Source of the DNA: Vulcanimicrobiales bacterium
GTDB lineage: Bacteria > Vulcanimicrobiota > Vulcanimicrobiia > Vulcanimicrobiales > Vulcanimicrobiaceae
Direction: 5' to 3'
DNA length: 64,000 nucleotides
Assembly (NCBI GenBank): GCA_038215615.1
Contig: JBBQQR010000002.1
Location: 64,001 to 128,000 of the forward strand
Positions 1-64,000 of the stretch are shown in pieces; within the stretch, counting starts at the first letter, position 1; every line of letters starts with the position of its first letter. Position numbers and translations under genes: made by a program. The notes under the pieces are model-generated. The model was not told where the DNA came from and ran no database searches. It saw nothing but the letters and a program-made list of their open reading frames with translations.

Positions 1-683
1 ACGATCGTGATCGGCGCCGACAGTAACTGCCCGCCGCGCACGATCGTGAGTTTGACCGGCGTGCCGGCCTTGCCGCGCAAGTGCGAAGAAGCTTCGGGAA
101 GCTTCATGTTTTTGGTGGATATCCCGTCGATCGCCGAAATGATGTCGCCTTCTTGCACGCCGGCCTTGTCAGCGGGGCCGTCCGGAATGACGTTGCTGAC
201 GTCGATGAATTTGGTCGCATCGTCTTGTTCGATCACGATGCCCGTGCCGGCAAACGAGCCGCCGTTGAGTCCTTGGTTGAGGTCGGCGTACTCTTTGGGC
301 GTCAGGAACGTTGTGTACCGGTCGTGTACGGAACTCAGCATCCCGGCGATCGCCGCGTAGGCGAGCAGATGCGAACTGATCTTGCCGTGCGCCAAACGCG
401 TTGCAACATCGACCTCGTGGCCGACCGCGCGCGCCGTGCGGGCGGAGCTGTCTGCCGCGAAGATGGGCGGCAGGCCCGCGCCTATTCCGGCCAGGCGAAG
501 CTGCTTGGACAGCTCGGCGCGGGCACCGTTGACGATTGCCTGAGCGTCGGTCTTCCGGTAGAAGTCGGCGCGCAATTTTTCGTAGCTGAACTGAATCTCG
601 CTCGCGTCCAGCGGAGCGATTTGTTGGGGCGCGGCTGCGGTCAGAAAAGCGGCGGCGCAGATCAGGGCGATGTAACGGTTCAT
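1..683 (-). CDS. S41 family C-terminal processing peptidase, paralog 2 (partial, runs off window start; not in ORF track)
   Basis: Manual translation from ATG at 683: MNRYIALICAAAFLTAAAP... (signal peptide), AAIAGMLSSVHDRYTTFLTPKEY, GGSFAGTGIVI, PDZ-like NVIPDGPADKAGVQEGDIISAIDG, LRGKAGTPVKLTIVR. Same layout as the adjacent S41 gene. Confidence 0.88.
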   Translation of the reverse strand, partial: MNRYIALICAAAFLTAAAPQQIAPLDASEIQFSYEKLRADFYRKTDAQAIVNGARAELSKQLRLAGIGAGLPPIFAADSSARTARAVGHEVDVATRLAHGKISSHLLAYAAIAGMLSSVHDRYTTFLTPKEYADLNQGLNGGSFAGTGIVIEQDDATKFIDVSNVIPDGPADKAGVQEGDIISAIDGISTKNMKLPEASSHLRGKAGTPVKLTIVRGGQLLSAPITI

Positions 684-690
684 AGTCTCT

Positions 691-2103
691 CTAACGCGTG
701 AAGCGGTCCAGATATGCCTTGGCGGCTTGCAGTTGTTTGTCTTTCGGGGTGTCAATCAGTCGAAAATCCAGTAATTGCGCGACGTTTTGATCCGGCGCGA
801 TGCCCTTATGTTGGATATCGCGTCCGGCCGGGGTGAGGTAGCGCTCGGTCGTGATCTTCAGCGCGCCCCCGTTGGGCATCGTGTAGATACCCTGGACGAC
901 GCCTTTTCCGTAGGTCTGCGTGCCGATGAGCGTAGCCATTTTGTAATCCTGAAGCGCGCCGGCCGTGATCTCCGAGGAACTGGCCGTGTAACCGTTGACC
1001 AGCACGACAAGCGGGCGCAAGCCTGAAATGTACTCGCCGGTCGCATCCTTAGAGTTTTTGTCGCCCGCGCGGTCGATCTCGGTGACGATCGTTCCGTGCG
1101 GTACGAAGTAACTCGAAATATTGACCGCTGCATCGAGCAACCCGCCCCCATTGAACCGCAGGTCGAGGATGTATCCCTTGGCGTGCTTGGCCTTCCCCTG
1201 CAGCAGCGCTTTGCGAATCTCGGTCGCGGAAGTTTGTCCGAAGTCGCTCAAACGGATATAGTCGTAGCCGTTCTCCATTTTGGCGTGCACGGTCGGGACA
1301 TGGATGATCTCGCGCGTGATGCGGAAGTTACTTCGCGCCGTTCCTTTATAAGGATGAGTCTTGAGCGTAACCTGAGTGCCTTCCGGCCCCCGGATCAAGC
1401 GCTCGACGCGGTCGAGCGTGAAGCCCTTTACTGTATGTCCGTCGACGGTGTCGAGGAGCGCGCCGGCCTGCATGCCCGCGCGCGCGGCCGGCAAATCGGG
1501 GATCGGTTGCAGCAGCACTTGGCCGTTCTTGAGCTGATAAATGAAGACGCCGATGCCGCCGAAATCGCCGCCGTTAAGCTGCTCGTTGAGCGCACGAATC
1601 TGCTCGGGCGGCAGATAGACCGTGTAGGTATCGTTGACCGACTTGAGCATCCCCGAAAGCGCAGCCTGCGTGAGATCTGCCGGCGCGATCCCCAAGGGTG
1701 CGTAGCGGTTGCGCGCGGAGGCGAGCTGACTGTCGAGTGCCGAGAGCGCTTGCGTTTCATCGTTGCCGGCGGGCACGGCGGCAATCTGTGGCGCAATGTG
1801 TTTCTTTTTTAATGCATCCTTGAGATACGAAAGCATACCCGCGCGTTCGCCCGCGACAAGCGTTTGCGGGTCGACGCCTTTGTAGTAGCTCTGCTCGACT
1901 TGATCGAACGCGACCCGAAGGAGCTCGTTATCCGAATCGCTGCCCGATCCCAGGTTCACATTGAGTGAAGCGAGCTGATCCGCCAAGGGCGCGCGCGCGG
2001 CCGCCGGCCCCGGCGCGGTACGCGACGCGAAATACCACGCTCCCGCGAAAAAAGCAGCGGTAATGGCAAGCGCGATAATGAGCGCGCGAACGGGTGACGG
2101 CAT
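691..2103 (-). CDS. ctpA: S41 family carboxyl-terminal protease (CtpA/Prc-like) with PDZ domain
   Basis: N-terminal TM, GGIGV PDZ entry, LDLRFNGGGLL, catalytic TASSSEI and TYGKGVVQ motifs. Confidence 0.92.
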   Translation of the reverse strand: MPSPVRALIIALAITAAFFAGAWYFASRTAPGPAAARAPLADQLASLNVNLGSGSDSDNELLRVAFDQVEQSYYKGVDPQTLVAGERAGMLSYLKDALKKKHIAPQIAAVPAGNDETQALSALDSQLASARNRYAPLGIAPADLTQAALSGMLKSVNDTYTVYLPPEQIRALNEQLNGGDFGGIGVFIYQLKNGQVLLQPIPDLPAARAGMQAGALLDTVDGHTVKGFTLDRVERLIRGPEGTQVTLKTHPYKGTARSNFRITREIIHVPTVHAKMENGYDYIRLSDFGQTSATEIRKALLQGKAKHAKGYILDLRFNGGGLLDAAVNISSYFVPHGTIVTEIDRAGDKNSKDATGEYISGLRPLVVLVNGYTASSSEITAGALQDYKMATLIGTQTYGKGVVQGIYTMPNGGALKITTERYLTPAGRDIQHKGIAPDQNVAQLLDFRLIDTPKDKQLQAAKAYLDRFTR

Positions 2104-2149
2104 ACTCGCTTAGTACCCACTTCCGCGGAAGCGAGTTTCGGCCCGGCCG

Positions 2150-3319
2150 TTAATGCAGGTAGGCCGTCGGATCGACCGGTTTTCCCGAGATGCGGACCTC
2201 GAAATGCAAGTGAGGCCCCGTCGAGGCGCCGGTTGACCCGACCGCGCCGATGGCTTGCCCGCGCACAACCTGCTGGCCGTTGGAGACGAAGATGCGCGAG
2301 AGGTGCCCGTATCCGGTCGACATCCCGCCGCCGTGATCGATCAAAATGTAATTCCCGTAGCCGCCGTACCAGCCGGCCGAGATGATCGTTCCCGATGCTG
2401 CCGCGGTCACGGTCGTTCCCATGTTCGCGCCGATATCGAGACCTTGATGAAATTCCGCTCCGCCTCCGAATGGACTGCGGCGCCAGCCGAACGGCGATGT
2501 GATCACGCCGGTTACCGGCCATCCGAGCGCGCCCGGAGCAATTTCCGGGGTCGTAATGCCGGCGGCGCGGCGCGCCGCCGCTACCTGCGCTTCGCGTTCG
2601 CGGATGAGTGCGACGAGCTGATCGTTTTCGGCTTGGCTCAAGCCCTCCATCTCGGCAACTTGCCCGGCGACGTGATGGCGCTGCGCGTCGGCCAGCGCGA
2701 CGAGATTTCCACGTTCCTGAGCGAGAACGTCGAGCTGGTTGCGCGCGCGTTGCTGCGCGAGCTGCTCCGACTCAAGAGCAGACTGCGCACCCTGCAGCGC
2801 TTGCTGTGCGAGGCGGACTTTTTTCTCGGCGGCTTTTCGCTCGCGCACCGCGCGCTGGTTGGCCGCAATCAGTAGGCCCAAATCTTGCCAACGCTCGACA
2901 AAATCGGAAAACGATTTGGCCGCCATCAGCACGCTGAGATAACCAAGGTCGCCGCGTTCGTAGGTATCGATTAGCCGCCGCTTGAGTAAATTGTCGTGCA
3001 GCGCCAGCGTCTTGCGCGCCGCGTTGAGCTGGACCGTATTTACGTCGAGTCTGCGCTGCGTTTGGGCCGCTTGCGAGGCCAGGCTTCCCAGGCGCGAGCT
3101 CACTTCACCGATCGAGTGATTCGTTTGGTCGAGCGCGCCCTGCAGGTTGGTTACGCGCACGGTTGCCGCGTGCAGCTCCGCCCGCTTCTGATGGAGCCGT
3201 TGGTCGATCGCTGCCTTCTTCGCTTGTTCGGCACGTATGCGCGAGTTGAGATCGGACGGCAGCGCCGTTGCGGGAACGAGGCCCAGCAATACTACGACGG
3301 CGGCCAGTCTGCGGATCAT
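2150..3319 (-). CDS. Coiled-coil + M23 peptidase (EnvC-like murein hydrolase/activator)
   Basis: Signal peptide, long coiled coil, M23 motifs HQGLD, YGHL, STGPHLHFEV with intact Zn ligands; downstream of ftsEX. Confidence 0.9.
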   Translation of the reverse strand: MIRRLAAVVVLLGLVPATALPSDLNSRIRAEQAKKAAIDQRLHQKRAELHAATVRVTNLQGALDQTNHSIGEVSSRLGSLASQAAQTQRRLDVNTVQLNAARKTLALHDNLLKRRLIDTYERGDLGYLSVLMAAKSFSDFVERWQDLGLLIAANQRAVRERKAAEKKVRLAQQALQGAQSALESEQLAQQRARNQLDVLAQERGNLVALADAQRHHVAGQVAEMEGLSQAENDQLVALIREREAQVAAARRAAGITTPEIAPGALGWPVTGVITSPFGWRRSPFGGGAEFHQGLDIGANMGTTVTAAASGTIISAGWYGGYGNYILIDHGGGMSTGYGHLSRIFVSNGQQVVRGQAIGAVGSTGASTGPHLHFEVRISGKPVDPTAYLH

Positions 3320-4242
3320 TGGCGGCGCTTATCTTTCACGTAAACCGAACCCCCGATCGACTTGGCATAGCGTTTTAGCTCGGCGGCCGTTTCACCGATT
3401 TGCGCGTAATCGGTCAGTTGACGCTGCTCGCTCGAAACGAGCGCTATCGATAGCGACATGATCGCGTACCGGTTGAGCGCGCCGCGCCTATCGTGCGTTT
3501 CGATAAAACCTTGGCGGAGGTCCTGCGGACGGTACAGATCGCGAATGCCGCGATCGAAATCGGCGATGATCTCTCGCGCGACTTCTTCGCCGCGTTCGGG
3601 CAGCGTGACGATCAAAAAGTCGTCGCCACCGATATGTCCGACGAAATCCTTATGCGTCCCGCGTCGGCGCACGATGTCGACCGCGATCGACGCGACCATG
3701 CGGATAGCCTCGTCTCCGTGCGTAAATCCGTAGACGTCGTTGAAGGCTTTGAAGTTGTCGATATCCATGTAGAGCACGGCGAACGGCGCCTGCGACTCGA
3801 TGCGACGGCGCAGCTCGGCTTCGATCGCCAGGTTGCCGGGCAACTTCGTCAGCGGCGATAGCGATGCGTCCATCTCGACGCGTGCGATTTTCGCGCGCAC
3901 CCGCGCCAGCAGCTCCTGCGGCCCGAACGGTTTGGTGATGTAGTCGTCGGCGCCGGCCTCGAAGCCGGCGAGTTTGTCTTCGACCTCACCTTTGGCGGTC
4001 AGCATGATGATCGGCACGTGCGCGCTTGCAGGCTGCGCGCGAATATGCCGCGCCAACTCGTAGCCGTCCATAGCCGGCATCATGACGTCGAGCACGACCA
4101 GGTCGGGCTGCAGCGTTTCCAACGTCCGCAAAGCATCGGCAGCGCTTGGCACGGCGATGACCTCGTATCCCGCAAGTTCCAAGTTCGTCTGGATGATCTT
4201 GCGCAGGTTGCGGTCGTCGTCGACGACCAAGATTTGGGGCAT
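3316..4242 (-). CDS. Response regulator receiver + GGDEF (diguanylate cyclase-like) protein
   Basis: REC motifs VVDDD, LDVMMP, YITKPF; then PLTKLPGN, DIDNFKAFND.YG...GD, GHIGGDDF. Confidence 0.92.
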   Translation of the reverse strand: MPQILVVDDDRNLRKIIQTNLELAGYEVIAVPSAADALRTLETLQPDLVVLDVMMPAMDGYELARHIRAQPASAHVPIIMLTAKGEVEDKLAGFEAGADDYITKPFGPQELLARVRAKIARVEMDASLSPLTKLPGNLAIEAELRRRIESQAPFAVLYMDIDNFKAFNDVYGFTHGDEAIRMVASIAVDIVRRRGTHKDFVGHIGGDDFLIVTLPERGEEVAREIIADFDRGIRDLYRPQDLRQGFIETHDRRGALNRYAIMSLSIALVSSEQRQLTDYAQIGETAAELKRYAKSIGGSVYVKDKRRQ

Positions 4243-4937
4243 CAGTCGCGCTTGGGCAGCGAGATCGTGAAGGTAGTGCCGCGGCCGGACTCGCTTTGTG
4301 CGTGGATTTTTCCGCCGTGCGCGCGCACGATTGCGCGGGCGATGTAGAGTCCGAGTCCGCTGCCGCCTGCTGCGTCGACAACCTCAGAATTCGCGCGATA
4401 AAAACGCTCGAAGACATAGGGGAGGTCGTCGCCGGAGATGCCGATCCCCGAATCACTGACCTCTACGAACGTGCCGTCGGCTTCTTCGCGCGCGCGAATT
4501 GCGATCGCGCCGCCCTCGGGAGAATATTTGATTGCGTTCTCGATCAGGTTGCGGAAAAGATCGCGCAAGCGGTCGGGGTCGCCGGAAACGCAAGCGCCCG
4601 CCGTCTCGCGTCGAACCGGGTGACGTTCGGTGTCGAAATGTATCTCCGCTAAAGCTTCGTCCAACACCGCGTCGAGCGGCACGGTCGTTCGCCTGCGCAG
4701 CAGTTGACCCGCTTCGACGCGCGTTACCAGCAGAAGGTCGTCGATTAAACGCGAGAGGCGGTCAGCCTGTTCTTCGATGATGCGCAGATACTCTTCGCGT
4801 TTTTCCGCAAAGAGCTCGGGGTTTTGACGAAGTGTTGCGGTGTAAGCTTTTATCGCGGCGAGCGGGGTCTTGAGCTCGTGCGAAACAGTGCTGACGAGCT
4901 CATTCTTGAGTTGTTCGATTTCGTCGATACGGCGCAT
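4242..4937 (-). CDS. Histidine kinase, HisKA + HATPase_c only (no sensor domain)
   Basis: H-box VSHELKTPL at about residue 20, N-box NLIENAIKY, DSGIGI, FERFY, GSGLGL. Confidence 0.92.
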   Translation of the reverse strand: MRRIDEIEQLKNELVSTVSHELKTPLAAIKAYTATLRQNPELFAEKREEYLRIIEEQADRLSRLIDDLLLVTRVEAGQLLRRRTTVPLDAVLDEALAEIHFDTERHPVRRETAGACVSGDPDRLRDLFRNLIENAIKYSPEGGAIAIRAREEADGTFVEVSDSGIGISGDDLPYVFERFYRANSEVVDAAGGSGLGLYIARAIVRAHGGKIHAQSESGRGTTFTISLPKRD

Positions 4938-4948
4938 AGCATCAATCT

Positions 4949-5854
4949 CTAAGCCCGTAAATACCGTCCGACCGCGAACCAGGAAGCCAGTGCCCCCACG
5001 GCCGCGCCGACGGCAAACAGCTCGAGCACGAGGGATGAGAGGTCAACGGCGACCGTATTTAAGGGAAGCCACGGAAGTGCCGAAGCGATCTTCGGAACCA
5101 GCGATGCTCGCGCCAGCGCGAGCGCGCCGACGGCAATGGCGGTTCCGGCAACGCCTGCCAGCAGACCTTCGCAGATGAACGGCATGCGAATGTACATGTT
5201 GGTCGCGCCGACGAGCTGCATGATCGAAATCTCGCGCCGCCGCGCGAAGACGGTCAGGCGGATCGTATTGGAGATGATGATGCCCGCGACCAGCAAGAAA
5301 AGCACGATGACTGCTATACCCACCGGACGCATGACCGCCGCCAACTGGAGCAGCCGCTGTACCACCTCCCGTCCGTACTCCACGTTCTGCACGTGCGGCA
5401 GGCGGGCGACGCTCCGGGCTACCGCGGGAACTTCTTGCGCATCGCGGACGCGAATGCGGAACTTATCGGGCAGCGGATTCTCGGTGAGCAGCGATGTGTC
5501 GATCTGACCCTTCATCAGCCGGCGCATCTGCGCGAGCCCCTCGCTTTTGGGAATGAAGCTCACGCTGCGGATGCGCGGGTCTTGCGTCAGCTGGGCACGC
5601 AGCAGCGCTTCTTGCGCAGCGGTCGCCGCCGGATCGGCGTAGGCCGAGATCTCGATCTGACTGAAGACGCCGGACTCGGCGTGAATGAGGGCGGAACGGG
5701 CGTACAAGAAAATTCCGAGCATGACGATCGTCACTGCGACGGTGCCGATTGCCGTGATCTGCATGCCTGCGTTCCGGGTGAAGTTCCGCCGGACCTCACC
5801 CAGAAAGAATCTGATCTTGCCCCAGTCCAAGGAAGTAGTAACCTCGTTCTTCAT
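4949..5854 (-). CDS. ftsX: Cell division permease FtsX
   Basis: NPLP periplasmic motif, ISNTIRLTVFARRREISIMQLVGAT..YIRMPF..EG; follows ftsE. Start may instead be TTG at 5830. Confidence 0.95.
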   Translation of the reverse strand: MKNEVTTSLDWGKIRFFLGEVRRNFTRNAGMQITAIGTVAVTIVMLGIFLYARSALIHAESGVFSQIEISAYADPAATAAQEALLRAQLTQDPRIRSVSFIPKSEGLAQMRRLMKGQIDTSLLTENPLPDKFRIRVRDAQEVPAVARSVARLPHVQNVEYGREVVQRLLQLAAVMRPVGIAVIVLFLLVAGIIISNTIRLTVFARRREISIMQLVGATNMYIRMPFICEGLLAGVAGTAIAVGALALARASLVPKIASALPWLPLNTVAVDLSSLVLELFAVGAAVGALASWFAVGRYLRA

Positions 5855-6506
5855 CGGTAATCACGACGCCGTTGTCCAAGCGCACGACGCGCCGGCGCAT
5901 CCGGTCGACGACCGCTTGATTGTGCGTAGCGACGATTACCGTGGTGCCTTTGAGATTGATCCGGCGAAGCAATTCCATAATCTCCGTCGTGTTGGCCGGA
6001 TCGAGATTGCCGCTGGGTTCGTCGCACAGCAGCAGTTTGGGATTATTGACCAGCGCGCGTGCGATGGCGGTCCTTTGCTGCTCGCCGCCGGAGAGTTCGT
6101 TGGGATACATGCGGCTCTTGTGCGCGAGCCCGACCAAGTCGAGCGCGCGAGGCACTTGACGCTGCACGTCGCGCGTATGCGCGCCCGTAACTTGCAACGC
6201 AAATGCCACGTTTTCCCAGACCGTTTTGTCGCTCAAGAGTTTGTAGTCTTGGAAGACGACGCCCAGATGGCGGCGCAGCGCCGGGATGCGTCCGCGCGCG
6301 AGGCGGTCGACGCGAATTCCGTCGACGTTGATGTGTCCGCTCGAGGGAGCCATCTCGCGGTAAAGCAAGCGAAGGAGGCTCGATTTGCCCGTTCCGGAAT
6401 GGCCGACCAGGAAGATGAACTCACCCTTGCCGATCTCGAGGCTGACGTTGTCAAGGGCGCGCACTCCGTTCGGATAAACGAGCGACACGCCGCGTAATGA
6501 GATCAT
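5796..6506 (-). CDS. ftsE: Cell division ATP-binding protein FtsE
   Basis: Walker A GHSGTGKS, VVFQDYKLL, LSGGEQQR, DEPSGNLD, ATH; start taken at MISL (6506). Confidence 0.95.
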   Translation of the reverse strand: MISLRGVSLVYPNGVRALDNVSLEIGKGEFIFLVGHSGTGKSSLLRLLYREMAPSSGHINVDGIRVDRLARGRIPALRRHLGVVFQDYKLLSDKTVWENVAFALQVTGAHTRDVQRQVPRALDLVGLAHKSRMYPNELSGGEQQRTAIARALVNNPKLLLCDEPSGNLDPANTTEIMELLRRINLKGTTVIVATHNQAVVDRMRRRVVRLDNGVVITDEERGYYFLGLGQDQILSG

Positions 6507-6556
6507 CGCTGCAAGAGGGTTTTTCAAACTGCCCGAACGGATACCTCCGCTACGTT

Positions 6557-7705
6557 ATGAATCTTGACTTAACCGCAGAACAAGAGGCTATCCGGCGGAC
6601 CGTGCGGGAATTCGCGCACGATCGGGTTGCGCCGCGCGCTGAAGAGATGGACCGCGAGGAAGCGTTTCCCTACGATCTGGTGCGCGAAATGGCCGGGCTC
6701 GGACTCATGGGCCTGCCGTTCCCGGAAGAATACGGTGGCTCGGGTGCCGACACGGTGAGTTACGCGCTCGCCGTCATGGAGCTCGCGCGGGCGGACGCGT
6801 CGACGGCCATTACGATGGCCGCGCACGTCTCGCTTGGAGCCATGCCGTTCTACCTGTTCGGAACGAGCGAGCAGAAAGAGAAATATCTGGTTCCGCTGGC
6901 GCGCGGCGAGCGGCTCTGGGGCTTCGGGCTGACCGAGCCCAACGCCGGCAGCGACGCCGGCAACACGCAGACCAAGGCCGTACTTCGGGACGGCAAATGG
7001 GTCGTCAACGGCACCAAAGCGTTCATCACCAATAGCGGAACCGATATAACGGCCGGCACGACAATTACCGCGGTGACCGGAAAGCGCGACGACGGCAAGG
7101 CCGAGATAAGCAATCTGATCGTGCCGCAAGATGCCCCCGGTTTTTCGCGCAGCAAAAAATATCGCAAGATGGGCTGGCGTGCGTCCGATACGCGCGAGCT
7201 GGTTTTTGCCGACTGCGAGATTCCGCCGGAGAATGTCCTGGGGGCGCGCGGCGAAGGCCTCAAGAATTTCTTGACGATCCTCGATGGCGGCCGGATCTCG
7301 GTGGCGGCGCTCTCGGTCGGTCTGGCGCGCGGTGCGTATGACGAATCCGTGAAATACGCCAAGGAGCGCCACGCTTTCGGAAAACCGATCAGTAAATTTC
7401 AAGCCATCGCGTTCAAGATCGTCGATATGATCACGGAGATCGAGCATGCCGAGCTCATGGTGCTCAAGGCGGCCTGGGAAAAAGATCAAGGCCGCGATTT
7501 CGTTCAGAGCGCGAGTTACGCCAAACTCTATGCCGCCGAATTATCGCATCGCGTCGTGAACGACGCGGTGCAGATCCACGGCGGGTATGGCTTCATGGAC
7601 GAGTATCCGGTGTCGCGTATGTACCGCGATCAAAAAATCAACGAAATCGGCGAAGGCACCAACGAAGTGCAGCGTATGATCTTGGCCAAGCTGCTCGGCC
7701 TCTAG
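6557..7705 (+). CDS. Acyl-CoA dehydrogenase family protein
   Basis: FGLTEPNAGSDA, NGTKAFITN, QIHGGYG, IGEGTNEVQR; start at MNLDL. Confidence 0.95.
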   Translation: MNLDLTAEQEAIRRTVREFAHDRVAPRAEEMDREEAFPYDLVREMAGLGLMGLPFPEEYGGSGADTVSYALAVMELARADASTAITMAAHVSLGAMPFYLFGTSEQKEKYLVPLARGERLWGFGLTEPNAGSDAGNTQTKAVLRDGKWVVNGTKAFITNSGTDITAGTTITAVTGKRDDGKAEISNLIVPQDAPGFSRSKKYRKMGWRASDTRELVFADCEIPPENVLGARGEGLKNFLTILDGGRISVAALSVGLARGAYDESVKYAKERHAFGKPISKFQAIAFKIVDMITEIEHAELMVLKAAWEKDQGRDFVQSASYAKLYAAELSHRVVNDAVQIHGGYGFMDEYPVSRMYRDQKINEIGEGTNEVQRMILAKLLGL

Positions 7706-8424
7706 TTCTGCACCGCCGTCGACCAGCCTGAGTAATCGCCGCCGAACTCTTCGGCAAGCGTCGTGAGTGCGACGCGCATCTCCGTGATTTTGAATGGATC
7801 CACGGTATCGAGCTTCGCGCACCGCACGGCGTTTTCGCCTGCATCGATTGCAATGCGGTAGCCTTTGTTGGACATAGCGCGCGCAAAGCCGTCGAGCTTT
7901 TCCCGGTCGTCGAAAGTGACGGTGTGTTCGATCGGCCGGCGCTTTTCAAGGTCGTCGCCCGCGTCGATTAACACTTGCAGCGCCTTCATGTCGTTGGCGA
8001 ATGCCATTTGCTGCGCGTCGGGATAAAGATAGTTAGTGTAGATCGCCCAGAGCGGATCGCTGGCGGCGAGCAAGCTGTACGTATACTCTTCGTGTGCGGT
8101 CATGACGCCGGCGACGCGCGGTCCGACATCGTCGCTTTGCGGCCCATAATAATGGAAGGCGCGCATGCCCCGGCCGGTCACGCGTCCAGCTTCAACCAAG
8201 CCGGCCGGCTCGAGCGCCGATGCGAGCTTCTCTTCGATGCGCTGCAAAACGCGGTATTCGTTCGCGCAGGTCATGCCGTGCGGATCAGGCTCTCGTAGCG
8301 TTACGGCGAGGGTGTACGCTTCCGGCTGCCCGGGCCGTGGAGCGCCATCGCGAAGCGCCAGGTCGACTGCCACCGAGATCGGCTCTCCCTCGACGCGCGC
8401 AAAATACGATGACCAGTCCGCCAT
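7702..8424 (-). CDS. DUF695 / RraB-like domain protein
   Basis: MADWSSY N-terminus, GRVTGRG..F.YY, DPLW..Y..YLYP; C-terminal GDDL...RPIEH...F and GGDYSGW typical of RraB-like domains. Confidence 0.65.
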   Translation of the reverse strand: MADWSSYFARVEGEPISVAVDLALRDGAPRPGQPEAYTLAVTLREPDPHGMTCANEYRVLQRIEEKLASALEPAGLVEAGRVTGRGMRAFHYYGPQSDDVGPRVAGVMTAHEEYTYSLLAASDPLWAIYTNYLYPDAQQMAFANDMKALQVLIDAGDDLEKRRPIEHTVTFDDREKLDGFARAMSNKGYRIAIDAGENAVRCAKLDTVDPFKITEMRVALTTLAEEFGGDYSGWSTAVQN

Positions 8425-8510
8425 GCCCGATCTTTCTTCCCCAAAGGCCGCCCAGCCCGTCCTTTCGAACCTTGATTGCTAGCGGCCGCATCAACAGCTA
8501 AGGAGAGTTC

Positions 8511-9050
8511 ATGTTTCGTCGTCTTTTTCTCGCCGCCGCATTGTCGGCGCTCGCTTCCGCACCCGCTCTGGCAAGCTTGCCAACCGGTGCTACGGCCCCG
8601 GATTTCAAAGCGCAGGCTTCGCTCGGCGGCAAAGTCTTTGATTTCAATTTAGCCGCCGCGCTGAAAAAGGGGCCGGTCGTTCTGTATTTTTATCCCGCGG
8701 CGTTTACGAAGGGCTGCACGATCGAAGCGCACGACTTCGCCGATGCCGTAGACCAATATAAGAAGCTGGGCGCGACCGTGATCGGCATTTCGCACGATAC
8801 CATCGACACGCTGAATAAGTTCTCGGTGAGCGAGTGCCGCAGCAAGTTCGCCGTCGCGGCTGACCCTGCGCTGACGGTTGCCAAAGCCTACGACGCGGTT
8901 TTGGCGCAAGCTCCAACCTACGCGAACCGGACCTCATACGTGATCGCGCCCGACGGGAAGATCATCTACACCTATACCGATTTGAACCCCGCGATGCACG
9001 TCACCAACACGCTGCAGGCGCTGCAGCAGTACGAGGCGTCCCGGCACTAA
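8511..9050 (+). CDS. Secreted peroxiredoxin (BCP/AhpC-TSA family)
   Basis: Signal peptide, VLYFYPAAFTKGCTIEA (PxxxTxxC), RTSYVI; SD AAGGAG upstream. Confidence 0.9.
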   Translation: MFRRLFLAAALSALASAPALASLPTGATAPDFKAQASLGGKVFDFNLAAALKKGPVVLYFYPAAFTKGCTIEAHDFADAVDQYKKLGATVIGISHDTIDTLNKFSVSECRSKFAVAADPALTVAKAYDAVLAQAPTYANRTSYVIAPDGKIIYTYTDLNPAMHVTNTLQALQQYEASRH

Positions 9051-9058
9051 CGCGCGGC

Positions 9059-10174
9059 TTAGCCGGCGGTTTTGCGCTGCTGCGCGTCGAGAGCGGTGAT
9101 CTCACGCGTGGCGAGTTCGACCGGCACGAGCTCGGGAAGTTCGGCGTCCGGCAGCGATGCGAGCTCGCGGATCTTGCGACCCTGTGGAAGTACCCGGCTC
9201 TCCATCGATCCGACCGCGCTGTTATAAGCGCCGACCGCTTTTTCTAGGCTCGATCCGATCGACGCGATATGCCCGGCGAATGCACGCACACGATCGTAGA
9301 GCACCCGCGCGGCTTCGGCGATTTTCTTGGCGTTCTCTTCCTGCTGACGGTGTTGCCAACCAAGCGCGTACGAACGAAGCAGACCGATCATCGTCAGCGG
9401 GCTTGCGATGTAGACGTCTTTGCCGGCGCCGTATTCGATCAGATCGGGATTCTCCGTGCAAGCCGCGCTCAAAAACGCTTCGCCCGGCACGAACATCACG
9501 ACGAAATCCGCCGAGCGTTCGGCGCGCTGGTAGTTGCGGCGAGCCAGCTGATCGACGTGGTTCTTGAAAGCGGCCGCGTGCGCGCGGAAACGCTCGCGCC
9601 GTCCCGCTTCGTCGGGAAGTTCGACGGCCTCGAGAAAAGCGTTGAGCGGAACTTTCGCATCCACAAAAATACGCGAGTTTCCGGGAAGCTGCACCGTTAA
9701 GTCGGGCCGTCCGCGATCTTCACCGGTCTGCAGCGTCTGCTGCTCTCCAAAATCGCAGTAGGCTTCCATCCCCGCGAGTTCGACCACGCGGCGCAGTTGG
9801 ATCTCGCCCCATTTTCCGCGGGTCGTCGGGTTGCGTAACGCGGCGGAAAGCTGCGTCGCCGCCGTCTCCATTTTGCCGCTGCGATCGATTAGACCGGATA
9901 TTTGCTCGCGCAGGCCTTCATACGCTCCGGAACGCTTTTCTTCCATCTCGCGCACGAGCGCGTCGAACTCGGTGAGTTTTTGCTGCACGGGCGATACGAT
10001 GGCTGCAAACTTCTCGTTGGCTAGCGTCAGAAACGAGTCACGCTGCATCTCGGCGACGCGTGCGTTGGCTTCGTGCAGTTCGGCTTTGAGCCGCCCCGCC
10101 GCAAACCACATAATCGCCGCACCCGCAGCGACGCCGCCGAACAGTGCGAAGAGGACGGCGAACGAGATCGTCAC
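9059..10174 (-). CDS. rmuC: DNA recombination protein RmuC
   Basis: N-terminal TM, coiled coil, RGKWGE.QL, RPD..V.LP, VDAKVPL, DFVVMFVPGE. Confidence 0.92.
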   Translation of the reverse strand: MTISFAVLFALFGGVAAGAAIMWFAAGRLKAELHEANARVAEMQRDSFLTLANEKFAAIVSPVQQKLTEFDALVREMEEKRSGAYEGLREQISGLIDRSGKMETAATQLSAALRNPTTRGKWGEIQLRRVVELAGMEAYCDFGEQQTLQTGEDRGRPDLTVQLPGNSRIFVDAKVPLNAFLEAVELPDEAGRRERFRAHAAAFKNHVDQLARRNYQRAERSADFVVMFVPGEAFLSAACTENPDLIEYGAGKDVYIASPLTMIGLLRSYALGWQHRQQEENAKKIAEAARVLYDRVRAFAGHIASIGSSLEKAVGAYNSAVGSMESRVLPQGRKIRELASLPDAELPELVPVELATREITALDAQQRKTAG

Positions 10175-10190
10175 CCTGGAACGATTCGCG

Positions 10191-11045
10191 CTACGCTGTT
10201 AAATACTTTGTGAAAAAGGCCGACGCGCGGCGCCAGCTGCCTTCGGCAGCATCTGCCACATACGAAGCTCGCTGGTCATCGAAAAACGCGTGCCCTGCGT
10301 CGTCGTAGATAACGATGTCATTGGGAACGTGCAAGCCTTTTTCGAAAGCATGCACGCTGTCGGCCGGGATGCTCGTGTCACGACCTCCGTAGCTTCCCAG
10401 CACCGGCATCGTAACCGCGGCGGGATCGACTCCCGCGGGATTGCCATACCACGCGCTCGCGGCGGCAAAAATGTCGGGGTTATCGATCGTTTGGCGAAGG
10501 GCGATCGCGCCGCCCATGCAAAACCCCGCGACTGCAAGGCGCGCACGTTTCTGACGCGCCTTCAACCACTGCGCTCCCGAACGGAGATCGCTCGCCACTT
10601 GCGGACGATCGAGTTTTTGCGCGAACGGTCTGAAGACCGAGAAATCATTCGCGCCGTCGCCGGCCGGCGCGCCGAGCCGTCCGTATAAGTCGGGCCCGAT
10701 CGCGGCCAAGCCGGCTTTCGCGAGCCGCCGTATAAAATCGCGGATGGACGTGTCCACTCCCCAGATGTGCATCGAGACGACGATGCCCGGAGAGGTTGCG
10801 GTCGCGTTGCGAGGCACTGCCGCGTACGCCGTAATCGCGCCGGCGGGGCTCTCCAGCCGGACGTGCTCGACCCAAATGTTTGGATCGTCTTCCGAAACGA
10901 GCGGGGGATGCGGCTTTCCGAGTTCGGTCTGGGCAAACGCGGTTCCCAGCGCCGCCGTGCCGGCTGCGGTTGCAACCGCAGCGCCGAGGAACGTCGATCG
11001 CGGGTAATTCGGATCGGTCGAACGCATGGGATCGATATCGTGCAC
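10191..11045 (-). CDS. Dienelactone hydrolase family protein, probably exported
   Basis: GFCMGG nucleophile elbow, HIWG, AGHAF; Tat-like leader PRSTFL followed by a hydrophobic stretch. Confidence 0.88.
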   Translation of the reverse strand: MHDIDPMRSTDPNYPRSTFLGAAVATAAGTAALGTAFAQTELGKPHPPLVSEDDPNIWVEHVRLESPAGAITAYAAVPRNATATSPGIVVSMHIWGVDTSIRDFIRRLAKAGLAAIGPDLYGRLGAPAGDGANDFSVFRPFAQKLDRPQVASDLRSGAQWLKARQKRARLAVAGFCMGGAIALRQTIDNPDIFAAASAWYGNPAGVDPAAVTMPVLGSYGGRDTSIPADSVHAFEKGLHVPNDIVIYDDAGHAFFDDQRASYVADAAEGSWRRASAFFTKYLTA

Positions 11046-11080
11046 GGCGTACTCCTAGCTCAAGCCAGAAAGGTGAGTTC

Positions 11081-11764
11081 ATGAATCGCGCTTCGTTCCT
11101 TTCCACCTCGGTAGCCGCTGCCGCTATCGTCCCGGGCGGTTCCGCTCTCGTCGAACGCCGCGCCGACTTCGACGAGGCCGGATTCGTTCGCGCCATCAAC
11201 CGTCCGGCAGACGTGCGGCAGGTGTGGGAAGCCGTGTCATTCCACCCGGCGGTTCTTAACAACGTCAAGAACGGCCTCAACGGACTGCAGTTTGGATTCG
11301 GCTATCCCGCTGATCGCCTCGCGATGGCGTTCGCGCCGCACGGACCGTCGAGCGCTTATAACTATAGCGACGAGATTTGGCAGCGGTACAAGATCGGGGA
11401 AGCGCTCGGATTGAGGGACGCCGCGGGTAATACGGTCACGAGCAACACGTTCCTCGCGCCGACGCAAGCGTTCGTCAACACGCCCGATCCGGAAGATCCG
11501 TTCGGCTTCTATCAGGACACGTCGATCGTTACGCTGCAAGATCGCGGCGTGGTCTTCTTGACGTGTCACACGGCGGTTGAAGAACAGGCCCGTACGATCG
11601 TCAAGAAGGGCTTCGCGCCTGACGGCATGACTCCGGAAGCCGTTGCCGACGACATCCTCACGCATTTGGTTCAAGGAACGCACGTAGTGCCGGCAATGAT
11701 CGCGGCTATTGCGGTGCTGCAGCAACGCTATCACTACAGCTACGTCACGATGACGTTCGCATGA
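11081..11764 (+). CDS. DsrE/DsrF-like sulfur-relay-fold protein with Tat-like leader
   Basis: SD GAAAGGTG then MNRASFL; RGVVFLTCHTA (single Cys) and VPAMIAAIAVLQQRYHYSY resemble the DsrE family; ATGA overlap with the cytochrome gene. Confidence 0.55.
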   Translation: MNRASFLSTSVAAAAIVPGGSALVERRADFDEAGFVRAINRPADVRQVWEAVSFHPAVLNNVKNGLNGLQFGFGYPADRLAMAFAPHGPSSAYNYSDEIWQRYKIGEALGLRDAAGNTVTSNTFLAPTQAFVNTPDPEDPFGFYQDTSIVTLQDRGVVFLTCHTAVEEQARTIVKKGFAPDGMTPEAVADDILTHLVQGTHVVPAMIAAIAVLQQRYHYSYVTMTFA

Positions 11765-12540
11765 AAAAACTCGCGCTGTTCTTCACGGTTTGCGTGTTGG
11801 CCGCGTGCGCGGGGCAGCCGCCGGCACAAGCGCCAGTCTACGACGAGAAAACTCTTCCGGCCGGCGCTTCCGGCGATGTGATCCGCTACGGCCGCGAATT
11901 GATCGTCAACACACGCGCGCACATGCACGGCTACGTCGTCGCGAACTTAGATTGCGCGGCCTGTCACATCGCGGGCGGAACGAAACCCAAAGGCGGCAGC
12001 TTCGCCGGCATCTACGGGCAATTTCCGCAGTGGAACGCGCGCGCGCACCGCACGATCGCGCTGCAAGACCGGCTCGCGGAGTGCTTTCTTTACAGCATGA
12101 ACGGCAAGCCGCCGTCATACAACAGCCGCGAAATGATCGCGCTGGTTGCGTACATCGCCTACTTGTCGCGCGGAACGCCCGTCGGCGCAACGCCCGATCC
12201 GTCGGTAAGGTTAACGAAGTTCGCGCCGCCGCAGCCGGCGAGCGCGCAGCGCGGAGCGTCGCTGTACGCGCAGAAGTGCTCGGCCTGTCATGGGGCAAGC
12301 GGCGCCGGCTCGGCGGCTCCGCCTCTCTGGGGCCCGACGTCGTTCAACGGCGGGGCGGGCATGCACCGGCTTTGGACCATGGCTGCGTTCGTGCGGTATA
12401 ACATGCCTGGGGACGCGCCCGGCTCGCTCACGCCTCAGGAGGCGTACGACGTCTCGGCCTTCGTCCTGGGCCACGCGCGGCCCAAGTTCCAGGGGGCCCG
12501 CCCGGTCGGGTTTCCGGTCCGTCCGGCCAAGTATTTCTGA
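11761..12540 (+). CDS. tsdA: Diheme cytochrome c lipoprotein, TsdA (thiosulfate dehydrogenase)-like
   Basis: Lipobox LAAC; CAACH and CSACH heme motifs; DRLAECFLYSMNG, PPLWGPTSFNGGAGMHR and NMP match the TsdA pattern. Confidence 0.75.
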   Translation: MKKLALFFTVCVLAACAGQPPAQAPVYDEKTLPAGASGDVIRYGRELIVNTRAHMHGYVVANLDCAACHIAGGTKPKGGSFAGIYGQFPQWNARAHRTIALQDRLAECFLYSMNGKPPSYNSREMIALVAYIAYLSRGTPVGATPDPSVRLTKFAPPQPASAQRGASLYAQKCSACHGASGAGSAAPPLWGPTSFNGGAGMHRLWTMAAFVRYNMPGDAPGSLTPQEAYDVSAFVLGHARPKFQGARPVGFPVRPAKYF

Positions 12541-12627
12541 AAGGTGCGACCGCGCAGGTTGCATCCGATAGCCAAAACGGGGCAATCTTGGGAAGGGCCC
12601 TTATAGTGGTAGACGGAGACAACATTC

Positions 12628-15600
12628 TTGCCTGACACCCTGGTGCGGATCGTTTTGCCCGAGATGGGCGAGTCGGTGACCGAAGGTTCGGTCGTCGCCT
12701 GGCGTAAGCAGCCCGGCGACTTTATCGCTGAAGGCGATCCCCTCGTTGAGATCACGACCGACAAAGTCGACGTCGAAGTTCCGTCGACGGTTTCGGGCGT
12801 CGTGAAGCAGCTGCTTGTCGCCGAAGGCGATACGGTAGCCGTCGGCGCGGCGCTTGCCGAAATCGATACGACCGCCAAGGCGCCCGGCGCGGCGAAAGCT
12901 CCGGCGCCGGTTGCCGCAAAAAGTGCGCCGCCCAAACCGCCGGCATCCGCCCCGTCGTCTCCGCAGGCAAAGCCCAACGGCGCCGTCGTTGCAACTCCGC
13001 AAGCCAAACGTTTCGCGCGGCAACTCGATGTCGATCTCGCGCGCGTGCATGGAAGTGGACCCGGCGGATTGATTCTGCGCGAAGACGTCGACCGTCAAGC
13101 CGAAATTTTGCCGCCGGCAAGCCGCGGCGCTCAGCTGCCGCCGTTGCCGCCGCTGCCCGCGAACGCGCAAGTCACGCCGATAAAAGGTCCGGCGGCCGCG
13201 CTGGCTTCCTACATGGAGCAGAGCCTATCGATTCCGACCGCGACAAGCTTCCGCACGATCGCCGTCGATACGCTCGACGCGCGCCGGCGCGACCTCAACG
13301 CGGGCATAAAAGCCGCCGGCCGCTCGGAGAAAATTTCATTTACGCATGTGATTGCGTACGCGCTCGTGCGCGCGGCGCACGAGATGCCGTTCATAACCGC
13401 GCACTTCCGCCGCGACGGAAACCAGCCCGTACGCGTGGAGCCCGGCGTCCATTTAGGTTTGGCCGTCGACGCGGAAAGAAAAGACGGATCGCGTTTTCTG
13501 GTCGTGCCGGTCATCAAAGATGCGTCGTCTCTTGATTTCGCCGCTTTCCGTAACGCCTACGAAGATCTTGTGGCGAAAGCGCGGGCTAACAAGCTCGCGG
13601 CCGACGATCTGCAAGGCGCATCTTTCACGCTAACCAATCCGGGCGGGATCGGAACCGCTGCTTCGGTGCCGCGCCTGATGCCCGGCCAAGGCGCGATCAT
13701 CGCAGCGGGCGCGATTGGCTATCCGCCAGGTTTTGCCAAAGCGAACGAAGCGTCGCTCAAGTCGCTCGGAATGACCAAGATCATGCAGATGACGTCGACG
13801 TACGATCACCGGGTGATCCAAGGCGCACAGTCGGGGGATTACCTCAAACGTATCGACGAGCTGCTCCAAGGCAAAGACGGATTTTATGAAACGCTCTTTG
13901 CGTCGCTCGGCTTGCAGATGAGCGACTTTCTTGAGGGCCGCAGTCCTGAGCGAGCGTTCAGCGAGTCGAAGGGGGCATCGGACGAGATGTTGCGCGCGGT
14001 GGCGGCCGGCATGGCGCTGGTCGCGGCATACCGCACGCACGGACATCTTGCAGCGCATTTGGATCCGCTCGGATCTCCCCCGCCGGGCGATCCGTCGCTC
14101 GAACCGGCGAACTGGGGACTCACGCCGGCGCTGCAATCGGCCGTTCCCGCGTCGGTGCTGCGCGTCAAAGTTCCGGGAAATACGCTGGCCGACGTGCTGC
14201 CGCAGCTGCGCGAGACGTACAGCTCCACGATTGCTTACGAAGTCGAGCACATCTCGAACACCGAGCAGCGCGAATGGCTGCGCGATGCGATCGAGTCGGG
14301 GCGCTACAAGATCACATTCTCCGACGATCGCAAAATCGATCTGCTGCGCCGTCTGACACGCGTCGAGAGTTTCGAGCGCTATCTGCGCAAAACGTTCTTG
14401 GGGCAAAAGACTTTTTCGCTCGAAGGTCTCGACGCGATGGTTCCGATGCTCGAAGAGTTGTTGGCGCTGATCGCCGCCGACGGGACGCAGGCCGCGGTCA
14501 TTGGCATGGCTCACCGCGGTAGGCTCAATACCATCGCGCATATTTTAAACCGGCCATACGAAGAGATCCTGACCGAATTCGAAGCTGCGCACGAACGTGG
14601 CGAGCTCGGTTCGGCCGACGTGACGGGCGACGTGAAGTATCACCAGGGCGCCGAAGGCGTTTTTGAAACGCCCGACGGTAAGAAAGTTCGCGTCACGCTT
14701 TCCAACAATCCAAGCCATCTCGAAGCGGTCGATCCTATCGTGGAAGGAACCGCGCGCGCGCTTCAAACCGATCACTCGTTACCGGTCGCGCAATTGGATG
14801 CGAAGAAGGCAGTGCCGATTCTGATACATGGCGATGCCGCGTTCCCGGGTCAAGGCGTCGTTGCCGAGGTTCTAAATCTGCAGTCGCTCACCGGATATTC
14901 GACCGGCGGCACGGTGCACATTATCTCCAACAACCAGATCGGATTTACAACCGATCCGCGCGATGCGCGATCCACGCGCTATGCCTCGGATTTGGCTAAG
15001 GGTTTCGACGTGCCGATCGTGCACGTCAATGCCGACGACCTCAGCGCCTGCATGTGGGCAGTCCATTTGGCCGCCGAATTCCGGCGCCGCTTCGGGCGCG
15101 ACGTGCTGATCGACGTCATCGGGTATCGCCGCTTCGGCCATAACGAACAGGACGAGCCGGCGTACACGCAGCCGGCGATGACCGAGAAAATCAAAGCGCA
15201 TCCGACCGCGCGCGATCTTTTTGCCAACAACCTTGTGGCGCAAGGCGTCCTTGCGGCCGAGCGCGTTGCCGAGCTCGCGGCCGATGCGGCCGCTCATCTG
15301 CAAGAAACGCACCGCACGGTCAAGAGCGGAAAACATAACGTCGCCGGAATGCTCGCGAAGATCAGCGGAACGGCGCCGATTGAGGCGGTTCCGCTCGTCG
15401 CGGCGGGCAAGGATCGTTTGCTTGCGTGGACCCAGGAACTCACGCGCGTGCCGGACGGTTTTTCCGCGAACAAGAAGTTGCAGGCGCAGTTCGAGCGGCG
15501 TCAATCGACAATCGCACAAAAAGGTCTGGTTGATTGGGGAATGGCCGAGGCGCTCGCGTTTGCCTCGCTGCTAACGCAAGGTACGCCGGTGCGCTTAACG

Positions 15601-16557
15601 GGTCAGGATACCGAGCGCGGTACCTTCAGCCACCGCCATGCGGTTTTGCACGATCCCGCTGCGCGCGCCGAATACGTGCCGCTGCAGCACGTTCCCGGAT
15701 CGAAAGCGTCGTTTGAAATTTACGACAGCCCGCTATCAGAATACGCGTGTCTCGGCTTTGAATATGGCTACAGCGCCACGGTTCCCAAAGCGCTGGTGCT
15801 ATGGGAAGCGCAGTTCGGAGACTTCAATAACGGCGCGCAGATCGTGATCGATCAATTTATTGCCGCCGGACAAGCGAAGTGGGGCCAGACCGCGCGGCTC
15901 ACGCTGCTGCTGCCGCACGGTTACGAAGGCATGGGTCCCGAACATTCCAGCGCGCGGCTCGAGCGGTTCTTGCAATTGACCGCCGAGGGAAATCTGCGCG
16001 TCGCGAATCCGTCTAACGCCGCAAATTACTATCATTTGCTGCGCCAACAAGCGACGATGCCGCAGCCGGTCCCTCTCATCGTGATGACGCCGAAGTCGCT
16101 GCTGCGCCACGCGGCTGCGGCCGGCGGCCTCGACGAGATGGCCAACGGCGAGTTTCGGCCGGTGCTCGACGACCCGCGCGTTGAGGACAAATCCACGATC
16201 GAGCGTCTGCTCTTGTGCAGCGGAAAAATCTACTACGATCTGAGGCTTCATGAGAAATATAAAGATCTCAAGAAAACGGCGATCGTGCGCATCGAGTTGC
16301 TCTCACCGCTGCCTTACACGGATATCAACTCGATCATCGCGACCTATCCGAATCTCAGGAAGCTGGTCTGGGTTCAGGAAGAGCCGAAGAACATGGGCGC
16401 ACGCGCCTATGTGCGCCGCCGCTTGATCGAACGTCGTAACGACAACCTCGAGATCGACTACATCGGCCGTCCTTACCGTGCCAGCCCTTCCGAAGGCTAT
16501 CCCGGCGCGCACGCGGCCGCGCAAGAGCGCATCATTACGGAAGCGCTGACCGAGTGA
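12628..16557 (+). CDS. Multifunctional 2-oxoglutarate dehydrogenase: lipoyl domain + subunit-binding domain + E2o succinyltransferase + E1o in one polypeptide
   Basis: TTG start after GGAG; lipoyl ITTDKVDVEVPS; PSBD ATPQAKRFARQLDVDL...GSGPGG.I...DV; E2 TYDHRVIQG; E1 GMAHRGRLN, HGDAAFPGQG, LLLPHGYEG.GPEHSS. Confidence 0.93.
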   Translation: MPDTLVRIVLPEMGESVTEGSVVAWRKQPGDFIAEGDPLVEITTDKVDVEVPSTVSGVVKQLLVAEGDTVAVGAALAEIDTTAKAPGAAKAPAPVAAKSAPPKPPASAPSSPQAKPNGAVVATPQAKRFARQLDVDLARVHGSGPGGLILREDVDRQAEILPPASRGAQLPPLPPLPANAQVTPIKGPAAALASYMEQSLSIPTATSFRTIAVDTLDARRRDLNAGIKAAGRSEKISFTHVIAYALVRAAHEMPFITAHFRRDGNQPVRVEPGVHLGLAVDAERKDGSRFLVVPVIKDASSLDFAAFRNAYEDLVAKARANKLAADDLQGASFTLTNPGGIGTAASVPRLMPGQGAIIAAGAIGYPPGFAKANEASLKSLGMTKIMQMTSTYDHRVIQGAQSGDYLKRIDELLQGKDGFYETLFASLGLQMSDFLEGRSPERAFSESKGASDEMLRAVAAGMALVAAYRTHGHLAAHLDPLGSPPPGDPSLEPANWGLTPALQSAVPASVLRVKVPGNTLADVLPQLRETYSSTIAYEVEHISNTEQREWLRDAIESGRYKITFSDDRKIDLLRRLTRVESFERYLRKTFLGQKTFSLEGLDAMVPMLEELLALIAADGTQAAVIGMAHRGRLNTIAHILNRPYEEILTEFEAAHERGELGSADVTGDVKYHQGAEGVFETPDGKKVRVTLSNNPSHLEAVDPIVEGTARALQTDHSLPVAQLDAKKAVPILIHGDAAFPGQGVVAEVLNLQSLTGYSTGGTVHIISNNQIGFTTDPRDARSTRYASDLAKGFDVPIVHVNADDLSACMWAVHLAAEFRRRFGRDVLIDVIGYRRFGHNEQDEPAYTQPAMTEKIKAHPTARDLFANNLVAQGVLAAERVAELAADAAAHLQETHRTVKSGKHNVAGMLAKISGTAPIEAVPLVAAGKDRLLAWTQELTRVPDGFSANKKLQAQFERRQSTIAQKGLVDWGMAEALAFASLLTQGTPVRLTGQDTERGTFSHRHAVLHDPAARAEYVPLQHVPGSKASFEIYDSPLSEYACLGFEYGYSATVPKALVLWEAQFGDFNNGAQIVIDQFIAAGQAKWGQTARLTLLLPHGYEGMGPEHSSARLERFLQLTAEGNLRVANPSNAANYYHLLRQQATMPQPVPLIVMTPKSLLRHAAAAGGLDEMANGEFRPVLDDPRVEDKSTIERLLLCSGKIYYDLRLHEKYKDLKKTAIVRIELLSPLPYTDINSIIATYPNLRKLVWVQEEPKNMGARAYVRRRLIERRNDNLEIDYIGRPYRASPSEGYPGAHAAAQERIITEALTE

Positions 16558-16597
16558 CGGCTTCGCCGTCGAGCAAGGGCTAAGGTTATAGCCAGGA

Positions 16598-16972
16598 ATG
16601 CCTGAGCGGTACGAGCGCGGCGAAAAGTTGCTGCGCAAGATCGATGGCGACAAAGTTGCGGATAACTTAATCGCGGATTATGAGAAGTTAGCGCCGGATT
16701 TTGCACGGTACCTCGTCGAATTCGCGTTTGGAGAAATTTATGCGCGCGAAGGTGACGTAAGACAAAGGGAACTCGTGGCGATCGCTTCGCTCGCGACCAT
16801 GGGCGGCTGCGATAAGCAGCTCGGAACGCATGTGCGCGGGGCTTTCAATGTCGGTCTTACCGAGGCCGAAGTCGTCGAAGCCGTGATGACCCTCATACCG
16901 TACATCGGCTTTCCGAAGGCGCTCAACGCGCTGGCGGTTGTTAAAAAAATCGTCGATAAGCGCGCGACGTAG
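16598..16972 (+). CDS. Carboxymuconolactone decarboxylase (CMD) family protein
   Basis: EFAFGEIYAR, RELVAIA, QL..H..GA.NVG, YIGFPKALNA. Confidence 0.88.
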   Translation: MPERYERGEKLLRKIDGDKVADNLIADYEKLAPDFARYLVEFAFGEIYAREGDVRQRELVAIASLATMGGCDKQLGTHVRGAFNVGLTEAEVVEAVMTLIPYIGFPKALNALAVVKKIVDKRAT

Positions 16973-17009
16973 AGATCTTCGATAGATCTTAACAACGGCT
17001 TGATAGAGT
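16973..17009 (+). promoter_or_regulatory. Putative OmpR-type tandem binding site and extended -10 element of the hydrolase/TCS operon
   Basis: AGATCTT at 16973-16979 and 16984-16990 (11-bp period); TGA-TAGAGT with the -10 at 17004-17009, 6 nt before ATG 17016. Confidence 0.5.
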
Positions 17010-17015
17010 CGGGCG

Positions 17016-18323
17016 ATGAAGATATGGATTGGGCTCGTCCTTCTCTGCGCTCTTGCCTTCGCTCGGCAGCGGGTTTCAGCCGCGCGCAACGCCGATGTGG
17101 CACAGTTCGTAACGGCGTTCAATACCGGAACGGCTGCCGCGATCGACGCTTACGTGCACGCGCACGTTCTGCCCGCGCCTCCCGGCGCGCACGCGCCCGA
17201 CGCGGCGCAATCGCTACGGCAGCTGCGGCAAGCAATCGGGACTATCATCCCGATAACCGCAAATGAACTTCCGCGCCGGATCGTGGCCACGGTTCGCGCA
17301 CAGAGCGGCGGGTGGTACCGCGTAAACTTCGTTCGCGCTCCGCAAGCCACTCCGCACCGCTTCGCGCGAATCGTGACCGACCTGGGTCTCCCGCCGAAGT
17401 CTTCAGGGCAGAGCACAGAACAGTATCTGTCGGCTCTTTCGTCGGCGGGATATTTCTCCGGCGTCGTGCTGAGCGCTACAACGAACGCTCCGCCGCTTGT
17501 CACGGCCGTTGGATTCGCGAACCGGGCTGGGGGCGCACAAAACACCGCGGATACCCTCTTCAACATCGGTTCGATCGGAAAGTTATTCACGACGGCTGCG
17601 GTCTATCAACTCATCGAGCAAGGTGTTTTGCACAAAACCGACACCATTGGAAAGTGGCTTCCGGATTATCCGAATGTGGAAGCCCGCGCAGCGACGATCG
17701 ATCAGCTGCTGTCCATGCGCTCGGGAATCGGCGATTTCTTTAATGCGCGATTCTTTCACGGATCGCCAGAACGCATTCGCACGCTCCAAGATTACGTGCC
17801 GTTCTTTGCCGCCGAACCGCTCGCGTTCAAGCCTGGAACGAGCCAGATGTATTCCAACGGCGGATTCCTCGTCTTAGGACTCATCATCGAAAAAGCGAGC
17901 GGTCAAGACTTTTATTCTTACGTCAAGGTGCACATATTCGACCCGGCCGGGATGACGAGCACGTCGTATCCGGCGATCGATCAGGTGCTTCCAAATCGGG
18001 CGCTCGGTTACACGCGCCAGTGGAGCGAACTGGTAACATATCGCACCGAACTACGCCCGGCGGTGCAGGGCGAGCCGGGGCGCGGGAGTTCGGCGGGCGG
18101 CGCATTTTCAACCGCCGGCGATCTCTATAAATTTTCACAAGCGCTGCAAAACGGATCGCTCGTGAAGGGCCGGTACGAATGGAACGGCCCGGGAAATTTC
18201 TATGCGGGCGGAACTCCCGGCTGGAACGCCGCGCTGGATATCGAAAAAGGATCGACAACCATCGTGCTGGCCAATCTCGATCCGCCCGCAGCGGAAAACC
18301 TTGTAGAAAACCTTCAGCCGTAA
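17016..18323 (+). CDS. Secreted serine hydrolase, beta-lactamase/AmpC-like family
   Basis: Signal peptide, FNIGSIGK (SxxK), YSN, IFDPAGM. Confidence 0.88.
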   Translation: MKIWIGLVLLCALAFARQRVSAARNADVAQFVTAFNTGTAAAIDAYVHAHVLPAPPGAHAPDAAQSLRQLRQAIGTIIPITANELPRRIVATVRAQSGGWYRVNFVRAPQATPHRFARIVTDLGLPPKSSGQSTEQYLSALSSAGYFSGVVLSATTNAPPLVTAVGFANRAGGAQNTADTLFNIGSIGKLFTTAAVYQLIEQGVLHKTDTIGKWLPDYPNVEARAATIDQLLSMRSGIGDFFNARFFHGSPERIRTLQDYVPFFAAEPLAFKPGTSQMYSNGGFLVLGLIIEKASGQDFYSYVKVHIFDPAGMTSTSYPAIDQVLPNRALGYTRQWSELVTYRTELRPAVQGEPGRGSSAGGAFSTAGDLYKFSQALQNGSLVKGRYEWNGPGNFYAGGTPGWNAALDIEKGSTTIVLANLDPPAAENLVENLQP

Positions 18324-18350
18324 CTCCAGGAGGCCCTCGATCCTTTCGCA

Positions 18351-19040
18351 ATGTTGAATCGCCGTTCGCGTGTTCTGATCGTCGAGGATGATGTGAAGAC
18401 GTCGGAAACGGTTGCGCTCTACCTGCGTTCAGCGGGTTACGATGTGGCGCAATCGTTCGACGGCGAGGCGGCGTTGGAGAAGGCACAGGCCTGGGAGCCC
18501 GACCTCGTCGTGCTCGATCTCATGCTGCCCAAAGTGAGCGGACTTGATGTTTGTGCAAGATTGCGCGTCGGCGGCGACGTGCCGGTCATTATGTTGACGG
18601 CCAGAACCACCGAAACGGATCGCCTGCGCGGACTTGAATCGGGAGCGGACGACTACGTCAGCAAACCGTTTAGTCCGCGAGAGCTGGTGGCGCGGGTGAA
18701 GGCGGTCATGCGCCGCCGCACCTCTGTCGCGCACGAGCGCGTGAGCTTCGGCGAGGTCGAGATTGACGCCGGAGCTCGCGACGCACGCGTGAACGGCGCG
18801 CCGCTGTCACTGACGCCAACTGAATTCGGCCTGCTGTTCGCGCTGTGCCGCCAGCCGAAAATCGTGCGAACGCGCGACGACCTCATTGCTGAGGTTATCG
18901 GTTTCGATTACGAGGGTACCGAACGAACGATCGACGTGCACGTTCGCAACTTGCGTCGGAAAATCGGCGACGCCGGCGGCCGCCGCACGCACATCCGTGC
19001 CGTGTTCGGCGCAGGGTACAAGATCGATTCCGATGCGTAG
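18351..19040 (+). CDS. OmpR/PhoB family response regulator
   Basis: VEDD, LDLMLP, KPF, wHTH RTIDVHVRNLRRK, VFGAGY. Confidence 0.95.
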   Translation: MLNRRSRVLIVEDDVKTSETVALYLRSAGYDVAQSFDGEAALEKAQAWEPDLVVLDLMLPKVSGLDVCARLRVGGDVPVIMLTARTTETDRLRGLESGADDYVSKPFSPRELVARVKAVMRRRTSVAHERVSFGEVEIDAGARDARVNGAPLSLTPTEFGLLFALCRQPKIVRTRDDLIAEVIGFDYEGTERTIDVHVRNLRRKIGDAGGRRTHIRAVFGAGYKIDSDA

Positions 19041-20412
19041 CCTGCGCTTTCGTCTGCTCGTCGCGATAACGCTCGTTGCGGCGATCGCACTCATCGCGGT
19101 GGGGTTGTTTTCTACGCGGAGCACACAGCTTGAATTTCAGCATTTGCAGAGGCCGGCTGCGGCTACAGTTCCCGCTGGAGCGCTTTCCGCCGCGCAAAAA
19201 TGGTACGAAAGCCATCATTCGTGGCTGCACGTTGACTCCGTCCTGCGGTTACCGCACGCGCAGCTCGTGCTGTTCACTATGCAAGGGCGGTTCGTCGCTG
19301 CGTCAAATCCGGCCGTGCGTGAAGCGACGCTCGCAATCGGAAGCGAGCCGGTAATCCGCGTGAGCGTAGTCCGTCCGGGTCCGCTCAGCCAAGAAGAGCA
19401 ACTCGTTTTACGCAATCCACCCGGTGCTGTCGTGCGTAATCGTTCGGGCACGGCGATCGCAATGCTTTACGCAATACCCCTGCCGGCGGTACGCGGCCAG
19501 AGTCCGGCGGCAATGCTGAGCCGTCAGTTGTGGCTCGCCATTTTATGCGTGCTCCTGGCCGCATTTGGCGCCGCGTGGCTACTAGCGGGGCAAATTCTCT
19601 CTCCCGTGTCGGCTTTGAGCGAGGCGACGGCGTCAATGCAAAGCGGAGATCTTTCCCGCCGCGTCACCGTAAGCGGACCTAAGGAGATCGCGCAGTTAGC
19701 GCAGCGTTTCAACGATCTTTCCGCGCATCTCGAGAGGTCGGAAGCGCTGCGTAAGCGCATGATCTCCGACATCGCTCACGAGCTGCGCAGTCCGCTCACA
19801 AATATTCGCGGCATTGTCGAGGCTTTGGAAGACGGACATCTGGCCGTCAATACTTCGACGTTGCGTTCGCTCGGCGAAGAGGCAGCGTTTCTTTCGCATC
19901 TTGTCAACGATCTGCAAGATCTCTCACTTGCCGACGCCGGACAACTGAAATTCCAGATGAACGATGTGGCGGTGGACGAATGCGTGCAGGCTGTGGCCGA
20001 CTCCCTGTCTTCGGCTGCGCGCGAAAAAAACGTAGAGATCTGTATCCTTTCACAGCAATCCGTACACATTAGAGCCGATGCAACGCGCGTACGGCAAGTC
20101 ATCAACAATTTGCTCACCAACGCGATTAGGCTGGCTCCCGCGCACTCTGCGATAAGAGTCTCGGTCGATGCCGACAAGGATGCGGTCCGCATCGAGATTT
20201 GCGATGAGGGTCCCGGCATAAAAGACCAGGAGTTGGATGCAATCTTCGAGCGGTTTTATCGGGCCGATGAATCGCGTTCGCGCACGGATGGCGGTGCGGG
20301 TCTAGGTCTTGCGATCGTTAAGCAGCTCGTTGAGGCGCACGGCGGTTCCGTCCGGGCGGTGAATAACGCCGAACGCGGCGCAACATTTTCATTTACATTG
20401 CCCAGAGGCTAA
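19033..20412 (+). CDS. Membrane sensor histidine kinase (BaeS-like, HAMP)
   Basis: Start MRSLRF overlaps the RR stop; 2 TMs, HAMP, IAHELRSPL, NLLTNA, GGAGLGL. Confidence 0.93.
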   Translation: MRSLRFRLLVAITLVAAIALIAVGLFSTRSTQLEFQHLQRPAAATVPAGALSAAQKWYESHHSWLHVDSVLRLPHAQLVLFTMQGRFVAASNPAVREATLAIGSEPVIRVSVVRPGPLSQEEQLVLRNPPGAVVRNRSGTAIAMLYAIPLPAVRGQSPAAMLSRQLWLAILCVLLAAFGAAWLLAGQILSPVSALSEATASMQSGDLSRRVTVSGPKEIAQLAQRFNDLSAHLERSEALRKRMISDIAHELRSPLTNIRGIVEALEDGHLAVNTSTLRSLGEEAAFLSHLVNDLQDLSLADAGQLKFQMNDVAVDECVQAVADSLSSAAREKNVEICILSQQSVHIRADATRVRQVINNLLTNAIRLAPAHSAIRVSVDADKDAVRIEICDEGPGIKDQELDAIFERFYRADESRSRTDGGAGLGLAIVKQLVEAHGGSVRAVNNAERGATFSFTLPRG

Positions 20413-20943
20413 TAGCACATCGAGCAACTCGTCAGGCGATTCGGCGGACGAAAAGAGCATGCGGTGACGCACCGTCACGAAGCCTTCGCGCACCATGTTA
20501 TCGAAAAGCGCAATCAGATCGTCGTAATAGCCGTACGCATTGAGTAAGCCGACGGGTTTGTCGTGAATCTGCAGCAGCCGCCATGTCAAGATCTCGCAGA
20601 ACTCGTCCATCGTTCCGAAACCCCCGGGCAGCGCGATGAACGCGTCGCTCAGGTCTGCCATCAACGCTTTGCGTTCGTGCATGCTGTCCACGATGTGAAG
20701 TTCGGTCAGCCCGTCGTGCGCGATCTCCCGGCCGGAAAGCGCTTGCGGGATCACGCCGATCACTTCGCCTCCGGCCGCCAGCGCGGTGTCGGCGAGAACG
20801 CCCATCAACCCGACCCGGCCGCCGCCATAGATGACGCCCATGCCGCGTTTGACGATCGCGCTTGCGGTGAGGATTGCAGCGTCGATGTAACGCGCATCGC
20901 CGCCGGATTGTGAGCCGCAAAATACGCCGACACGGGAAGGCAT
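20389..20943 (-). CDS. LOG family nucleotide phosphoribohydrolase
   Basis: VFCGS, YGGGRVGLMG, MHERK, LPGGFGTMDE. Confidence 0.93.
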   Translation of the reverse strand: MPSRVGVFCGSQSGGDARYIDAAILTASAIVKRGMGVIYGGGRVGLMGVLADTALAAGGEVIGVIPQALSGREIAHDGLTELHIVDSMHERKALMADLSDAFIALPGGFGTMDEFCEILTWRLLQIHDKPVGLLNAYGYYDDLIALFDNMVREGFVTVRHRMLFSSAESPDELLDVLLASGQCK

Positions 20944-20993
20944 GGCGGGCGGTTTGGCGGGGCGCGGCCGTGCGCCTGCCGTAGAACCGGAAG

Positions 20994-21434
20994 ATGGAAT
21001 ATCGTTTGTTCGGAGCGCGTGAAGTTCCGCGGCGTTTCGTGCTGGTCTTCGAAACCGGCGACGATGTGATGGCCGAGATGCAGCGCTTCGCCGAAGAGCA
21101 GAACGTTATGGCCGCTTTTTTTAAGGGCCTAGGCGGTCTTCAACGCGCCACGGTCGGATTTTACAACCTCGATCAGCAACGGTACGAGCCGATCGAAGTC
21201 GACCAGCAGGTGGAACTGCTCTCACTGCTCGGCAACGTTTCGATTTACGACGGGAAACCGAAGCTGCACATCCACTGCACGGTTTCGTACCGCGACGGAC
21301 ACGCCGCCGGCGGACATCTGCTGCAAGCAACGGTCCGCCCCACGCTGGAAGTCGTGTTGGACGAACTTGCCGGCAATTTGCATCGCACGGACCGTCCGGA
21401 GATCGGCATCCCGCTACTCGATCTGACGCACTAA
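20994..21434 (+). CDS. PPC domain / DUF296 protein
   Basis: ELLSLLGNVS, LHIH, GGHL motifs. Confidence 0.88.
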   Translation: MEYRLFGAREVPRRFVLVFETGDDVMAEMQRFAEEQNVMAAFFKGLGGLQRATVGFYNLDQQRYEPIEVDQQVELLSLLGNVSIYDGKPKLHIHCTVSYRDGHAAGGHLLQATVRPTLEVVLDELAGNLHRTDRPEIGIPLLDLTH

Positions 21435-21448
21435 TTGGGGAAGACACG

Positions 21449-21937
21449 ATGCGCAAACTCGTAGTCCTTGGATGTATGTGGATGCTGGGCGCATCCCCGG
21501 CCGCGGGCGTAGACGTGCATTCGATGTTTGCGAAGATCGCGCCGGGTCTGAAAGCGCGCGTCAAAATCGCGCTCTTGCTTCCCACGCGCTTACCGGCGAC
21601 GTTCCAGGGTGAGAAAATCTTTCCGATCGTGGATCACGCCACGGCGAGCGAGTACGCGGTCGATATCGCGTTATCGCCGGATTGCCGGGGAGAACGCGCG
21701 TGCAGCGAGGGGTTCGTATACGGCTCCAAGTTTGCGTTCAAAACCGGCGATGTTCCGTCCGGCGGAACGCCCGTGCATTTAACGAGCGCCATCGTCGCGT
21801 TGTACCATCGATCGTTGGTGGGCGCGCACGCATCCGACGCGTATTTGTCTTGGAGAACGAAGGACGCGAAATACGCGATTGCGTTGAACACCGGATCGCT
21901 CGCGGACATCTTAGTGGCCGCGCGCAGTATGCGCTAG
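21449..21937 (+). CDS. Hypothetical secreted protein
   Basis: Signal peptide-like N-terminus, purine-rich upstream sequence, fills the gap between genes; Cys pair CRGERAC. Confidence 0.65.
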   Translation: MRKLVVLGCMWMLGASPAAGVDVHSMFAKIAPGLKARVKIALLLPTRLPATFQGEKIFPIVDHATASEYAVDIALSPDCRGERACSEGFVYGSKFAFKTGDVPSGGTPVHLTSAIVALYHRSLVGAHASDAYLSWRTKDAKYAIALNTGSLADILVAARSMR

Positions 21938-21939
21938 GG

Positions 21940-23313
21940 TTAGGCCAGCACCAACTGCTCGTCGCCGGCGCCCGCCTGACGCAGCGCTTCGTGAATCATC
22001 CGGTCTTGGATTTCTTTGACGGCCCAGCGCGCTTGCGCGTCGGGTGAGAGGCGATCGATCGGGTCGAAATACATGAAGGCTTTGCCCGGCTTCACGCTCG
22101 GAGCTGCGTAGACCGCGATACCGTTTTCGCGGTCGTAGTATTCGAAGCTGTGCACGTCACGTTTTCCGCCGCCACCGGGCGCATCGCAGACGAAGGTCGG
22201 TGAGTTAAATCCGGCGGTGCTGCCGCGCACGAATTTTTCGACGTCGATGGCAGTTTGCACGGTCGTGCGCAGATCCTCGACGCCTTTCACCATGTCGTGC
22301 ATGTAGACGTAATACGAATGGACGTTGACGTAGCTGAGGCGTTTGACCAGCAGCTGCATTCGCTCCGCAACGTCGTTGACGCCGCGAATCAGCACGGATT
22401 GATTGCGTACGAAGACACCGCGCTCGAATAGAACGCTCATCGCTTTTTCCGTGATCCACGTGATTTCTTCGGGGGCGTTGAAGTGCGTGTGCAGCACGAC
22501 GTCTTTGCCGAGTCTGCGCCCGCGTTCGACGACGCCGACGATCGCGTCGACCCAGGCCGGATCGGTGAGGAGCTTCATTGGCATGATCGCCGGACCTTTT
22601 GTTGCAAAGCGCATGCGGCGCACGTGCGGGATGTCCAGCAGTGCGTTTCCGATTAGCTCGACGTTCTTCGGAGGCAACTGGTAGACGTCGCCGCCCGATA
22701 TGACGATGTCCTCAAGTTCGGGCCGGCTCGCGATGTAGGTGAAAGCATCATGCCACTGTTTGGGCGTTCGCGCGAGCTCAATTTTGTCGACTTCCTCGGT
22801 ATCGGGGCCGATCGCATAACTGCGCGTGCAAAACCGGCAGTACACCGGACAAACCGCGAGTGGGAGAAAGAGCGCTTTATCCACGTAGCGATGGACGAGC
22901 CCCGGCACCGGCGAATCTGCCTGTTCGTGCAGCGAGTCGAGCACGAGCCGCGGATGATCGGGCAAGAACGTGCTCTTAACCGGAATGAATTGGCGGCGGA
23001 TCGGATCGCCGTACGGGTCGTTCCAATCGATCAACGAGATCGCGTACGGCGAAACGCGAACGGCCATCGGCGCGTGCGCGAACCCGGCGCGCGCGTCTTC
23101 GATGAACTCCGCCGACGCGAGGCTTTCGATCGTTTGCAGCAGTTCCTCGGCTGTTTTGACCGAGTGCTTCTGTTGCCACAAATGATCGAGAAACGTTTTC
23201 TCATCGACGCCCTTGTAAGCCGGAACGTGCCGCCAGAATTCGCCCTGCTTCAGATTTTTGAAGTCAAAGTACTCGGGGCCGACCGGGGGCTTGGTATGAA
23301 GCACGGTATTCAT
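21940..23313 (-). CDS. kamA: Lysine 2,3-aminomutase (KamA-like radical SAM)
   Basis: DPIRRQFIP, GLVHRYVDK, CPVYCRFCTR (CxxxCxxC), ISGGD, NQSVLIRGVND, DAPGGGGK (PLP Lys). Real start MNTVL, by ATGA overlap with kdd. Confidence 0.88.
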   Translation of the reverse strand: MNTVLHTKPPVGPEYFDFKNLKQGEFWRHVPAYKGVDEKTFLDHLWQQKHSVKTAEELLQTIESLASAEFIEDARAGFAHAPMAVRVSPYAISLIDWNDPYGDPIRRQFIPVKSTFLPDHPRLVLDSLHEQADSPVPGLVHRYVDKALFLPLAVCPVYCRFCTRSYAIGPDTEEVDKIELARTPKQWHDAFTYIASRPELEDIVISGGDVYQLPPKNVELIGNALLDIPHVRRMRFATKGPAIMPMKLLTDPAWVDAIVGVVERGRRLGKDVVLHTHFNAPEEITWITEKAMSVLFERGVFVRNQSVLIRGVNDVAERMQLLVKRLSYVNVHSYYVYMHDMVKGVEDLRTTVQTAIDVEKFVRGSTAGFNSPTFVCDAPGGGGKRDVHSFEYYDRENGIAVYAAPSVKPGKAFMYFDPIDRLSPDAQARWAVKEIQDRMIHEALRQAGAGDEQLVLA

Positions 23314-24386
23314 GAGAGCCTCTCCGCGGGACGCGCGAACGCGTAGTATGTATTGAAATAGGCGTGAACGGCCGGGTTGTCGCGCACGGTCTGCAACGCA
23401 ATTGCGGCGTGATCTTTGGTATAGCCGTTGCCGATGAGCATCGTTACCTCTTTCCCGACGCCTTCGGCTCCGAGCGCCGCTGCCGTGAACGAAGTGTTCA
23501 TCGAAAAGAAGTAGACGGTGCCCGAATCCTTCGCGCAGAGGATCGAAGCGAGCTCCGTGCCGTCGACGTTCACGCAGTTGACCACGAGATCGGCAAGCCC
23601 GGGCGCTGTTTTCGAAATCTGCTCGGAAACCCAGAGCGCGTCGCGCGCGTCGGCTTCCAGGAACGTGTCGACGATGCGTTCCGACGTCAGCAAGGCTGCC
23701 GATTCCGTGTTTGCGCGCGGAGCGACACCGATAAGCGTTCCGGAATTGCCCAAACGGGCGCGAGCCCGCGCGCACGCCAGCATGCCGGACTTGCCGTCTG
23801 CGCCGATCACGACGACGGTCATGCCGGGGCGCACGAGTTTGTCGATCTGCGCGGGCGCGCCGGCAACGTCCAGAACGGCAAGCGCGACGCCGGGATCGAT
23901 ATCGTCCGGTAATTTCGACCACGACGCGGATTCGAAGAGTATCGCCGTGCCGCGCACGGACACATGACCGCTGGCGAGCTGCACGCTCTCGATTGCATCT
24001 AAGCGCAGCGGGGTTAGCGTCAGCGAAACGAGCGACGCGATCGCGTCACCTTCGCGCAAATCGATCCCGCGCAAGTCTTGGCCGATCTCGCGGACGCGCC
24101 CGACGAACATGCCGCCGCTTCCCGTTATGGCATTGTGCTGTTTGCCGCGCTCGCGCACGGTCGCCAAAATGTGTTCGGTAATTTTTTGTTCGTCGTCGGC
24201 GCAAAGGGCGCGAATCTGCGCGAACGATGCCGAGTCCAGGTTGAGCGCATCGACGTCGCAGAGAATCTCGTTCGCGAACGGAACCGGCGTATCGTCGAGC
24301 TTCCACGCATTTTGCGGCATGGCGCCCGGCGGAGCGATCACGCGGTGCGCGCCAAAGCGATGACCCGCCTTTCTTGAAATCGTCAT
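23310..24386 (-). CDS. kdd: L-erythro-3,5-diaminohexanoate dehydrogenase
   Basis: G.HRVI.P.G.MPQ.AW.LD, LNLDSASF, RGKQHN..TGSGGM, LDVAGAPAQ, FTAAALGAEG.GK, IGNGY. Confidence 0.85.
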   Translation of the reverse strand: MTISRKAGHRFGAHRVIAPPGAMPQNAWKLDDTPVPFANEILCDVDALNLDSASFAQIRALCADDEQKITEHILATVRERGKQHNAITGSGGMFVGRVREIGQDLRGIDLREGDAIASLVSLTLTPLRLDAIESVQLASGHVSVRGTAILFESASWSKLPDDIDPGVALAVLDVAGAPAQIDKLVRPGMTVVVIGADGKSGMLACARARARLGNSGTLIGVAPRANTESAALLTSERIVDTFLEADARDALWVSEQISKTAPGLADLVVNCVNVDGTELASILCAKDSGTVYFFSMNTSFTAAALGAEGVGKEVTMLIGNGYTKDHAAIALQTVRDNPAVHAYFNTYYAFARPAERLS

Positions 24387-24868
24387 GTGACCGATATTCC
24401 GCCGCGCTCGAACGGGGTCGAGAGGACGATGGTCGTTTTCGTGCGGGCCATACCGGGCACGCTCTTCAGGCGCGAAAGCATTTCGTCCAAGTGCGCGGTC
24501 GAGCGCGTCATAACTTTGAGAACGAACGACTCCTCGCCGGCCACGCTGTGAATCTCGGAAATCTCGGGCATTGCGGTGAGGGCGGCGATAAACGCGTCGT
24601 AGCTGCAGTCGGGCGCGGTATAGCAGCCGACGAACGCGACGAGTTCCAAGCCCAAAAGTTTGCCGTCAAGCTGGGCGGCGTATCCGCGCACGTAGCCGCG
24701 GCTCTCCAGCCGCTTGACGCGGTCGTGCACCGCGGACGCCTTCAGGCCGACGGCTTCGCCGAGATCGGCAAAGGTCGAGCGGGCATTGCTTTGCAGCGCA
24801 GCGAGCAGCCGGAGGTCGAGCTCGTCGAGTCCGCTTGAGTCAGTGCTACCGTTCGGAGTTTTGTTCAT
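24383..24868 (-). CDS. Lrp/AsnC family transcriptional regulator
   Basis: LDELD..LL..LQ.NAR HTH, RVKRLE..G, HSVAGE RAM domain. Confidence 0.93.
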   Translation of the reverse strand: MNKTPNGSTDSSGLDELDLRLLAALQSNARSTFADLGEAVGLKASAVHDRVKRLESRGYVRGYAAQLDGKLLGLELVAFVGCYTAPDCSYDAFIAALTAMPEISEIHSVAGEESFVLKVMTRSTAHLDEMLSRLKSVPGMARTKTTIVLSTPFERGGISVT

Positions 24869-24966
24869 AAGGCCGAATAATCTTCGGGAAAACTATTCTA
24901 CTACCGGAGGACGTCCGGCGCAACAGCGTCGCGGGTTGGTCGGAACGCCCCCGAGAACGCCCTGCC

Positions 24967-26598
24967 ATGCGCAATCTCTGGGCCTTATGTATTGCGGGCG
25001 CGCTGCTGAGCGGCTGTTCGCGCAGCGGCGCGGGCTCTGCGGAGTCTCAGCCCAGCCCTCCGGCGCACCGCATGGCGAGCGCCGTCAGATTCGACTTGGC
25101 AGCCGATCCGAGCAATCTCAATCCGCTGTTCTTGCACCAGGACGCCTCGTCCGTCGAGCAGCAAGTGGCGCGGCTTTCGTTCGAACCTTTCATCGATTTC
25201 GATCCTGCGGGGCATGAGATTCCCGAGTTGCTTTCGCGCGTGCCCTCCCAAGCCAACGGCGACGTCTCTCGTGACGGGCGCACGATCGTTTACCGCTTGC
25301 GCCCGAACGTGCGTTGGAGCGACGGTGTTCCGGTGACGTCCGGCGATGTACTTTTTACGCTTCGCGCGATTCTCGACCCGGCCAACCCGGTGCCGTCACG
25401 AGAGGGCTACGACTTGATCGATCGTGCGCAGGCGCGCGGTCCGCTCGCCGTCGTCTTTCATTTGAAACGCGCGTGGGCGCCGGCCGTCGACACGTTCTTT
25501 TCCTACGGCTACCGTCCGCAGTTTGTCTTGCCGGCGCACGTTTTGCGCACACAGGAACCGCTCGGTCAGGCGCCGTTCAATGCCGCGCCAACCGTCGGCG
25601 ACGGACCCTACACGTTCGTTTCATGGCGGCGCGGAGAGTCGCTGCTCTACGTTGCTAACCCTCGGTACTGGCGCGGCGCTCCTCGCGCGCCACGGTTGGA
25701 TGTTCGCATCGTCCCCGATCCCGCGACGAACCTCGTATTGCTGCAGTCGCGCGAGCTCGATTGGAACCTGATCGCGCCCGTGCAGCAAAACGTATTGCGT
25801 TCACACCCCGAAATCGTCTACCGGTACGAGCCGACCAGCGTGGTGGCCGGCTTGGTCATGAACCTGTCGCGCGCTCCGCTGAACGATCTGCGCGTACGGC
25901 GCGCGCTCGCAATGTCAATCGATCGCCGCGCCATCAGCCGCAAAATTACGCTGGGCCGTTATCCCGTCACGGATGTACTCCAGCCGCTGTTCTCGTGGGC
26001 GGTCGATCCATCGGTGAAGGAACCGCAGTACGATCCGCGCGGCGCGGATGCGCTCCTAGATGCTGCCGGCTGGCGCCGCGGCTCCGACGGCATGCGCAGC
26101 AAGGCCGGCCAAGGGCTAACGCTTCTCTACGTTCAGTTCAAAGAGACCGCGACCGGGATGCGTGCCGCCACGATGGCGCAAGCGGAACTCCGGCAGCGCG
26201 GCATCGACGTGCAAATGAAAACGATCAGCAGCGCTCAGCTGTTCTTGCCGCGTACCGGCGTCTTGGCGAGCGGCAATTTCGATGTGGCCTACGTCCCTTT
26301 CACGATGGGATCCGATCCGGACGACTCTTCGATCTTGCGCTGCGGCGCGCCGAGCAACTACATGCGTTACTGTAATCGCGCGATTGACGCGCTCGAGACC
26401 GCTGCGCTGATGTCGCCGTCGCGCCCTGCGCGCAAAGTTTTGTACAGCCGGATCGAACGGCTGGTCGCTCGAGACGTTCCGATCGTGTACCTTTTCAATG
26501 CGAACTATATCTACGCTTACAGAAAAGCGTTGAACGGATTTTACCCCAACGCGTTCTTGCCGACGTGGAACGCGTACAGTTGGCATCTGGGGCAATGA
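24967..26598 (+). CDS. Peptide/nickel ABC transporter substrate-binding lipoprotein (family 5), no adjacent permease
   Basis: Lipobox LSGC, LRPNVRWSDG.PVT..DV, VGDGPY, DLRVRRAL..SIDR. Confidence 0.9.
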   Translation: MRNLWALCIAGALLSGCSRSGAGSAESQPSPPAHRMASAVRFDLAADPSNLNPLFLHQDASSVEQQVARLSFEPFIDFDPAGHEIPELLSRVPSQANGDVSRDGRTIVYRLRPNVRWSDGVPVTSGDVLFTLRAILDPANPVPSREGYDLIDRAQARGPLAVVFHLKRAWAPAVDTFFSYGYRPQFVLPAHVLRTQEPLGQAPFNAAPTVGDGPYTFVSWRRGESLLYVANPRYWRGAPRAPRLDVRIVPDPATNLVLLQSRELDWNLIAPVQQNVLRSHPEIVYRYEPTSVVAGLVMNLSRAPLNDLRVRRALAMSIDRRAISRKITLGRYPVTDVLQPLFSWAVDPSVKEPQYDPRGADALLDAAGWRRGSDGMRSKAGQGLTLLYVQFKETATGMRAATMAQAELRQRGIDVQMKTISSAQLFLPRTGVLASGNFDVAYVPFTMGSDPDDSSILRCGAPSNYMRYCNRAIDALETAALMSPSRPARKVLYSRIERLVARDVPIVYLFNANYIYAYRKALNGFYPNAFLPTWNAYSWHLGQ

Positions 26599-26608
26599 AG
26601 GAGCAACC

Positions 26609-27142
26609 GTGATCGCAACGGCCATTCGCACCATTCTCACCAACCTCGAACTCGTGCTCATTATCGTGGCGATTGGCGTGACGATTCTCAAGCTGCGTCG
26701 GGCGAAGTTGCACCGGACCGTCATGACGCCCGGTTACACGCTCTGGGGCGAGTTGCTCTTCTACGGAGCCGGTTTCGGATTTTTATGGGCGGGAATTTTC
26801 CACGCGTTTTTTCAGCAGACTGCGGCATCGTCGATTGGGTGGCAGCCCAGTCCGTTCGAATGGGAGCTGGCGTGGGCGGAGTTCGGCGTCGCGCTGATCG
26901 CGCTACTCTCGCTCGGCCGCGGTTATGAGATGCGGTTGGCGGTGACTATAGTACTTTTCATGTTTTCAGCCGGCGCCGCGGTCCAGCACATTCATCAAAT
27001 GCTCTGCTGCCAGAACTACGCGCCTGGAAATGCCGGCACGATCCTCTGGATTAACGATATCGCGCTACCGCTGCTGCTGCTGTATTTGGCGTTCGCGTCA
27101 CGCGACGCATACGAACGCAGCATCCGCGCCGGTATACACTAA
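26609..27142 (+). CDS. Multi-pass membrane protein (DUF6790-like)
   Basis: SD AAGGAG, several hydrophobic helices, A.SIGW..SPF.WE and N.APGNAG motifs. Confidence 0.55.
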   Translation: MIATAIRTILTNLELVLIIVAIGVTILKLRRAKLHRTVMTPGYTLWGELLFYGAGFGFLWAGIFHAFFQQTAASSIGWQPSPFEWELAWAEFGVALIALLSLGRGYEMRLAVTIVLFMFSAGAAVQHIHQMLCCQNYAPGNAGTILWINDIALPLLLLYLAFASRDAYERSIRAGIH

Positions 27143-27185
27143 ACGAAGCTCGTTTCGGCGTTAAATAAGCTAACTTGGCTGAGAG

Positions 27186-28592
27186 TTAGACGGCCTTAAC
27201 CGCCGAGACGAGTGAGTCGACGCTGGCTTTGGCGTCGCCGAAGAGCATCGCCGTCTTTGGATCCTCGTAGAGCGGGTTCTCAATGCCGGCGAATCCCGAG
27301 CGCATCGAACGCTTGAGCACGACGACGTTCGCGGCTTTGTCCACGTCGAGAATCGGCATGCCGTAAATCGGCGATGACGCCACGCTGCGCGCGGCGGGGT
27401 TGGTGACGTCGTTCGCGCCGATGACGAGTGCGACGTCGGTGCGCGCGAATTCGGGATTGACGTCGTCCATGTCGTAAAGCTGATTGTAAGGAACGTTAGC
27501 TTCGGCGAGCAGCACGTTCATGTGTCCCGGCATGCGGCCCGCGACCGGATGGATCGCATATTTTACGGTGACGCCACGCTTCTCGAGCTGGTCGGCGAGT
27601 TCGCGCACGCTGTGCTGCGCTTGCGCGACGGCCATGCCATATCCGGGTACCACGATCACTTGATGTGCGAAGGCGAGCATGACGGCGACGTCGTCAACCG
27701 TGACGCTGCGAATACTCTGCTGTCCGCCCTTGGCGGCGGCGACGTCCATTCCGCCGCTTGCGCCGAACGCGCCGAAGAGCACGTTGCGCAGCGGCCGGTT
27801 CATGGCTTTGCCCATCAGGATCGTGAGCATCGTGCCGCTCGCCCCGACCAGCGTACCCGCAATGATCAATAGGTTGTAGCGTAGCTCGAATCCGGTGATG
27901 GCGACTGCCAGCCCCGTGAATGAGTTAAGCAGCGAAATAACGACCGGCATATCTGCTCCGCCGATCGGCAGCACGAACATGACGCCGAGCACTAGCGCAA
28001 GCGCGACCATCACGCCGTACGCCCACGCCGGCTGGACGCCCAGGGAGATCATGATCCACGCGGCCAGCCCTGCAATGGCCAGTGCCACGATTCCGTTGAC
28101 GAATTGTTGTCCGCGGTACGTGACCGGACGGCCCGTCATCAGCTCTTGCAGCTTAAGGAAAGCAACGACCGAGCCGGCCGCGCTAACGGCGCCGATGATC
28201 GTGCTGATCACCAACGACACGTCGGTAAGAACGTCCAGCGGAGCGGCGTAGTGCGCGCGTTCGAACAGAAGATATTGCACGGTCGAAACGGCCGCGGCCG
28301 CGCCACCGCCCGCGCCGTTGAAGAGCGCGACCATCTGCGGCATCGCCGTCATCTTGACTTTGAGCGCCGAATAGAGCCCGACCGCCGTGCCGACGACGAC
28401 GCCCACGAGTATCGCCCACCAGCCGTAGCCATGCGACGGCGCGAGCGCGGCGATAATTGCAATCAGCATGCCGGCCCCCGCGAGCCGGTTTCCAAAGCGC
28501 GCCGTTGCGGGCGAGCTCAAGAAATGCAAACCGAGAATGAAGAGCGCGATTGCGGCGATCTCGGCAAGCCGGAGCAGAACGAAAGCGGTCAC
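27186..28592 (-). CDS. pntB: NAD(P) transhydrogenase subunit beta
   Basis: MTAMPQMVA, IGGADMPVVISLLNS, VPGYGMAVAQAQ, HPVAGRMPGHMNVLLAEA. Confidence 0.97.
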   Translation of the reverse strand: MTAFVLLRLAEIAAIALFILGLHFLSSPATARFGNRLAGAGMLIAIIAALAPSHGYGWWAILVGVVVGTAVGLYSALKVKMTAMPQMVALFNGAGGGAAAAVSTVQYLLFERAHYAAPLDVLTDVSLVISTIIGAVSAAGSVVAFLKLQELMTGRPVTYRGQQFVNGIVALAIAGLAAWIMISLGVQPAWAYGVMVALALVLGVMFVLPIGGADMPVVISLLNSFTGLAVAITGFELRYNLLIIAGTLVGASGTMLTILMGKAMNRPLRNVLFGAFGASGGMDVAAAKGGQQSIRSVTVDDVAVMLAFAHQVIVVPGYGMAVAQAQHSVRELADQLEKRGVTVKYAIHPVAGRMPGHMNVLLAEANVPYNQLYDMDDVNPEFARTDVALVIGANDVTNPAARSVASSPIYGMPILDVDKAANVVVLKRSMRSGFAGIENPLYEDPKTAMLFGDAKASVDSLVSAVKAV

Positions 28593-28912
28593 TTCTTCGC
28601 GGGCTCGCGTTTCTTGAACATCTGCAGCATCCGTTCGGTCACGGCGAAGCCGCCGACGACGTTGATCGTTCCAAGCGTGACCGCTACGATCGTGATGGCG
28701 GTCAGCAGCGGCGTCGCGAGCGCGTGTCCGGGGTCCAACAGTTTTACCGTAACGATGATCGCACCGACCAGCACGATTCCGTGAATGGCGTTGGTTGCCG
28801 ACATGAGCGGCGTATGCAACGTCGTCGGCACTTTAGAGATGACTTCGAAGCCGACGAAAATCGCGAGGACGAACACGGTCAACAATGCGAAAAATATAGA
28901 AAGTTCGCTCAC
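28589..28912 (-). CDS. pntAb: NAD(P) transhydrogenase alpha subunit, membrane part (split alpha)
   Basis: VPTTLHTPLMSATNAIHG, NVVGGF.VT.RML.MF; GTG start at 28912 overlaps the pntAa stop. Confidence 0.93.
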   Translation of the reverse strand: MSELSIFFALLTVFVLAIFVGFEVISKVPTTLHTPLMSATNAIHGIVLVGAIIVTVKLLDPGHALATPLLTAITIVAVTLGTINVVGGFAVTERMLQMFKKREPAKK

Positions 28913-30051
28913 GTTGCAACTCCTGCGCCGAGCGCATCGATCGTCGGCTGATGCACGATTTCTCCGGCGCGCACGATCGTCGTGCCGCGCGCGATTTCGT
29001 CGGCCGGGTCGAGGTTCAGGGCGCCGTCTTTGATTAACGCGTCCAGCAAAGCTTGAACGTTGCGCGAATAGAGCTGCGAGGCGTGATACGGCATCGTTCC
29101 GGCTAGATTGGTTTGACCGATCACGTGCACGCCGTTCGGAGTGACGATCGTTTTGCCGGGAACGGTCAGCGCGCAATTGCCGCCGGCTTCGGCCGCAAGG
29201 TCGACGATGACCGAACCGGGACCCATCGCCGCGACGGCTTCCTGCGTGATAAGCAGCGGTGCGCGGCGTCCGGGAACCAGCGCGGTCGTGATCACGACGT
29301 CGGACGCACCGATGTGATCGACCATGAACTGGCGCTGCTTTTGAATTTGCTCGGGCGTCAGCTCTTTGGCGTAACCGCCGGCGCCTTCCGCGTCGGCGCC
29401 GAGATCGAATTCCAGAAATGTCGCGCCTAAGCTCTGCACTTGCTCTTTCACGACTGCGCGAGTGTCGTACGCGCTGACGACCGCTCCCAGCCGGCGCGCC
29501 GTCGCGATCGCTTGCAGCCCGGCGACGCCCGCGCCGAGGATCAAAACTTTTGCGGGCCGGATCGTTCCGGCGGCCGTTGTCAGCATCGGAAAAAACTTCG
29601 GGAGTTCGGATGCGGCAAGCAGCACGGCTTTATAGCCTGCGATGTTACTCTGCGAACTGAGCGCGTCCATGGCTTGCGCGCGCGTGATGCGCGGAATCGC
29701 GTCCATGGAGAGTGCCGTTATGCCCGCGCTTGCCAAGCGCCGAACGTAACCGGCATCGCCGAGCGGCGCGAGCAGACCCAGCAGCGCAGCCTTCTTGGGC
29801 ATAGCGGTTAGCACGGCATCGTCGGGCCGGCTGACGCCCAGCGCGAGATCGGCGCCGTCCAAAATTTGCGCGCGCTCGGCAACGGTCGCTCCGGCCTTGG
29901 TATAGAGGTCGTCGGGGAAGGCGGCGCGCTCGCCGGCGCCGTGTTCGACGTGCACGGCCATGCCATTCTTCACGAGCTTTGCGACGGTTTCGGGCACCAG
30001 CGCAACGCGAGTTTCGTTGGGCGCGGATTCTCGCAGCACGGCGATCTTCAT
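28909..30051 (-). CDS. pntAa: NAD(P) transhydrogenase alpha subunit, NAD-binding domain I
   Basis: ETRVAL.P, PRITRAQ.MD.LSS, GAGVAGLQA, DLAAE.GGNC; start at MKIAV (30051), alternative 30069. Confidence 0.95.
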   Translation of the reverse strand: MKIAVLRESAPNETRVALVPETVAKLVKNGMAVHVEHGAGERAAFPDDLYTKAGATVAERAQILDGADLALGVSRPDDAVLTAMPKKAALLGLLAPLGDAGYVRRLASAGITALSMDAIPRITRAQAMDALSSQSNIAGYKAVLLAASELPKFFPMLTTAAGTIRPAKVLILGAGVAGLQAIATARRLGAVVSAYDTRAVVKEQVQSLGATFLEFDLGADAEGAGGYAKELTPEQIQKQRQFMVDHIGASDVVITTALVPGRRAPLLITQEAVAAMGPGSVIVDLAAEAGGNCALTVPGKTIVTPNGVHVIGQTNLAGTMPYHASQLYSRNVQALLDALIKDGALNLDPADEIARGTTIVRAGEIVHQPTIDALGAGVAT

Positions 30052-30092
30052 CGGGCCGTCCGTTTCCATCCCGGGGAGCACAAACCTTCGCT

Positions 30093-30935
30093 TTAGATGA
30101 TGCGAATACGGTTGCGCAAGACGCCGATCTTTTCGATCTCGACTTCGACGTCGTCGCCGTCGCGGAGAAACTCCGGGGGGTTGCGCGCGAAGCCGACGCC
30201 CTCGGGCGTGCCGGTTGCAATCACGTCGCCGGGCTCGAGCGTCATGCCCTTGCTGAGCGACGCAATGAGTACCGGCAGCGAAAAAATCATGTTGGCCGTT
30301 GTGCTGCGCTGTTTCTCCGCGCCGTTGACGCGCAGCCCAATCGCGAGATCCTGGGTGTTTCCGAGTTCATCCGGCGACACGATCCACGGTCCCATGGGCG
30401 CAGCCGAGTCTAAACTCTTCCCCTTAAACCATTGTACGTGCGCGCGCTGGAGGTCGCGCGCGGTAAGATCGTTGAAGCACGTGTATCCAAAAACGGCATC
30501 GAGGGCTTCGGCTTCGCTGACATCTTTCACGCGCGATCCGATGATGACGGCGAGCTCTGCTTCCCAATCGTACTCGCTCGAAATTTTCGATGAAAATTCG
30601 AGCGTTTCTCCGGGCGAAGCGATCGCGGTCGGAGCTTTGGTGAAGAACGTCGGGACGTCCGGCAGATTCAGCTCTCGGCCGCTCTGCTGCGCGACTTCCA
30701 GCGCGTGATCTAAATAATTCCGGCCGACGCAAAAAATGTTCTTGTTCGGACGAACCGGCGCGGCGAGCGCTACACTCGATAGCAGGTAAAACTCTCGAAG
30801 CCTCATGTGCTCGCGCGCATCCAGCGGCAGCGCGATATACTCGAGCAGCGTGCTGCAGGCGATCGCGCCCACCCTGTCGCCGTCAAGGTACCCTGGACGA
30901 AGACGCCCTTCGTGCTCGAACGTTACGTACCGCAC
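30093..30935 (-). CDS. Fumarylacetoacetate hydrolase family protein
   Basis: CVGRNY..H, DWEAEL, NDLTARD, GKS.D, GDVIATGTPEGVG. Confidence 0.93.
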   Translation of the reverse strand: MRYVTFEHEGRLRPGYLDGDRVGAIACSTLLEYIALPLDAREHMRLREFYLLSSVALAAPVRPNKNIFCVGRNYLDHALEVAQQSGRELNLPDVPTFFTKAPTAIASPGETLEFSSKISSEYDWEAELAVIIGSRVKDVSEAEALDAVFGYTCFNDLTARDLQRAHVQWFKGKSLDSAAPMGPWIVSPDELGNTQDLAIGLRVNGAEKQRSTTANMIFSLPVLIASLSKGMTLEPGDVIATGTPEGVGFARNPPEFLRDGDDVEVEIEKIGVLRNRIRII

Positions 30936-30942
30936 CTACAGT

Positions 30943-31500
30943 TTACGGATGGGGTGAGGGCGTAGGCTTGGCCCGCGACTTTTTGAGAGCTGCGTTGATG
31001 TCGGGAAGATTTGGATTTTCCGCGTTTTTCTTCTGCTGATCGGCCTTCAGCTTCGCGAGCGCAGCGGCCGCGGCTTGCGCTTCTTTCTTCGCGTCCGAAA
31101 CGATCTTGGTGGCCGCGCCGGGTTCGTCGGCCCAACCGCCGCCGCGTTTGAACAGCGTGAATGTCCTTCTTACTTTTTGAGTCTTGGGGTCGTAATTGTA
31201 ATTCACTTTATACAGTCCCACGACGGCCGTAATCGTGTTTCCGCGCTGCTCGCGAATCCACATCTGCAGCGCGTTGCCCATCGCCATCGTGTCGAAAGCC
31301 TGATCGCCCGAGAGCGTTCCGTGCAAGACGCGGACGACTTGACCGAGCCTGTTCACCTCGACCTGTAACTGCGCTGACAGCGGCTTGGATGGCAGCTTCG
31401 GCGACGGCAAAGGGGCCGGCGTCGACCCGGCAGCTGCCGCTAAGGGGAAAGCCAAGAGAGCGGCTGCGAGCGCAGCCACGCAATACAGTTTGGAAAGCAT
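30943..31500 (-). CDS. Hypothetical secreted protein
   Basis: Signal peptide from MLSKLY (31500; alternative start 31584), Pro-rich termini. Confidence 0.6.
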   Translation of the reverse strand: MLSKLYCVAALAAALLAFPLAAAAGSTPAPLPSPKLPSKPLSAQLQVEVNRLGQVVRVLHGTLSGDQAFDTMAMGNALQMWIREQRGNTITAVVGLYKVNYNYDPKTQKVRRTFTLFKRGGGWADEPGAATKIVSDAKKEAQAAAAALAKLKADQQKKNAENPNLPDINAALKKSRAKPTPSPHP

Positions 31501-31637
31501 CGAACGTTCTTCGCCGCCCGAGCGCAGGCGCCTCATGCCGCCACCGTCGAAAGCCGAGCGCTCATGTCTGGTTGTCTCTTCCATGCCGGTTCTAACGTAC
31601 CGGCCGCTTTCGTCGTTCCATACACCGGCCTTCCTTA

Positions 31638-34242
<2,605 letters not shown>

Positions 34243-34250
<8 letters not shown>

Positions 34251-34689
34251 AGCATTGGCGCTAACGGTCGCGCTCGCCCAAAGCTCGCCGCAGCCCGTCC
34301 CGACGCCGCAGAACCTACGCGTGATCTCGCTGCGGGCTCCGGCCGCGCCGCTCCGCGTACAAGTCGCCGCAACCGAGCCGCAGCGCGAACGCGGACTGAT
34401 GGGAGTGCGCAAGCTCGCGCCGCATACGGGAATGCTTTTCGTCTTCGACTCCGATGCGCCGATCGAATTCTGGATGAAAGACACGTTGATTCCGCTGGAC
34501 ATGGTCTTCATCGGCCGTAACGGCACCGTGCGAAGCGTCTTTGCAAACGTCCCAATCGTTTCGACCGATACTCCCGACTATCGCATTCCGCGCCGCGACG
34601 GGGTGGCAAAATACGTTTTGGAACTGCCTGCCGGCGAAGCGGCACGCGACGGTTTGACCGGCGGCGTCTCCATTCCGCATCTCCCTTAA
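34243..34689 (+). CDS. DUF192 family protein
   Basis: RERGLM, GMLFVF, FWMKDTLIPLDMVF, YVLELPAG. Confidence 0.9.
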
Positions 34690-35502
34690 ATGCCCGAGCT
34701 CCCTGAAGTCGAGACGATTGCGCGCGGCCTGGCCGGCGCCATCGTTGGAAAGACGATCCAACGGGCAACGGTCGCGCTTGCGAAAATGGCGGTTGCGCCG
34801 GCGCGCGTGAATTTCAAGCGGGCGGTTCGCGGCGAGCGGATCGTCTCGGTCGGCCGTCGCGGAAAATATGCCGTCATCACGCTGAGCTCCGGACGGTGTC
34901 TAATCGTGAGCTTAAGAATGACCGGGCGCCTCGTCGCACTGGGGCGCGGCCAAGCGAAGGTCCCTTACGAGCACGTTTCGGTGCACTTTACCGACGGAAC
35001 CCGGCTAGCGTTTGCCGACGCCAGGCAATTCGGGCGCATGCGCTTGGTCGAGCGCGGCGAGCTGTGGGACGCCGGGCTCGGCGTCGAGCCTTTGTCGGGG
35101 GACTTTACTCCTGAGCGCTTTATCGGTATGCTTTCGGGGCGGACAACGCCTATCAAGGCGTTGTTGCTGGATCAGCGGCGTATCGCAGGGGTGGGAAACA
35201 TCTATGCTTGCGAGGCGCTGTGGGGAGCCCGGATTCGTCCTGGCACTCCCGCGAAAGCGTTGACGAAACCGGCCATACGCCGGTTGCATGACGCCCTCGT
35301 CGAGGTTTTGCAGCGTTCGATCGCAATGCGCGGCACGAGCGTCGACGATTACGTCGATGCGCACGGCCTGCAAGGCGGCTTTCAAAACGCGCTTTCGGTA
35401 TACGGCCGGGCCGGTTCCGGATGCGAACGTTGCGGCCGGGCGATCGTGCGAACCGTATTGGCAGCGCGCGGCACGTGGTGGTGCCGCACCTGTCAACGAT
35501 AA
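34690..35502 (+). CDS. mutM: Formamidopyrimidine-DNA glycosylase
   Basis: MPELPEVE, RRGK, AGVGNIY, C-terminal zinc finger CERC...CRTCQ. Confidence 0.96.
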   Translation: MPELPEVETIARGLAGAIVGKTIQRATVALAKMAVAPARVNFKRAVRGERIVSVGRRGKYAVITLSSGRCLIVSLRMTGRLVALGRGQAKVPYEHVSVHFTDGTRLAFADARQFGRMRLVERGELWDAGLGVEPLSGDFTPERFIGMLSGRTTPIKALLLDQRRIAGVGNIYACEALWGARIRPGTPAKALTKPAIRRLHDALVEVLQRSIAMRGTSVDDYVDAHGLQGGFQNALSVYGRAGSGCERCGRAIVRTVLAARGTWWCRTCQR

Positions 35503-35534
35503 GGACAAATATATATAAAGGATGGACACTTAAA

Positions 35535-36710
35535 ATCTCTACAACGCCAACCGCTCCCGTGCAAGAAGAGGAAGAAGATCAACTCGCACTCGAGCAGCAA
35601 CTCTACGAAGACTCACTCAAGGTACTCGACGAAGGACAAGTCCTCAACGGACTGATTGTCGCCAAATACCAGGACGAATTGCTCGTCGACATCGGCGGAA
35701 AATCCGAAGGCACGCTGCCGTTTCGGGAACTCTCTTTAGCGATAGAGCCCAAAGAATTAAAAGTCGGCGACACGCTGGAAGTCATGATCCACCGTATCGA
35801 CGACAACGACGGTACGCTCTTTCTCTCCGAGCGGCGCGCGCGCGCCCTCAAAACGTGGGAGAAAGTCATTGCGGCCCACGAGCACGACGAAGTCATCGAA
35901 GCGACCGTTACGCAGGTTGTTAAAGGCGGCGTCCTGGTCGATCTGGGCATGCGCGGATTCGTTCCCGCTTCGCAGATCAGGCGTCAGCCGATCGGCAACC
36001 TGGAAGAGCTCGTCGGAAAAAAGCTGCGGCTCAAAGTGATCGATCTCGATCACAAACGTCACCGCGTCGTTCTGTCGCAGCGGTTGGTTCTGGAAGAAGA
36101 ACTCAACGCCAAGAAACAGGAGTTGCTGGGAACGCTTGAGGTCGGACAGATTCGTGAAGGCGTTGTCGTGCGCTTGGCGGAGTTCGGCGCGTTCGTCGAT
36201 CTCGGCGGCATCGACGGCTTGATTCACAACAGCGAGCTCTCGTACGCACGCATCAAACACCCGTCCGAAGTCGTCAAGATTGGCGATGTCGTGAACGTCG
36301 AGATCATGAAATTTGACCCCGATGCGAAGAAGGTCAGCTTGTCGCTCAAGCACGCGCTGCCCGACCCGTGGGACGAATACGCGAACAAACTCTACGAGAC
36401 CAACAAATTGACGGCGCAGATCGTCAAGGTCACGCCCAATTATCTGTTAGTTGAAATCGTGCCCGGCGTGCTCGCGATGGTTCCCAAAGGCGAATTCGAC
36501 CCGGGCGCTCAGTTCAGTCCCGGACAAGAAGTCGAAGTGACGCTGCTGACGATCAATCATTCGACGCGCCGGATTACGGCGTCGATTCAGCACGTAGCCG
36601 ACATTCCGCCCGAAGAGATCGAAAAGATCGAAGTTCCGGAATTGCCGGAAACGCAAGCCGAAACTCCGGCGGAAATGCCTTCGGAGGACGAACCGTCCGA
36701 GTCGGCCTAA
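35535..36710 (+). CDS. rpsA: 30S ribosomal protein S1 (about 4 S1 domains, acidic termini)
   Basis: VDIGGKSEG, GGVLVDLGMRGFVPASQ, FGAFVDLGGIDGLIH. Start uncertain (ATC 35535 or GTG 35559). Confidence 0.9.
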   Translation: MSTTPTAPVQEEEEDQLALEQQLYEDSLKVLDEGQVLNGLIVAKYQDELLVDIGGKSEGTLPFRELSLAIEPKELKVGDTLEVMIHRIDDNDGTLFLSERRARALKTWEKVIAAHEHDEVIEATVTQVVKGGVLVDLGMRGFVPASQIRRQPIGNLEELVGKKLRLKVIDLDHKRHRVVLSQRLVLEEELNAKKQELLGTLEVGQIREGVVVRLAEFGAFVDLGGIDGLIHNSELSYARIKHPSEVVKIGDVVNVEIMKFDPDAKKVSLSLKHALPDPWDEYANKLYETNKLTAQIVKVTPNYLLVEIVPGVLAMVPKGEFDPGAQFSPGQEVEVTLLTINHSTRRITASIQHVADIPPEEIEKIEVPELPETQAETPAEMPSEDEPSESA

Positions 36711-37273
36711 CCGGCGGAATCGGATCCGGCAAGAGCGAGGTCGCGCGCTGCATGGAAGCATTCGGCGCGTACATCATCGATACGGACAAACTCGCGCGCG
36801 AAGCTGTGGCGCCGGGTAGCGACGCGTTGCGCGAGATCGCGCGCATGTGGCCTTCGGTCGTCCGCATGGGTGGTCTCAACCGTCCGGCGCTCGCCGAGAT
36901 CATCTTTCACGATCCGGACGCGCGCGAGCGGCTCAATGCCGTCGTTCATCCGCATGTGCGCCGTTTAGCTGATGCTGCGCAAGCGTACGCTAAACCCGGA
37001 CAGATTGTCGTGCAGGTCGTGCCGTTGCTGTTCGAGACCGGATACGACGAGCGGTGCGATGCGTCGGTGGTCGTCATAGCGCCGGAAAAAGAACGCATCG
37101 CACGCATCGCCCGCCGCGACAAGTTAAGCGAAGATCAGATTCGCGCCCGGATGAAGTCGCAGATCGACCCGGAGGCCGCGCGCTCAAGAGCCACCTACGT
37201 CATCGAAAACGACGGAAATTTCGCGCAGCTCAAGGAGCGCACGCGCGCCGTTTACGACGCACTTTCCTCCTAA
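36695..37273 (+). CDS. coaE: Dephospho-CoA kinase
   Basis: The frame upstream of the ORF-track ATG (36752) encodes VRVGLTGGIGSGKSEV (P-loop); later LN.VVHP, VPLLFE, YVIEND. Confidence 0.92.
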   Translation, partial: VRVGLTGGIGSGKSEVARCMEAFGAYIIDTDKLAREAVAPGSDALREIARMWPSVVRMGGLNRPALAEIIFHDPDARERLNAVVHPHVRRLADAAQAYAKPGQIVVQVVPLLFETGYDERCDASVVVIAPEKERIARIARRDKLSEDQIRARMKSQIDPEAARSRATYVIENDGNFAQLKERTRAVYDALSS

Positions 37274-37301
37274 CGCCGCAACCTCAATCGACCCCATTTT
37301 C

Positions 37302-37326
37302 GTTTAACAAGCGGTCGAGTGGGTAT
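37302..37326 (+). promoter_or_regulatory. SigB/SigF-type general stress promoter
   Basis: GTTTAA (37302-37307)-N13-GGGTAT (37321-37326), matching the Bacillus SigB consensus, upstream of GsiB-like genes. Confidence 0.75.
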
Positions 37327-37369
37327 TTAACCCGACGATACATTTCGCATCATTAAGGGGCGACACCAC

Positions 37370-37588
37370 ATGGCGATTCAAGACGAAATGCAGAACCCGG
37401 GCGGGGGAATGACTGTTCGTGAAGCAGGCAAGCGTGGCGGCGAACGCGTCAAGGCCAAGTACGGCACGGAGTTCTATGAGGCCATCGGGCGCAAAGGTGG
37501 CGAAGCCACCAAAGAAAAGTACGGGCCTTCGTTTTATGAGGTTATAGGCCAAAAAGGCGGCCAAAAGCTCAAGCGCAAGAGCTCCTAG
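37370..37588 (+). CDS. KGG-repeat / GsiB / Em-like general stress protein
   Basis: 20-aa repeats such as YGTEFYEAIGRKGG; SD AAGGGG. Confidence 0.88.
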   Translation: MAIQDEMQNPGGGMTVREAGKRGGERVKAKYGTEFYEAIGRKGGEATKEKYGPSFYEVIGQKGGQKLKRKSS

Positions 37589-37607
37589 CGGGCGTCCCCG
37601 GACACCC

Positions 37608-37919
37608 ATGGCAAAACCACGCAAAGCCGACGACAAGGCGCCGGGCGGCGAGATGTCCGTACGCGAGGCCGGAAAGAAGGGCGGGGACACCGTCCGCGAC
37701 CGCTATGGTCCGGGTTTCTATGAAGCGATCGGACGCAAGGGCGGCCAAGCCACCCGCGAGCGTCACGGTGTCGAGTTCTACGAGTCCATCGGCCAAAAAG
37801 GCGGCCGCGTCGTCAAAGAAAAATACGGCGCCGACTTTTACGAAGAGATCGGCCACAAGGGCGGCCAAAAAGTTAAGCAGCTGATCGCTGAGGCGAAAAA
37901 GAAAAACGGCGGCCAGTAG
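37608..37919 (+). CDS. KGG-repeat / GsiB / Em-like general stress protein (paralog)
   Basis: MSVREAGKKGG followed by three G..FYE.IG.KGG repeats. Confidence 0.9.
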   Translation: MAKPRKADDKAPGGEMSVREAGKKGGDTVRDRYGPGFYEAIGRKGGQATRERHGVEFYESIGQKGGRVVKEKYGADFYEEIGHKGGQKVKQLIAEAKKKNGGQ

Positions 37920-37922
37920 GGT

Positions 37923-39992
37923 TTAGGGCGAGACGCCGCCGGTCACACGGCCGAAGCGAATCTCGCCGCTGTTGAAGTTCACGTTTATCGAGGAAACCTT
38001 GAGCGTCTCGCCGCCGCTGCGCACGACGCTCGGATGTGGCAGCGTCAGCGTCTTCGCTGCGTTCACCCATTGGATCAAATCGGTATCGAACGAGCGCTCC
38101 GAACTCGTATCTTGCATTTGCGTGACGTGCACGTCGCCCGTCGCCGTGAAATCAAACGTCTGCGTGTTCACCGACACTTGTTCGGCGCGAACGCTCAGAT
38201 ACGGTTTGCCATTTTTGTAGAGCACTCCGCGGCGTACGCCCTGGACCGTTGCCAAGACGCCGTCGGCCGACATCTCGGCATGGTCGTATACGAACATCCA
38301 AGATTTCGTGCTCATGCGGTTTCCCGTCACGCGCCCGCCATGCAGTGTCAGCGGCGTCATCCCTTGCGGCGGGCCCCCCGGCGCATTGCCGGCCAGCACG
38401 ACCTCAATAATCACCCAAATCAGTAGCGCGGCGCCCGCGATCAATAGATAGAGCTTCCATCGCGCCATTGCGGGGCGCCATTGCGGCGCATGCAGTGCAC
38501 GCATGCGCACTCTGCGAAGCGCGAGAACCGCTGCATACATGAGCGCGAGCGCGATGCCGACCGGCGTCGGGCCGAGGCGCGCGAAGATCGAACCGGGGGG
38601 CGATCCGACTGTGCCAACCACGATTGCGGGTTTGTCCAATGCCGTTTGCTGCGTCCACGATCCGTCGGGCGCGATGATTCCGCTGATGCCCGTCGCCGCC
38701 GATTGCAAGACCCACTCCCCGTTTTCGATGGCACGCATCTGCGCGATCTGCCCGTGCTGATAGGTGCCGGAGGTTTCGCCGAACCACGCATCGTCGGTCG
38801 ATATCACCAAGAACTGGGCTCCGCGCGAGACTTGGGCGTGCACGAGATCGGCGAACGCCGATTCCCAGCAAATGAGCGGAGCGAACGGGACGCCGGCCGC
38901 CGAGATAACGGTGTCGTCCGCTCCGGCGGCAAAGCGGCCGATGAGATCGGAGTCCGGCAGCCACTTAAGAAAGGCTTCGCCAGGAAACGATTCGGTGAAC
39001 GGAACGAGCTGGCGCTTTTCGTAGATTTGCGAGATCTGTCCCGACGGATTAAACACGAAGAGCGCATTGTAATCCTTGGGACCGCGCGCTTCCAAGCTCC
39101 CGACGACCAGCGTTGCATTCAACGCGCGCGCGGCAGCCGAAAACTCCTTGCGGACGAGCGCGCGAACGCCGTTGGGATCGGAGGCATTCAAGTCGGTCGG
39201 AATCACCGTCTCGGGCAGCACGACGAGTTGAGGATGCAGCGCCTGCAGTTTGCGGGTTTGCGTCACATACGTGTTCACGGTCGGCCAAAACGACTGCGGA
39301 TTCCACTTGACCGTCTGCGCGATGTTGCCTTGTACCGCGCCGACGCGTAACATCGGCACACGTTGGTCGTGGCGAGCCGGCCACGCTGCGAAACAGAGCG
39401 CCCACGCGGCGACGACGGTGACCACCGCGGTTACCAGCCGTCGAGGATCGCGGTTGGCTATTGCCTGCGCGCCGTACGCACCCAACAGCATGACGACGAA
39501 TGTAATGCCGAATGCGCCGATATACGGCGCGAACGCGATCAGCGGAGTAACCGTTTGCGAGTAGCCGATCTGCGCAAACGGAACGGCAAGTAACCCAATC
39601 GATCGCAGCCATTCGAAGACGGTGAAAGCTGCCGCAGCGGCGGCCGGCGCGGCCCACGGCTGACCCCACCGTTCTGCGGCGCGTGCAGCAACGGCGCTGG
39701 CCGCGAACGTCAGCCCCTCGACGAGCGCCGGAATCAGCACGACGGCAAACGCAAATGGTCCCACGTAGCTGCCGACGGTGTACGTGAACCATGAAAAATT
39801 TATCGCAAAAAAGATCGTTCCGGCGAACCATCCGGCGAAGAAGGCGCGTTTCCAGGAGAGCCGTTGCCAAGCCCAGAACAGGCCCGCCGCCGCCAGCGGG
39901 GCAAGCCATGCCTGTCCAGCCTTGGGAAAAGCAAGTGCGAGCGCAACCGCGCTCAAAGCGGAAACGATGACGGAGGTAAGTGTGCTACGCAA
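37923..39992 (-). CDS. lnt: Apolipoprotein N-acyltransferase read in frame into a C-terminal LptC-like (TM + beta-jellyroll) region
   Basis: TM-rich N-half, VQGNI, LPET (Glu), YEKRQLVPF.E (Lys), ICWES (Cys), DAWFG, RAIENG. Second unit starts at MARWK (ATG 38468) with one TM and beta-rich sequence. Start TTG 39992 or GTG 40025. Confidence 0.85.
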   Translation of the reverse strand: MRSTLTSVIVSALSAVALALAFPKAGQAWLAPLAAAGLFWAWQRLSWKRAFFAGWFAGTIFFAINFSWFTYTVGSYVGPFAFAVVLIPALVEGLTFAASAVAARAAERWGQPWAAPAAAAAAFTVFEWLRSIGLLAVPFAQIGYSQTVTPLIAFAPYIGAFGITFVVMLLGAYGAQAIANRDPRRLVTAVVTVVAAWALCFAAWPARHDQRVPMLRVGAVQGNIAQTVKWNPQSFWPTVNTYVTQTRKLQALHPQLVVLPETVIPTDLNASDPNGVRALVRKEFSAAARALNATLVVGSLEARGPKDYNALFVFNPSGQISQIYEKRQLVPFTESFPGEAFLKWLPDSDLIGRFAAGADDTVISAAGVPFAPLICWESAFADLVHAQVSRGAQFLVISTDDAWFGETSGTYQHGQIAQMRAIENGEWVLQSAATGISGIIAPDGSWTQQTALDKPAIVVGTVGSPPGSIFARLGPTPVGIALALMYAAVLALRRVRMRALHAPQWRPAMARWKLYLLIAGAALLIWVIIEVVLAGNAPGGPPQGMTPLTLHGGRVTGNRMSTKSWMFVYDHAEMSADGVLATVQGVRRGVLYKNGKPYLSVRAEQVSVNTQTFDFTATGDVHVTQMQDTSSERSFDTDLIQWVNAAKTLTLPHPSVVRSGGETLKVSSINVNFNSGEIRFGRVTGGVSP
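38462..38486. repeat. 12-bp direct repeat with 13-bp period at the lnt/LptC-like junction
   Basis: GCGCCATTGCGG at 38462-38473 and 38475-38486. Confidence 0.9.
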
Positions 39993-40698
39993 AATGTTGT
40001 TCGTCGTCTCTGTCGCGGCGTTCACGTTTGCTGCCTGCGGCCGTCAAGTGACTCCCGACCGCGGGTCCGTCACGCCTTCGGGACTCCCGGCGGGTTTCAT
40101 GCAGGTGAAGTTCACGACCGCTCAGGCGATGGATTTCACCAACGTCCAGTACGTCATCATGTTTAATACCTCGACGAGCGGCGGCATGCCCTACGCGAAC
40201 GGCTACCAGACCAATTATGCGAACTATTGGTTTGCGATCGTCGTCGGCGGCAACGGTGTGCTTTCAACCGTGCAAGTCGTGCAATATGTCCGCAACACAG
40301 GCGTCGGAGGCGGCCAGGTCGCATCTCCGCAAGTCATTCCATATACGCCGCAGCAACTTCAATTCAACCTGAATAGCAACGGCCAGAACACGCAGTTCAC
40401 CGTGACGTTCGATCGCAGGCTCTTCAACGGCATCGTGCCGACGCCGAGTCCCGTCCCCGGCGCGAATCCGAAGATATGGTACGCCAACTGGTTTACGACC
40501 AACGGTTCCGGTCAGCCGATCGACGCGCCCGGTATTGGCGGCCCGCAAGATCAGACGTTCACGTTTCCGACGTCGGGGCTGCCGGGCTTCGACATCTCAA
40601 CGTCCTTCGATCAGCAGTTCAACGCAAACGCCGGCTGGCCGCAGGTCACGCCGCGCAGCGCACAGATCGCCGCCGGCGAGATCATCAACAGCCCGTAA
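39982..40698 (+). CDS. Hypothetical lipoprotein, beta-rich (Asn/Gln/Thr/Gly-rich)
   Basis: SD GGAGG 39972-39976, GTG 39982, signal MLRKMLFVVSVAAFTFAA|C lipobox. Confidence 0.8.
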   Translation: MLRKMLFVVSVAAFTFAACGRQVTPDRGSVTPSGLPAGFMQVKFTTAQAMDFTNVQYVIMFNTSTSGGMPYANGYQTNYANYWFAIVVGGNGVLSTVQVVQYVRNTGVGGGQVASPQVIPYTPQQLQFNLNSNGQNTQFTVTFDRRLFNGIVPTPSPVPGANPKIWYANWFTTNGSGQPIDAPGIGGPQDQTFTFPTSGLPGFDISTSFDQQFNANAGWPQVTPRSAQIAAGEIINSP

Positions 40699-40860
40699 CT
40701 ACGGCGCGTCGCAAGGCGGGTGCCCGCACTTGCAGGCATCGGATTCAATGCCTCCAGCTTCGTCGTCTTTGCAAACGGGGCTGCAATACTCTTCGGTCTC
40801 CATCTCGGCTGTCAGCGTGCAATTGCACAGATCGTGCGCACACTCAATAGTCTGTTGCAT
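40699..40860 (-). CDS. Bacterial metallothionein-like small protein (53 aa; below the ORF-track cutoff)
   Basis: MQQTIECAHDLCNCTLTAEMETEEYCSPVCKDDEAGGIESDACKCGHPPCDAP*: 8 Cys, 2 His, pattern CAHxxCxC...YCSxxC...CxCGHxxC. Confidence 0.85.
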   Translation of the reverse strand: MQQTIECAHDLCNCTLTAEMETEEYCSPVCKDDEAGGIESDACKCGHPPCDAP

Positions 40861-40950
40861 GAAGTGACTATACTCAGCCTGGGTCGGGTCGCACGGGCAC
40901 CGCTCGCAAAAAAATGTCCATGTTTTTTCGCGCCCTTCGGTCCCGTGGCC

Positions 40951-43900
40951 CTAAAAGTTGAAACTGGTCGGGATGATCGATCCGGTACCGTTCAGGCCGA
41001 AACTCGCGCCGCGTGAGGGAAACGCCAGCAGGTTGAGCGTGAGATTCACTTGCTTGGCGGCCTGATTATACTGCAGCTGGATTTGATAGCAATCGCCAAT
41101 GATGCGGCTCCAGTAGATGCTCTTGTTGATGATGCGGCCTTTGTTCTTCCAGTCGATGTCGCCGATGAACTGCAGCGTCGAACCGTTGCCGAAGGGCGTG
41201 GAGAACTGCAGGTTCGTCGTAAAGAATCCGTTGCCCGGGCCAGGAATGAACGATCCCGCGAGCGCGACGTACGAACGCCGCGACGGATGCACCGCTAGCT
41301 GATACTGCACGGGTTGTGCCGCGCGGTTGAACGCGGTGTTAAAACTCAGCGTGAGGTTGTAGAAGTCGCTGTTAAAGAATCGCAGCACGTCGGCCGCGGA
41401 CTTATAATTGAACGTCGGCTGCTGGTCAAGCGTACTGAACGGCAGAAACGCGGGGCCGTTGTAGTTGGTCTCGTTGTACGTGATCGCGTTAAGGACGTGA
41501 CGCCCGATCGGCGTCGACATCGTCGCGGTTTGCTGGATACTGGCCTTCATGTCGCCCGTGCCGTAAGCGAACTGATGCACGTTCACGCCGGCGCTAATGT
41601 CGCTGCCCAAGACGTGGTAAAGCGCCGGACCAAAGTTGAAAAACAAATCGGCACGCGATGTCGAGAGCGGCGTCTGCGGCTCGTTGTAGTTTCCAATCGT
41701 GAACGACGACGTGATCGGGATGATGAAGTGCTTCAGGAAACTGTAGGGATGGATCTCCAGCTCGGGCTCTTTGTTTAAGCCGTAGGGCGTGCGAGCAAAA
41801 GATTTGTCGTACTTGAGCGTGTAAGCGGCGACCCTGTTGCTCCACTGAAGCAGATCGCTGAACGTCCCGCTCGAGTTGTTGCTGGCGTTGTTCAGCCCGT
41901 AATTCGTGCGAGCCGAACTGAGATTCAAGCTGAGGCTGTTCTGCGTCGTGGGTCCGAAACTGCGCGTTTCGGTGAAGCCGAAGTTGTCCGTAGCGGACTG
42001 CGTAGCGATGCTGCTGTGCGAGAACGTGTAGTTTTGCTGCGCATTTTTGCCGGTGTGCGCGATCGATCCGCTGATACTTTCGTTGGGCGGCAGGTTGATG
42101 AGCGGACCGAAGTTGCTGTTGTAGGCGAACCCGAAACGTGCGCGCAATGATTGCGAAAAATTCTCGGTGTCCTGCGCGTTCAAGTTCCAAGCCGTCGTCT
42201 GCGTGCGGCGGTCGTGAATGGCGTAGGTGTCGACCGACGTTTGCCGTTTACCGTTTTGCCGCGCCAAGAACGCCGTGTACCCCAAGCCGAAGCCCTGACG
42301 CGAGTAGTATTCGACGCGGTAGTAGCCGTAAAAATACTGGTCCCGGCCAAATCCGGGTTTGGCTTTGATGTAAAAGCCTTGATACGAGTTATAGCCGACT
42401 TCGGGGAAAAATGACGGGCGCTGGCGTTCGTCCTGGATGCTCCGCAGCGGAATGATTACCTTGGGCAAATAGAAAACCGCCGCGGCGCCGAGGAAGAGCA
42501 CGGCTTTGCTGATGACCATCCGGTCGCCGGGATAAATGTCGATAGTGCGCCCCGTGATATGGTAGCCGGCGCGGGGACGTTCGCAGGTTGTAACGTTGGC
42601 ATAATCGCCGTGCGAGACGCCGTGCTCGTCGGCCTTCAAGTCTTTGGCGGCGAAATAGACGAGCCCGCGCTCGACGCCTTGCGAGCTTTCGCCGCGGCCG
42701 TTGATTAGATCGGCGCGTTGAGCAAGCGTATCGAACTCGATCCGGTCGGCGTGCAAAATCGACGTGTCCGTGCTGTTGACGATGTAGGGGTTTCCGGTGA
42801 CGCTGATCGTTTTGAATCCGTCATAGTGCGCGCGCTCGCCCACGAGGACTTCGTCTTGATAAAAGATGTGCACGTTGCCGATGGCGTCGCCGGGTGCGCC
42901 CTGTTTGTTTGCGTTACCGACGAACTTGTCGGCCATGACGGCGACGTAGCCGGGGCGCAGCGTAGGCGCAACGATGGGAGTTGGTGAGGTCTCCGGCGTA
43001 GGCGATCTGTTGGGAACGATCGACGGCGGCGCGGAGCCGCGAATCAAGAAAACGGGGCCCGCGCTCGCTTTTGCGCTGGGCGCCGGCATCGGAATCGGGG
43101 GCGGCGTAACCGTGTTTCCGGTCGGAATGGGTGTGGCGTAGAGTTGGCCTGGTGCGAGCGGCGCGTTCGGCACGGCTGCGCTCGATGTCGGCGACGGCGC
43201 CGGTGTCGGCGTAACTTGCGCGACGAGATCGCTCGAGCCTGATGCTCGAGCCGCGCACGTGTTCGCGTTGAGCAATCCGAAGATCGCTTCCGACGACATC
43301 ACGTTATCTGCCGCCGGCGAAGGCATCGGCGCCGGCGCGGGGGCCGGCATCGGTACCGGCGTGAGCAGAGGAAGCGGCGTCAGCAAAGGGTGCGGCGCGG
43401 GAATAAGATGCGGCGCCGGAACGCTTTGTACGGCGGCCGGTGCGATCGCGGACACGGCAACCTTGCGCACCGATATCTTTTGCGGAGCGAGCGCCTTGCG
43501 CGCGGGCGACGGTAGCGCGCGCGCAACCGCAGCTTTTTCGGGTGCCCGAGCGGGCGCGGGCGTTACGTGTGTGATCGGCGTCGCGACCACGCGCGCGATG
43601 GGCATTGCTGAAGCTATGACTGGAGCGGCGGTTAATTCAGGCAAGGGCGTCGCCAGCGCGAGCTCATCGGAACGCCGGGCGTTTTGCAAGCTGGCCCCGA
43701 GCCATCGTGCGCCGCGCGTATCGGTGCGCAAGAGGTTTGCGCCCTGCAAATTGGCATCGCGCATGTCGGCCTGCCGAAGATTGGACGTTTCGAGGTTCGC
43801 GCCGGCGAGATCGGCGTGACGCAGATTGGCACGATAGAAATTCACGCCGTACAGCAGCGCGCTCTGCAGGTTGGCCTGCTCGAGTCTCGCGCCTTGGAAA

Positions 43901-44208
43901 ACGGCACCTTGCGCATCGAGCGACTGTAGGTTGGCGCGCAACAGGTTCGCGTCTTGCAAAATAGCGCTTTGTAAATGAGCGCCTTGCAAATTCGCACCGG
44001 TCAGATCCGCGTGAGTCAGATTTGCGCCCGTTAGATCGGCGCCTTGCAAATCCGCATTGCGCAAGTCGGCGTTGCGGAAGTCGTGGTTCTTTAGGTTGGC
44101 GTTTTGAAAGTTCTCGTCACGCGCCGGCGCGGCAAGTGGAAGAAAGCCGGCGAGAAAGGCAGCCAAGCAGATCGTTGCGCGGACGGCGCGCGGATGCAAA
44201 CCCAACAC
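40951..44208 (-). CDS. LptD/OstA-like outer-membrane protein with an N-terminal pentapeptide-repeat domain and Pro/Ala-rich linker
   Basis: Signal-like N-terminus from GTG 44208, about 140 aa of A(D/N)Lxx repeats, PAP linker, LptD-like NVTTCERP..GYHI....I.IYPGD, aromatic-rich beta strands ending in Phe; next to lptF/G. Confidence 0.72.
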   Translation of the reverse strand: MLGLHPRAVRATICLAAFLAGFLPLAAPARDENFQNANLKNHDFRNADLRNADLQGADLTGANLTHADLTGANLQGAHLQSAILQDANLLRANLQSLDAQGAVFQGARLEQANLQSALLYGVNFYRANLRHADLAGANLETSNLRQADMRDANLQGANLLRTDTRGARWLGASLQNARRSDELALATPLPELTAAPVIASAMPIARVVATPITHVTPAPARAPEKAAVARALPSPARKALAPQKISVRKVAVSAIAPAAVQSVPAPHLIPAPHPLLTPLPLLTPVPMPAPAPAPMPSPAADNVMSSEAIFGLLNANTCAARASGSSDLVAQVTPTPAPSPTSSAAVPNAPLAPGQLYATPIPTGNTVTPPPIPMPAPSAKASAGPVFLIRGSAPPSIVPNRSPTPETSPTPIVAPTLRPGYVAVMADKFVGNANKQGAPGDAIGNVHIFYQDEVLVGERAHYDGFKTISVTGNPYIVNSTDTSILHADRIEFDTLAQRADLINGRGESSQGVERGLVYFAAKDLKADEHGVSHGDYANVTTCERPRAGYHITGRTIDIYPGDRMVISKAVLFLGAAAVFYLPKVIIPLRSIQDERQRPSFFPEVGYNSYQGFYIKAKPGFGRDQYFYGYYRVEYYSRQGFGLGYTAFLARQNGKRQTSVDTYAIHDRRTQTTAWNLNAQDTENFSQSLRARFGFAYNSNFGPLINLPPNESISGSIAHTGKNAQQNYTFSHSSIATQSATDNFGFTETRSFGPTTQNSLSLNLSSARTNYGLNNASNNSSGTFSDLLQWSNRVAAYTLKYDKSFARTPYGLNKEPELEIHPYSFLKHFIIPITSSFTIGNYNEPQTPLSTSRADLFFNFGPALYHVLGSDISAGVNVHQFAYGTGDMKASIQQTATMSTPIGRHVLNAITYNETNYNGPAFLPFSTLDQQPTFNYKSAADVLRFFNSDFYNLTLSFNTAFNRAAQPVQYQLAVHPSRRSYVALAGSFIPGPGNGFFTTNLQFSTPFGNGSTLQFIGDIDWKNKGRIINKSIYWSRIIGDCYQIQLQYNQAAKQVNLTLNLLAFPSRGASFGLNGTGSIIPTSFNF

Positions 44209-44216
44209 GGCGCGGC

Positions 44217-45371
44217 CTAGTGCTCTTCGTACCAAAGCAGGGCCAGGCCGCCGATGCCAAAGACGAGATTGGGCACCCACGAGACGAGGTACGGGTTCAC
44301 GCGTCCCGTGCTGCCGAACGCGGCGGCCGCCTCGGAAAGAATGAAATAGATGAAGAACGCGATGATCGACATCGCGATACCCATCATGCGCCCTTTCTTG
44401 CCGAACATGATCGCAAGGGGCAGCGCTAGCAAGACCGCTACCAGCGCAGAGAACGGAAACGCGAGCTTATCTGCCAGGTTGACTTGCAGATTTCCAAGCG
44501 CTTCACCGCCGACACCTTGCGCTTGCAAAGCGCTGACCTGGTGGGCGAGTTGTTTGGAGTTCATGGTCCACGCATCGCTGTTCGAGCTGCTGAGGAACTG
44601 CGCGGCGTTTTCTCCCAGCGGCAAGCCGATGCTGGCCTCAGACTTGTCCACTTGCGACGTCATGTAGCCTTGAGCGTTGTAAAACGTAATGACGACGCCG
44701 TTCAGAACCAGCGTAGGGCCGGCCACGTGCGCGGTCTTGGCCTGGATCGTTTCGTTCCAATAGCCGTTGCGTCCCGGTTTGAATATCTGCACGCCGGCCA
44801 TCGTGCGTCCGTCGGGCAGTACGTGGTCGATGAAGAACTCGTTATTGGTATCCGGATCCTTACGGAAAAATTGCGCCTCGACCGGCAGCGCGCCCGTGTG
44901 ATAAATGATCTGATAAAACGTGCGTGTGGAGACCTCGACGGACTTGGGCGCGACGAATTCGTTCATCGCCCAAGAGAACAAAAAAACGACAAACCCAAAG
45001 ATGAGCGGCGTGAGACAGAGCCGCCACAGAGAAGTTCCGGAAGTGCGGATGGCGTTGATCTCGTTGTCGGCCATGAGCCGCCCGATTCCAAGCAGTGTCG
45101 CGAAGAGCGCCGCGAACGGAAAAGCCATCGGAATCGACTGCGGGATGCGGAAGACGACGAACCGCAGGACGAGAAAAACCGGCGCGCCGTGACCGATGAC
45201 TTGATTGGCGGCCAAGAAGAAAATATTGAAGCCCCAAAATAAAAAGAACGCGAGGAACGCGAATACGAACGGCCCGATGAACTCACGCAAAAGGTAAGCG
45301 TCGAGCAGCGGCAAGCGCCAAGAGCGGAACAGGTTGAGGGGCGCGGGGCGTGCTCCGGAAATGGAGGCCAT
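44217..45371 (-). CDS. LptF/LptG family LPS export permease
   Basis: LDAYLLREF..PF, GRL..DNEI.A.R.SG.S, periplasmic beta domain, KLAFPF, WVPNL. Confidence 0.9.
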   Translation of the reverse strand: MASISGARPAPLNLFRSWRLPLLDAYLLREFIGPFVFAFLAFFLFWGFNIFFLAANQVIGHGAPVFLVLRFVVFRIPQSIPMAFPFAALFATLLGIGRLMADNEINAIRTSGTSLWRLCLTPLIFGFVVFLFSWAMNEFVAPKSVEVSTRTFYQIIYHTGALPVEAQFFRKDPDTNNEFFIDHVLPDGRTMAGVQIFKPGRNGYWNETIQAKTAHVAGPTLVLNGVVITFYNAQGYMTSQVDKSEASIGLPLGENAAQFLSSSNSDAWTMNSKQLAHQVSALQAQGVGGEALGNLQVNLADKLAFPFSALVAVLLALPLAIMFGKKGRMMGIAMSIIAFFIYFILSEAAAAFGSTGRVNPYLVSWVPNLVFGIGGLALLWYEEH

Positions 45372-45387
45372 CCGCGTTAACAGTTCG

Positions 45388-45861
45388 CTAGTAGCTGCGG
45401 TAAGCCGTCAGAACGCGGTCGACGTAGGCTTGCGTTTCGGCATACGGCGGAACGCCGTGATATTGGTCGACGGCGCCGGGGCCGGCGTTGTACGCTGCAA
45501 CGGCGAGTTCGACGTTATTGCGGTAGCGTTTGAGCAAACCGTGAAGATAGCGCGTTCCGCAATCGACGTTCTCTTGCGGGTCGAACGCGTTGCCGATTCC
45601 GCAGCCGGCGGCAGTGCCCGGCATCAATTGCATCAGGCCTTGCGCTCCCGCACTGCTGATCGCCGACGGATCGCCGGCGGACTCCGCCATGACGACTGCG
45701 TTGACCAAACCGGTCGGCACGCCATTGCGCGCGGCCGCGGAGCTAACGAGCTTCTGAAGTTGCGCGGGATCGAGCGCGTGGGGCGCATACGGAAGATAAC
45801 CCGCTCCACTACAACCGCAGAGCAAGCTCAGGAATAGCGCGGTCCCGAGCAATCGTTTCAT
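45388..45861 (-). CDS. Lytic transglycosylase (SLT domain), probable lipoprotein
   Basis: AESAGDP.A.S.AGAQGLMQLMP.TA, AAYNAG, PPYAETQAYV; LCGC lipobox-like. Confidence 0.92.
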   Translation of the reverse strand: MKRLLGTALFLSLLCGCSGAGYLPYAPHALDPAQLQKLVSSAAARNGVPTGLVNAVVMAESAGDPSAISSAGAQGLMQLMPGTAAGCGIGNAFDPQENVDCGTRYLHGLLKRYRNNVELAVAAYNAGPGAVDQYHGVPPYAETQAYVDRVLTAYRSY

Positions 45862-45946
45862 GTGAGTCAACCTGTCTTCTGCCTACAACGCGGCAAACCC
45901 GGCCGCTGTTGCAAGTCGAACACGCGTTCGATTCCCAATTTCACGC

Positions 45947-45999
45947 TTGCCACACGTACCTATCGAGCGTATAGTGGTGCAAAGTGGTGCGTTGTGGTG
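45947..45999 (+). promoter_or_regulatory. dcw (mraZ) sigma70 promoter with MraZ-binding direct repeats
   Basis: -35 TTGCCA 45947-45952, 17-nt spacer, -10 TATAGT 45970-45975; GTGGTG x3 at 45974, 45984, 45994 (10-bp period). Confidence 0.85.
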
Positions 46000-46015
46000 A
46001 CCGAGGGAGGATTGG

Positions 46016-46459
46016 TTGCACGCGGATTTGCCGCGCTTTACCGGTACGGCCGAGCATGCCCTTGACGACAAGGGCCGTCTCATCGTGCCCGCGCGCTTCC
46101 GCGAACGACTCGGGAACGGCTTCGTCTTAACCATCGCGCAGCCGGACCCGTGCCTCGCCCTCTATCCGCAGGCGGCTTGGGCCGAATTCTGCAGCCGGCT
46201 CGAAAGCGCCCCGCGGAAGGACGAGCGTTTCCGCCGTCTCGTGCGACACATCTTTGCGCGCACCGAGGAGGTTGCATGCGACGTTCAAGGACGTCTGCTC
46301 ATCCCGTCGGCGCTGCGGGCGTACGCCGGCATCGAGCGCGAGGTCGTTTCTGTCGGCTCGCTCACGCGGGTCGAGATCTGGGCGGCAGAGCGCTACGCCT
46401 CGCACGCCGCGCCCGATCCCGAAGCCGGTGACTTAATGGCGGAGCTGGGACTTTATTAA
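46016..46459 (+). CDS. mraZ: Transcriptional regulator MraZ
   Basis: LDDKGRL.VPARFR and DVQGRLLIP duplicated motifs, VEIW; SD GGGAGG. Confidence 0.95.
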   Translation: MHADLPRFTGTAEHALDDKGRLIVPARFRERLGNGFVLTIAQPDPCLALYPQAAWAEFCSRLESAPRKDERFRRLVRHIFARTEEVACDVQGRLLIPSALRAYAGIEREVVSVGSLTRVEIWAAERYASHAAPDPEAGDLMAELGLY

Positions 46460-46474
46460 TGGCGGGCTGGAGCG

Positions 46475-47347
46475 ATGCAACACATTCCCGTTTTTCACGC
46501 GCAAGCTTTAGAGTGGCTGGCGATTCGCCCGTCTGGGATCTATGTGGATGCGACCTTCGGCGCGGGTGGCCATTCGCGTGGCATCCTCTCGCGTTTGAAG
46601 GGCGGGCGGCTCATTGCGCTCGACGCGGATCCTTCGGCCGGGCCGCGGGCTGCCGAGATCGACGATTCCGCCTTTACGTTTATTCATGCGAATTTCCGCG
46701 AGCTGCCGGACGTTCTCGATCGCCTCGGCATCGAGCTGGTGGACGGCGTTCTGTTCGACTTGGGGGTTTCTTCGATGCAATTTGACGAACCGTCGCGCGG
46801 TTTTTCTTTCCGGGAATCCGGACCGCTCGACATGCGCATGAATCCGCTGGCCGGACGAAGCGCTTACGATGTGCTCATGAGCGCGAGCGAAACCGAACTT
46901 GCCGAGATCTTCTTCGACTACGGTCAAGAACGCGCCGCGCGCAGAATCGCGCGCACGATCGTGCACCGCCGCAAAGCCGGGCTGTTCCCGGGGACAACGC
47001 TGGAGTTTGCGCGCATGATTAGCGGACTGATGCACCGTCCGGGACGGCGCGAGCGCATCCATCCGGCCACGCGTGTCTTTCAGGCACTGCGCATCGCCGT
47101 CAATGACGAACTCGAAGCGCTGCGAGAAGGTTTGGACAGCGCCGTCAACCGGCTGCGCGGAGCGGGACGGGTCGTCGCGATCAGCTTCCATTCATTGGAA
47201 GACCGGATCGTCAAACGCAAATTCTTGCAAGACGATCGTTTAGAAATTCTGACGCGCAAGCCGCTGGTACCCGGTCACGATGAGATCGAACAGAACCCGC
47301 GCGCGAGCAGCGCGAAAATGCGCGCTGCAGAACGGAAGGCGAGCTGA
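46475..47347 (+). CDS. rsmH: 16S rRNA m4C1402 methyltransferase
   Basis: HIPV, DATFGAGGHS, DLGVSS.Q, LDMRM, FQALRIAVN, SFHSLEDR. Confidence 0.97.
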   Translation: MQHIPVFHAQALEWLAIRPSGIYVDATFGAGGHSRGILSRLKGGRLIALDADPSAGPRAAEIDDSAFTFIHANFRELPDVLDRLGIELVDGVLFDLGVSSMQFDEPSRGFSFRESGPLDMRMNPLAGRSAYDVLMSASETELAEIFFDYGQERAARRIARTIVHRRKAGLFPGTTLEFARMISGLMHRPGRRERIHPATRVFQALRIAVNDELEALREGLDSAVNRLRGAGRVVAISFHSLEDRIVKRKFLQDDRLEILTRKPLVPGHDEIEQNPRASSAKMRAAERKAS

Positions 47348-47766
47348 TGGTCGCCTACCAATCCAATCCGCGTCTGCGCAACGTGCGCACCGCCAAGCAC
47401 GCAACGCATCTGCGTAAGACCCACGCGTCGCGCGCTCGTTATACCAGTTTGGTTCGATTTTCGGGGGCACTCGGCGTGGTGCTGGTCGGCGTGATGATCT
47501 ACGTCATGCTGATCGCGAACCTGACGAGCTTGAATTACTCCGTCGCGCGCGCCGACAGACAGCGCGCCTCGCTGCAGGCGGAAACGGCTCGCCTCGACGA
47601 CCGGCTGGCGGCGCTGCGTTCCGACGATCGCTTGGCGAAAATGGCGGCGGCGCTGCATATGCGCGAGCCGCAGCAGTTTGCATTGGTCACGCTTCCGCCG
47701 GCTGCGCCGCAGGGACAATCGAGACTGTTTCTTTCCAGTTTGGCGAGCTGGTTCGGCGCTAAATAG
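47347..47766 (+). CDS. ftsL: FtsL-like bitopic coiled-coil cell division protein
   Basis: Basic N-terminus, one TM, coiled coil; sits between rsmH and the PBP gene. Confidence 0.7.
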   Translation: MVAYQSNPRLRNVRTAKHATHLRKTHASRARYTSLVRFSGALGVVLVGVMIYVMLIANLTSLNYSVARADRQRASLQAETARLDDRLAALRSDDRLAKMAAALHMREPQQFALVTLPPAAPQGQSRLFLSSLASWFGAK

Positions 47767-47782
47767 GGTCTGAAGGAGACTC

Positions 47783-49573
47783 GTGCATCGCCGAAACTTC
47801 TCGCGCGTCGCTCCACGCCGCGCAAAAGCGCTCTTTTACTTCGCTGCTGCGATTGCGCTGATACTGGGCTGGCGGCTCGTGGAAGTGCAAGTCTTCAAAG
47901 GACCGATCTACGCGAAGCAGGCGCTGGCGCAACGCACTGACACGGTCGACGTCTTCGCGCGGCGCGGCAGCATTCTCGATCGAGACGGCAACGTTCTCGC
48001 GTATTCGCTTCCATCGGAAAGCGTCTACGCAGTTCCCCACGATCTCGGCGACGCCGGCGCGACTATCGCGCGGCTCCAGAAAGTGTTGGGAAAAATTCCC
48101 GCCGCGACGACTTCGCTTCTGCGCGACCGCACGATGCAGTTCGTCTGGGTCGCTCGCAAGATTCCACACGATCAGGCCGACGCGATCTCCGCGCTCCAAT
48201 TGCCCGGAATTTCCGTCATGGAAGAAGATACCGGGCGCCGGGTCGATCTCGCCGGCCAAACGGCTTCGACGGTCGTTGGATTTGTGGGGATCGACGAGAA
48301 CGGATTGGCCGGAATCGAGTACGCATACGACGACCTTTTAAAAGGAACGTCGGGGCGCGTCACGCTCGAAGCTGACGAGTTCGGACACCCGATTCCGTTC
48401 GGTCGCCAGCGCGCGGTGCGGGCGGCCAAACCCGGGATGACACTCGAGCTGACGATCGACCCGTATCTGCAGTTCGTGGCCGAAGCCGCACTCAGGAAAC
48501 AGGTCGCGGAATTTCACGCGCAAAGCGGCACGGCGCTGGTCTTGGATCCGTTCACCGGCGAAGTGCTCGCGCTCGCCGACCTGCCGCACTTCGATCCGAA
48601 TTCGTATTGGAAGTTTTCGGCCGACGAGCGCCGCGAGCGTGCAGTGCAAGATTCCTACGAGCCCGGTTCGACGTTCAAACTCTTGACCGCGGCGGCTGCG
48701 CTCGAGAGCGGCAAAGTTACGACGTCGTCGTATTTTCCGGCGCGCAACGCAATCGAAGTCGGCGGCCGCGTGATCCATAACGCCGAAGACGACATGCCGG
48801 TTCGCGGCAGCAGCGAGACGCTTGAAGACATCATCGCGTATTCGCATAACGTCGGAGCGGCCGAAGTCGGCCTCTCGATCGGCGGCAAGACGTTTTATGA
48901 AATGGAACGGCGCGCAGGTTTCGGCGATTCTACGCACGTCGGTTTCGCCGGTGAAAATCCCGGCATCGTGCCTGCGCCCGCGGATTGGAGCGACAGCTCG
49001 CTCGCGACCATGGCGTTTGGGCAGGGCGTTTCGGTAACGCCGCTCGCGCTGGCGCGCTACTATTGTGCGATCGCCAACGGCGGATTGCTGGTGCGCCCGC
49101 GGCTGGTGCGCGCGATCTTCGATGCGCAGGGGCGCCTACTCTATCAGTACGGGCCGGAGATCGAACGGCGCGTCTTTTCTCGGCGCACGGCCGACACGCT
49201 GCGGCGCTTTCTCCGAGCCGTCGTCGTACGTGGTACCGGGAATCCGAGCGCGCAGCTGGCCGGCTATACGACTGCGGGCAAGACCGGCACGGCGCAAGTT
49301 GTCGAAAACGGCCGGTACGAGCCCGGCGCGTACATCGCTTCCTTTATAGGGATGGTGCCCTACGAGCATCCGCGGTACTTAATCTATGTGAAAGTCGAGC
49401 GCCCCGAAGGCGCCATTTACGGCTCCGTGGTCGCCGCGCCGGCTTTTTCCGAGATCGCGCGGCAGGCGATGCTGCACGCCGGGACGCTTCCGGCGACGCC
49501 GCGTCCGAAGCCGTCGCCGGTTCCCGCAAAACGCTTGGTCCGTCCGGAACGCACGGCGAACCTCACCCCATGA
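47783..49573 (+). CDS. ftsI: Class B penicillin-binding protein (FtsI-like)
   Basis: RGSILDR.G, G..GIE, EPGSTFK (SxxK), SHN (SxN), GKTGT. Confidence 0.93.
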   Translation: MHRRNFSRVAPRRAKALFYFAAAIALILGWRLVEVQVFKGPIYAKQALAQRTDTVDVFARRGSILDRDGNVLAYSLPSESVYAVPHDLGDAGATIARLQKVLGKIPAATTSLLRDRTMQFVWVARKIPHDQADAISALQLPGISVMEEDTGRRVDLAGQTASTVVGFVGIDENGLAGIEYAYDDLLKGTSGRVTLEADEFGHPIPFGRQRAVRAAKPGMTLELTIDPYLQFVAEAALRKQVAEFHAQSGTALVLDPFTGEVLALADLPHFDPNSYWKFSADERRERAVQDSYEPGSTFKLLTAAAALESGKVTTSSYFPARNAIEVGGRVIHNAEDDMPVRGSSETLEDIIAYSHNVGAAEVGLSIGGKTFYEMERRAGFGDSTHVGFAGENPGIVPAPADWSDSSLATMAFGQGVSVTPLALARYYCAIANGGLLVRPRLVRAIFDAQGRLLYQYGPEIERRVFSRRTADTLRRFLRAVVVRGTGNPSAQLAGYTTAGKTGTAQVVENGRYEPGAYIASFIGMVPYEHPRYLIYVKVERPEGAIYGSVVAAPAFSEIARQAMLHAGTLPATPRPKPSPVPAKRLVRPERTANLTP

Positions 49574-51030
49574 TCGAACCGGGCGTGCTGCTGGAACTGC
49601 TGCTCGAAGGATTGCCGGACAGCCGCATCACCGGCGGCGGGTCCGTGATGGTTTCGTCGCTCTCTTTCGATTCGCGATCGGTTCGGCCCGGCGCGTTGTT
49701 TTTTGCGATTGCCGGCGAACATACCGACGGCCACCGCTACGTAGGTGAAGCCATCGCGCGCGGCGCCTGTGCCGTGATCATGGAGCGCGATGTCGATCTT
49801 CCGCCGAATATTGCCGGCGTGATCGTCCCGGATTCGGCAGCGGCGCTTTCAAAGATCGCCGACACGTTCTATCGATCGCCGTCGCGCAATCTCGCAATCG
49901 CCGGAATCACCGGAACCAACGGGAAGACGACCGTCACGCACATGATCGCCGCTATCGCTAACGCGGCCGGTATTTCCGCGGGGATTGTCGGTACGCTCGG
50001 AACGAAATTTGACGACATAGATCGCCCACTCGACCACACGACGCCGCTCGCGTCGGAGTTACAAGCGCTGCTCGCGCAGATGCGCGACAAAGCCGTGAAA
50101 ATTGTGGCGATGGAAGTCAGTTCGCACGCGCTCGCGCTCGAGCGCGTTTCCGACGTACATTTTGCCGTGGCGGGGCTGACGAACGTCACGCGCGATCATC
50201 TGGATTTTCACGAAACGCCCGAAGCCTACGCCGCTGCTAAGCGCCGGCTCTTCGATTTTGCGGAGCGCGCCGTTCTCAATGCCGACGATCCGTACGGAGC
50301 TCGGTGGGCCGCCGAGCTGCGCGACGTAAAACCCGTTGTTGCTTTTGGCGTGGAGTGTCCGGCTGACGTCCGCGCGGAAAAAATTCGCGTACACGCGAGC
50401 GGTTCGAACTTCGAGGTAGACGGACGGCAATTCGAGCTCCGACTTACCGGACGGTTCAACGTCAGCAACGCTTTGTGTGCGATCGCTTCCGCGCGAATGC
50501 TTGGAATCGCGGACGATATCTCTGCGCGCGGCTTGGCGTCGGTCGAACACGTGCGCGGTCGCATGGAGCGTATCGATGGCGGCGACGTCGACGTGATCAT
50601 CGATTACGCGCATACGCCCGACGCGTTGGAATCCGCATTGCGCGCGCTGCGCGAAGTAGCGCCCGGCCGTCGCATCGTCGTTTTCGGCTGCGGCGGCGAT
50701 CGGGATCGCGGTAAGCGGCGCGAGATGGGCGCGGTCGTCGCGCAAAATGCGGACTACGCCTACGTAACATCCGACAATCCGCGCACAGAAGATCCGCGCG
50801 CGATTATTGAAGACATACTGCCCGGCATGGCAGGGGCGCCGCACGAAGTCGAACCGGATCGCCGCCGCGCGATCGCGACTGCGATTCGAAACGCGCAACC
50901 CGGCGACACGATTTTGATCGCCGGCAAAGGTCACGAGACATATCAGATCGTCGGCAAGCGAGTCTTACCATTTGATGACGCCGCCGAAGCGCGCCGTGCG
51001 CTGGCGGAACGCGAGCGCGTTCCATCATGA
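49570..51030 (+). CDS. murE: UDP-MurNAc-dipeptide:meso-DAP ligase
   Basis: GITGTNGKTT, MEVSSH, DHLDFH, DYAHTPD, DNPR (meso-DAP-type motif), AGKGHE. Confidence 0.96.
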   Translation: MIEPGVLLELLLEGLPDSRITGGGSVMVSSLSFDSRSVRPGALFFAIAGEHTDGHRYVGEAIARGACAVIMERDVDLPPNIAGVIVPDSAAALSKIADTFYRSPSRNLAIAGITGTNGKTTVTHMIAAIANAAGISAGIVGTLGTKFDDIDRPLDHTTPLASELQALLAQMRDKAVKIVAMEVSSHALALERVSDVHFAVAGLTNVTRDHLDFHETPEAYAAAKRRLFDFAERAVLNADDPYGARWAAELRDVKPVVAFGVECPADVRAEKIRVHASGSNFEVDGRQFELRLTGRFNVSNALCAIASARMLGIADDISARGLASVEHVRGRMERIDGGDVDVIIDYAHTPDALESALRALREVAPGRRIVVFGCGGDRDRGKRREMGAVVAQNADYAYVTSDNPRTEDPRAIIEDILPGMAGAPHEVEPDRRRAIATAIRNAQPGDTILIAGKGHETYQIVGKRVLPFDDAAEARRALAERERVPS

Positions 51031-52397
51031 CGCTTTCGTTCGAACGTGCGGCCGAGGCGACAGGCGCGGAAATGCGCGGTCGCGAGCGCGCTCCCGAAAC
51101 GCTCACGGTTGTCACCGATACGCGGTCGCTGAATCCGGGAGATACGTTCCTGGCACTGCGCGGCGAGCACTTTGACGGCCACGATTTCATCGGCGAGGCG
51201 CTGAAAAAAGGCGCCGCGGCCGTCGTCGTCGATTCTCCCGAGGCTCAAAGCAACGGCGTCGCTGCGCTGATCGTACGCGACACGCGCCGGGCGTACATGG
51301 ATTTGGGTGCGGCGTCGCGCGCGCAGTTTTCCGGACGCGTCGTCGCGGTGACCGGCAGCTGCGGAAAAACGACGACCAAAGATTTTCTGTGCCAGCTGCT
51401 GATCGCGACGCTGGGACCTTCGGCCGTCGCTTCATCGCCGGGGAATGAAAACAATGAAATCGGCGTCAGCAAGCTGTTGCTCTCGCTCACGCCGCAGCAG
51501 CAGATGCTCGTTGTCGAGATGGGCGCGCGGCATACCGGCGAGATTGCCGAACTGGTCGCGATTGCATCGCCGCATATAGGTATATTGACGAACGTAGGCG
51601 ACGCGCATTTGGAGATTTTCGGATCGCGCGAGAAGCTGGCGGCCACGAAATGGGGGCTGTTTTCAGAGGGCGCGCAGGCTGTGCTCAACGCGCGCGATGA
51701 GATCTCTCGTAACCGGTCGAGCTCGCTCGAAGCGCCGCCGCTGTGGTTTGGCGAAGGCGAGCCTTCGCTGCCCGGCGTCTGGGTCCGCGACGAAAGCACG
51801 CTCGTGCTCAACTATGGCGGCGCCTCCCAGACGCTTTCGATCCGCACGCCGTTTCCCGGCGCGCACAATCGCGCGAACCTTGCGGCTGCAATTGCGGGGG
51901 CGCTGTTGCTCGGAATAAACGCCGAGGAAATCGCGAGTAACGTCGCGGGACTCGTCTTGCCGCCAGGGCGGTATGAAAACATCGCGATCCCCGCCGGGCC
52001 GCGGCTCATTTATGATGCGTACAACGCGAACGCGAGCGGCACGATAGCGTCGCTTACGACCTTCTCAGCGGAAAACGCTCGCCGCCGCATTGCGGTGCTT
52101 TCCAGCATGGCGGAGCTCGGTTCCGATGCACCTGCGATCCACGAACGCGTTGGAGCTCACGCGGCGTCGATGAACATCGACGTGCTGCTGGTCGGGGGGG
52201 ATTTTGCCGCATCGCTAGCCGCGGGCGCGGTGCGCGCGGGCTTGTCGCGCGAGCAGATCGTGACGTTCGGCGAAAACGAAGAAGTGGCGAAGTGGCTTCG
52301 CAAACATGCTACCGATGAAGACGTCGTCTTGCTGAAAGGCTCGCGCAAATACCGCATGGAGGAGATCGTGCAGTCGCTTCGGGCAGGTGCGGCGTGA
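51027..52397 (+). CDS. murF: UDP-MurNAc-tripeptide:D-Ala-D-Ala ligase
   Basis: DTR, VTGSCGKTTTK, NNEIG, EMG, DAYNAN, M.ELG, KGSR. Confidence 0.96.
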   Translation: MTLSFERAAEATGAEMRGRERAPETLTVVTDTRSLNPGDTFLALRGEHFDGHDFIGEALKKGAAAVVVDSPEAQSNGVAALIVRDTRRAYMDLGAASRAQFSGRVVAVTGSCGKTTTKDFLCQLLIATLGPSAVASSPGNENNEIGVSKLLLSLTPQQQMLVVEMGARHTGEIAELVAIASPHIGILTNVGDAHLEIFGSREKLAATKWGLFSEGAQAVLNARDEISRNRSSSLEAPPLWFGEGEPSLPGVWVRDESTLVLNYGGASQTLSIRTPFPGAHNRANLAAAIAGALLLGINAEEIASNVAGLVLPPGRYENIAIPAGPRLIYDAYNANASGTIASLTTFSAENARRRIAVLSSMAELGSDAPAIHERVGAHAASMNIDVLLVGGDFAASLAAGAVRAGLSREQIVTFGENEEVAKWLRKHATDEDVVLLKGSRKYRMEEIVQSLRAGAA

Positions 52398-53098
52398 GCG
52401 GAAGCTTGCGCGTCGACCGCCCGCAGATTCCGGCCGGCATGGTTGCGATTCCGGTGCGCACGCGTCTCGTGCAGCCGGGAGAAGATCTCCCCGCGCTTAT
52501 TCAAACCTCGGTTGACGGCATCGCGCAGCCCGGGGACGTGCTGGCGATTTCTGAAACCGCTGTCGCGATCGCGCAGCGTCAGGCGGTGCCCGCGGAGTAC
52601 GTGCGCCCGTCGCGCCTCGCGCTGCTGCTCTCGCGCCACGCCGGCGCCATGGCGACCGTGAGTCAGCCGGAGTCGGTGCAGATCGTGATCGACAACGTCG
52701 GCGCTCCGAAAGTCGCATACGCTGCCGTTATGCAAGTTTTGGGGCGTTTGGCCGGCCGGCGCGGCATGTTCTATGAAATTTTGGGCGAGGCGATTGCGGC
52801 GATCGATGGGTACACCGGGACGATGCCGCCGTTTGATAACATGATCGTCTTTGCGCCGCAAAACCCCGACGCGTTTGCGCAGTCCGTTTTTGAGCGGACC
52901 GGTATTGGATGCGCGGTGGTCGACGCGAACGATCTCAATAGCGCCAAAGTTTTGGGCGCGTCGTCCGGCGTCAATCGCGACAGCGTCGCCGAGGCGCTCC
53001 TTTCAAATCCTCACGGCAACGGAGACGAGCAAACACCGGTCGTTGTTCTGAAGTGGCGCGGCGAGGGCCGCAATCCGCTGGTCGAGGCACGCCCGTGA
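52394..53098 (+). CDS. CofE-like (F420-0:gamma-glutamyl ligase family) amide ligase inside the dcw cluster
   Basis: PVRTRLVQPGEDL, GDVLAISETAVAIAQ, AAIDG, VVDANDL and NPHGNGDEQTPVVVL resemble CofE-fold motifs; GTGA overlaps with both murF and mraY. Confidence 0.72.
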   Translation: MSGSLRVDRPQIPAGMVAIPVRTRLVQPGEDLPALIQTSVDGIAQPGDVLAISETAVAIAQRQAVPAEYVRPSRLALLLSRHAGAMATVSQPESVQIVIDNVGAPKVAYAAVMQVLGRLAGRRGMFYEILGEAIAAIDGYTGTMPPFDNMIVFAPQNPDAFAQSVFERTGIGCAVVDANDLNSAKVLGASSGVNRDSVAEALLSNPHGNGDEQTPVVVLKWRGEGRNPLVEARP

Positions 53099-54078
53099 AT
53101 ACGGTCGATTTCGCCGTGCAGATTCATCCATGGGGACTGGTCGCCGTTGCACTCCTCGGCTTTTTGCTAGCCGTCGTCACCTGCGCCCTACTATTACCGG
53201 TGTTGGGCAAACTGCAACTGCGCCAACGCGCGTACGAAGACGCGCCCGAGTCCCATCAAATAAAGACGGGAACGCCCACGATGGCGGGAGCGTGCTTTGT
53301 GATTGCGCTCGTACCGATGCTGCTCATACCGAGTGCCGCACTCGGCTATTTGTTGGCGCTGGTGGCCGGTTGCGCGCTCATCGGATTGCTCGACGACGTA
53401 TTGGGCGTACGCTTCGGACGAAATCGGGGGCTAAGAGCGCGTACGAAATTCTTGTTCACAGCGCTCGTAGCGGTCATGTTCCTGCGAGCAATCGACGGCG
53501 GGAGTGCCGTCTATCCCCGTGACGTCATTTTAACCATTAGCAGTCACGCGATCCCCGCTCCTCATTGGGTGTGGTTAATCCTGGGTATCGTCGCGATTGC
53601 GGGTACAATGCACGCCGTTAACCTTACCGACGGCCTCGATGGTCTCGCGTCCGGCGCGATGGTTTTTCCGCTGGGCGTGCTCGCAACTCTGGCCGTGATC
53701 ACTTTCACCGCGCTCAGCATTCCGGCGCTCCTCGGCCTAGGAGCGTGCTTGGGTTTTCTTGTTTACAATCGGTACCCGGCGAAGCTCATCATGGGTGACA
53801 CGGGTTCCCTTGCGCTCGGCGCGTTGCTTTCGGGGATTGCGATCCTGAGCGGGCAGATGCTGCTCCTGGTCATCATCGGTGGCGTTTTCGTGGCCGAAGC
53901 GCTGTCGGTAATGACCCAGGTCGTGTACTTCAAACTGACGCACGGCAAGCGCATCTTCAAGATGAGTCCGTTGCACCATCATTTCGAGCTATCCGGATGG
54001 CCGGAAACAAAAGTAACGACGCGGTTTTGGATTGCGTCCGCGATTTTCTCCGCCGTGGGACTGGCGATCGTAAGATGA
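53095..54078 (+). CDS. mraY: Phospho-N-acetylmuramoyl-pentapeptide transferase
   Basis: H..K.GTPTM, IGLLDD, AVNLTDGLDGL, MGDTGS, F.MSPLHHHFE. Confidence 0.97.
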   Translation: MNTVDFAVQIHPWGLVAVALLGFLLAVVTCALLLPVLGKLQLRQRAYEDAPESHQIKTGTPTMAGACFVIALVPMLLIPSAALGYLLALVAGCALIGLLDDVLGVRFGRNRGLRARTKFLFTALVAVMFLRAIDGGSAVYPRDVILTISSHAIPAPHWVWLILGIVAIAGTMHAVNLTDGLDGLASGAMVFPLGVLATLAVITFTALSIPALLGLGACLGFLVYNRYPAKLIMGDTGSLALGALLSGIAILSGQMLLLVIIGGVFVAEALSVMTQVVYFKLTHGKRIFKMSPLHHHFELSGWPETKVTTRFWIASAIFSAVGLAIVR

Positions 54079-55454
54079 ATTTTGCTGCCGGCGAGAAGAT
54101 CTTGGTCATCGGGCTCGGGCGCAGCGGGAAAGCCGTCGCCGAAGTCTTGCGCGGCCGCGGCGCCGATGTATATGCCATCGACGAAAAACCCCGGGCCGAG
54201 CTCGCGGAGACGATTGCCGGTCTTGAAGCAATGGGCGCGCAGTACGTCGCCCCCGAGAACATCGGAGAACTCACCAACGTGAATTGCGCCGTCCTGTCTC
54301 CGGGCGTGCCGCTGAACGGACCGCTGGTCCGCAAGATCCAGAGCGGCAACATTCCGGTCTACAGCGAGATCGAAGTCGCTTACCGTTTGTGCAAGGCGCC
54401 GATTATCGCCGTCACGGGAACCAAAGGAAAATCGACGACAGCCTCGCTTATCGGCCACTTGCTGCGCGCGTCGGGCAAAGATGCGCGCGTCGGCGGCAAC
54501 ATCGGCAATCCGCTCATTCTGGAAGCCGTTGCCGCGTCGCCGGAAAGCTGGGTCGTAGCCGAAGTGTCGTCGTTCCAGCTCGAAACGATTCGCTCGTTCC
54601 ATCCGCGTGTATCGGTGCTTCTGAATATTTCGGCCGACCATCTGGACCGGTATCACTCGATGGACGAATACATCGAAGCGAAATATCGCATCTTCGCAAA
54701 CCAAAACGAACACGACGTCTTTATCGGAAACCTCGACGATCCGGTGCTGGCACTTTTGCACCGGCACTCGGGCGAAGCGCGCGTGCGCGCCAAACAAATG
54801 TGGTTTACGCTCGGAAACGACAGCAAACACGCGACGATGTACTTGCGCGACGGCATGCTAATCTTTTCGCCGGTGACCGGCGATCCGCGGCCGATCGCTA
54901 TTGCGGGCCGCGACGATATTTCATTGGCGGGACTGCACAACGTGCAGAACGTTATGGCCGCGTCGCTGGCCGTGCTGGCTGCCGGCCTCGAACCGCGCGA
55001 ACTTCGCGACGGCATCCGGACCTTCGGTCCCATGTCGCACCGCATGCAGCCCGTCGGTGAAGTTGACGGCGTCCTTTACGTGGACGATTCGAAAGCCACC
55101 AACCCAGGCGCCGTAATCGCGGCTCTGCGCGCGTATGACAAACCCATCGTGCTAATCGCCGGCGGGAAACCCAAGAACACCGACTTTACCGAACTCGGCC
55201 GGGTCGTTGACGAACGCGCCCGCGCGCTCGTGGTGATCGGCGAAGCCGCTGGCGACATTGCGGCGCACGTGTACCGCACGCCGATCGAGCGCGCCGGTTC
55301 CATGGAAGAAGCGGTTCGCACGGCGCAGTCGCTGGCCCAGCCCGGTGACATCGTATTGCTTTCGCCGGCATGCGCCTCGTTCGACATGTTCGAATCGGCC
55401 GAAGATCGCGGACAAAAATTTACCGATGCTGTGTTGGGGACGCCGGCGCGATGA
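54075..55454 (+). CDS. murD: UDP-MurNAc-L-Ala:D-Glu ligase
   Basis: GLGRSG, SPGVP, GTKGKST, GGNIG, EVSSFQL, DDSKATN, LSPACASFD. Confidence 0.97.
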   Translation: MNFAAGEKILVIGLGRSGKAVAEVLRGRGADVYAIDEKPRAELAETIAGLEAMGAQYVAPENIGELTNVNCAVLSPGVPLNGPLVRKIQSGNIPVYSEIEVAYRLCKAPIIAVTGTKGKSTTASLIGHLLRASGKDARVGGNIGNPLILEAVAASPESWVVAEVSSFQLETIRSFHPRVSVLLNISADHLDRYHSMDEYIEAKYRIFANQNEHDVFIGNLDDPVLALLHRHSGEARVRAKQMWFTLGNDSKHATMYLRDGMLIFSPVTGDPRPIAIAGRDDISLAGLHNVQNVMAASLAVLAAGLEPRELRDGIRTFGPMSHRMQPVGEVDGVLYVDDSKATNPGAVIAALRAYDKPIVLIAGGKPKNTDFTELGRVVDERARALVVIGEAAGDIAAHVYRTPIERAGSMEEAVRTAQSLAQPGDIVLLSPACASFDMFESAEDRGQKFTDAVLGTPAR

Positions 55455-56611
55455 AAGCTTCGGTTGCCAAGCGGCAGGCCCATAACCAAGAACTTCCGCG
55501 TTCGTTCGTCGCTTCGCCGCCCGACACGTGGCTGTTCATCGCGGTCACGAGTTTGGTTGCGATTGGGCTGGTCATGATCTTCAGCGCCTCGAGCGCGCAA
55601 GCGTACGCCGATCACCACGACACGGCGTACTACGTGAAGCGGCAAGCACTGTATCTGGTGATCGGGTTGATAGGCGCGTACTTTGCCTACAAGATCGATT
55701 ACCGCAAGCTGCGCGCGTTCGCTCCCTACGCGCTGCTGCTATGCATCGCAGGTCTGCTGACCGTTTTCGTTCCACACGTAGGTCAGACAGTCTCCGGCGC
55801 ACGCCGCTGGATCGGCGCGGGCTCGATTTCTTTGCAGCCTTCCGAGTTTGCCAAACTGGGCCTCGTGATCTATTTAGCGGCGGCGCTCGCGGGCCGCGGC
55901 GAACGTATCACCTCGCTGACGCGGGGGCTCGCGCCGCTCTGCATCCCCGTCTTTTTCACGGCGATGCTGGTGCTCATCGAACCCGACATCGGAACGTCGA
56001 GCCTCTTGGTCTTCACGGCATTTGCCATGTTCTTCGCGGCCGGAGCGCGGTTCGAGCATCTGCTGATGGTTATTGCGGTCACCCTTCCTCCGGCCGCCAT
56101 CGCGATCATGAGCAGTCCGTACAAGCGCGCGCGCATTTTTGCGTTTCTGCATCCTTTCAAAGACGCGCAGAACACCGGCTTTCACATCGTGCAGTCGTTG
56201 CTTGCGCTTGGCAGCGGGGGCGTCTTCGGCGTCGGGCTGGGCGAATCGCGCGCGAAATTTTTCTATCTCCCCGAGCAATACACCGACTTCATCTTCTCCG
56301 TGCTCGGCGAAGAGCTCGGCTTGATCGGAACGGCTACCGTCCTGATTCTCTTCGGAACGCTGGCCTACCGCGCGATTCGCATCGCCATCGCCGCGCCCGA
56401 CCGGTTCGGCTTCTTCCTGGCGACCGGCTGCGCCGCACTCATCGTCATTCAGGCGTTCGTGAACATCGCTGTCGTCACGTCGTCCTGGCCCGTAACCGGC
56501 GTGCCCCTTCCTTTTATATCGTTTGGCGGAAGCTCGCTGATCGTGTCGCTGATCGCCGTCGCGCTGATCATCAACGTCGGGCGGCACCGGCGGCTATCTC
56601 CTCCAGAGTGA
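55451..56611 (+). CDS. ftsW: SEDS peptidoglycan polymerase FtsW
   Basis: GARRWI, QPSEFAK, LPEQYTDFIF..LGEELG, GVPLPFISFGGSS. Confidence 0.95.
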   Translation: MKASVAKRQAHNQELPRSFVASPPDTWLFIAVTSLVAIGLVMIFSASSAQAYADHHDTAYYVKRQALYLVIGLIGAYFAYKIDYRKLRAFAPYALLLCIAGLLTVFVPHVGQTVSGARRWIGAGSISLQPSEFAKLGLVIYLAAALAGRGERITSLTRGLAPLCIPVFFTAMLVLIEPDIGTSSLLVFTAFAMFFAAGARFEHLLMVIAVTLPPAAIAIMSSPYKRARIFAFLHPFKDAQNTGFHIVQSLLALGSGGVFGVGLGESRAKFFYLPEQYTDFIFSVLGEELGLIGTATVLILFGTLAYRAIRIAIAAPDRFGFFLATGCAALIVIQAFVNIAVVTSSWPVTGVPLPFISFGGSSLIVSLIAVALIINVGRHRRLSPPE

Positions 56612-57717
56612 GAGTCGCGTTCGCGGGCGGCGGAACGGGTGGCCACGTCTATCCCGCGATCGCGATTGCCGACGCACTGCGCGATCGGGCCGAAATTCTC
56701 TTTATCGGAAGTCCCGACGGAATTGAAAACACGCTGGTTCCCGCGGCCGGCTACGAACTGGAGACAATCGAAAGCAGTCCACTGCAGCGCAGCGCTTCGT
56801 TGGGTACGCTGCGTACAATCGCCGCAAACGCCGTCGGGATCGCGCAAGGCGTGGGCGTGTTACGGACCTTCGATCCCGACATCGCGATCGCAACGGGTGG
56901 CTACGTTTGCTTTCCGGCGATGGCGGCTGCGCGAATTCTGCGCGGCGTGCGCCCGGGTCCGGCACTTGCTCTGCTCGAACCCAACGCGCATCCGGGACTT
57001 GCGAATCGCTTGCTGGCGCCGATCGTCGACGAAGTTTGGGGCGCATTTCCGCAAGCCGATCGGGCTTTTGCACGCAAGTACGTTTACACGGGCGTTCCGG
57101 TTCGTTCTTCGCTGCTCCATCCCGACAACCGGATAGAAGCGGCGCGCCGCCTCGGGTTGGATCCGTCGCGGCGCACGATTCTGGCGATCGGCGGAAGCCA
57201 GGGCGCGCGCACGATCAACGAAACCGTTGCAGCGCTGGTGACGCGGCGTGCACTGCCGCCTGCCTGGCAGGTGCTGCACATCTGCGGCGAGCGCGACTAC
57301 GAATATATGCAGGCCGCCGAGCGCACGCCCTTCGGCGAGAATCTCGCCGTACTCGTTGCATACTTGCCCGACATGGCTGACGCGTACGCCGTCTGCGATC
57401 TCGCCATCGCCCGCGCGGGTGCCTCCACGCTTGGCGAACTGACCGCCCTCGGGATTCCCGCGGTACTCGTGCCCTATCCGTTTGCAGCCGATGACCACCA
57501 AGCGCGGAACGCGCGGATGCTCGCCGACAGCGGCGTGGCCGTGGTCATCGCGGATGGGGAGCTTAACGCCGATTCGCTCTGGTGGACGCTGCGCGAGCTG
57601 ATGCAGCCCGAACGGCTCGACGAAATGCGTTCCGCCGCGCGTTTGCGCGCCAATCGCGACCCGGTCACGGCAATTCTTGCGCGGGTGGAGGCGCTCGTTA
57701 CCAAGAACGAGAGCTGA
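56608..57717 (+). CDS. murG: Lipid I N-acetylglucosaminyltransferase
   Basis: GGGTGGHVYP, GGYV, GGSQGA, RAGASTL.E, DHQ..NA; GTG start overlaps the ftsW stop. Confidence 0.96.
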   Translation: MRVAFAGGGTGGHVYPAIAIADALRDRAEILFIGSPDGIENTLVPAAGYELETIESSPLQRSASLGTLRTIAANAVGIAQGVGVLRTFDPDIAIATGGYVCFPAMAAARILRGVRPGPALALLEPNAHPGLANRLLAPIVDEVWGAFPQADRAFARKYVYTGVPVRSSLLHPDNRIEAARRLGLDPSRRTILAIGGSQGARTINETVAALVTRRALPPAWQVLHICGERDYEYMQAAERTPFGENLAVLVAYLPDMADAYAVCDLAIARAGASTLGELTALGIPAVLVPYPFAADDHQARNARMLADSGVAVVIADGELNADSLWWTLRELMQPERLDEMRSAARLRANRDPVTAILARVEALVTKNES

Positions 57718-57719
57718 CC

Positions 57720-59078
57720 TTGCGAACTTTGCACTTCGTCGGAATCGGCGGCATCGGCATGAGCGCCATCGCGCGCATCTTGCTCCAACGCGGCGAACGC
57801 GTGACCGGTTCGGACGCCATCGATTCGCCGCTGATTAAAGAATTGAGAGCTGCGGGCGCGACCGTTATCGTCGGGCACGACGCGCGCAACGTCAACGGCG
57901 CAACGACGGTCGTCGTCAGCTCTGCGATCGATCACGAGAATCCGGAGTACCGCTGCGCGCTGGAGCGCGGCATTCCCATCATCGCGCGCGGCGAAATGCT
58001 CGCGCGGATCATGGAGGGCCGTCGCGGCATTGCGATTTGTGGAACGCACGGCAAGACGACGACGACCGCTATGACCGCCGCGGTCTTGCGTGGCGCGAAC
58101 GTCGACGCAAGCCTGGTGCTCGGCGGCATCGACGGCGAGCTCGGCACGAACGCACATGACGGCACCGCACCCTGGTTTCTCACCGAAGCCGACGAGTCCG
58201 ACGGGTCGTTCAGGCTGCTCGATCCGGCCGTCGCGGTTGTGACGAACATCGAGAACGACCACCTCACTTCCGATGCCGAGATTCCGCAGCTCGTCGCTTC
58301 CTTTGAAGAATTTCTGGCAAAAGCGCCGGCCGACGGCGCCGCGATCGTCGGCGTCGACAATCCCCTGACGCGATCCCTGGCACAGAGCGCCCGCCGCGCG
58401 CGCACCATCACCTTTGGAATAGCCGCCGATGCGAGCATGCACGCCTCGAACATTCGTTTCGAACAGGTGCAGTCTACATTCGAGCTTTTCGCCGACGGCG
58501 CCCGATTGGGAACGGTCGAACTGCACGTGCCCGGCGCGATGAACGTCGAGAACGCGCTGGCCGCCGCCGCGGTAGGCTGGGCGCTGGATATTCCCTTCGC
58601 TTCGATGGCCGAATCGCTTAGCGGGTTTCGCGGTGTGCGCCGCCGCTTCGACGTTTTGGCGAAGAGCGCGCGCATGATCGTGGTCGACGACTACGCACAT
58701 CATCCGACTGCGGTGCGTGAAACGATCGCCGCCGCCCGCCGCTACCATCACGGTCCGATCGTCGTCGCGTTTCAGCCGCACCGATACACGCGCACGGCGT
58801 ATTTGGCGAACGCGTTCGCGGAGGCACTTTCGGATGCCGATCGCGTGTACTTGGCTCCCATCTACGGCGCGGGCGAAACGCCGGTGGATGGCGTGACGGA
58901 GCGCCTCATCGGCGAGCCGCTGGCGGCTGCGGGCGTACAAATCTCGTACGTCAATTACGTGCACGACCTGCGTGAAGTATTGCAGCGCGAGGCGCCGGCG
59001 AACGCGCTCGTACTCATGCTCGGGGCCGGAAACATCACCAAGGTTGCGGCCGAACTCGCGCGGGACGTCTCCGCGTGA
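57720..59078 (+). CDS. murC: UDP-MurNAc:L-Ala ligase
   Basis: HFVGIGGIGMS, GTHGKTTT, EADESD, DDYAHHPT, FQPHRYTR; TTG start 57720. Confidence 0.97.
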   Translation: MRTLHFVGIGGIGMSAIARILLQRGERVTGSDAIDSPLIKELRAAGATVIVGHDARNVNGATTVVVSSAIDHENPEYRCALERGIPIIARGEMLARIMEGRRGIAICGTHGKTTTTAMTAAVLRGANVDASLVLGGIDGELGTNAHDGTAPWFLTEADESDGSFRLLDPAVAVVTNIENDHLTSDAEIPQLVASFEEFLAKAPADGAAIVGVDNPLTRSLAQSARRARTITFGIAADASMHASNIRFEQVQSTFELFADGARLGTVELHVPGAMNVENALAAAAVGWALDIPFASMAESLSGFRGVRRRFDVLAKSARMIVVDDYAHHPTAVRETIAAARRYHHGPIVVAFQPHRYTRTAYLANAFAEALSDADRVYLAPIYGAGETPVDGVTERLIGEPLAAAGVQISYVNYVHDLREVLQREAPANALVLMLGAGNITKVAAELARDVSA

Positions 59079-60022
59079 TCGCTGCAGATTCCGAACTGAG
59101 CAGCCTGCTGACCGGCGCCGATCGCCAAAAGCTCTGCGCGATCTGCGGCGACGGCGCGCGTTTCGACGAACCGCTGGCGCCCTACACCTCGTGGAAGATT
59201 GGCGGGCCGGCCGATGCGTGGGTCGTGGCCGAAAATGAAGAACAGCTCGCGGAGATCATGCGGCTGTGCGCGCGCCGGAAGCTGCCGTGGTTCGTCCTCG
59301 GAAGCGGCAGCAATCTACTGATCGGCGACGGAGGCATTCGTGGATTGGTTTTGCGGCTGGCCGGCGACTTCGCCGCGATCGATGTCGACGATAGCGGCAC
59401 GGAAGTGACCGTTCGTGCGGGTGCATCGGCGGCGATGTCGCTGCTGACCGCCAAAGCAGCGTCGGCAGGCGCGGTCGGCATCGGTTCGCTGGCGGGAATA
59501 CCCGGCAGCGTGGGCGGTTCGCTGCGCATGAATGCGGGCACCGATCGCGAGATTGGCGAATTCGTGCGCGAAGTCTGGGTGCAGTCGCCGGCGAAGGCGC
59601 AGGCGCAGCCGGTTTCCGTGCAATATTATTACCGTCACACGTCGCTCGCGCGCGACGCGATCGTTTCGCGCGTGACGCTGGCGTTCGAGCGTGGAGAAGC
59701 GCGAGCTGTGCGCGAGGAGATGCAAGAGCGCCTCGTGCGCCGCAAACGCACGCAGCCGATCGCGTTGCCCAATGCCGGCTCGTGTTTCCGCAATCCCGAG
59801 GGCGACAAAGCGGCGCGTTTGATCGAGGCTGCCGGCGCTAAGGGGTGGCGCGAAGGCGGCGCGGAAGTCTCGGCGCTGCATGCTAACTTCATCACCAACA
59901 CGGGGAATGCGAGCGCGAAAGATGTTGCGACCCTGCTGGCGCGCGTCCGCCGCGCGGTGAGCGAACAGTTCGGCGTGGATTTACAACTCGAAGTGCATCT
60001 GGTCGGCGTCTTTATCGAATGA
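59075..60022 (+). CDS. murB: UDP-N-acetylenolpyruvoylglucosamine reductase
   Basis: IGGPAD, LGSGSNLL, GIPGSVGG..MNAG, AGSCFRNP, HANF, LEV. Confidence 0.95.
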   Translation: MIAADSELSSLLTGADRQKLCAICGDGARFDEPLAPYTSWKIGGPADAWVVAENEEQLAEIMRLCARRKLPWFVLGSGSNLLIGDGGIRGLVLRLAGDFAAIDVDDSGTEVTVRAGASAAMSLLTAKAASAGAVGIGSLAGIPGSVGGSLRMNAGTDREIGEFVREVWVQSPAKAQAQPVSVQYYYRHTSLARDAIVSRVTLAFERGEARAVREEMQERLVRRKRTQPIALPNAGSCFRNPEGDKAARLIEAAGAKGWREGGAEVSALHANFITNTGNASAKDVATLLARVRRAVSEQFGVDLQLEVHLVGVFIE

Positions 60023-60963
60023 AAAAGAAAAAAGCGCGCGTCGCGGTGGTGATGGGCGGTTCGAGCGCCGAGCGCGAGATTTCCATTCGAACCGGAACCG
60101 GAGTCATGCGCGCGCTCGAATCGCTCGGATATGCCGCGCAGTCGCTCGATTACGATCGGAAGTTTGTTGACGCAATTCGCGACATCGCTCCGGATGCGGT
60201 CTTCAATGCGCTGCACGGTCCCGGCGGCGAAGACGGCCAAGTGCAGGGGATCCTCGATTTTCTCGGCCTGCCATACACGGGCAGTGGTTTGGAAGCCGCG
60301 GCGCTTGCCATGGACAAGCACCTGACCAAGAAGCTGTTTTCGGCCGAAGGCTTGCCGACGGCAATGTGGGATCTCTTCGATCTTTCCGGCGGTACGCTGC
60401 CGCTCTTGCCGGGATCGCTCGATTTGCCGCTGGTCGTGAAGCCGCGTTACCAAGGCAGCAGCGCGGGCGTCTCTATCGTGCGGACGCACGAGCAATGGTC
60501 GCAAGCGATGATCGCGTCGGCCGAGCAATACGCCGAAGTCATTGCTGAAGAGTTTATTCCGGGGCGCGAGTTCACGTGCGGCGTGCTTGGCGAAGAAGCG
60601 CTTCCGGTCGTCGAGATCGTTTCAAATGCCGGCGAGTTTTACAACTTCGAATCCAAATACGCCGCTGGCGGCAGCACGCACGTCGTCCCGGCGCCGATCG
60701 ACCCCGATCTCGCGGCGCGCATCGGGATGCTCGCGCTTTCGGCGCACCGCCTGGTCGGGCTGCGGGATTATTCGCGCACGGATTTTATCGTCAGCAAGGA
60801 AGGCCGCCCGTATATCTTGGAAATCAACACGCTGCCCGGCTTGACGCCGACGAGCCTGCTGCCCGACGCCTGCAACGCGGCCGGCATCGGTTATGAAGCG
60901 CTCATCGACCGGCTCTTGGGCTACGCGCTTTCGCGCAACGGCGAACGCGTGCTGACGAAGTGA
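60019..60963 (+). CDS. ddl: D-alanine--D-alanine ligase
   Basis: GG.SAEREIS, LHG..GEDG, GSS.G, FY.FESKY, LEINTLPG. Confidence 0.96.
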   Translation: MKKKKARVAVVMGGSSAEREISIRTGTGVMRALESLGYAAQSLDYDRKFVDAIRDIAPDAVFNALHGPGGEDGQVQGILDFLGLPYTGSGLEAAALAMDKHLTKKLFSAEGLPTAMWDLFDLSGGTLPLLPGSLDLPLVVKPRYQGSSAGVSIVRTHEQWSQAMIASAEQYAEVIAEEFIPGREFTCGVLGEEALPVVEIVSNAGEFYNFESKYAAGGSTHVVPAPIDPDLAARIGMLALSAHRLVGLRDYSRTDFIVSKEGRPYILEINTLPGLTPTSLLPDACNAAGIGYEALIDRLLGYALSRNGERVLTK

Positions 60964-60970
60964 GAAGATA

Positions 60971-62350
60971 ATGTTCGATTGCCGCTGCCCACACGTTCCC
61001 CATTCCGATCGTTTGTTCGCGCAAGTCGAACTGCTCTACGCGCGCCGGTCGTTTTTGCTCGGCGCCGCTGCCGCCGGAGCGGCGCTCTTTCTGCCGTGGC
61101 GCGCGCGAGCGGCCGAACAAGTGGCGGTGCTCAAAGCGGCGCGGCTTTTTGACGGCGAAGAATTTAAGACTCCCGGCGTGCTGGTGATCAAGGGACAGCG
61201 CATCGTTTCGATGCACGCCGGCGACGCGGGCAGCGACGCGCAGGTCGTCGACTTTGGTGCGGCGACGCTGATGCCCGGCCTGATCGACTGCCACACGCAC
61301 ATTGCCGCGCGCGTTGTTCCCGACACATATATGCTCTCGTTGATGCCGCCAAAAACCGCAGCGGACAACGTGGCGGAAGCTGCGATCTACAGCATTCACA
61401 ACGCGCAGTCGATGCTGCGCAATGGATTTACGACCGTCCGTGATGTCGGCGGCGGCGCCGGAATCGATCTCGCGCTGCGCAATGCGATCGCCAATGGCGC
61501 GATAGTTGGTCCACGCATCCTCGCGGCAGGGCCGTCGCTTTCAATTACGGGCGGACACGGCGACACCAACGATCTGCCCGAATTCGTGCACGTCGATCAG
61601 CCGATCGAGAGCGGCGTCTCGTACGGGCCATACGGTTTTCGCGAACGCGTGCGCGAGCATGTCAAGCGCCATGTCGACCTCATCAAGATCCTCGCAACAG
61701 GCGGGGTGCTTTCGTACGGGGACGTTTGGGATATTCCGCAGTTCAATCTCGACGAAGTGCAAGCGGTCGTCGATGAATCGACGAAGTTCGAGCGCCGCGT
61801 CGCGGCGCACGCGCACGGCGATAAGGGTATCGCGGTAGCCGTTGAGGGTGGGGTTCATTCGATCGAACACGGCACCGGCGTCAGCGAAGCCACGCTCAAG
61901 AAGATGGAAGATCGCGGCACCTACCTAACGCCGACGATTTGGGCGCTCGACTCGATTTTGCAGCCGGGCAATCCGAACAAAGTCTCGCCCGGCGGCGTCG
62001 CAAAAGCCGAACTGGCGTCGGAGCTGCGCAACGCCGGCATGCAGCGTGCGATCTCCAGCCGCGTGAAAATTTCTTACGGCACGGACGCCGGCGTTTTTCC
62101 GCACGCGGAAAACAATAAAGACTTCGCGCTTTTGGCGTCGATGGGGATGCGGCCGATTGACCTGTTGCGGTCGGCTACCAGCCGCGCGGCCGACTTGCTG
62201 GGAACGTCCGACCGCGGCACGCTGGCGCCCGGAAAACTTGCCGACGTCATCGCCGTTTCGGACGACCCGGCGGCAAATATCCGAACGCTTGAAAAGCCTT
62301 CTTTCGTGATGCTGGGGGGGCGCCGGATCGATACGTCGCGCCTGGCGTAA
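60971..62350 (+). CDS. Tat-exported metal-dependent amidohydrolase (Xaa-Pro dipeptidase-like)
   Basis: RRSFLL twin-arginine motif, PGLIDCHTH, GFTTVRD, AAHAHG, SIEHG, GTDAG. Confidence 0.88.
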   Translation: MFDCRCPHVPHSDRLFAQVELLYARRSFLLGAAAAGAALFLPWRARAAEQVAVLKAARLFDGEEFKTPGVLVIKGQRIVSMHAGDAGSDAQVVDFGAATLMPGLIDCHTHIAARVVPDTYMLSLMPPKTAADNVAEAAIYSIHNAQSMLRNGFTTVRDVGGGAGIDLALRNAIANGAIVGPRILAAGPSLSITGGHGDTNDLPEFVHVDQPIESGVSYGPYGFRERVREHVKRHVDLIKILATGGVLSYGDVWDIPQFNLDEVQAVVDESTKFERRVAAHAHGDKGIAVAVEGGVHSIEHGTGVSEATLKKMEDRGTYLTPTIWALDSILQPGNPNKVSPGGVAKAELASELRNAGMQRAISSRVKISYGTDAGVFPHAENNKDFALLASMGMRPIDLLRSATSRAADLLGTSDRGTLAPGKLADVIAVSDDPAANIRTLEKPSFVMLGGRRIDTSRLA

Positions 62351-62386
62351 CATTCCGGAGCCTCTCGGACGTTATACAAGCCACCT

Positions 62387-63331
62387 ATGCTGAAAAACTC
62401 TACTGCGGTACTCTTTGCCGTTGCCGTCCTGGCCGTTTCCGTCGCAGGCCCGAGCCGCACTGGGGCGCAGGCCACCACGCCGGCCGCGCAGGCTACCCTG
62501 CCGCCCTATCAGTCCCTGACCCCAGTCCGTGTGCTCGGCATGATCCGCCGCGTTTTTCGGTCGCACCGGCCCCCGCCGGCCTACGAGACGTACACGATGA
62601 TCCGCACGCAGTACACGAATTACGCCGCTGAGCCCGGCGCCTCGCCCTATCCGGACCCGCTCGGCTCGTACACGACGCATTATTGGGTCCGAAACCTGGA
62701 CCGCGCCGCGCTGACGCGCCGCATCTATCGCGACGACGCGGAGGGACCGCCGAGTTTCGATCGTCCGGCGCTCAACGAAGCCACCGATCCGGGGCCGCCG
62801 ACCGCCGACGTCTTTGCGGCGGCGCCGCGGAATCAGCACATCAACCCGCAGTCGTACGTTCCGACGCCCGAGCCGTCATCCGAGCCGCTCAAAACCATCG
62901 GCTCCGTGATCGCCGTCGGCGAATCCGATTACGATGTTCCGCAGATGACGGTCGAGCGGAATCTTCTGCACCTGGTCCTGCGCCCGCGCCGCGACCCGGA
63001 GCGCAACGTGCTGCGCCAGATTTGGGTGGACAAAAAGAGCTACGAATTGCGGCGCATCATCGCGCACGACCGCCTCTTCACGGGCGACGAGGGAATCTTC
63101 CCGGTCACGTTTACCTACACGCTCGGCTATTTGAGCGGGCAACTGGTCGTGACGCACCTCCACGGCATTGTCGAGCCGCGCGTCGAATCCAACGGAACGC
63201 AAACGGTCTACGGCGGCGACGGCGCGACAGTCGACTTCGACTTCACGGATATCACGTTTCCGAGTTCGCTGCCGGAATGGTATTTCAACCCGCGGGAATA
63301 CGGCCAGCACATAGCGGAGGTGCCAATCTAA
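62387..63331 (+). CDS. Hypothetical secreted protein
   Basis: Signal peptide, Pro-rich middle, beta-rich C-terminus; codon pattern consistent with a real gene. Confidence 0.7.
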   Translation: MLKNSTAVLFAVAVLAVSVAGPSRTGAQATTPAAQATLPPYQSLTPVRVLGMIRRVFRSHRPPPAYETYTMIRTQYTNYAAEPGASPYPDPLGSYTTHYWVRNLDRAALTRRIYRDDAEGPPSFDRPALNEATDPGPPTADVFAAAPRNQHINPQSYVPTPEPSSEPLKTIGSVIAVGESDYDVPQMTVERNLLHLVLRPRRDPERNVLRQIWVDKKSYELRRIIAHDRLFTGDEGIFPVTFTYTLGYLSGQLVVTHLHGIVEPRVESNGTQTVYGGDGATVDFDFTDITFPSSLPEWYFNPREYGQHIAEVPI

Positions 63332-63340
63332 GGAGAGATT

Positions 63341-64000
63341 ATGTCTACAACAGGGATTGTCGTCGACCGGGGCCTTGAAGGCGTCGTGGTCGGCAGCACG
63401 CTGCTTTCCAACGTCGAGGGGAAAGAGGGGCGGCTCACCTACCGTGGCTACGACATCGACGATTTGGCGCCCAACGCGTGCTTCGAAGAAGTCGTGCACC
63501 TGCTGTTGTACGGACGTCTCCCTTCCGCAAAGCAGCTCGACGAGCTGCGCAAAGAACTCGGCGCGCATCGCATGCTGCCCGAGCCGCTCATCAACGCGAT
63601 GGAACGCGTTCCCAAAGACGCTTGGCCGATGGACGTGCTGCGCACGATCGTTTCCGGACTCGCGATCTTCGTGCCGGTCGACGCGCACGGCGCGCATGTT
63701 TCAGACGTGCACACCGCGATCGAATTGATCGCCAAGGTGCCGACCGCCGTTGCGATGTGGGATCGCATCCGCCGCGGACTCGAACCCATCGAGCCCCGGC
63801 ACGATCTGTCGCAAGCGGCGAACTTCCTTTATATGTGCCGCGGCACCGAGCCGTCCGAAGTCGCCGAGGATGCGATGGACACCTATCTCGTGCTGCTGGC
63901 CGATCACTCGTTTAACGCGTCCACTTTTTCCGCGCGCGTAACGGCTTCGACGAAGGCCGATCTGTACGCCGCGGTGACGTCGGCGATCGCGACGCTCGAA
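63341..64000 (+). CDS. Citrate synthase / methylcitrate synthase family (partial, runs off window end)
   Basis: SD AAGGAG; MSTTGIVVDRGLEGVV...G.LTYRGYDI..LA....FEEV..LLL.G.LP...LLADHSFNASTF.ARV..ST.ADLY. Confidence 0.92.
   Translation, partial: MSTTGIVVDRGLEGVVVGSTLLSNVEGKEGRLTYRGYDIDDLAPNACFEEVVHLLLYGRLPSAKQLDELRKELGAHRMLPEPLINAMERVPKDAWPMDVLRTIVSGLAIFVPVDAHGAHVSDVHTAIELIAKVPTAVAMWDRIRRGLEPIEPRHDLSQAANFLYMCRGTEPSEVAEDAMDTYLVLLADHSFNASTFSARVTASTKADLYAAVTSAIATLE

Follow-up and report, generated by a model that had tools for sequence, protein, structure and literature searches.

The window analysed in this study is a 64,000-nt stretch of DNA from a Vulcanimicrobiales bacterium, in which profile matches place a dcw cluster on the plus strand (46016 to 60963) with the gene order mraZ-rsmH-ftsL-like-ftsI-murE (mDAP type)-murF-[CofE-like]-mraY-murD-ftsW-murG-murC-murB-ddl. 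The murF gene (51027 to 52397, plus strand), encoding UDP-MurNAc-tripeptide:D-Ala-D-Ala ligase, was recognized by its Pfam Mur ligase domains and by a TIGR01143 score of 361.6 bits (cut-off 288.6). The mraY gene (53095 to 54078, plus strand), encoding phospho-MurNAc-pentapeptide translocase, was recognized with PF00953 (104 bits) and by reading the sequence directly. Between them, the CofE-like gene (52394 to 53098, plus strand) encodes a protein of 234 aa that we assign to the GN clade of a non-F420 paralogous family on the basis of its ORF, PF01996 match, CofE fold, position in the tree and dN/dS. The ORF calls and the dcw gene order bore out the initial annotation, which had described a 234-aa ORF interrupting the canonical murE-murF-mraY-murD order with GTGA overlaps on both sides. 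On the murF side the overlap stands: the CofE-like ORF starts with GTG, and the murF stop codon TGA (52395-52397) overlaps it by 4 nt as GTGA. On the mraY side, the CofE-like stop codon TGA (53096-53098) and a candidate mraY start, the in-frame GTG at 53095, overlap by 4 nt; with an earlier GTG of that frame at 53053 as an alternative start, the sequence makes this downstream coupling plausible only. The GTG start of the CofE-like gene itself is credible because relatives conserve the N-terminus from residue 1-5. Comparison with three same-genus orthologues gave dN/dS values of 0.065-0.10, and therefore the ORF is a real gene under selection.

The CofE-like protein matched PF01996 (F420_ligase superfamily) with 46.1 bits against a gathering threshold of 25, covering positions 2-130 of the 218 in the profile. 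When its AF2 model (pLDDT 90.4) was compared with the PDB using Foldseek, the only significant matches were the CofE entries 2PHN, 7ULD and 2G9I (E 7.7e-11 to 3e-9, TM 0.55-0.59). The best of these was 2PHN (E 7.7e-11, TM 0.58), and the first non-CofE match had an E value of 0.9. The HMM and structure searches thus confirmed the resemblance to the CofE fold that had been proposed from motifs. Profile-profile comparison with CofE using hhalign gave a probability of 98% over 144 columns, confined to residues 24-185; the C-terminal third, after residue 185, did not align to CofE profiles in the same comparison. The model also contains a helical insert at residues 85-135. At the N-terminus, CofE and the CofE-like protein have the motifs GDDL and GD..v.sE..vAI.QGR in common, the QGR of the family reading QRQ in the source genus, and the C-terminus of GN clade members carries the motif NPxGNxDEQTP. 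Seven acidic or polar residues (D48, D138, D177, N179, D180, N205 and T214) are near-invariant over 48 divergent sequences. Positions were compared through the 2PHN alignment with D109, D150 and T151 of the Archaeoglobus fulgidus enzyme, which we take to be its metal and nucleotide ligands. An acidic motif of the CofE-like protein (D177/N179/D180) lies at the approximate position of D150/T151, with a disagreement of two positions between methods: HMMER pairs D177 with D150, and hhalign pairs N179 with it. The latter also pairs A133, rather than D138, with D109.

Profile searches of the window and of the whole genome (2.21 Mb, 100% complete) recovered no F420 genes, which extends to the complete genome what had been noted for the window. 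The top-scoring proteins of the genome fell below the cut-offs for CofD (18.8 vs 257 bits), CofG (62.5 vs 213) and CofC (31.8 vs 105), and the CofE-like ORF is the sole PF01996 match. The CofE equivalogs of NCBIfam were not reached either (TIGR01916, 23.3 bits vs 180.65; NF009809, 28.9 bits vs 274). Among 82 genomes of the class, all carrying the CofE-like gene, cofD was found in none. A complete F420 pathway served by this gene, which had been considered from the outset, is thus not what these genomes hold. In the sister class, each of five cofD-bearing genomes has a canonical cofE (203-230 bits), located beside cofD in both of the genomes checked, and four of the five carry a divergent CofE-like paralogue alongside it. 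In the tree, canonical CofE sits on a long branch with 100/100 support. On this sequence evidence, the CofE-like gene is not the F420 ligase. In the accessible part of a CofE study, the F420-binding elements are given as a domain-swapped beta-hairpin, G153-C155 and R234 of the partner chain (PMC10861534).

The order murF-[CofE-like]-mraY was conserved in 29/29 loci of the family and in 5/5 further loci of the class (34/34), so that the dcw location is class-wide and not peculiar to the source genome. Outside the class Eremiobacteria, a mur-operon position was seen in 0/15 sister-class loci and 0/161 loci from other phyla. The expectation that homologues would recur in mur operons holds within the class, therefore, and fails beyond it. 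Relatives are nevertheless linked to peptidoglycan genes in other ways. A fusion survey of 147 of the 150 listed representatives revealed fused partners of the types Amidase_3 (six), MurF (one), MraY (one), Polysacc_deac_1 (one) and AsnB-like (seven), together with odd fusions to ADK, HD_4, PlsY and M20. The in-frame MurF::CofE-like fusion occurs in one lineage and is confirmed for loci L049 and L050 only. Frames of more than 700 aa in family f1 were also considered as MurF fusions and rejected, since their murF and CofE-like frames differ. A complex prediction for MurF and the CofE-like protein from their own alignments scored 0.00, a result that carries no weight either way. In Cloacimonadota, mreC, mreD, a PBP gene and a RodA-like gene flank the CofE-like gene in 3/3 loci, one of which (L230) has the order mreB-mreC-[CofE-like]-mreD-PBP2-rodA. 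In Desulfotomaculum the order is Amidase_3-LDT-Amj-[CofE-like]-ArgDC, and in 3/8 Negativicutes loci a murI-like gene lies close upstream. An Amidase_3 lacking a signal peptide is fused or adjacent in six representatives and 25 loci. As judged from these sequences, the ties to peptidoglycan are of at least five kinds with independent origins: the dcw position, the mre operon, the MurF fusion, the Amidase_3 fusions and neighbours, and the deacetylase/Amj/LDT associations. Contexts unrelated to the cell wall also exist, such as HGD-D/BadFG in Negativicutes or, among cyanobacteria, RuvX, and an Oscillospiraceae branch showed no neighbours of peptidoglycan or decarboxylase type in 80 loci.

A second class of neighbours could supply amines. 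A decarboxylase lies within a few kb of the CofE-like gene, often directly beside it, in 34/80 loci from other phyla and in Firmicutes locus L057. These enzymes are of the arginine or Orn/Lys/Arg type (PvlArgDC in 20 loci, OKR_DC_1 in 15), two unrelated folds that occur in differing orientations and in at least 3-4 clades of the tree. Amidase, ligase and decarboxylase come together in 17 loci, and in 18 cyanobacterial loci a GNAT protein is encoded directly downstream of the CofE-like gene. No decarboxylase neighbour was seen near the gene in the Negativicutes loci. The source genome encodes an OKR_DC_1 decarboxylase (289 bits) beside pdxS/pdxT, unlinked to the CofE-like gene. Its orthologue is present in 82/82 genomes of the class and, because it is also near-universal in the phylum (148/151), its co-occurrence with the CofE-like gene is non-discriminating.

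With respect to cellular location, the CofE-like protein has no signal peptide, some relatives are fused to partners that work in the cytoplasm (MurF and AsnB), and in protein P0260 a TM segment separates the CofE-like domain from an extracytoplasmic deacetylase domain. These sequence features support a cytoplasmic, membrane-proximal location. Relatives carry or adjoin an N-terminal TM helix, followed by basic residues, and an Ig-like sandwich domain; in the forms of about 400 aa, the matches to this N-terminal domain were no more specific than generic Ig-like sandwiches (adaptin ear, ApaG).

Taken together with the fold, the lack of F420 genes, the conserved murF/mraY coupling, the fusions and operons and the phyletic pattern, the decarboxylase neighbours lead us to infer an enzyme activity together with its substrate, target carboxylate, amine and nucleotide. 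In the best reading, in which we place intermediate confidence and which leans on the analogy with CofE, the protein would be a cytoplasmic NTP-dependent CofE-fold ligase joining a diamine in amide linkage to a carboxylate of the stem peptide. By the same analogy, a free carboxylate of the stem peptide would be phosphorylated at a late stage, that of UDP-MurNAc-pentapeptide, lipid I or lipid II, and the resulting acyl phosphate would then be attacked by the amine. The likeliest target would be the alpha-carboxylate of D-iso-Glu, with the epsilon-carboxylate of meso-DAP as the alternative. As the amine, cadaverine, putrescine or agmatine would be likeliest, each the product of decarboxylating a basic amino acid; in the genome studied it may be provided by the OKR_DC_1 decarboxylase. 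The source genome has a MurE of mDAP type and five genes of the Mur ligase family (MurC, D, E, F and FolC) and therefore no Mpl. Replacement of Ddl, FolC or a Mur ligase by the CofE-like gene was considered and rejected, as the genome has Ddl, FolC and each of MurC-F.

The nucleophile could also be ammonia or an amino acid, in which case the enzyme would be MurT's functional counterpart (D-Glu to D-iso-Gln) or would attach glycine or another amino acid to D-Glu or mDAP. We consider this version unlikely. The slot for amidation is indeed open, because profile searches found neither MurT_C nor Asn_synthase in the source genome and thus none of the known stem-carboxylate amidation systems. The seven fusions to AsnB-type glutamine amidotransferases, makers of ammonia for carboxylate amidation, point the same way; however, the AsnB-fused forms are not members of the well-supported GN clade, to which the source protein belongs, and in 35 loci of that clade the gene has a decarboxylase neighbour, of one or the other of two unrelated folds. 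An amino acid nucleophile would agree with CofE itself, which, in the part of the study available, uses an amino acid as nucleophile and the lactyl carboxylate of F420-0 as natural acceptor (PMC10861534). Likewise, no decarboxylase is adjacent in the source genome or in the Negativicutes loci, but the class loci show no glutaminase partner adjoining the gene.

It is improbable that the protein acts outside peptidoglycan altogether and joins polyamine or glutamate to another metabolite, cofactor or polymer (folate glutamylation of the FolC2 type, a polyamine conjugate or F420 itself), its dcw position being an accident of lineage. The restriction of that position to one class, the HGD-D/BadFG and RuvX contexts and the odd fusions would fit such a function, and one model within the CofE family, TIGR04132, is for a predicted folate ligase. 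Against this, the CofE-like protein scores 12.6 bits with TIGR04132 (cut-off 350), the genome encodes a standard FolC (322.5 bits vs a cut-off of 162.65) but no F420 pathway, and the peptidoglycan links in their several independent forms would be left unaccounted for.

Very unlikely, in our view, is a role in recycling, in which a MurC/Mpl-like ligase would act on the D-lactyl carboxylate of UDP-MurNAc and re-attach stem peptides that the cytoplasmic partner amidase has released. The lactyl-carboxylate acceptor of CofE is the closest chemical analogue of UDP-MurNAc, the source genome is without Mpl, and the partner Amidase_3 proteins lack an export signal, a feature that the diamine-ligase model does not explain. 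Yet the only Amidase_3 of the source genome has a signal peptide, the decarboxylase and GNAT neighbours would be left unexplained, and neither the universality of the gene nor its translational coupling between murF and mraY is expected of a recycling enzyme. A non-catalytic CofE-fold regulator, scaffold or precursor-binding factor coupling MurF to MraY, suggested by the unalignable C-terminal third, the altered QGR motif and the MurF fusion, is highly improbable given the near-invariant residues, the low dN/dS and the operon partners, which would produce a candidate substrate and so argue for catalysis.

The initial annotation had proposed an additional Mur step, in which the protein couples a polyamine or an amino acid to a precursor of peptidoglycan. 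The fold, the dcw position, the F420 absence and the comparative contexts, all of them sequence-based, support this proposal, which survives every refutation test run. Peptidoglycan polyamination has been known chemically in Selenomonas since 1981. In S. ruminantium and Veillonella, cadaverine or putrescine is attached to the alpha-carboxylate of the peptidoglycan D-Glu, and the attaching activity has been described on lipid intermediates. These adducts are required for outer-membrane tethering in Negativicutes, and an N-acetylputrescine form is known from cyanelles. The accessible text of PMC10628300 documents polyamine on the D-Glu of peptidoglycan for Negativicutes broadly. In the literature searched, no gene is named for the attachment of polyamines to peptidoglycan, and no paper was found that names the CofE-like gene. 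Within the taxonomic family to which a Selenomonadaceae-labelled genome belongs, 61/61 genomes carry the CofE-like family, whose named holders include Selenomonas ruminantium-labelled MAGs, Mitsuokella, Anaerovibrio, Pectinatus and Megamonas. In the phylum holding the Negativicutes loci, on the other hand, only 41/121 sampled genomes carry it. We advance tentatively, with some doubt, that the CofE-like family may be the long-missing gene for covalent peptidoglycan polyamination. The rationale first offered, outer-membrane tethering through SLH-porins, does not apply generally: many holders are monoderm (Clostridia, Acidimicrobiia), and of the three SLH matches in the source genome the best, a protein of 368 aa, is lipoprotein-like and not porin-like; the genome also encodes a pyruvyl transferase resembling CsaB. 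The predicted co-occurrence with SLH-porins rather than F420 genes was accordingly seen for the absence of F420 genes and lacked SLH-porin support in the source genome.

These results nominate a concrete and easily tested candidate family for peptidoglycan polyamination, with cultured holders available for tests (Selenomonas, Mitsuokella, Anaerovibrio and the cultured Eremiobacterota strain, a Vulcanimicrobium). If the diamine-ligase reading is true, a new enzyme class would be added to the Mur pathway, as a step hard-wired between MurF and MraY in the class Eremiobacteria, and thousands of 'coenzyme F420-0:L-glutamate ligase' entries in organisms without F420 would be reassigned. Polyamine- or agmatine-modified stems would then be widespread and no curiosity of Negativicutes, with modification in all Eremiobacterota and in many cyanobacteria, Cloacimonadota, Acidimicrobiia and many spore-forming Clostridia. 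A soil phylum of global abundance, as well as cyanobacteria, would thus possess a cell-wall modification that has gone unrecognised, and in cyanobacteria the GNAT protein could yield the N-acetylputrescine form. Should the reading prove wrong, what is left is a highly conserved, mis-annotated family with at least five independent ties to cell-wall genes.

All in all, four known systems can be compared with the CofE-like family. CofE and FbiB's N-terminal domain (Archaeoglobus fulgidus; 2PHN, 2G9I, 7ULD; PF01996, TIGR01916) have the same fold and probably the same mechanism, judging by analogy, with NTP, divalent metals and an acyl phosphate; the neighbours of the CofE-like gene are cell-wall and polyamine genes, unlike the cofC and cofD of CofE. 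The polyamine-attaching activity of S. ruminantium and Veillonella is the same reaction as that proposed here, and we count the cytoplasmic-side membrane anchor of the relatives as a further likeness; in contrast, the CofE-like family is patchy (41/121) and also found in monoderms, and the identity of the two is something we infer. Systems of the MurT/GatD and AsnB/LtsA types likewise perform a late modification of stem carboxylates at the cytoplasmic face through an activated acyl intermediate, and AsnB-like domains are fused to some members of the CofE-like family, but their Mur-ligase and Asn-synthase folds are unrelated to that of the CofE-like protein and their nucleophile is ammonia. Finally, the Mur ligases MurC-F and Mpl use the same chemistry as that proposed for the CofE-like protein, which lacks Mur-ligase domains and, at 234 aa, is about half the size of a Mur ligase. 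The CofE-like gene shares an operon with the Mur ligases and, in one lineage, forms a fusion with MurF, and the CofE study, in the part available, likens the mechanism of CofE to that of MurD, describing the two, with two metal ions and an acyl phosphate, as closely similar (PMC10861534).

The CofE-like gene lies at 52394-53098 on the forward strand and, as the initial annotation had it, is an ORF of 234 amino acids between murF and mraY. Its GTG start overlaps the murF stop in a GTGA at 52394-52397. The 4-nt overlap also claimed for the mraY side would require mraY to start at the in-frame GTG at 53095, which the TGA of the gene overlaps; a second GTG lies upstream in that frame, at 53053, and either could be the real start. 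The dcw set is complete (mraZ, rsmH, ftsL-like, ftsI, murE, murF, the CofE-like gene, mraY, murD, ftsW, murG, murC, murB and ddl), and the extra gene therefore replaces nothing. Its dN/dS is 0.065-0.10 against three same-genus orthologues. Within the same cluster, the murE frame (48985-51030, forward strand) runs for 681 amino acids from a TTG at 48985 and overlaps ftsI by ~590 nt. This long frame looks like a high-GC open-frame artefact, and translation probably begins near 49573, since the Mur-ligase domains start near residue 224. An Amidohydro_1 protein (60971-62350, forward strand) starts 8 nt after ddl, at the point where one would look for ftsQ/ftsA/ftsZ; among NCBIfam models it comes closest to the Caulobacter-type Xaa-Pro dipeptidase (343 bits, under the cut-off of 500), and an unassigned 314-aa ORF and then citrate synthase follow downstream.

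The proposed CofE-like fold was borne out by both profile and structure searches. The protein scored 46.1 bits against Pfam PF01996 (cut-off 25), covering only profile positions 2-130 of 218, and 23-29 bits against the NCBIfam CofE equivalogs, below their cut-offs of 181-274. Modelled by AlphaFold2 from an alignment of 48 relatives (pLDDT 90.4), the protein matched only Archaeoglobus fulgidus CofE in the PDB (E 7.7e-11 to 3e-9, TM 0.55-0.59), the next match after the CofE entries having an E of 0.9. Near-invariant residues in the family are D48, D138, D177, N179, D180, N205, P206, G208 and T214. D177 corresponds to CofE D150 by HMMER, and the hhalign alignment is shifted by two residues; given this disagreement, the active site is likely, rather than certain, to be conserved.

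In agreement with the earlier remark that the window holds no other F420 genes, the window's whole genome (2.21 Mb, 100% complete) has the CofE-like gene as its sole PF01996 match, and searches for CofD, CofG and CofC gave no match that attained its cut-off. We then compared 151 sampled genomes of Vulcanimicrobiota (Eremiobacterota; also labelled Candidatus Baltobacteraceae), tallies that include the unpublished G127, one of 9 genomes of family f3. Homologues were present in 149 of the 151, the two without being 75% and 67% complete. CofD was detected in 0/82 genomes of the window's class, Eremiobacteria, and in 38/69 genomes of the other classes. Each of the five cofD-bearing genomes examined carries a canonical cofE (203-230 bits), which adjoins cofD in both genomes whose coordinates were compared, and four of the five also carry the divergent paralogue (22-50 bits). 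In a maximum-likelihood tree of 63 rows, a long branch with 100/100 support sets canonical CofE apart. All in all, the CofE-like gene is not an F420 gene. Five proteins of the family (P0008, P0063, P0071, P0072 and P0119) are called 'ribosomal protein S28E/S33' in one source and 'coenzyme F420-0:L-glutamate ligase' at NCBI; both names look like mis-annotations.

Recurrence in mur operons was found within the class but not beyond it. The order murF, CofE-like gene, mraY was present in the loci of all 29 same-family relatives and in 5/5 other loci from this class or order, there within rsmH-ftsI-murE-murF-CofE-like-mraY-murD-ftsW, whereas 0/15 loci from other classes of the phylum had a homologue in the dcw cluster. 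At one locus (L049:5420-7720, genome G085) murF and the CofE-like gene form one unbroken reading frame with a linker of ~65 residues; they also share a frame at a second locus, L050, and the representative protein P0123 has the L049-type architecture. The in-frame MurF::CofE-like fusion is real, in one lineage of the class. In the other classes the homologue is a ~400-aa protein with variable neighbours, whose model (pLDDT 90.9) begins with a TM helix at the N-terminus, continues with an Ig-like beta-sandwich and leads into the CofE-like domain. Most sequences have basic residues just after the helix, and by the positive-inside rule the catalytic domain would then face the cytoplasm. Xenobia and cyanobacteria have the TM-helix and sandwich module joined to the ligase in one protein, whereas Negativicutes and Syntrophomonadaceae-like Clostridia encode it on its own, in a small gene immediately upstream (L181:4429-4983, L194:4404-4976, L286:2914-3462 and L320:2902-3465).

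Across the wider family, 1.84 billion representatives were searched exhaustively with HMMER, yielding 713 matches at E <= 1e-3, and Pfam domains were scanned in 147 of the 150 matches listed. These 147 included extra Amidase_3 (6), AsnB-like amidotransferase (7) and TPR (10) domains, and single fusions to MurF, MraY, Polysacc_deac_1, peptidase M20, adenylate kinase, GNAT, HD_4 and PlsY. In P0260 a TM segment stands between the CofE-like and deacetylase parts. The fusions to PlsY (glycerol-3-phosphate acyltransferase), HD_4, adenylate kinase and peptidase M20 (proteins P0267, P0245, P0265 and P0263) are unexplained. When genome contigs were scanned with a degenerate pattern from an alignment of relatives, 568 relatives were confirmed; the 80 kept represent Acidimicrobiia, many Clostridia, Cyanobacteria, Negativicutes, Cloacimonadota and Xenobia. 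In 3/3 Cloacimonadota loci (L230, L195 and L235) the gene stands between mreC and mreD with PBP and RodA-like genes downstream; in L230:3159-9088 (mreB-mreC-CofE-like-mreD-PBP2-rodA) it overlaps mreC and abuts mreD. An Amidase_3 gene with an AMIN-like N-terminus and without signal peptide lies within ~1 kb upstream in 25 loci, many directly abutting, and at L208 the two are fused. Desulfotomaculum copahuensis has the order Amidase_3, L,D-transpeptidase, Amj, CofE-like gene, pyruvoyl arginine decarboxylase.

Neighbour proteins used as tblastn queries over 181 loci revealed a pyruvoyl-dependent arginine decarboxylase near the gene in 20 loci and a PLP-dependent OKR_DC_1 Orn/Lys/Arg decarboxylase in 15. 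One or the other occurs in 34/80 kept loci, plus L057, abutting or overlapping the gene in several (e.g. L161, L168, L188 and L200) and at least one gene distant in L162, L164 and L216; amidase, ligase and decarboxylase occur together in 17. The two unrelated folds share this neighbourhood in differing orientations and in at least 3-4 tree clades, as would be expected of a ligase that takes a decarboxylated basic amino acid as substrate. In 18 cyanobacterial loci the next gene encodes a GNAT-domain protein, and in one representative GNAT is fused directly to the CofE-like domain. These 18 loci (L199:4452-7464, L224:4446-8330 and 16 more) carry a ~390-405-aa membrane-anchored CofE-like protein, a 400-440-aa GNAT protein and ruvX; in Prochlorococcus the downstream gene is a divergent version. 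None of 80 Oscillospiraceae loci had decarboxylase, amidase or GNAT neighbours; this branch has a C-terminal GQ instead of the GN motif and, like the AsnB-fused forms, falls outside the 100/98-supported clade that unites the window's protein with the decarboxylase-linked, cyanobacterial, Negativicutes, Cloacimonadota and Xenobia forms.

In the window's genome, MurE is of the meso-DAP type (517 bits, cut-off 373) and FolC is present; neither MurT_C nor Asn_synthase was found, and there is no Mpl. An OKR_DC_1 decarboxylase (289 bits, contig C1:79811-81295) adjoins pdxS/pdxT and is 43% identical to an operon-linked Acidimicrobiales enzyme; as orthologues occur in 148/151 phylum genomes, co-occurrence does not discriminate. 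The sole Amidase_3 carries a signal peptide; at C35:133-2429 the gene next downstream of a 507-aa signal-peptide Amidase_3 is murI (glutamate racemase). The best of the SLH matches does not resemble a porin, and the genome also has a CsaB-like gene. The sole cultured member of the phylum is described as diderm with thin peptidoglycan.

In Negativicutes, polyamines on the stem-peptide D-Glu are described for Selenomonas and Veillonella in the accessible portions of three papers (PMC10628300, bioRxiv 10.1101/2021.05.31.446380 and PMC12826042), portions that leave the enzyme unnamed. The CofE-like family is present in 61/61 genomes of the taxonomic family to which a genome labelled Selenomonadaceae belongs, in 13/13 of a second family and in only 41/121 sampled genomes of the phylum holding both. 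Among its holders are Selenomonas ruminantium-labelled MAGs, S. sputigena ATCC 33150, S. bovis, Mitsuokella multacida DSM 20544, Anaerovibrio lipolyticus, Megamonas hypermegale, Pectinatus haikarae and Propionispira arboris, named from a separate set of 80 kept loci ranked by likeness to a Selenomonadaceae query. This set includes no Veillonella, but a ranking of this kind says nothing about that genus. The gene order is 4HBT thioesterase, a murI-like gene (3/8 loci), the small TM-plus-sandwich gene and the CofE-like gene, and no decarboxylase was found nearby in these loci. Three Negativicutes loci (L228:5727-7486, L194:5655-7488 and L233) have, after the gene, an HGD-D-like dehydratase component and then a BadF/BadG-type ATPase, without obvious cell-wall link. 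In the literature searched, the papers on PF01996 concern F420 or protein design, and no paper was found, there or among those on CofE with peptidoglycan or on cadaverine and putrescine covalently linked to peptidoglycan, that ties the family to the cell wall.

The initial suggestion that the protein may add a polyamine or amino acid to a peptidoglycan precursor is supported by independent comparative evidence, and the protein is, on these grounds, a candidate new functional variant among CofE-fold ligases. We give an even chance to a cytoplasmic NTP-dependent ligase that would join a diamine to a stem-peptide carboxylate. According to PMC10861534, CofE itself binds GTP and two Mn2+ at its dimer interface and phosphorylates the substrate carboxylate, which the amine then attacks, and its authors stress the likeness of CofE to MurD.
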